Position numbers and translations under genes: made by a program. This document shows positions 1 through 23,356 of a DNA stretch of 23,356 nucleotides, one piece after another. Within the stretch, counting starts at the first letter, position 1. Each line of letters opens with the position of its first letter. The notes below the pieces were generated by a model, which had not been told where the DNA came from, did no database searches, and saw only the letters and a program-made list of their open reading frames with translations. The DNA comes from Octopus sinensis (Eukaryota): NCBI RefSeq assembly GCF_006345805.1, contig NW_021836583.1, forward strand, positions 1 through 23,356. The letters are read 5' to 3'.

Positions 1-193
1 TGTGGGTATGTATGCATACATACGCACGCGCACATCCGAAGCAAGCCCACACACACGAAGCGCGCCCACGCACACAACGCACATATATAATATATATACA
101 CGTATCCAAATACACAATACACACACATATATGTCTATGAGTATATATATAGCTGTACATATATTTGTACATCATGCACACGTGTCTATATGC

Positions 194-224
<31 letters not shown>

Positions 225-333
225 ATGCGTATATAAACACACACTCAGCCGTGTATATATAATGTATGTCTGTATTTATAGGTGCGTGTGCACGCACACG
301 TATATGTATATATAGCATATGCGTAAATACGTC

Positions 334-372
<39 letters not shown>

Positions 373-570
373 GTCTTGTTGTGGTGTCCTGTACTCACGT
401 ATAATTATTTATATATGCATGTATATATACATGTAGATGTAGGTACGTACATATATGTATGTATGTATGCATATATTTTATTTATCACCTTATATATATA
501 TATATATACACACACACGCACACACCCACAAATACACCACACACACAAATGCACCACACACACTCACAGA
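1..570. repeat. Compound (AT)n/(AC)n/(GT)n low-complexity tract
   Basis: Interrupted dinucleotide runs; source of the Y/I/T/H-rich ORFs 2..262 and 319..714. Confidence 0.9.
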
Positions 571-766
571 CACACACACTGCCCTCTAAATGTTTACACT
601 GCCAATTATTCCTGTCGATGCATTAAACGTTCAACAGCAAGGTCACCCATAATTGCCCTTCCCTACCCAACCGACCGACCAACCAACCCACAAACCTCTC
701 TCAGAACCAGTTAAAATTAGAAAGACGTCAGTATGGCGTCTTTTATTTGTTCACTACAAGTGTTAG

Positions 767-1153
767 TGGAGGCGCAATGGCCCAGTGGTTAGGGCAGCGG
801 ACTCGCGGTCGTAGGATCGCGGTTTCGATTCCCAGACCGGGCGTTGTGAGTGTTTATTGAGCGAAAACACCTAAAAGCTCCACGAGGCTCCGGCAGGGGA
901 TGGTGGTGATCCCTGCTGTACTCTTTCGCCACAACTTTCTCTCACTCTTACTTCCTGTTTCTGTTGTACCTTGTATTTCAAGGGACCGGCCTTGTCACTC
1001 TCTGTGTCACGCTGAATATCCCCGAGAACTGCGTTAAGGGTACACGTGTCTGTGGAGTGCTCAGCCACTTACACGTTAATTTCACGAGCAGGCTGTTCCG
1101 TTGATCGGATCAACCGGAACCCTCGTCGTCGTAACCGACGGAGTGCTTCCATC
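767..1153 (+). mobile_element. Family B tRNA-derived SINE, full-length monomer (about 386 bp)
   Basis: A box tggcccagtgg, B box gtttcgattcc, tRNA-Arg-like head, (tcca) tail; 10-bp TSD caagtgttag at 757-766 and 1154-1163; near-identical copies at 12784 and 22125. Confidence 0.93.
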
Positions 1154-1344
1154 CAAGTGTTAGCCTCTCTGTAAAGCGTGTTTAAATATGAGCCACTAAT
1201 ATTTTTATGTTGTGGAAATACAGTAATTTCTTTTTCCGTTTCTATTTACATTTTGTTTTCTTGTTCCACCGTTCCTCATTCCGCTTTTTGCATTCACTAT
1301 TCCTCTCGATTTTTTTTTCTCGATTTCTCATAGACCGGAGTGGT

Positions 1345-1746
1345 TTACTCTTTACTCTTTACTCTCTTTTACTTGTTTCAGTCATTTTGACTGCGGCCAT
1401 GCTGGAGCACCGCCTTAAATCGAGCAACTTATTCTTTTGTAAGCCCAGTACTTATTCTATCGGTCTCTTTTGCCGAACCGCTAAGAAACGGAGACATAAA
1501 CACACCAGCATCGGTTGTCAAGCAATGCTAGGGGGACAAACACAGACACACAAACACACACACGCATATATATATATATACATATATACGACGGGCTTCG
1601 TTCAGTTTCCGTCTACCAAATCCACTCACAAGGCTTTGGTCGGCCCGAGGCTATAGCAGAAGACACTTGCCCAAGGTGCCACGCAGTGGGACTGAACCCG
1701 GAACCATGTGGTTGGTAAACAAGCTACTTACCACACAGCCACTCCT
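1345..1746 (-). mobile_element. Family A CORE-type tRNA SINE
   Basis: Minus strand: head caggagtggctgtgtggtaag, CORE-like accttgggcaagtgtcttct, internal (TA)n(TG)n, (taaagag)n tail; multiple copies in the window. Confidence 0.92.
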
Positions 1747-2012
1747 CGTGTTTATTATCATTTTTTTTTTACATTAAACCAGCCAAGTTGTGCATTCAAG
1801 CATCAGGGATTCCTTGGGACACAAGGCATGATATATATAATTCTGCCAAATTTTTCTTTCCGTAGCATAAAAAGTTTTAGCAGCTCCTATTTAAAATACT
1901 GTGTATGTCATATGACACTTTGGATGGAAAACCTTATTGTTGATCCCGCCAATAATATATAGGCTTTTGAACCCTCACAGACAGAGAAACCATTATATCT
2001 AATATGTAACCT

Positions 2013-2244
2013 ATTTCATTATTACCCACAAGGGGCTAAACACAGAGGGGACAAACAAGGACAGACATAGGTATTAAGTCGATTACATCGACCCCAGTGC
2101 GAAACTGGTACTTAATTTATCGACCCCGAAAGGATGAAAGGCAAAGTCGACCTCGGCGGAATTTGAACTCACAACGTAGCGGCAGACGAAATACCGCTAA
2201 GCATTTCGTCCGGCGCGCTAACGTTTCTGCCAGCTCACCGCCTT
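2013..2244 (-). mobile_element. Family C tRNA SINE monomer with tail type 1
   Basis: Head ggcggtgagctggcagaaacgttag, B box gagttcaaattcc, tail ccccttgtgggtaataatgaaat; 10-bp TSD tatgtaacct at 2003-2012 and 2245-2254. Confidence 0.92.
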
Positions 2245-2533
2245 TATGTAACCTGCTTCACGATTTGTGTGAAGGATTGTTAGTAACTCAATATCGTTGA
2301 ATGGAGTGCAAGTTATGTTGACATCTCGAAATTGTCCTCCATAACTCCGGGCCTAGCGTTTACTGAGAAGATTATTAGCAGGGGCAGTTTAACTCACATT
2401 ATGGGCAGAACGATCCGCCTTACTTTTAGGTTTTGACTGAAAAGCTATCCCAAGAGATTAAAATATCTTGTAAGAAAATCATACAAAGATACACTCACTG
2501 ACTCATTGACATTGAGAACACGCTCAAATATAT

Positions 2534-3917
2534 GGAATGGATGGAAGCACTCCGTCGGTTGCGACGACGAGGGTTCCGGTTGATCCGAATCAACGGAACA
2601 GCCTGCTCGTGAAATTAACGTGTAAGTGGCTGAGCACTCCACAGACACGTGCACCCTTAACGTAGTTCTCGGGGATATTCAGCGTGACACAGAGAGTGAC
2701 AAGGCTGGCCCCTTGAAATGGTGGAAGCACCCCGTCGGTTACGACGACGAGGGTTCCGGTTGATCCGAATCAACGGAACAGCCTGCTCGTGAAATTAACG
2801 TGTAAGTGGCTGAGCACTCCACAGACACGTGCACCCTTAACGTAGTTCTCGGGGATATTCAGCGTGACACAGAGAGTGACAAGGCCGGCCCTTTGAAATA
2901 CAGGTACAACAGAAACAGGAAGTAAGAGTGAGAGAAAGTTGTGGTGAAAGAGTACAGCAGGGATCACCACCATCCCCTGCCGGAGCCTCGGATGGAAGCA
3001 CTCCGTCGGTTACGACGACGAGGGTTCCGGTTGATCCGAATCAACGGAGCAGCCTGCTCGTGAAATTAACGTGTAAGTGGCTGAGTACTCCACAGACACG
3101 TGCACCCTTAACGTAGTTCTCGGGGATATTCAGCGTGACACAGAGAGTGACAAGGCCGGCCCCTTTGAAATACAGGTACAACAGAAACAGGAAGTAAGAG
3201 TGAGAGAAAGTTGTGGTGAAAGAGTACAGCAGGGATCACCACCATCCCCTGCCGGAGCCTCGGATGGAAGCACTCCGTCGGTTACGACGACGAGGGTTCC
3301 GGTTGATCCGATCAACGGAACAGCCTGCTCGTGAAATTAACGTGTAAGTGGCTGAGCACTCCACAGACACGTGCACCCTTAACGTAGTTCTCGGGGATAT
3401 TCAGCGTGACACAGAGAGTGACAAGGCCGGCCCTTTGAAATACAGGTACAACAGAAACAGGAAGTAAGAGTGAGAGAAAGTTGTGGTGAAAAAGTACAGC
3501 AGGGATCACCACCATCCCCTGCCGGAGACTCGGACGGAAGCACTCCGTCGGTTACGACGACGAGGGTTCCGGTTGATCCGATCAACGGAACAGCCTGCTC
3601 GTGAAATTAACGTGTAAGTGGCTGAGCACTCCACAGACACGTGCACCCTTAACGTAGTTCTCGGGGATATTCAGCGTGACACAGAGAGTGACAAGGCCGG
3701 CCCTTTGAAATACAGGTACAACAGAAACAGGAAGTAAGAGTGAGAGAAAGTTGTGGTGAAAGAGTACAGCAGGGATCACCACCATCCCCTGCCGGAGCCT
3801 CGTGGAGCTTTTTAGGTGTTTTCGCTCAATAAACACTCACAACGCCCGGTCTGGGAATCGAAACCGCGATCCTATGACCGCGAGTCCGCTGCCTTAACCA
3901 CTGGGCCATTGCGCCTC
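2534..3917 (-). mobile_element. Family B SINE concatemer: one full copy, three headless units of 270-272 bp and one 180-bp unit
   Basis: Tail motif tggaagcac starts at 2542, 2722, 2993, 3265 and 3535 (cggaagcac variant); single head at about 3803-3917; 13-bp TSD cgctcaaatatat at 2521-2533 and 3918-3930. Confidence 0.95.
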
Positions 3918-3966
3918 CGCTCAAATATATAAATGGCTAACAACTCGAAAATTATATTATATTTTG

Positions 3967-4373
3967 GCAAGGCGACGAACTAGCAGAATCGTTAGCACGT
4001 CGGGCGAAATGCTTAGCGGCATTTCGTCTGCCTTTACGTTCTGAGTTCAAATTCCGCCGAGGTCGACTTTGCCTTTCATGCTTTCGGGGTCGATAAATAA
4101 AGTACCAGTTACGCACTGGGGTTGATGTAATCGACTTAATCCCTTTGTCTGTCCTTGTTTGTCCCCCACCCGTGTTGAGCCCCTTGTGGGTAGTAAAGAA
4201 ATAGGTATTTCGTCTGCCGTTACGTTCTGAGTTCAAATTCCGCCGAGTTCGACTTTGCCTTTCCACCTTTCAGGTTCGATAAATTAAGTACTAGTTGTAT
4301 ACTGGGGTCGATATAATCGACTGGCCCCCTCCACAAAAATTTCTTGTCTTGTACCTAAAGTAGAAAAGAATAT
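3967..4373 (+). mobile_element. Family C SINE dimer (full unit with tail 1, then headless unit with tail 2)
   Basis: Head 3967-4060; junction gaaataggtatttcgtctgcc near 4198-4217; second unit ends ...aaatttcttgtcttgtacctaaagtagaaaagaatat; no clear TSD. Confidence 0.88.
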
Positions 4374-4420
4374 AAAGTTTTGAGAGAGGCTACATACAAT
4401 GTTGACACATTAACAATATA

Positions 4421-4889
4421 AGGGGGTAAAGACCCCCTTCGGTCATGAATGACCATGGGATTGCACCTAGAAAGTTACCCTCCTAGACACAAGTCCGGGC
4501 AAGGTTGTTTATGGAAGACCAGCAGTCGCCCATGCATACCGGCCTCCCCTCTTCACGCCACCAGTGTTATCCAAGGGAAAGACAAAGGTCGATACAGCTT
4601 GGCACCAGTGACGTCGCAACTCAAGTTTGTTTATGGAAGGCCAGCAGTCGTCCATGGATACCAGCCTCCCCTCTCCATGTCACTGATGTTATCCAAGGGA
4701 AAGGCAAAAGGGGCCGATACAGCTTGGCACCTGTGACGTCACAACTCATTTCTACAGCTGAGTGAACTGGAGCAACGTGAAATAAAGTGCCTTGCTCGAG
4801 AGCACAACACGCAGCCCGGTCCGGGATTCGAGCTCACAACCTCACGATCGTAAGCTCGAAGCTCTAACCACTGAGCTATGCGCCTTCAC
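4421..4889 (-). mobile_element. Family D CORE-type tRNA SINE with internal tandem duplication of about 122 bp
   Basis: Minus-strand head gtgaaggcgcatagctcagtggttagagc, B box gagctcgaatccc, CORE-like gagcaaggcactttatttcac; TSD cacattaacaatata at 4406-4420 and 4887-4901 (its first 3 nt overlap the head). Confidence 0.9.
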
Positions 4890-5128
4890 ATTAACAATAT
4901 ATGCTAATGACAACGGGGCCAAACCGATGGCAGGCAACAGTGCAGTTTATTCTTGCTGTTCTTAACAGGGTTCGGAAATGAAAAGGCTGCTTTTTGCAAC
5001 CTTGATATTCATGGAGGACCTGAAAAAATATCCCTGATCATTATTTCTTAACAATGTTGGTCAACAAAAAGGCATGGCTATTGTAGTTACATTTTAGCAA
5101 TAGCCACCACACGGTTTTCTGGCTGTGG

Positions 5129-5541
5129 TACTCTCTTTTTTACTCTTTTACTTGTTTCAGTCATTTGACTGCGGCCATGCTGGAGCACCGCCTTTAATCG
5201 AGCAACTCGACCCCGGGACTTATTCTTTGTAAGCCCAGTACTTATTCTATTGGTCTCTTTTGCCGAACCGCTAAGTAACGGGGACATAAACACACCAGCA
5301 TCGTTTGTCAAGCAATGCTAGGGAGACAAACACAGACACACAGACACACAAACACACACACGCATATATGTATACATATATACGACGGGCTTCTTTCAGT
5401 TTCCGTCTACCAAATCCACTCACAAGGCATTGGTCGGCCCGAGGCTATAGTAGAAGACACTTGCCCAAGGTGCCACGCAGTGGGACTGAACCCGGAATCA
5501 TGTGGTTGGTAAGCAAGCTACTTACCACACAGCCACTCCTG
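5129..5541 (-). mobile_element. Family A SINE
   Basis: Colinear with the 1345-1746 copy over its whole length. Confidence 0.92.
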
Positions 5542-5586
5542 CGCCTATGGTAGTGTACGAAGGATACTGAAAAGAGGTTGGATGAG

Positions 5587-5692
5587 AGGGGCTATAGCAG
5601 AAGACACATGCCACCCAGAATGCCGCGTAGTGAGACCGATTCCAAGACCCTATGGTTGGGCAAGCAAGCTTCTTACCCACACAGCCACGTTT
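5587..5692 (-). mobile_element. Old family A-like SINE head/CORE remnant
   Basis: ggctatagcagaagacacatgcc...aagcaagcttcttacccacacagcca is a decayed match to the family A 5' part. Confidence 0.7.
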
Positions 5693-6104
5693 CTGAATAT
5701 ATCTGCTAAAGAACATTAAATAATGAAAGAACATTTTACAACAAGAATCAAAAGAGCAACAACAATAATTACAACAAGGCTTTAGATAGGAGACGGTTCT
5801 GAAGCTTTTATGGTAAGATGCTTAATTCTTTGAGGAACATTCCACCATTCTCTGTCTTAGAGATACCATGGCATCGCGTTTAGTGAAAGAATGCACCTAT
5901 TATTTAGATCTGTGGCTGGTACTGACTATTATCAATACTAACTGGCTGTACAACACTCTAGATAATACCTGGCATCACTGCTACTACTGCGGCTACTGCT
6001 GCTGCGTCTACACAAGCCATCAATTCTCTCATTAGGCGTCCATTCAGGCGTAGAATATAACTATCTTTGCTATAGCACCCACCTAGCTCCCTCTCATACT
6101 GGCA

Positions 6105-6275
6105 ATCTGTGTATGCGTGTGTATGTGTGTGTGTGTGTGTGCCTCTCTCTCTCTCTTTCTCACTATATGTATATATATACACACACACATGCATACATAC
6201 ACACACATATTATATATACATAGATATATATATACATATACATACATATATATATATATATGTAATATTATATAT

Positions 6276-6363
<88 letters not shown>

Positions 6364-6379
6364 ATATATATACAATATA

Positions 6380-6445
<66 letters not shown>

Positions 6446-6605
6446 TATATGTATATATATATATTATATATATATATATCATGTTTATATATATACACAT
6501 GTAAGTGTATATATGCGCGCATATATAAATATATTGATATCTGGTCTATAAATCTTTATGTGTCTGTTTCACTCTCACCTTTATTCTCTCCTCCCTCTCT
6601 CTCTC

Positions 6606-6636
<31 letters not shown>

Positions 6637-6725
6637 GTGTGTGTGAGAGAGAAAGAGAGAGAGATAAAGAAAGAGATAAAGAGAGCAAGCGAGAGAGAAC
6701 GGACACAAGCCGTCTCTATATATAT
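6105..6725. repeat. Long (AT)n microsatellite with (GT)n and (CT)n/(GA)n flanks
   Basis: Near-pure AT run at about 6210-6500, CT/GA runs at 6590-6700. Confidence 0.95.
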
Positions 6726-6921
6726 CAACACATCTAATGACCAATCATTTACATTGTATCTGTTCACGTGACCTTTCTGACTTTTCTCTTGTTTTGTTTT
6801 CTTCCAATTATCTTTCATCTTCCGTTCCAACTCTCTGGAGATAATGAGGATCAAAGAACAACACAGGAGGCAATTAGTTATGTGGTTGTCCAGTAAACGA
6901 GAGATAAGGAGTTCGAGTTAC

Positions 6922-7325
6922 ACTCTCTTTTACTCTTTTACTCTTTTACTTGTTTCAGTCATTTGACTGCGGCCATGCTGGAGCACCGCCTTTTAGTCGA
7001 GCAACTCGACCACGGGACTTATTCTTTGTAAGCCCAGTACTTATTCTATCGGTCTCTTTTGCCGAACCGCTAAGTGACGTGGACGTAAACACACCAGCAT
7101 CGGTTGTCAAGCAATGCTAGGAGGACAAACACAGACACACAAACTTATATATATATACATATAAACGACAGGCTTCTTTCAGTTTCCGTCTACCAAATCC
7201 ACTCACAAGGCTTTGGTCAGCCCGGGGCTATAGCAGAAGACACTTGCCCAAGATGCCACGCAGTGGGACTGAACCCGGAACCATGTGGTTGGTTAGCAAG
7301 CTACTTACCACACAGCCACTCCTGC
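6922..7325 (-). mobile_element. Family A SINE
   Basis: Colinear with the other family A copies; (ctctttta)n tail on the plus strand. Confidence 0.92.
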
Positions 7326-7354
7326 TGTTAGTTTTTTTTTTCTATTTTTAAGTA

Positions 7355-7450
7355 ATCCTGTGTAATTAAGAAGCTTCTTTTGCAGTCATACGATTTCAGG
7401 TTCAATCCCACAGCACGGCACATTAGGCAAATGTCTTCTGTTATAATTCC
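7355..7450 (+). mobile_element. Old family A-like SINE head remnant
   Basis: ggttcaatcccacagcacggcacattaggcaaatgtcttctgttata is a decayed match to the family A B box and CORE; a possible matching tail lies at about 8010-8056. Confidence 0.65.
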
Positions 7451-7505
7451 AGTATCCCCGCCTGACACGCGGGAGACCGGCGTTCGATTCCTCGCCAGGG
7501 AGCCA
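7451..7505 (+). pseudogene. 5'-truncated tRNA-Asp(GTC)-derived fragment ending in CCA
   Basis: agtatccccgcctgacacgcgggagaccggcgttcgattcctcgccagggagcca matches the conserved eukaryotic tRNA-Asp from about position 21: anticodon arm cccgc-ctg[t>a]cac-gcggg, T loop ttcgatt, discriminator G, then CCA. Confidence 0.85.
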
Positions 7506-7509
7506 TATT

Positions 7510-7688
7510 CAGGAGTAGCTCTGTGGTAAGAAGCTTGCTTTCCAGCCACAGGATTCCCGGTTCAGTCCCACTGCGTGGCACCTTGGGCAAGTGTCTTCTA
7601 CTATAGCCACGGGCCGGCCAAAGCCTTGTGAGTAACTTTGGTTGACAGAAACTGAAAGAAGCCGTCGTATATATGTATTAATATATAT

Positions 7689-7766
<78 letters not shown>

Positions 7767-7995
7767 GTATGTGTGTGTGTGTATGCATGTATTTGTGTGT
7801 CTGTGTTTGTCTCCCCAACATCGCTTGACAACCGATGCTGGTTTTTTTACGTCCCCGTAACTCAACGGTTCGGCAAAAGAGTCCGATAGAATAAGTACTA
7901 GGCTTACAAAAGAATAAGTCCTGGCGTCGATTTTTTTTCGACTAAAGGCGGTGCTCCAGCATGGCCGCAGTGAAATTATTGAAACAAGTAAAATA
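7510..7995 (+). mobile_element. Family A SINE with expanded internal (TA)n
   Basis: Starts caggagtagctctgtggtaag, CORE accttgggcaagtgtcttct, tail ggcggtgctccagcatggccgcag...gaaacaagtaaaa. Confidence 0.9.
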
Positions 7996-8088
7996 AATTT
8001 AAGAAAAAGAATATGGCGGTGCCCCAACATGGCCACAGCTCATGAGCTGAAACTAGAATCAATCAATCAATCAATTAATCAATATATA

Positions 8089-8381
8089 TTCACTCACGAT
8101 CGTGTGGTCGCGAGTTCGATTCCTGGCGGCGCCTTGTGTCCTTGAGCAAGACACTTTATTTCACGTTGCTCCAGTCCACTCAACTAGCAAAGATGAGTAG
8201 TACCTGTATTTCAAAGGGCCAGCCTTGTTACATTCTCTTTCATGATGATTCTCCCTGAAAACTACGTTAAGGCTGCACGTGTCTGTGGAGTGCTCAGCCA
8301 CTTGCATGTTAATTTCATGAGCAGGCTGTTCCGTTGATTTGATCAACTGGAACCCTCGTCGTCGTAAGCGACGGAGTGCCA
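8089..8381 (+). mobile_element. SINE with family D-like head/CORE and family B 3' tail
   Basis: B box gagttcgattcc, CORE ttgagcaagacactttatttcac; from about 8200 matches the family B tail (gtacctgtatttcaaagggcc...cgtcgtcgtaagcgacggagtgcca). Confidence 0.85.
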
Positions 8382-8392
8382 TATATATATAT

Positions 8393-8779
8393 GTGTGTGG
8401 TAAGTAGCTTGCTAACCAACCACATGGTTCCGGGTTCAGTCCCACTGCGTGGCATCTTGGGCAAGTGTCTTCTGCTATAGCCCCGGGCCGACCAATGCCT
8501 TGTGAGTGGATTTGGTAGACGGAAACTGAAAGAAGCCTGTCGTATATATGTATGTATATATATATATATATGTGTGTGTGTGTATGTGTTTGTCCACCTA
8601 GCATTGCTTGACAACCGATGCTGGTGTGTTTACGTCCCCGTCACTTAGCGGTTCGGCAAAAGAGACCGATAGAATAAGTACTGGGCTTACAAAGAATAAG
8701 TCCTGGGGTCGAATTTTCGACTAAATGCGGTGCTCCAGCATGGCCGCAGTCAAATGACTGAAACAAGTAAAAAAGAGTA
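8393..8779 (+). mobile_element. Family A SINE, slightly 5'-truncated
   Basis: Colinear with family A from tgtgtggtaagtagc to gaaacaagtaaaaaagag. Confidence 0.92.
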
Positions 8780-8796
8780 TATATATATATATATAC

Positions 8797-8829
<33 letters not shown>

Positions 8830-9074
8830 TGTATGTATGTATGTATGTATGTATGTATGTATATATACATATATATTGATGGAATTTTATAAATACTTAA
8901 TGCATCGCTACGCACGTTTCTACAAATCACATGAGACTCTTAAGATCACCGTCCGTATTACAGTGATGTTTACAGTGTAATCCGTAGTATCCATGTTCAT
9001 TGGATTGATCATCATCATTGATGCATTTCGTAAAGCGATATAGTATAAATACATACATAACAATCTGCGCGTGC

Positions 9075-9116
<42 letters not shown>

Positions 9117-9144
9117 CACTGAAGCCATTCATACATATATGCAT

Positions 9145-9195
<51 letters not shown>

Positions 9196-9269
9196 TTTTC
9201 TCTGTCAGTCACTCACACATTAACTCACTACAAAAAGTGAATAAAATATTTCAGTTATATCTCTTTCTT

Positions 9270-9308
<39 letters not shown>

Positions 9309-9404
9309 ATACACCAGCAACATTACTCTCTCTCTATCTCTTCAGACGCACTAACGAAAGCAATTCACATACACAGCACACATTTTGTCTCGCACATCCC
9401 ATCA

Positions 9405-9439
<35 letters not shown>

Positions 9440-9440
9440 G
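8780..9440. repeat. Microsatellite cluster (TA)n, (TATG)n, (GT)n, (CT)n, (CA)n with short unique spacers
   Basis: Direct reading; pure runs at about 8803-8860, 9078-9114, 9150-9192, 9408-9435. Confidence 0.9.
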
Positions 9441-9825
9441 TCAGTTCTTCCGCTTCATGCCAACTTCAAAAGAACTTCACTCGTACAATGGCGCTCTCTC
9501 TGTCTCTTTCGCTTTCACGCCGACTTCAAAAGATCCCCTTTCCCCCCAACCTCATATTAAAAAATTAAAAATTCTTCAAAAATGTAAATAAACACGCGTG
9601 GTTTATAAATAGTTTCTAAGTGACAGTCGTGTATTCCCATACCGAAAGATCGCCCAATGTTTTAATGATTAGACAGAGGTAAAATAGAATAGCTCTCAGA
9701 AACAGACTACGTACAAATTCGTTCTTCACAACTTCTGAAGCTGTTTTCTGACAGGGGGCAGTGGGGGTCAGGAAATTCTCATACAGCTGGAAGCTCCAAT
9801 CGAAACAGGGGTCCCGAAATGGTAA

Positions 9826-9840
9826 GGTTGAGAAACGCTG
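9826..9840. mobile_element. Possible orphan hAT (Charlie-like) terminal inverted repeat
   Basis: ggttgagaaacgctg is the reverse complement of cagcgtttctcaacc, resembling Charlie-type ends; no partner TIR seen. Confidence 0.3.
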
Positions 9841-9889
9841 TTATAGATTATGCCTAACCGAAAACGATCACAGCCACATCATCCAAACA

Positions 9890-9918
9890 GACCGGGTGAA
9901 ACCGGGCTTAGCTGCTAG
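9890..9918 (+). mobile_element. Possible Helitron 3' terminus
   Basis: ccgg-gtgaaa-ccgg hairpin followed 10 nt later by CTAG then T; 5' end not identified. Confidence 0.4.
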
Positions 9919-9922
9919 TAAA

Positions 9923-10001
9923 CATATATATATATATATATATATAACATATATATATATATATAATATATATATATATTTATAAACAATATATATATAT
10001 A

Positions 10002-10040
<39 letters not shown>
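9923..10040. repeat. (AT)n microsatellite
   Basis: Direct reading. Confidence 0.95.
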
Positions 10041-10046
<6 letters not shown>

Positions 10047-10161
10047 CGACCTCGAAAGGATGAAAGGCAAAGTCGACCTCGGGAATTTGAACTCAGAACG
10101 CAACGGCAGACGAAATACGGCTACGCATTTCGCCCGGCGTGCTAACGATTCTGCCAGCTCA
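10041..10161 (-). mobile_element. Family C SINE 5' half
   Basis: Matches the family C head and central domain; the 3' part is absent and the (AT)n abuts it. Confidence 0.88.
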
Positions 10162-10404
10162 CAGTTTACCGTTTCTCGAATCACTGCACTTTGTTCTTCT
10201 TTGGTGCTCATTGCTATTGGAGTGGCCATGCTTACACAGTAAAACCAGAAAGAAAAATGGCACGATCATGTTCAAACTTCGATCACATGACCACAATAAT
10301 ACCAACTATAAACACGCGTGCGCAGAAGGTGGTGTGACAATAGTAAAAATATGTAATGGCGAAAGTGCGGATATTTTTTGACTTCCCTTCGTATATGTAT
10401 GAGT

Positions 10405-10637
10405 GTGTGTGTGTCTGTGTGAGTTAGTTTTTGTGTCTGTAACGGTTATCGCGCTCCACTACTTGGCAACCGGTGTTGGTTACTTTACGTCCCTATAATT
10501 TAAAAGTTTGGCGAGACAGACCGAACTTGAAACGAAAAACATAACTATGGGGCTGATTTGCTCGCCGAAATACCCCCTCAAAGCGTTGCTCCATCATGGC
10601 CGCAAGCTAAAAACTGAGACAAGCGAAAGAGTACAAG
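10405..10637 (+). mobile_element. Old family A-like 3' half
   Basis: Decayed matches: caaccggtgttggttactttacgtccc, gcgttgctccatcatggccgca, ctgagacaagcgaaagag. Confidence 0.6.
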
Positions 10638-11118
10638 AAAGGAAAAATCGAAAAGAACAGAAATGAAATCAATCGTAACAGAAAATATCGGATCAATCTT
10701 GGTAGAAATATTTGTATTCTTCGAATCACTGCCAAATGCTCTTATTCTGAGCCTTTAAGCCGTAGATCCGATTCCATTTTTACATTTCTACGGCAGCCTC
10801 TGTTATCTCCAACCATTCCTAGTTTGCTTTGTTTTTATTCTTCGCCTTTGTAGTTTTTTTTTCCAGCAAGGATTGGCTAAAATAGAAGGTTAACCAGTCG
10901 CTTTTTCACTTTTAGGTCTCTTACCATTATTTCCGTTCTTTTTTTTTTTTTTTGGTTTTTGGTTTTGTAAATTGACTTCTGGCATTAAAAACCATATATA
11001 GTGAATTATTTTTACGGAGATGTACTTCCATAGCAAGTAACCTGATCTGAGATCGTGTGCTGGAACGAAAACAATAGCAGCGTGGAAGGTGTTTATAAGC
11101 TATTTAAGAAACACACAG

Positions 11119-11194
11119 AAACCGTTAGATTCACTTCAACATTTAAAATATTTTGGCAAATTAAATTTAAATGTTGAAGTGAATCTAACGGTTT
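11119..11194. repeat. Perfect 29-bp inverted repeat with 18-nt spacer
   Basis: aaaccgttagattcacttcaacatttaaa (11119-11147) is the reverse complement of tttaaatgttgaagtgaatctaacggttt (11166-11194). Confidence 0.95.
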
Positions 11195-11221
11195 TTAGTG
11201 TATTATTATTATAATTATTAT

Positions 11222-11332
11222 TGAGTGAGAGAGCAGTGCATGCCATCAAAGTGACACTGGGGTAAAATATACGAAGCCCAGCATACCCATCATGACTACC
11301 CGTGTCTGATAAGGGTACACCAGGCACATGCA
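11222..11332 (-). mobile_element. Short non-repetitive block embedded in (TAA)n, probable truncated 3' end of a TAA-targeting retroelement
   Basis: Flanked on both sides by (ATT)n; the minus strand ends ...ctctctcactc-aataataat, the same architecture as the adjacent Dong-like copy; identity inferred. Confidence 0.45.
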
Positions 11333-11411
11333 TTATTATTATTATTATTGTTATTATTATTATTAATTATTATTATTATTATTCTTATTATTATTATTAT
11401 TATTATTATTA

Positions 11412-12236
11412 TCATTCAGTAGTTTTAATTTTATAACGTGCTTTCACTTCACTACCGAGCGCAGCTTTGTGTGCCCTGGGTATGTGCTGTGGTTTGCTGT
11501 GATGCTCTGATGGTTACTGTATTGAAACTGTTTTGCGTAGGATGTTTACAGTGCCCAGTAGTGCAATTTTCTGTATGTTATCTATGTTTGTAAGTCCTGG
11601 TGTTTTTGTTATGTATTTGTCTGAATATTTTTTTTATCATGCCTAATGCACCTACTATGATAGGAATTGTTTCTGTTTTTAGATTCCACATTCTAGTTAC
11701 CTCTATTTCCAGGTCCTTGTATTTTGAAAGTTTCTCCATTTCTTTTAGAGACACGTTGTCATCTGCTGGTATTGATACATTTTTTTCTTCATGATCTCTG
11801 ACAACTATATCTGGTCTGTTGGCCTTAATTTCTTTATCTGTGTGTATTGGCATATCCCAGAGTATGGTTGCTTTCTCGTTTTCTGTGACCTTTTCTGGTG
11901 TGTGCCTATACCATCTTTTTTCTGTTGTTATTCCATAATGTTGGCATAGCTTCCAGTGTATGTAGGTTCCAACTCTGTCATGTCTGTGAATATATTCCTT
12001 CTTAGCCAGGACTGGGCAGCCGAGATAATATGATTTATTGTTTCTTGTCCATCTCCACATATTCTGCAGTTACTTGTTATATTTCTTTTCATTACATGTT
12101 TTTGGTAATTTCTGGTGGGGAGGCTTTGGTCTTCTGCTGCAATTAAAAATCCCTCTGTCTCTGCTTTGAGTCCTGAGCTTCTCAACCATTGCTGGGATTT
12201 TTCTATGCCTATACCATCTTTTTTATCTGTTATCAT
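11412..12236 (-). mobile_element. 5'-truncated, frameshifted R4/Dong-clade non-LTR retrotransposon (CCHC knuckle, restriction-like endonuclease, 3' UTR)
   Basis: ORFs 11928..12236 and 11578..12060 read WLRSSGLKAETEGFLIAAEDQSL...CRICGDGQETINHII(S)GCPVLAKKEYIHRHDRV...ILWDMPIHTDKEIKANRPDIVV...EKLSKYKDLEIEV...PIIVGALG; (TAA)n on both sides. Confidence 0.9.
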
Positions 12237-12439
12237 TATTATTATTATTATTTATTATCATTATTATTATTATTAAAGTACTTTATAAAGTGCAAAATGA
12301 GTTAGAATAAAGAAATAGATGTGTCAGCCTTCTATCAAAAAATATTGTCAAAATATAATAATTGCCCAAAATGAGCAGCTGTCAAAGTTTACGATATACC
12401 TTACTACAAATTTCATACTTGATGACTTAATAATAATAG

Positions 12440-12690
12440 CCGCCTATCAAATCGACTCACAGGGATCTGGTCAGCTCGAGGCTATAGTAGAAGACAAGCC
12501 CAAAGTGCCGCATGAATTACAGGTGTAAGCCATCCGAAACGCTTCCTTACAGTTTCCGGCTACCTAAATTCACTGTGATGTCATGACTCGATCCAAAACT
12601 GTCTTAAAGGTACATGATGACATCTCTCGGTATCGAACTTGGGGTCTCACACTGTGAAGCAAACTTTTTAGCCACTCAACTACACCCCAC
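12440..12690 (-). mobile_element. Very old family A-like SINE remnants
   Basis: ggtcagctcgaggctatagtagaagacaagcccaaagtgccgca and acagtttccggctacctaaattcac resemble family A. Confidence 0.5.
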
Positions 12691-12783
12691 TTGATTCTGC
12701 ATTTATTTATATATTGTATGTGTCTGTCTACATAATTGTGAACAAGCGTACGTATATAAATCTATATTTATAATGATGTAAGT

Positions 12784-13172
12784 GGATGGAAGCACTCCGT
12801 CGGTTACGACGACGAGGGTTCCGGTTGATCCGAATCAACGGAACAGCCTGCTCGTGAAATTAACGTGTAAGTGGCTGAGCACTCCTCAGACACGTGTACC
12901 CTTAACATAGTTCTCGGGGATATTCAGCGTGACACAGAGAGTGACAAGGCCGGACCCTTGAAATACAGGTACAACAGAAACAGGAAGTAAGAGTGAGAGA
13001 AAGTTGTGGTGAAAGAGTACAGCAGGGATCACCACCATCCCCTGCCGGAGCCTCGTGGAGCTTTTAGGTGTTTTCGCTCAATAAACACTCACAACGCCCG
13101 GTCTGGGAATCGAAACCGCGATCCTATGACCGCAAGTCCGCTGCCCCAACCACTGGGCCATTGCGCCTCCAC
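12784..13172 (-). mobile_element. Family B SINE monomer
   Basis: Full head and tail; TSD aatgatgtaagt (12772-12783) versus aattatgtaagt (13173-13184), 11/12. Confidence 0.93.
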
Positions 13173-13185
13173 AATTATGTAAGTA

Positions 13186-14693
13186 CAGGGTGTTCGGGCT
13201 AAATTTCCCAGTTTGCCTAAAAAAAAACACAATATCACATCCAAAGATAAAAGTATTTATAGAATCATAAAATATAAACCAACTAAATTAGGGATGGAGG
13301 ATAACATTTTACTCAAATTATCCGCCCTTAGCCTCCACAATGGCCTCGAGGCGAATCTGGAGCCTAATGCATGCGTTTGACACTGCGTCCCTGAGAAGAT
13401 TTTCGACCACTTCCTTGATCTTGGTCTCTAGTTCGGCCTTGGTGTTTCAGGCAGACCGGTTGGTGTCTCTCTCAACCACACCACACACATAATAACCCAT
13501 TGGATTACAGTCAGGGGATTAGAAGGCCAGAAAATGGGTCTGGTGAAGTCGTAGTAATTCTCTGACAAACACGTCTGACCCTTTCCGGTGGTATGGCAAG
13601 GAGCCGAATTCTGCAGTCATACATAGGGCCTTCCAGTAGCAATCCTCTTCAGCCAGGGTCTGACCACAGTCTCTCGCACTTCATATAGCCGTGTTGAGGG
13701 TAAGGCCACCTTGGTTGAAGATGGCATGACGCTTCCCTTGCTGAAAACACATGCTATGACCCTGACAGTTTGTGGGAGCTTGGTTTCGCAGTCTCCATTG
13801 CAGCCGTCCATGCCACACCTTACAGCTTTGCGGTAGCATTCAAGGCGGCGAGCTGGCAAAAGGTTAGCACGCCGGGCGAAATGCGTAGCCATATTTCGTC
13901 TGCCGCTACGTTCTGAGTTCAAATTCCGCCGAGGTCCACTTTGCTTTTCATTCTTTCAGGGTCGATAAATTAAGTACCAGTTATGCACTGGAGTCGATGT
14001 ATTCGACTTAATCCCTTTGTCTGTCCTTGTTTGTCCTCTCTGTGTTTAGCCCCTTGTGGGTAGTAAAGAAATAGGTATTTCGTCTGCCGTTACGTTCTGA
14101 GTTCAAATTCCGCCGAGGTCGACTTTGCCTTTCATCCTTTCGGGGTCGATAAATTAAGTACCAGTTACGCACTGCGGTCGATATAATCGACTTAATCCGT
14201 TTGTCTGTTCTTGTTTGTCCTCTCTGTGTTTAGCCCCTTGTGGGTAGTAAAGAAATAAGTAATTCGTCTGCCGTTACGTTCTGAGTTCAAATTCCGCCGA
14301 GGTCAACTTTGCCTTTCATCCTTTCGGGGTCGATAAAGTAAGTACCAGTTACGCACTGCGGTCGATGTAATCGACTTAATCCGTTTGTCTGTCCTTGTTT
14401 GTCCCCTCTCTGTGTTTAGCCCCTTGTGGGTAGTAAAGAAATAGGTAGTATTCACAGAACATTGAGCAGCTCTTCTGATGAAGCATTCTGATACCCTGTA
14501 AAAATCGTCATGATACAAGCAGCTCTTTGCCAATATTCAGATGGCTTCCAGTCTTCTATGTCAACTAATGTTTTCTCAATTACAATTTTAACATTGCTGC
14601 TCTCCAACGCCGTTGACTATTTACCAATAAATTAAGCTGTTCCTGAGAAAACAGAGGATATAAAACATAGCCAAATTTAGCCCGAACATCCTG
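13186..14693 (-). mobile_element. Internally deleted Tc1/mariner DNA transposon, DD37D (maT-like)
   Basis: 21-bp TIRs cagggtgttcgggctaaattt (13186-13206, TA upstream) and aaatttagcccgaacatcctg (14673-14693); minus strand reads PYV*LQ[N]SAPCHT...FWPSN(S)PDCNPM[G]YYV, with 37 residues between the decayed second and third catalytic positions. Confidence 0.85.
13843..14443 (+). mobile_element. Family C SINE trimer inserted in the Tc1/mariner
   Basis: One head, units restarting at 13892, 14076 and 14260 (period 184); TSD ggtagcattca (13832-13842) versus ggtagtattca (14444-14454), 10/11. Confidence 0.93.
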
Positions 14694-14699
14694 CATGTA

Positions 14700-14812
14700 T
14701 AAATGTTCGTGTGTGTATGTGTGTATATATGCACATGAATGCTTGTATGTGTGTTTATATATACATATGTATATGTATACATATATATATATATATAATT
14801 GTTTGTATGTGT

Positions 14813-14861
<49 letters not shown>

Positions 14862-15546
14862 TATAAACATATATATATAAACGTTTGTGTGCGTAAATAC
14901 ATGTATGAATGTATATATATATATATATATATATAAATGCTTGTATGCGTATGTATATATGTATGTGTACATATATATAAATGTTAGTATGAGTGTGTAT
15001 ATATATATATAATATATAATATATATATATATATTATATATATATATGTATAAATGTTTGTATGTGTGTGTATATATTTATCAATTATATCGAAAGAAAA
15101 AGAAAGGAAAGTCAAGACAAGTGGACACACAACGAGAGAACATTGAGAACGTATCGATTTTATTTATTAAATCGTTTATCGATCTCTTTGCTGCCAATAG
15201 TTGTTCCCTAAATCCTCTTATGATTTCGAAGTTGGTTCTATGTTGATACATTTGCACAATAGCCGCATATAATATGGAATTTGCTTCGACAAAAACCGGG
15301 CAAGATGGCGGCGAAGAACATTTCCATGCCGCATGCGTGTCTGCATTTGTATGTCTGCGTACAAATATGTGTGTATATATGCGTCTCTCTCTCACTCTCT
15401 TTGTCTTTCTCTTTCTTTTTCTCTCTGTCTTTCTCCCTCTCCCCGCTCTCTCTCTATATATATATATATATGATATGAATTGTGTGTGTATGTATGAATA
15501 TATACGTGTGTGTGTATATATACATATATATATATACAAGTGTGTG

Positions 15547-15598
<52 letters not shown>

Positions 15599-15951
15599 AG
15601 TGTGTATATATGCGTCTCTCTCTCACTCTCTTTGTCTTTCTCTTTCTTTTTCTATCTGTATTCCTCGCTCTCCCCTCTATCTCTCTCTATATATAATATG
15701 AATTGTGTGTGTATGTATAAATATATACGTGTGTGTGTATATATAAATATATATATATATACAAGTGTGTGTATGTATATATATATATATATATATATTA
15801 ATAAATATAAGGGTAGCAAAAAATTCTAGAAAGAATTTTCCGCTACCAGCGGTCAAGTGAGAAAGAAAAAATAGTCAAAGACTATATATATATACAAGTG
15901 TGTATGTATGTGTCTTTGTAGCTGTATATGTGTATATGTATATATATATAG

Positions 15952-15988
<37 letters not shown>

Positions 15989-16020
15989 GTATGTTTCTAT
16001 GTAGGTGTATATATGCATAA
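14700..16020. repeat. AT/GT/CT microsatellite field, including a 231-bp tandem duplication at about 15369-15800
   Basis: gcgtctctctctcactctctttgtc occurs at 15381 and 15612; a unique island lies at about 15080-15360. Confidence 0.88.
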
Positions 16021-16839
16021 GTATAGGGTTGTATACAAACACACATTGTGTGTATGATTGAAATAAAAGTAAGAGAAGACATTAGCCGGTAAATATAAAC
16101 GATTTTGGTGAGTTTTGGGGCAGTCAGACATGGGTAAGTTTTTATTGAAGGTGGGGTGGTTGACACGGTTGGCAGCAAAAAAAAAGCGCCAAATGGAAGA
16201 CGGACAAAGAAAGAAAGAAAGAAAAAAGAATCACAGAAAAAAATATTCTCACTACATAAATAAAGCGATTGGCAAGTGGACATCGATGCAGGATGAAGTG
16301 AGTCTGAGACCAAGACAAACAAGAAGGAATTTGAATGGTTTCAGAGATACCACGACCACTACTACTGTTACTACTTCACACATTAACCCTATCTGCTCTC
16401 GGTACAAGAGCTGATATTTTGTGGGACGGGACTGTAAAGGGGAACTGGTTGCTTCTTTACACTTTTGGGGTGCAACTTGGGTGCAACACAATTTCCTTTC
16501 CTTTTGTTTCTAGAAACTACCAGTCAGGAACGAAAAGCAAGTTTAAAAATATATATAATTCTTTATTTTCTTGGTTCAACAATGAAACACGATGGTATGC
16601 TGATATCCACCTAGTTCAACGCAGCAAGGCTGAATTCAAACGTTTGTAAGCTTTACAACAATTCAGCAGCAGTAGACCAGGTTAAATCCTAAGCGTCTGG
16701 GACAGGAGAATAGGCTGATCACAGGATTCAAAATATACGTCCTTTCTCTTCTATCGCCGTGTCTCAAATCCCCGAACGCTATTAAGGAACGCTATTAAGG
16801 AACGCAACGTCATTCTTCAGGACTAATAAATTATATCAA

Positions 16840-16997
16840 GACCCTCACCCAGTGCTCTGTTGGTGCTTTTTTCATCGACTACGAAAGGATGAAGTGCAGA
16901 GTCGACCCCAGCGGAATTTGAACTCTGAGCATAAAGACGAACGAAATGCCACCAAGCATTTTGTCCGGTGTGCTAACGATTCTGCCAGCTCGTAGCC
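16840..16997 (-). mobile_element. Older family C SINE, 5' part
   Basis: tgctaacgattctgccagctcg, gcggaatttgaactc and catcgactacgaaaggatgaa match family C. Confidence 0.8.
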
Positions 16998-17000
16998 TGT

Positions 17001-17157
17001 TATAATAATAATCCTTCCTACTATAGGTGTAAGGCCTGAAATTTGCAGGGAGGCGGATAGCCGATTAAAGACTCCAGTGTTTCGCTAGTACTTAATTCAT
17101 CGACCCCGAAATGATAAAAGGCGAAGTTGACATCGGTGGAATTTGAACTCAGAACGG
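17001..17157 (-). mobile_element. 5'-truncated family C SINE with tail type 2
   Basis: Minus strand cgttctgagttcaaattcc...aaatttcaggccttacacctatagtaggaaggattatta. Confidence 0.82.
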
Positions 17158-17317
17158 AAATTGTACACGGACAGAATGCACCTTTGCCGAAGGACAAGAA
17201 GCCAAACAGATACAGTGCCGAACTTAAACAATGCCGAACGGACATTAAACAGAACGGACAAGAGGCCGAAAAGACATACCAAAGTTAAATTGTTTGATAA
17301 TCATTTTATTCCTAGAA

Positions 17318-17830
17318 CTAGCAGTATCACCCGGCGTTGCTCGGGTTTGTAAGGGAAATAACTATATAAGCAGAACAAGAGAGTTACTTCCCTTATAGAT
17401 GCCAATTCGGGCTTTCTTAGCCATTTCTGTTTTGGTGTCTTCAAGCCATGAAGTCCTTGTTCTAAAAGAACGCTGGTCTCCTTGACAACGCTTTACGACG
17501 TTGATTTCCTTACACTCCCTTCCCCACAGCTTCGCGAGGGAGGGAAGAAGGGGGAGAAGCAAACAGGTGCAGATGTGAGCGTGGACGCCAACTCCGCCGC
17601 CATCGACACACGAAAAATTATGCATTAAAATGGAATAAAAAATTATGTTAAATTATTTTTTAAATCGTAGACTCATCGTAGACGCGCGCTAATACCCAGA
17701 CGGGCTCGATATGAATCACGACTATAAGATACCCGAATTTGGTTAAACTGCACCGCAAAATGTGGGAGTAGTTAGGAATCTAAATCGAAGGGGACAGACA
17801 CTCACACAACTACAGTTTTATATATATAGA
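17318..17830 (-). mobile_element. Non-autonomous Helitron
   Basis: Minus strand: 5' TC (tctatatatataaaactg), 3' cccg-agcaacgc-cggg hairpin then CTAG; between A and T; no TSD. Confidence 0.88.
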
Positions 17831-18005
17831 TATGACAATTTGACGGACTAAATTGTAGTAAAAAGAGACACATAAAACCACTTTTTAAATAGGTTTCTTT
17901 GCTGGATTTACAATGTAAACGTACAAAAATAATGTGATCAGATTTATTTTAAAATTATTACAATTGACTTATTAAAATGTACAAGACAAAAATGAGTAAG
18001 AGTAT

Positions 18006-18274
18006 TCAAAAATTGTGAGCCAAAAATCGTGGAAACGCCAGTCTTTCTTTTTTATTCCAAGAACCACAAATACTCTTACTCTTTTACTCTTTTACTTGTT
18101 TCAGTCATTTGACTGCGGCCATGCTGGAGCACCGCCGTTAGTCGAGCAAATCAACCCCGGGACTTATTCTTTGTAAGCCCAGTACTTATTCTATCGGTCT
18201 CTTTTTGCCGAACCGCTAAGTGACGGGGACGTAAACACACCAGCATCGGTTGTCAAGCAATGCTAGTGGGACAA

Positions 18275-18311
<37 letters not shown>

Positions 18312-19245
18312 CGACAGGCTTCTTTCAGTTTCCGTCTACCAAATCCACTCACAAGGCATTGGTCGGCCCGGGGCTATAGCAGAAGACACTTGCCCAAGGT
18401 GCCACGCAGCGGGACTGAACCCGGAACCATGTGGTTGGTTAGCAAGCTACTTACCACACAGCCACTCCTGCACCTTGGTTTTTATCCGATTGCTAATGGT
18501 ATCGTATTTTCTGTTAGGCCGTGATATGCCAATCCTTATAGTAGCTTACTCAATCAGAATTCCATTGGATCCCTGCTACTTTCTAATAATGTTTAGTAGT
18601 CTAGCCATTGTGGGATGAGTTATGTAAAATCTTTTTTAAAAGCATGAAGCCAGTCTTCGAGAGAATTGTTTTTTCTTGGCAAATTATCACGAATCAACAT
18701 CAAAAATTGATTTCCTTCGACACCCTCTCCGGGCTATTCCTAACCGCATACTTTCAAAGTAAACAAGAAAACAACTTAACTCATTAGATTTGGCATCTAA
18801 GGAATTCACCAATTCGTAAAATAATTCAAGCACGTCTGCAGGTGGGACAAACGGACAAACACAAGTGCTTGCAGCTGCTTGATGAAAAGGGCGTTACCAG
18901 TTTCAACATACCTGTGTTGCAGTCCACAAGGCTGGATATTGCACCATAAACATTGCCTAAAATGAAAGAAACCACCCAATATTGATGTATTAGGAAAGTT
19001 CTTCTTGATGCTATTTATTGTTGCTCGTTCGAAGTCGTTATCGAATCCGGATCCTGAACACCTCTGCTTTTCAAAAATGTAAAAAAATTCGTCATATGTT
19101 TTCTCTTTTTGTTATTTGCAATGCAATACACCAATGGCAAGGTTTTGCTCCCTGAAACAATAGCATGTATAGTATACAGCTGTTTGCCTAGCGGAGCAGA
19201 GTCAAATGTGCCATTGCCAAACCACGTTTGTTTACTAGATAGTAA
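18006..19245 (-). pseudogene. Decayed MULE (Mutator-like) transposase, interrupted by a SINE
   Basis: Minus strand with frameshifts and stops: TWFG[N]GTFDSAP..QLYTIHA..PLVYC..KTYDEFF..DFERATINSIKKNFPNTSILGGFFHFRQCLW..GLQHRY..YFES..NNSLEDW..THPT..RFLAHNF*. Confidence 0.85.
18071..18471 (-). mobile_element. Family A SINE inserted in the MULE C-terminal region
   Basis: Colinear with other family A copies; MULE-like reading continues on both sides. Confidence 0.92.
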
Positions 19246-19648
19246 TCTTTATATATAAAACTGAAGTTGTGTGAGAGTCTGTCTCCTCCGATTTAGATTC
19301 CTAACTACTCCCACATTTTGCGGTGCAGTTTAACCAAAAGCCGGTATCTTATAGTCGTGACTCATATCGAGCCCTTCTGGGTTTACGCGCGTCTACGATG
19401 AGTCTACGATTAAAAAAAAATTACCATCATTTTTTTCGTTTTTTTAATGCATTTTTTGCTCGGTTTATATAAGGGAAGTAACTCTCTAAAATGTCAAAAA
19501 TCTACGAGTCAACGATAAAAAAAAAATTACCATAATTTTTCTTCCATTTTTAATGCATTTTTTTGCTATTTTTTGGCTATAACTCTCTAAAAATGCTTAT
19601 ATAGTTATTTCCCTTACAAACCCAAGCAACGCCGGGCAATACTGCTAG
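19246..19648 (+). mobile_element. Non-autonomous Helitron, same family as 17318-17830
   Basis: 5' TC, shared 5' region of about 190 bp, 3' ccca-agcaacgc-cggg...CTAG; between A19245 and T19649; internal duplication of about 100 bp. Confidence 0.88.
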
Positions 19649-19660
19649 TTTCAAATATTT

Positions 19661-19831
19661 TTCTGTTGTAGTTGTAGTTCATTGGATCAGCCTAGTTACA
19701 ATCGGTGCGTCACGTTGAATATCCCACACAAACAATACTAAGCCACTTAATTATCTACGTTAATTTCAGGAGCACACTGTTCCGTTGATCGAATGAACTG
19801 GAACACTAGTCGCATATAACCGACGGAGATC
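19661..19831 (+). mobile_element. Old remnant of the family B-type 3' tail module
   Basis: cacgttgaatatccc, acgttaatttcaggagc, ctgttccgttgatcg and aaccgacggag match the family B tail. Confidence 0.75.
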
Positions 19832-20239
19832 CAGGCCAGATGTAAGTATGTATAAATAACCATCAACATAGAATCAGCTAACAATAAAGTCCATCCTTCA
19901 CAGCAAATTAACAATAACACCACCAACCACCACAACGATGAAAACAATAATTTTTAATTAAATAATTTCATAAAGAAAATTTAATTTGTTAAAGCGTTGC
20001 AGATATTTCTTTCTACAATTTTACTACATTTTTACACGTCACATTGGACGTTTTTATGGCTGAATTTGCGAGGCTTCCCTGCTGTGTTATTTTTAACATC
20101 TTTTACTGTAAATATAGTTGAATATAGATAACGTTTTATAGTTTATTGCTCCAATCGAAAACTCTTAGATTTTAATTGTAAACTTTGGCCTTAAATTTCA
20201 GTCAAACAAATGTTGAAGGGCGGAAAAAGACAATACTAC

Positions 20240-20274
20240 TACTACTGCTACTACTACTACTACTAATAATAATA

Positions 20275-20319
<45 letters not shown>

Positions 20320-20376
20320 TAATGACAGTAATAACAAATGATGATAATAATAATAATAATGATGATAATAATAATA

Positions 20377-20428
<52 letters not shown>

Positions 20429-20611
20429 CACCAGGACTTACAAACACATATAACATACATAAAATTGCACTACTAGGCACTGCACACATCCTACGCAGAA
20501 CACTTTCCATACAATAACTATCAGAGCATCACAGCAAATCACAGCACGTACCCAAGGCACAGAGAGCTGCGCTCGGTACTGAAGTGAAAGCACGCTATAA
20601 AAATAAAACTA

Positions 20612-20681
<70 letters not shown>

Positions 20682-20708
20682 TAATAATAATGACAGTAAT
20701 AACAAATG

Positions 20709-20766
<58 letters not shown>

Positions 20767-20767
20767 T
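20240..20767. repeat. (TAC)n/(TAA)n microsatellite hosting a Dong-like insertion
   Basis: Direct reading. Confidence 0.95.
20428..20616 (+). mobile_element. Extremely 5'-truncated second copy of the R4/Dong element
   Basis: Aligns to the reverse complement of about 11415-11630; encodes ...TPGLTNTYNIHKIALLGTAHILRRTLSIQ*, then 3' UTR ending actactgaa-(taa)n. Confidence 0.9.
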
Positions 20768-20769
20768 AT

Positions 20770-20952
20770 TTACTCTTTTACTCTTTTACTTGTTTCAGTC
20801 ATTTGACTGCGGCCATGCTGGAGCACCGCCTTTAGCCGAGCAAATCGACCCCGGGACTTATTCTTTGTAAGCCTGGTACTTATTCTATCGGTCTCTTTTT
20901 TTCTGAATAAGGGTTGTTTAAGGATGATGAACAAAACACCTATGTGTGTAGC

Positions 20953-20986
<34 letters not shown>

Positions 20987-21109
20987 ACGGGCTTATTTCA
21001 GTTTCCGTCTAACAAATCCACTCACAAAACTTTGGCAGGCCCGAGTCTACAGTAGAAGACACATGCCCAAGATGCCACGCAGTGAAACTGAACCCGGAAC
21101 CTTGTGGAT
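20770..21109 (-). mobile_element. Family A SINE (well-preserved 3' part at 20770-20900, more decayed 5' part)
   Basis: Matches the family A tail exactly; head and CORE carry many substitutions. Confidence 0.8.
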
Positions 21110-21257
21110 AGCACTTTTTAAGTTTTAACACTTTAGTTTCATTTTCAGTTTTTCGTTTTCCGTTGTTTACTGTCTGCGTTTTCTATATGCTGCCTTATCA
21201 GTTTCCTCACGCTGCTTTTATTTATTCAATTTTTTAAAAATTCGTTATCATATGTGG

Positions 21258-21315
21258 TTTGCGTCTGAAGAATATGGTTGAGTTCTCTCAACATATGAAA
21301 CTATTAGTAGCACTT
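21258..21315 (+). ncRNA. Minimal type I hammerhead ribozyme motif (Penelope-type) with weak stem I
   Basis: CTGAAGA 21265-21271; stem II atatggttgag/ctcaacatat with ttct loop; GAAAC 21297-21301; act-att-agt helix III; GTA triplet 21307-21309. Confidence 0.65.
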
Positions 21316-21424
21316 TAAGACATGTATTGTGCCCTTTGAGTAAATAGTATTCATCTCTCACCAGATGGAGTACTTTTTTGTTGAATTTTCTGTCACGTAT
21401 CAATACATTATATATATATATATA

Positions 21425-21750
21425 ATAAATATTCCGGAATAAATCCAAACTTACAGGGAAAAATCAGATTTAGGATTGAATCGAATTTTATAGTAAAATA
21501 TTATATTATATTAAATTAGAGATAAAACCACTATTAGGCAAATCATACAATGAAAAACGTAAGCCAATACATAAGATTATTTAATTTATATCATTTAAAT
21601 ATATAACAAAATTATTTTAAAAAATATAATTAATATAACACTACGATCGTTTCATGGCTGTTAATTTCTTTAAATTTTCGAGTTACAGTCATTCATCAGG
21701 TGGTTTAAATATTTAACTTGGCGAGGTTTAATCTCTAATTTAATATAATA
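21425..21750. mobile_element. Probable Penelope-like element pseudo-LTR remnants
   Basis: Contains the minus-strand hammerhead and a 26-bp inverted repeat (21504-21529 versus 21724-21749, 25/26); no RT or GIY-YIG coding sequence recognised. Confidence 0.5.
21637..21704 (-). ncRNA. Minimal type I hammerhead ribozyme motif (Penelope-type)
   Basis: Minus strand: aaccac-CTGATGA-atgactgt..22 nt..acagccat-GAAAC-gatc-GTA-gtgtt; palindromic helix III acgatcgt; stem I cac/gtg extendable across a bulge. Confidence 0.8.
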
Positions 21751-21893
21751 TATATATATATATTATATTATATTTATATAATATATATATACATTTACAT
21801 TATATTATATATATATATATTATATATATAATATATTATATATATATATATAATATATATTATATATATACATATATATATATTATATATATA
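21745..21893. repeat. Interrupted (AT)n
   Basis: Direct reading. Confidence 0.9.
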
Positions 21894-22051
21894 GTAGAAA
21901 GATTATTTTTTCAACGCCTAAGTAATGATAGAACACCATACATAGGATAAAATCTTTATAGAGCAGAAAAATATGTCAGCAACCAACCATGAGTCCCGAA
22001 CTCACAGCCTTTTAATTTCCGGTCTAAGTGCTTTACCATTTAAGCTAAACT
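21894..22051 (-). mobile_element. Old AT-rich tRNA-derived SINE-like element (family E)
   Basis: Minus strand gtttagcttaaatggtaaagc (A box-like) and gagttcgggactc (B box-like); second, broken copy at 22585-22631, 23023-23103 and 23218-23250. Confidence 0.55.
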
Positions 22052-22124
22052 TTTCCCCTGACAAATTCTTCTGCAAATATTGAGTTTATAAACTCAACTA
22101 GAAACGCTAGATGAAATAGAGATT

Positions 22125-22512
22125 GGAATGCAATCACTCCGTCGGTTACGACGACGAGGGTTCCGGTTGATCCGAATCAACGGAACAGCCTGCTCGTGAA
22201 ATTAACGTGTAAGTGGCTGAGCACTCCACAGACGCGTGTACCCTTAACGTAGTTCTCGGGAATATTCAGCGTGACACAGAGAGTGACAAGGCCGGCCCTT
22301 TGAAATACGGGTACAACAGAAACAGGAAGTAAGAGTGAGAAAAAGTTGTGGTGAAAGAGTACAGCAGGGATCACCGCCATCCCCTGCCAGAGCCTCGTGG
22401 AGCTTTTAGGTGTTTTCGCTCAATAAACACTCACAACGCCCGGTCTGGGAATCGAAACCGCGATCCTACGACCGCGTGTCCGCTGCCCTAACCACTGGGC
22501 CATTGCGCCTCC
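22125..22512 (-). mobile_element. Family B SINE monomer
   Basis: Full head and tail; TSD gaaatagagatt (22113-22124) versus gaaatagaaatt (22513-22524), 11/12. Confidence 0.93.
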
Positions 22513-22631
22513 GAAATAGAAATTACGTCATATGTAAACAAACATAACTTTGTTTTTGAAGCACGGAAATGTATTGTAGTACATGTAGGAAGATATATTT
22601 TTCAACGCGAAACTACTGATAGAACAGTATA

Positions 22632-23022
22632 TCTATATATATAAAGCTGAAGCTGTCTGTGTGTGGCAGGTTTGGAAGCCTTCAACTAACACTATCTCCT
22701 CCAAGACCCTACGGCACAAGTTGACCAAAATTGAGAGTATGATAGAAAAAGGCTTGCTCTTCCTTCCGTAGAAGAAAAAATTCAAATCGGACCATGTTAA
22801 CACCAAAAATTATTTACATCAGAAAGGTCCTTTTTTTTCTATGAAAATCCCTATTTTTTACGATATTTTTACTGCTGTGTCGCCATTTTTCGGTGTATTT
22901 CAGCCAGAAAAATGTTCACTTAAAGAGAATAACAAGCTACCTAATGTAAAATTTTTACTTTTCAAAAATTCCCGTTCTAAAGGGTCGAAACAAACCCGAG
23001 CAACGCCGGGCGATACTGCTAG
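22632..23022 (+). mobile_element. Non-autonomous Helitron with a different interior but the same 3' end
   Basis: 5' tctatatatataaagctgaag; 3' cccg-agcaacgc-cggg-cgatactg-CTAG; between A22631 and T23023; removing it restores the flanking repeat. Confidence 0.88.
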
Positions 23023-23356
23023 TATAGGATAAAATCCTTGCAGAGCAGAAAAATCTGTCATCAACTAGTCATGAGACTCGAACTCATATCCCGTCAATTT
23101 CCGCTCGAAGCTTCTAAAATAAACTTACGTTTGTTTACATATGACGTAATTTCTATTCTGTCTAGCGTTTCTAGATGAACTTATAAATTCTAAATTGCAG
23201 AAGAATTTATCAGTGAAGTAGTTTAGCTTAAATGGTAAAGCACTTCGACCAGAAGCCATCACGCATGGCTCTAGTAACACAGGAATGGATGGCTGAACAT
23301 TTTCATGATCACATAACCCCTAACATTTGGCCTCCTAATTCTCCAGATCACAATCC

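What the first reader, a model, noticed from the sequence alone, without database searches (positions are those of the whole stretch)
2013..17157. System-level signal: template-jumping retroposition producing SINE concatemers and RNA chimeras
Seen: family B (2534-3917) and family C (13843-14443) occur as one Pol III head followed by headless 3' units inside one TSD; family D (4421-4889) has a diverged internal duplication inside one TSD. A family C dimer joins two different tails at the trimer's junction, and a CCA-ended tRNA-Asp piece sits directly 5' of a SINE. Established: non-LTR reverse transcriptases such as R2 can jump from the 5' end of one RNA to the 3' end of another, and U6-L1 chimeras arise this way. 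Inference: the LINE machinery mobilising these SINEs chains RNAs, including site-specifically cleaved SINE RNAs and mature tRNA, in single insertion events. At least four such products lie within 15 kb, which seems many.
Basis: partly seen in the sequence, partly recalled or inferred. Interest (0 to 1): 0.75.

Follow-up and report, generated by a model that had tools for sequence, protein, structure and literature searches.

The report
SINE concatemers and a tRNA–SINE fusion
A SINE-packed stretch of an invertebrate (probably cephalopod) genome holds several retroposons built from one promoter-bearing head plus extra headless copies. These most likely formed when a reverse transcriptase re-started on a second RNA, a known type of event, but how often it happens de novo could not be tested here.

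Summary
The structures are real. Family B (2534-3917, minus strand) has one tRNA-like head, four 270-bp units and one 184-bp unit, inside a perfect 13-bp target-site duplication (TSD). Family C (13843-14443) has a head and two headless units inside a 10/11 TSD. A C dimer (3968-4373) has the same junction but two non-homologous tails. A CCA-ended tRNA-Asp 3' piece (7451-7505) lies 4 nt from the 5' end of a full-length family A SINE.

Each junction joins the canonical retroposon 3' terminus, as seen in independent monomers, to a fixed internal point. The C junction recurs with two tail types. B units are no more alike (97.8-98.9% among the four full-length units) than unlinked monomers (98.2%). 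This favours junctions made at the RNA/cDNA level over later DNA duplication.

Nothing separates de novo chaining at each insertion from ordinary retrocopies of multimeric source genes, since the consensus units have no Pol III terminator. Repeated insertion at one nick is also not excluded.

Family D does not support the model. Its 86%-identical duplication is internal and predates a 15/15 TSD. The C dimer and the tRNA fusion have no convincing TSD. No ribozyme was found, and RNA cleavage is not required. No source-genome sequence was reachable, so a census was impossible.

The parts
2534..3917 (-). Family B concatemer: tRNA-like head (3917-3802), four 270-bp body units (3801-3532, 3531-3262, 3261-2990, 2989-2719) and one 184-bp 3' unit (2718-2534)
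   Evidence: Junctions 1-3 read GCTTCC(A/G)TCC|GAG(G/T)CTCC. Junction 4 reads GCTTCCACCA|TTTCAAGG. The final tail is CTTCCATCCATTCC.
2521..2533 (.). TSD copy of the B concatemer (partner at 3918-3930), CGCTCAAATATAT, 13/13
3918..3930 (.). Second TSD copy of the B concatemer
765..1155 (+). Family B monomer M1, used as reference for the canonical 5' and 3' termini. TSD CAAGTGTTAG 10/10; one extra T at the 5' junction.
12783..13172 (-). Family B monomer M2. It ends ...CTTCCATCC directly before the TSD ACTTACAT(C/A)ATT; two extra bases (GT) at the 5' junction.
22123..22513 (-). Family B monomer M3 with tail variant ...GCATTCC; TSD 11/12
13843..14443 (+). Family C trimer: T1 with head (13843-14076), T2 (14077-14261), T3 (14262-14443). 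The extra units start at ATTTCGTCTGCC and keep the B box only.
   Evidence: TSD GGTAGCATTCA (13832-13842) / GGTAGTATTCA (14444-14454).
3968..4373 (+). Family C dimer: full-length C1 unit with C1 tail (3968-4206) joined at the same junction to a headless unit with a C2-type tail (4207-4373). No convincing TSD.
2013..2244 (-). Family C1 monomer, used as reference; TSD (sense strand) AGGTTACATA, 10/10
4421..4886 (-). Family D SINE with an internal 124-bp duplication (4500-4623 / 4622-4748, 85.8% identical) inside a 15/15 TSD (4406-4420 / 4887-4901)
7451..7505 (+). 3' part (positions about 21-76) of a tRNA-Asp-like sequence ending in CCA
7506..8013 (+). TATT spacer, then an old (about 87% identical), essentially full-length family A SINE with an expanded internal (TA)n
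16775..17160 (-). A 5'-truncated C2-type unit with an (ATT)n tail (17160-17001) lying within 2 bp of the full head of an older C-like SINE (16998-16775). This is a second 'tail-to-5'-end' junction.
8093..8382 (+). Older composite SINE ('B-old'): D-type head and central domain joined to the B-type 3' module of about 185 nt. The shared module starts about 10 nt upstream of where unit U5 starts.

Best explanation
These are composite retrocopies whose internal junctions were made at the RNA/cDNA level by the LINE reverse transcriptase that moves these SINEs.

Proposed mechanism:
- While copying one SINE RNA, the enzyme stops at a defined internal point, or at the RNA's 5' end. It then uses the nascent cDNA 3' end as primer to start again at the normal initiation site on the 3' tail of a second RNA, which may be another SINE RNA or a mature tRNA.
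- The whole chain is then integrated once, so it is flanked by one TSD.
- In family C the fixed breakpoint has an explanation. The cDNA end there (complement of GGU/A, near the tip of a 12-bp hairpin) mimics the nicked-target primer that normally pairs with the SINE's terminal ...AAAUA(GGU).
- In family B one junction type was formed and then repeated. A second type (U4/U5, 3-nt ATT overlap) was formed separately.

What is shown:
- single TSDs around the B and C arrays
- canonical 3' termini at every junction
- recurrence of the C junction with two tail types
- the CCA end of the tRNA piece

What is inferred:
- that the enzyme re-primes
- that this happened at these particular insertions rather than in an ancestral source copy
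- why the breakpoints are fixed
For: (1) Single TSDs enclose the whole arrays: B 13/13, C trimer 10/11.

(2) Upstream units end exactly where independent monomers end. B units U1-U3 end ...GCTTCC(A/G)TCC, like M1 and M2 immediately before their own TSDs. This locus's own final tail is 5 nt longer (CTTCCATCCATTCC), so the junctions are not copies of the local element/flank boundary.

(3) The tails inside the B array differ (CATCC, CACCATT, CATCCATTCC), as tails of separate reverse-transcription starts do.

(4) The C junction AAATAGG|TATTTCG occurs at two loci and with two non-homologous downstream tails: C1-C1 twice and C1-C2 once. A simple duplication cannot give that.

(5) All C tails, internal or terminal, are followed by GGT. 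The head's internal site reads GC(G/C)GTATTTCG, which gives 2-4 nt of overlap. In the MFE fold the breakpoint lies just 3' of the loop of a 12-bp hairpin.

(6) Full-length B units are 97.8-98.9% identical to each other (pairs involving the short unit U5: 96.7-98.3% over 179-180 nt), no closer than the unlinked monomers M1 and M2 (98.2%). C unit T1 is as far from T2/T3 (93%) as T2/T3 are from unlinked copies (92.4%). So there is no sign of recent in-place duplication or homogenisation.

(7) Two further junctions join a complete RNA 3' end to the true 5' end of a full-length SINE. They are tRNA-Asp...CCA + TATT + family A and C2...(ATT)n + C-old head. Extra bases (T, GT, TATT) at 5' junctions show an enzyme that adds untemplated nucleotides.

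(8) Modules are shared between families: D-type head on a B-type 3' module at 8093-8382. This matches the module exchange by template switching discussed for mollusc SINEs (PMC4758252).

(9) Chimeric retrocopies made by LINE enzymes are established in mammals, including tRNA/L1 and Alu/L1 (10.1101/2025.02.02.635956; PMC4476161, listed but not read here).
Against: - Three of the four B junctions are identical with no added bases, although this enzyme often adds bases. That fits one event copied afterwards better than three independent jumps.
- T2 and T3 of the C trimer share two derived transversions absent from T1 and from unlinked copies, and are 96.7% alike. This fits a later duplication or a shared source.
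- The B main junction has only about 1 nt of overlap, so the primer-mimic idea does not explain it.
- No TSD could be shown for the C dimer or for the tRNA-SINE fusion.
- The partner LINE of B and C was not identified.
- Only one window (23 kb, about 25 SINE insertions) could be examined.
- De novo chaining and retrocopying of a multimeric source gene predict the same local sequence.
Confidence: 0.42

Rival explanations
1. Ordinary retrocopies of multimeric source genes. The head-plus-units architecture arose once, long ago, by any mechanism, in a source copy. Pol III reads through the whole array, and the window simply holds its progeny. No chaining happened at these insertions.
For: - Consensus B and C units contain no T4 run. 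The only internal T4/T5 runs are private mutations, and the first flanking terminators lie 5-128 bp downstream.
- Junctions are identical within B (three times) and across the two C loci.
- T2 and T3 share derived variants.
- Family D shows that an internal duplication can be inherited from a source gene: 14% diverged repeats inside a 15/15 TSD.
Against: - The C junction occurs with two non-homologous downstream tails and with different unit numbers (2 and 3).
- The B array holds two junction types and three tail lengths.
- The T insertion/deletion in the hairpin loop TTGA(T)TCGG separates U1-U2 from U3-U5 and also varies among monomers.
- Several masters, or recombination between them, would be needed.
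Confidence: 0.28
2. Post-insertion tandem duplication at the DNA level. A monomer inserted, then replication slippage or unequal crossing-over between short repeats expanded the body units in place.
For: - Three B junctions are identical.
- Neighbouring units share the T insertion/deletion state (U1-U2 versus U3-U5).
- T2 and T3 are sister units.
- Short overlaps exist at the breakpoints: GGT(A) in C and ATT at U4/U5.
- Transposable elements are a known source of tandem repeats (PMC9659126 and PMC3389668, listed; I did not read them).
Against: - The junction ends coincide with the canonical retroposon terminus seen in other loci, not with arbitrary points. In B they do not coincide with this locus's own longer terminus.
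- The C1-C2 dimer is not a duplication.
- Units are no more similar to each other than unlinked monomers are.
- Two of the three C1 loci with intact ends, and one of four B loci, are multimeric. That would require an implausibly high rate of short-overlap duplication.
Confidence: 0.12
3. Sequential independent insertions at the same spot. New, 5'-truncated copies were primed again at the nick site that each insertion regenerates at its own tail. Their 5' ends were joined by short overlap to the resident tail. This is an insertion hot spot rather than one event.
For: - SINE density is extreme: four insertions lie in about 350 bp of ancestral DNA between 2013 and 4901, and SINE cover is at least 36.5%.
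- Target sites of C start with the same GGT that ends the element.
- A LINE in the same window sits inside arrays of its own (AAT)n tail repeat.
- The C dimer, the tRNA-A fusion and the C2/C-old pair have no enclosing TSD.
- T1 carries more private changes (7) than T2 or T3 (3 each), as expected if T1 were older.
Against: - Normal insertions by these elements make 9-15-bp TSDs, yet no TSD copy lies between units.
- This model needs blunt or deleting second-strand cleavage four times running in B.
- B units show no age gradient.
Confidence: 0.1
4. RNA ligation before reverse transcription. Cleaved SINE RNA fragments and tRNA were joined end to end by an RNA ligase of the RtcB type, and the ligated RNA was then retrotransposed.
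For: - RNA ligation is listed as an alternative to template switching for U6/L1 and Alu/L1 chimeras (10.1101/2025.02.02.635956).
- A fixed breakpoint near a hairpin loop in the tRNA-like head of C could be a nuclease site.
Against: - Pol III SINE transcripts should run on into flanking DNA up to a T run. The upstream partner's physical 3' end is therefore not the canonical SINE terminus seen at the junctions, unless it is trimmed precisely.
- No ribozyme or known processing motif was found.
- The 4 extra bases between CCA and family A fit untemplated addition by a polymerase better than ligation.
Confidence: 0.05
5. Assembly artefact: the number of nearly identical 270-bp units is mis-assembled.
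For: The repeats are 98-99% identical over 1.1 kb. Raw reads were not available.
Against: - Each unit carries its own private substitutions, and there are two junction types.
- The array is bounded by a perfect TSD.
- The C trimer units differ by 3-7%.
Confidence: 0.03

Closest known systems
Chimeric retrocopies made by LINE-1 (U6/L1, tRNA/L1, Alu/L1; Buzdin-type chimeras)
   Same: - Two RNA-derived parts lie in the same orientation.
- The upstream part ends at its native RNA 3' end.
- The downstream retroelement is 5'-truncated or full length.
- One TSD encloses both (PMC4476161, listed but not read here).
   Different: - Here the partners are mostly copies of the same SINE family (homotypic chains of up to five units).
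- The breakpoints are fixed rather than scattered.
- The tails are specific sequences or short repeats, not poly(A).
- In primates most tRNA parts are 5' halves in antisense orientation. Here the tRNA part is a sense 3' piece with CCA.
- A TSD is shown only for the B and C arrays.
End-to-end template jumping by the R2 reverse transcriptase (Bibillo and Eickbush; cited from my own knowledge)
   Same: - The junctions tRNA-CCA + TATT + family A and C2 tail + C-old head join a complete 3' end to a true 5' end with a few extra bases, as R2 does in vitro.
- A LINE with an R2-like C-terminal region is present in the window.
   Different: - The B and C array junctions start at internal points, not at RNA 5' ends.
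- The acceptor start is the canonical SINE terminus rather than the physical end of a Pol III transcript. That looks more like re-priming at the normal initiation site.
- No link between that LINE and families B or C1 was shown.
Composite or multimeric SINE families fixed in a source gene (dimeric Alu, Twin SINE, tRNA dimers and trimers, Bov-tA/Bov-A2; cited from my own knowledge and PMC4758252)
   Same: - Head plus repeated body or monomer units are propagated as one element.
- Modules are exchanged between families (B-old at 8093-8382).
   Different: - Those families have one fixed architecture.
- Here unit number (1, 2, 3, 5), junction type and tail type all vary among the few copies seen.
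Tandem repeats and minisatellites derived from transposable elements (for example the SVA VNTR)
   Same: A tandem array of element-derived units lies within one element.
   Different: The unit boundaries sit at the retroposon's canonical 3' terminus, and units are not homogenised relative to unlinked copies.
Retrozymes: tandem small retroelements carrying hammerhead ribozymes, known in metazoans including molluscs (PMC11722881, listed but not read here)
   Same: Tandem units of about 170-400 bp that could come from processed or circular RNA.
   Different: No hammerhead, HDV-like or other ribozyme matched in Rfam at E<=1 to 10. Also, the arrays start with a Pol III head.

Membership tests
tRNA-derived SINE (families A, B, C, D) | Internal Pol III promoter: A box TRGCNNAGTGG and B box GGTTCGANNCC in a tRNA-like 5' head | tested here: met
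   Read directly from the sequence.
- B: TGGCCCAGTGG and GTTTCGATTCC.
- D: TAGCTCAGTGG and GCTCGAATCC.
- C: TGGCAGAATCG and GAGTTCAAATTCC.
ARAGORN finds no tRNA gene, and Rfam's tRNA model does not reach E<=10 on the B, C and D heads scanned (3780-4900); family A heads were not scanned at that threshold. So the heads are degenerate derivatives, not tRNA genes.
tRNA-derived SINE (families A, B, C, D) | Dispersed copies, each with its own TSD and a family-specific 3' tail | tested here: met
   TSDs of 10-15 bp for three B monomers, the B array, the C monomer, the C trimer and D. Seven A copies were aligned.
Template-switch chimeric retrocopy | One TSD encloses all parts | tested here: inconclusive
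   Met for the B array (13/13) and the C trimer (10/11). Not met for the C dimer, the tRNA-A fusion or the C2/C-old pair.
Template-switch chimeric retrocopy | The upstream part ends at the native 3' end of its RNA (or at the normal reverse-transcription start) | tested here: met
   B units end as monomers M1 and M2 do. C units end in the canonical AAATA(GGT). The tRNA piece ends in CCA.
Template-switch chimeric retrocopy | The parts come from separate RNA molecules joined during one insertion | not testable with these tools
   This needs a genome-wide census, orthologous loci or an assay. In-window hints only: the C1/C2 tail difference and the T insertion/deletion within the B array.
Multimeric source-gene SINE family | Many loci share the same multimer architecture and junction | tested here: inconclusive
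   The C junction is shared by two loci, but with different unit numbers and tails. Only one B multimer was seen among four B loci.
Multimeric source-gene SINE family | The array can be transcribed as one Pol III unit (no internal terminator) | tested here: met
   There is no T4 run in the consensus units.
Post-insertion tandem duplication of a transposable element | Units more alike than unlinked copies of the same age; arbitrary unit boundaries | tested here: not met
   Full-length B units are 97.8-98.9% identical versus 98.2% for M1-M2. Boundaries sit at the canonical terminus. The exception is T2-T3 at 96.7%, against about 93% to T1.
Post-insertion tandem duplication of a transposable element | Copy number differs between haplotypes or related species | not testable with these tools
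   No other assembly or reads were available.
Ribozyme-bearing tandem retroelement (retrozyme, or HDV-like 5' processing) | A self-cleaving ribozyme motif at or near the unit boundary | tested here: not met
   Rfam scans of the whole window at E<=1 and of 3780-4900 and 7330-7620 at E<=10 gave no ribozyme family. A new ribozyme class cannot be excluded.
R2-superclade LINE with a restriction-like endonuclease (fragment at 12236-11332) | CCHC zinc knuckle and C-terminal endonuclease region homologous to R2 protein | tested here: inconclusive
   - On the window ORF, zf-RVT is below Pfam's cut-off (21.5 bits versus 27.5). The 86%-identical relative P0001 just reaches it (27.6 bits).
- P0001 matches the R2 protein 9nl2_A, residues 898-1020, at E=0.0017.
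- The reverse-transcriptase domain is not present in the window.

The most novel reading that the evidence does not exclude
In this genome a LINE reverse transcriptase routinely re-primes from the growing cDNA onto fresh SINE RNAs at defined internal sites: a hairpin tip plus a 2-4-nt mimic of the target-site primer. This would build head-plus-headless-unit concatemers and tRNA-SINE fusions de novo in a sizeable share of insertions. Such a process would continuously generate new composite SINEs and SINE-derived tandem arrays, and would explain the module shuffling seen among mollusc SINE families.
Probability: 0.25. Interest if true: 0.6.

Novelty: new variant of a known kind. Interest (0 to 1): 0.4.

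Why it matters
How composite SINEs and SINE-derived tandem arrays arise is usually inferred from old, fixed families. If these young arrays, with perfect TSDs and about 1-2% divergence between units, were chained during insertion, this genome would offer a live view of that process.

It would also provide a natural system with fixed, sequence-defined switch points. A census and retrotransposition assays could then test template switching, or re-priming, by non-LTR reverse transcriptases.

If the arrays are instead progeny of multimeric source genes, the finding is routine repeat annotation. It would still matter for repeat libraries, because such arrays can be mis-called as satellites or as several separate insertions.

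Tried and rejected
(1) Census through SINE-derived peptides. A B junction-spanning ORF and a family A ORF were searched against 5.8 billion proteins and gave no candidates. An exact look-up of a B ORF also found nothing.

(2) Exact 19-mer of the B 3' region in metagenome and prokaryote genome collections. The 23 hits are chance matches, most of them to one conserved bacterial mobile gene. None extends beyond 28 nt.

(3) The third protein search, with the LINE C-terminal ORF, returned only contigs of 1 kb or less from close relatives (L024 at 91% DNA identity, L025), plus cnidarian and echinoderm proteins. This is of no use for a SINE census.

(4) Ribozyme idea for 'site-specific cleavage'. There were no Rfam ribozyme hits. 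I also saw no CUGANGA hammerhead core in the B unit, and no convincing HDV-like P1 pairing near the unit start (and reading the sequence by eye). Rejected as unsupported.

(5) Nested-insertion model for the C arrays, in which a full copy inserts into the head of another. Rejected because no partial head lies upstream of the trimer or the dimer.

(6) Using the T insertion/deletion in the B hairpin loop and the C/T site at 'CG(C/T)TACG' in C as subfamily markers for separate RNA origins. All four combinations of two B sites occur, and the expected number of chance coincidences in C is about 0.2. Both markers are therefore too weak.

(7) TSD search for a longer chain: tRNA-Asp, then family A, then an A-like 3' fragment with an (AATC)n tail (8014-8090). 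The only match was a 6-bp AT-rich one with one mismatch, which is not significant.

(8) Literature search for the SINE sequences themselves found no paper. Octopus repeat papers do not mention SINE multimers.

(9) The organism could not be confirmed with any tool. 'Octopus-like' rests on my memory of cephalopod SINE heads and on the repeat landscape.

Full report
WHAT THE WINDOW IS

It is eukaryotic DNA full of AT/TA microsatellites and short interspersed elements. A self-comparison finds about 25 SINE insertions.
- Family A has seven copies.
- Family B has three monomers and one array.
- Family C has a monomer, a dimer, a trimer and fragments.
- Family D has one copy.
- There are also older relatives.

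Families recognisable by in-window repetition cover at least 36.5% of the window and 42.5% of the finding's span. ARAGORN finds no tRNA gene, and Rfam finds no tRNA or ribozyme at E<=1. The SINE heads carry readable A and B boxes. I think the organism is a cephalopod, but no tool could confirm that.

Family B array (minus strand, 3917->2534).
- It consists of a 116-bp tRNA-like head, four 270-bp units and a last unit of 184 bp. TRF reports 4.0 copies at 98%.
- The whole array lies between two perfect copies of a 13-bp TSD.
- Junctions 1-3 read ...GCTTCC(A/G)TCC|GAG(G/T)CTCCGG. The next unit therefore starts at monomer position 119.
- Junction 4 reads ...GCTTCCACCA|TTTCAAGG, so that unit starts near position 208.

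Family C trimer (13843-14443).
- It has a head-bearing unit and two units that start at ATTTCGTCTGCC. Those two have lost the A box but keep the B box.
- It lies inside a 10/11 TSD.

Family C dimer (3968-4373).
- It has the same junction.
- Its second unit ends in a tail homologous to the C2-type tail at 17001-17058 (0 of 500 shuffles reach the score) and unrelated to the C1 tail.

Family D (4421-4886).
- It has an internal 124-bp duplication, 85.8% identical, inside a perfect 15-bp TSD.

tRNA-Asp piece (7451-7505).
- It matches the 3' two-thirds of tRNA-Asp at 50/55 bases and ends in CCA.
- Four bases later (TATT) a family A SINE begins within about 1 nt of the family's 5' end, as defined by four other copies with flanks.

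WHAT THE JUNCTIONS SAY

The most informative fact is where the upstream units end.
- Independent B monomers M1 and M2 end ...CTTCCATCC immediately before their own TSDs. Units U1-U3 end the same way.
- This locus's own final tail is 5 nt longer (CTTCCATCCATTCC), and U4's is different again (CTTCCACCATT).
- The internal junctions therefore carry the canonical reverse-transcription start of the family, with tail-length variation. They are neither arbitrary breakpoints nor copies of the local element/flank boundary.
- This argues that the junctions were created when RNA was copied, not by later DNA duplication.

In family C every tail, internal or terminal, is followed by GGT: AAATA-GGT-ATTTCG at junctions, and AAATA-GGTAGTATTC and AAATA-GGTTACATA at the ends.
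- Both 5' TSD copies also begin with GGT. The SINE RNA end and the nicked target therefore probably pair through GGU.
- The internal breakpoint in the head reads GC(G/C)GT|ATTTCG, which is the same 2-4 nt. In the minimum-free-energy fold it lies just 3' of the loop of a 12-bp hairpin.
- A nascent cDNA ending there would look like the normal primer for a new C RNA. That explains a fixed breakpoint without any RNA cleavage. This step is inference.
- For B's main junction the overlap is only about 1 nt, so this idea does not cover it. The U4/U5 junction has a 3-nt ATT overlap.

AGE AND RELATEDNESS OF UNITS

- Full-length B units are 97.8-98.9% identical to each other (pairs involving the short unit U5: 96.7-98.3% over 179-180 nt), and 97.0-97.8% identical to M1 and M2. 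M1 and M2, which are unlinked, are 98.2% identical.
- Each B unit has 0-3 private changes, against 3-6 in the monomers.
- So the array is somewhat younger than the monomers. Its units are not homogenised, which argues against recent unequal crossing-over.
- In the C trimer, T2 and T3 are 96.7% alike and share two derived transversions. T1 is 93% from both, about as far as unlinked copies are (92.4%). This fits T2/T3 coming from one source or from a later duplication, with T1 from another source or an older event.
- Candidate subfamily markers (the T insertion/deletion in the B hairpin loop, a C/T site in C) are too few and too prone to recurrence to decide.

WHAT CANNOT BE SEPARATED

Consensus B and C units have no T4 run, so a multimeric source copy could be transcribed whole by Pol III and retrocopied. 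That gives exactly the local picture seen here.
- In favour of copying: three identical B junctions with no added bases. The same enzyme left T, GT and TATT at other 5' junctions, so one junction-forming event followed by copying fits at least as well as three jumps.
- Against a single master: the C junction with two tail types, the different unit numbers, and the two junction types and three tail lengths in the B array. These point to at least four separate junction-forming events among about 25 insertions.

Sequential re-insertion at the regenerated nick is possible in such a dense hot spot. Four SINE insertions lie in about 350 bp of ancestral DNA between 2013 and 4901. But this model should leave TSD copies between units, and none is there.

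RNA ligation before reverse transcription is an alternative discussed for L1 chimeras. It would need precise trimming of Pol III transcripts to the canonical terminus.

PARTS OF THE FINDING THAT DO NOT HOLD

- Family D's duplication is internal and far older than its insertion. It was inherited from a source gene and says nothing about chaining at insertion.
- The C dimer and the tRNA-A fusion lack a demonstrable TSD. The A copy there is old (about 87% identical) and sits between fragments of older A-like elements. 'Single insertion event' is therefore unproven for them.
- Even so, the tRNA piece is the cleanest sign of a jump from a SINE RNA 5' end to a mature tRNA 3' end: sense orientation, CCA, four extra bases, then a full-length SINE.
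- A similar tail-to-true-5'-end junction lies at 17001/16998.

COMPARISON WITH KNOWN SYSTEMS

- Chimeric retrocopies made by LINE-1 are established, including U6/L1, tRNA/L1 and Alu/L1 (PMC4476161, listed but not read here).
- End-to-end template jumping by the R2 enzyme is established (my own knowledge).
- Template switching is the usual explanation for module exchange among SINE families, including those of molluscs (PMC4758252).
- The window itself shows such exchange: a D-type head on the B-type 3' module at 8093-8382.
- What differs here is homotypic chains of up to five units at fixed internal breakpoints, in young elements with intact TSDs.
- I found no description of SINE multimers in octopus repeat papers.

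VERDICT

- An RNA-level origin of the junctions is the best reading. Whether it happened at these insertions is open: 0.42 for recurrent de novo chaining against 0.28 for multimeric source genes.
- This is a variant of a known kind of event.
- Interest is moderate (0.4), because the decisive census, orthologue comparison and assays are straightforward but could not be done here.
- No step had to be referred.

Noticed in passing
window 11332-12236 (-) and 20428-20614 (+): - Two 3' fragments of one LINE family end in (AAT)n and sit directly downstream of (TAA)n arrays, as if the element inserts into its own tail repeat.
- The ORF has a zf-RVT zinc knuckle that scores below Pfam's cut-off.
- A close relative (P0001) matches the C-terminal region of R2 protein at E=0.0017.
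- The DNA is 91% identical to a Logan contig (SRR7158634) that also ends in (AAT)n.
- It may be a Dong/R4-like element. The C2-type SINE tail also ends in (ATT)n.
   Followed up: partly
window 2013-4901: A SINE insertion hot spot. The C1 monomer, the B array, the C dimer and D are separated by only 278, 38 and 33 bp of non-SINE DNA, so four insertions lie in about 350 bp of ancestral sequence.
   Followed up: partly
window 8093-8382 (+), compared with 4421-4886 and 765-1155: An older composite SINE joins a D-type head and central domain (resembling a Deu-type domain, from memory) to the B-type 3' module of about 185 nt. This is module shuffling between families. B unit U5 starts about 10 nt inside this shared module.
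   Followed up: partly
window 3802-3815 and the unit junctions (e.g. 3527-3540), minus strand: The head/body boundary of the B monomer (AAAAGCTCCAC|GAGG) resembles the tail/body junction of the array (GTGCTTCCATCC|GAGG). The B monomer itself may be an old product of the same joining process.
   Followed up: no
window 8014-8090 (+): A 5'-truncated 3' fragment of an A-like SINE with an (AATC)n tail directly follows the tail of the family A copy that carries the tRNA piece. A three-RNA chain is conceivable, but no TSD supports it.
   Followed up: partly
window 13500-13842 and 14455-14640: The C trimer interrupts non-repetitive sequence with an open frame on the minus strand. The 101-aa ORF at 13617-13922 runs into the SINE head. 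It has no Pfam match and its origin is unknown.
   Followed up: partly
window 17303-17386, 19580-19650 (-), 22990-23035 (-); also 17613-17831 / 19245-19457 (-): Further repeat families, not part of the finding, recur in the window at 88-92% identity. One has a possible tRNA-like B box near 22991. They were not characterised.
   Followed up: no
window 5585-5697 (-) and 7345-7450 (+): Older short elements with an A-like head lie immediately 5' of younger full-length A copies in the same orientation, twice. This may reflect a target preference of family A for its relatives.
   Followed up: no
loci L002-L014, L019-L021, L023 (bacterial contigs): A 27-28-nt stretch of the B 3' region matches one nearly invariant bacterial gene found in many soil metagenome contigs and MAGs. 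I judged this a chance match to a widespread mobile gene.
   Followed up: partly
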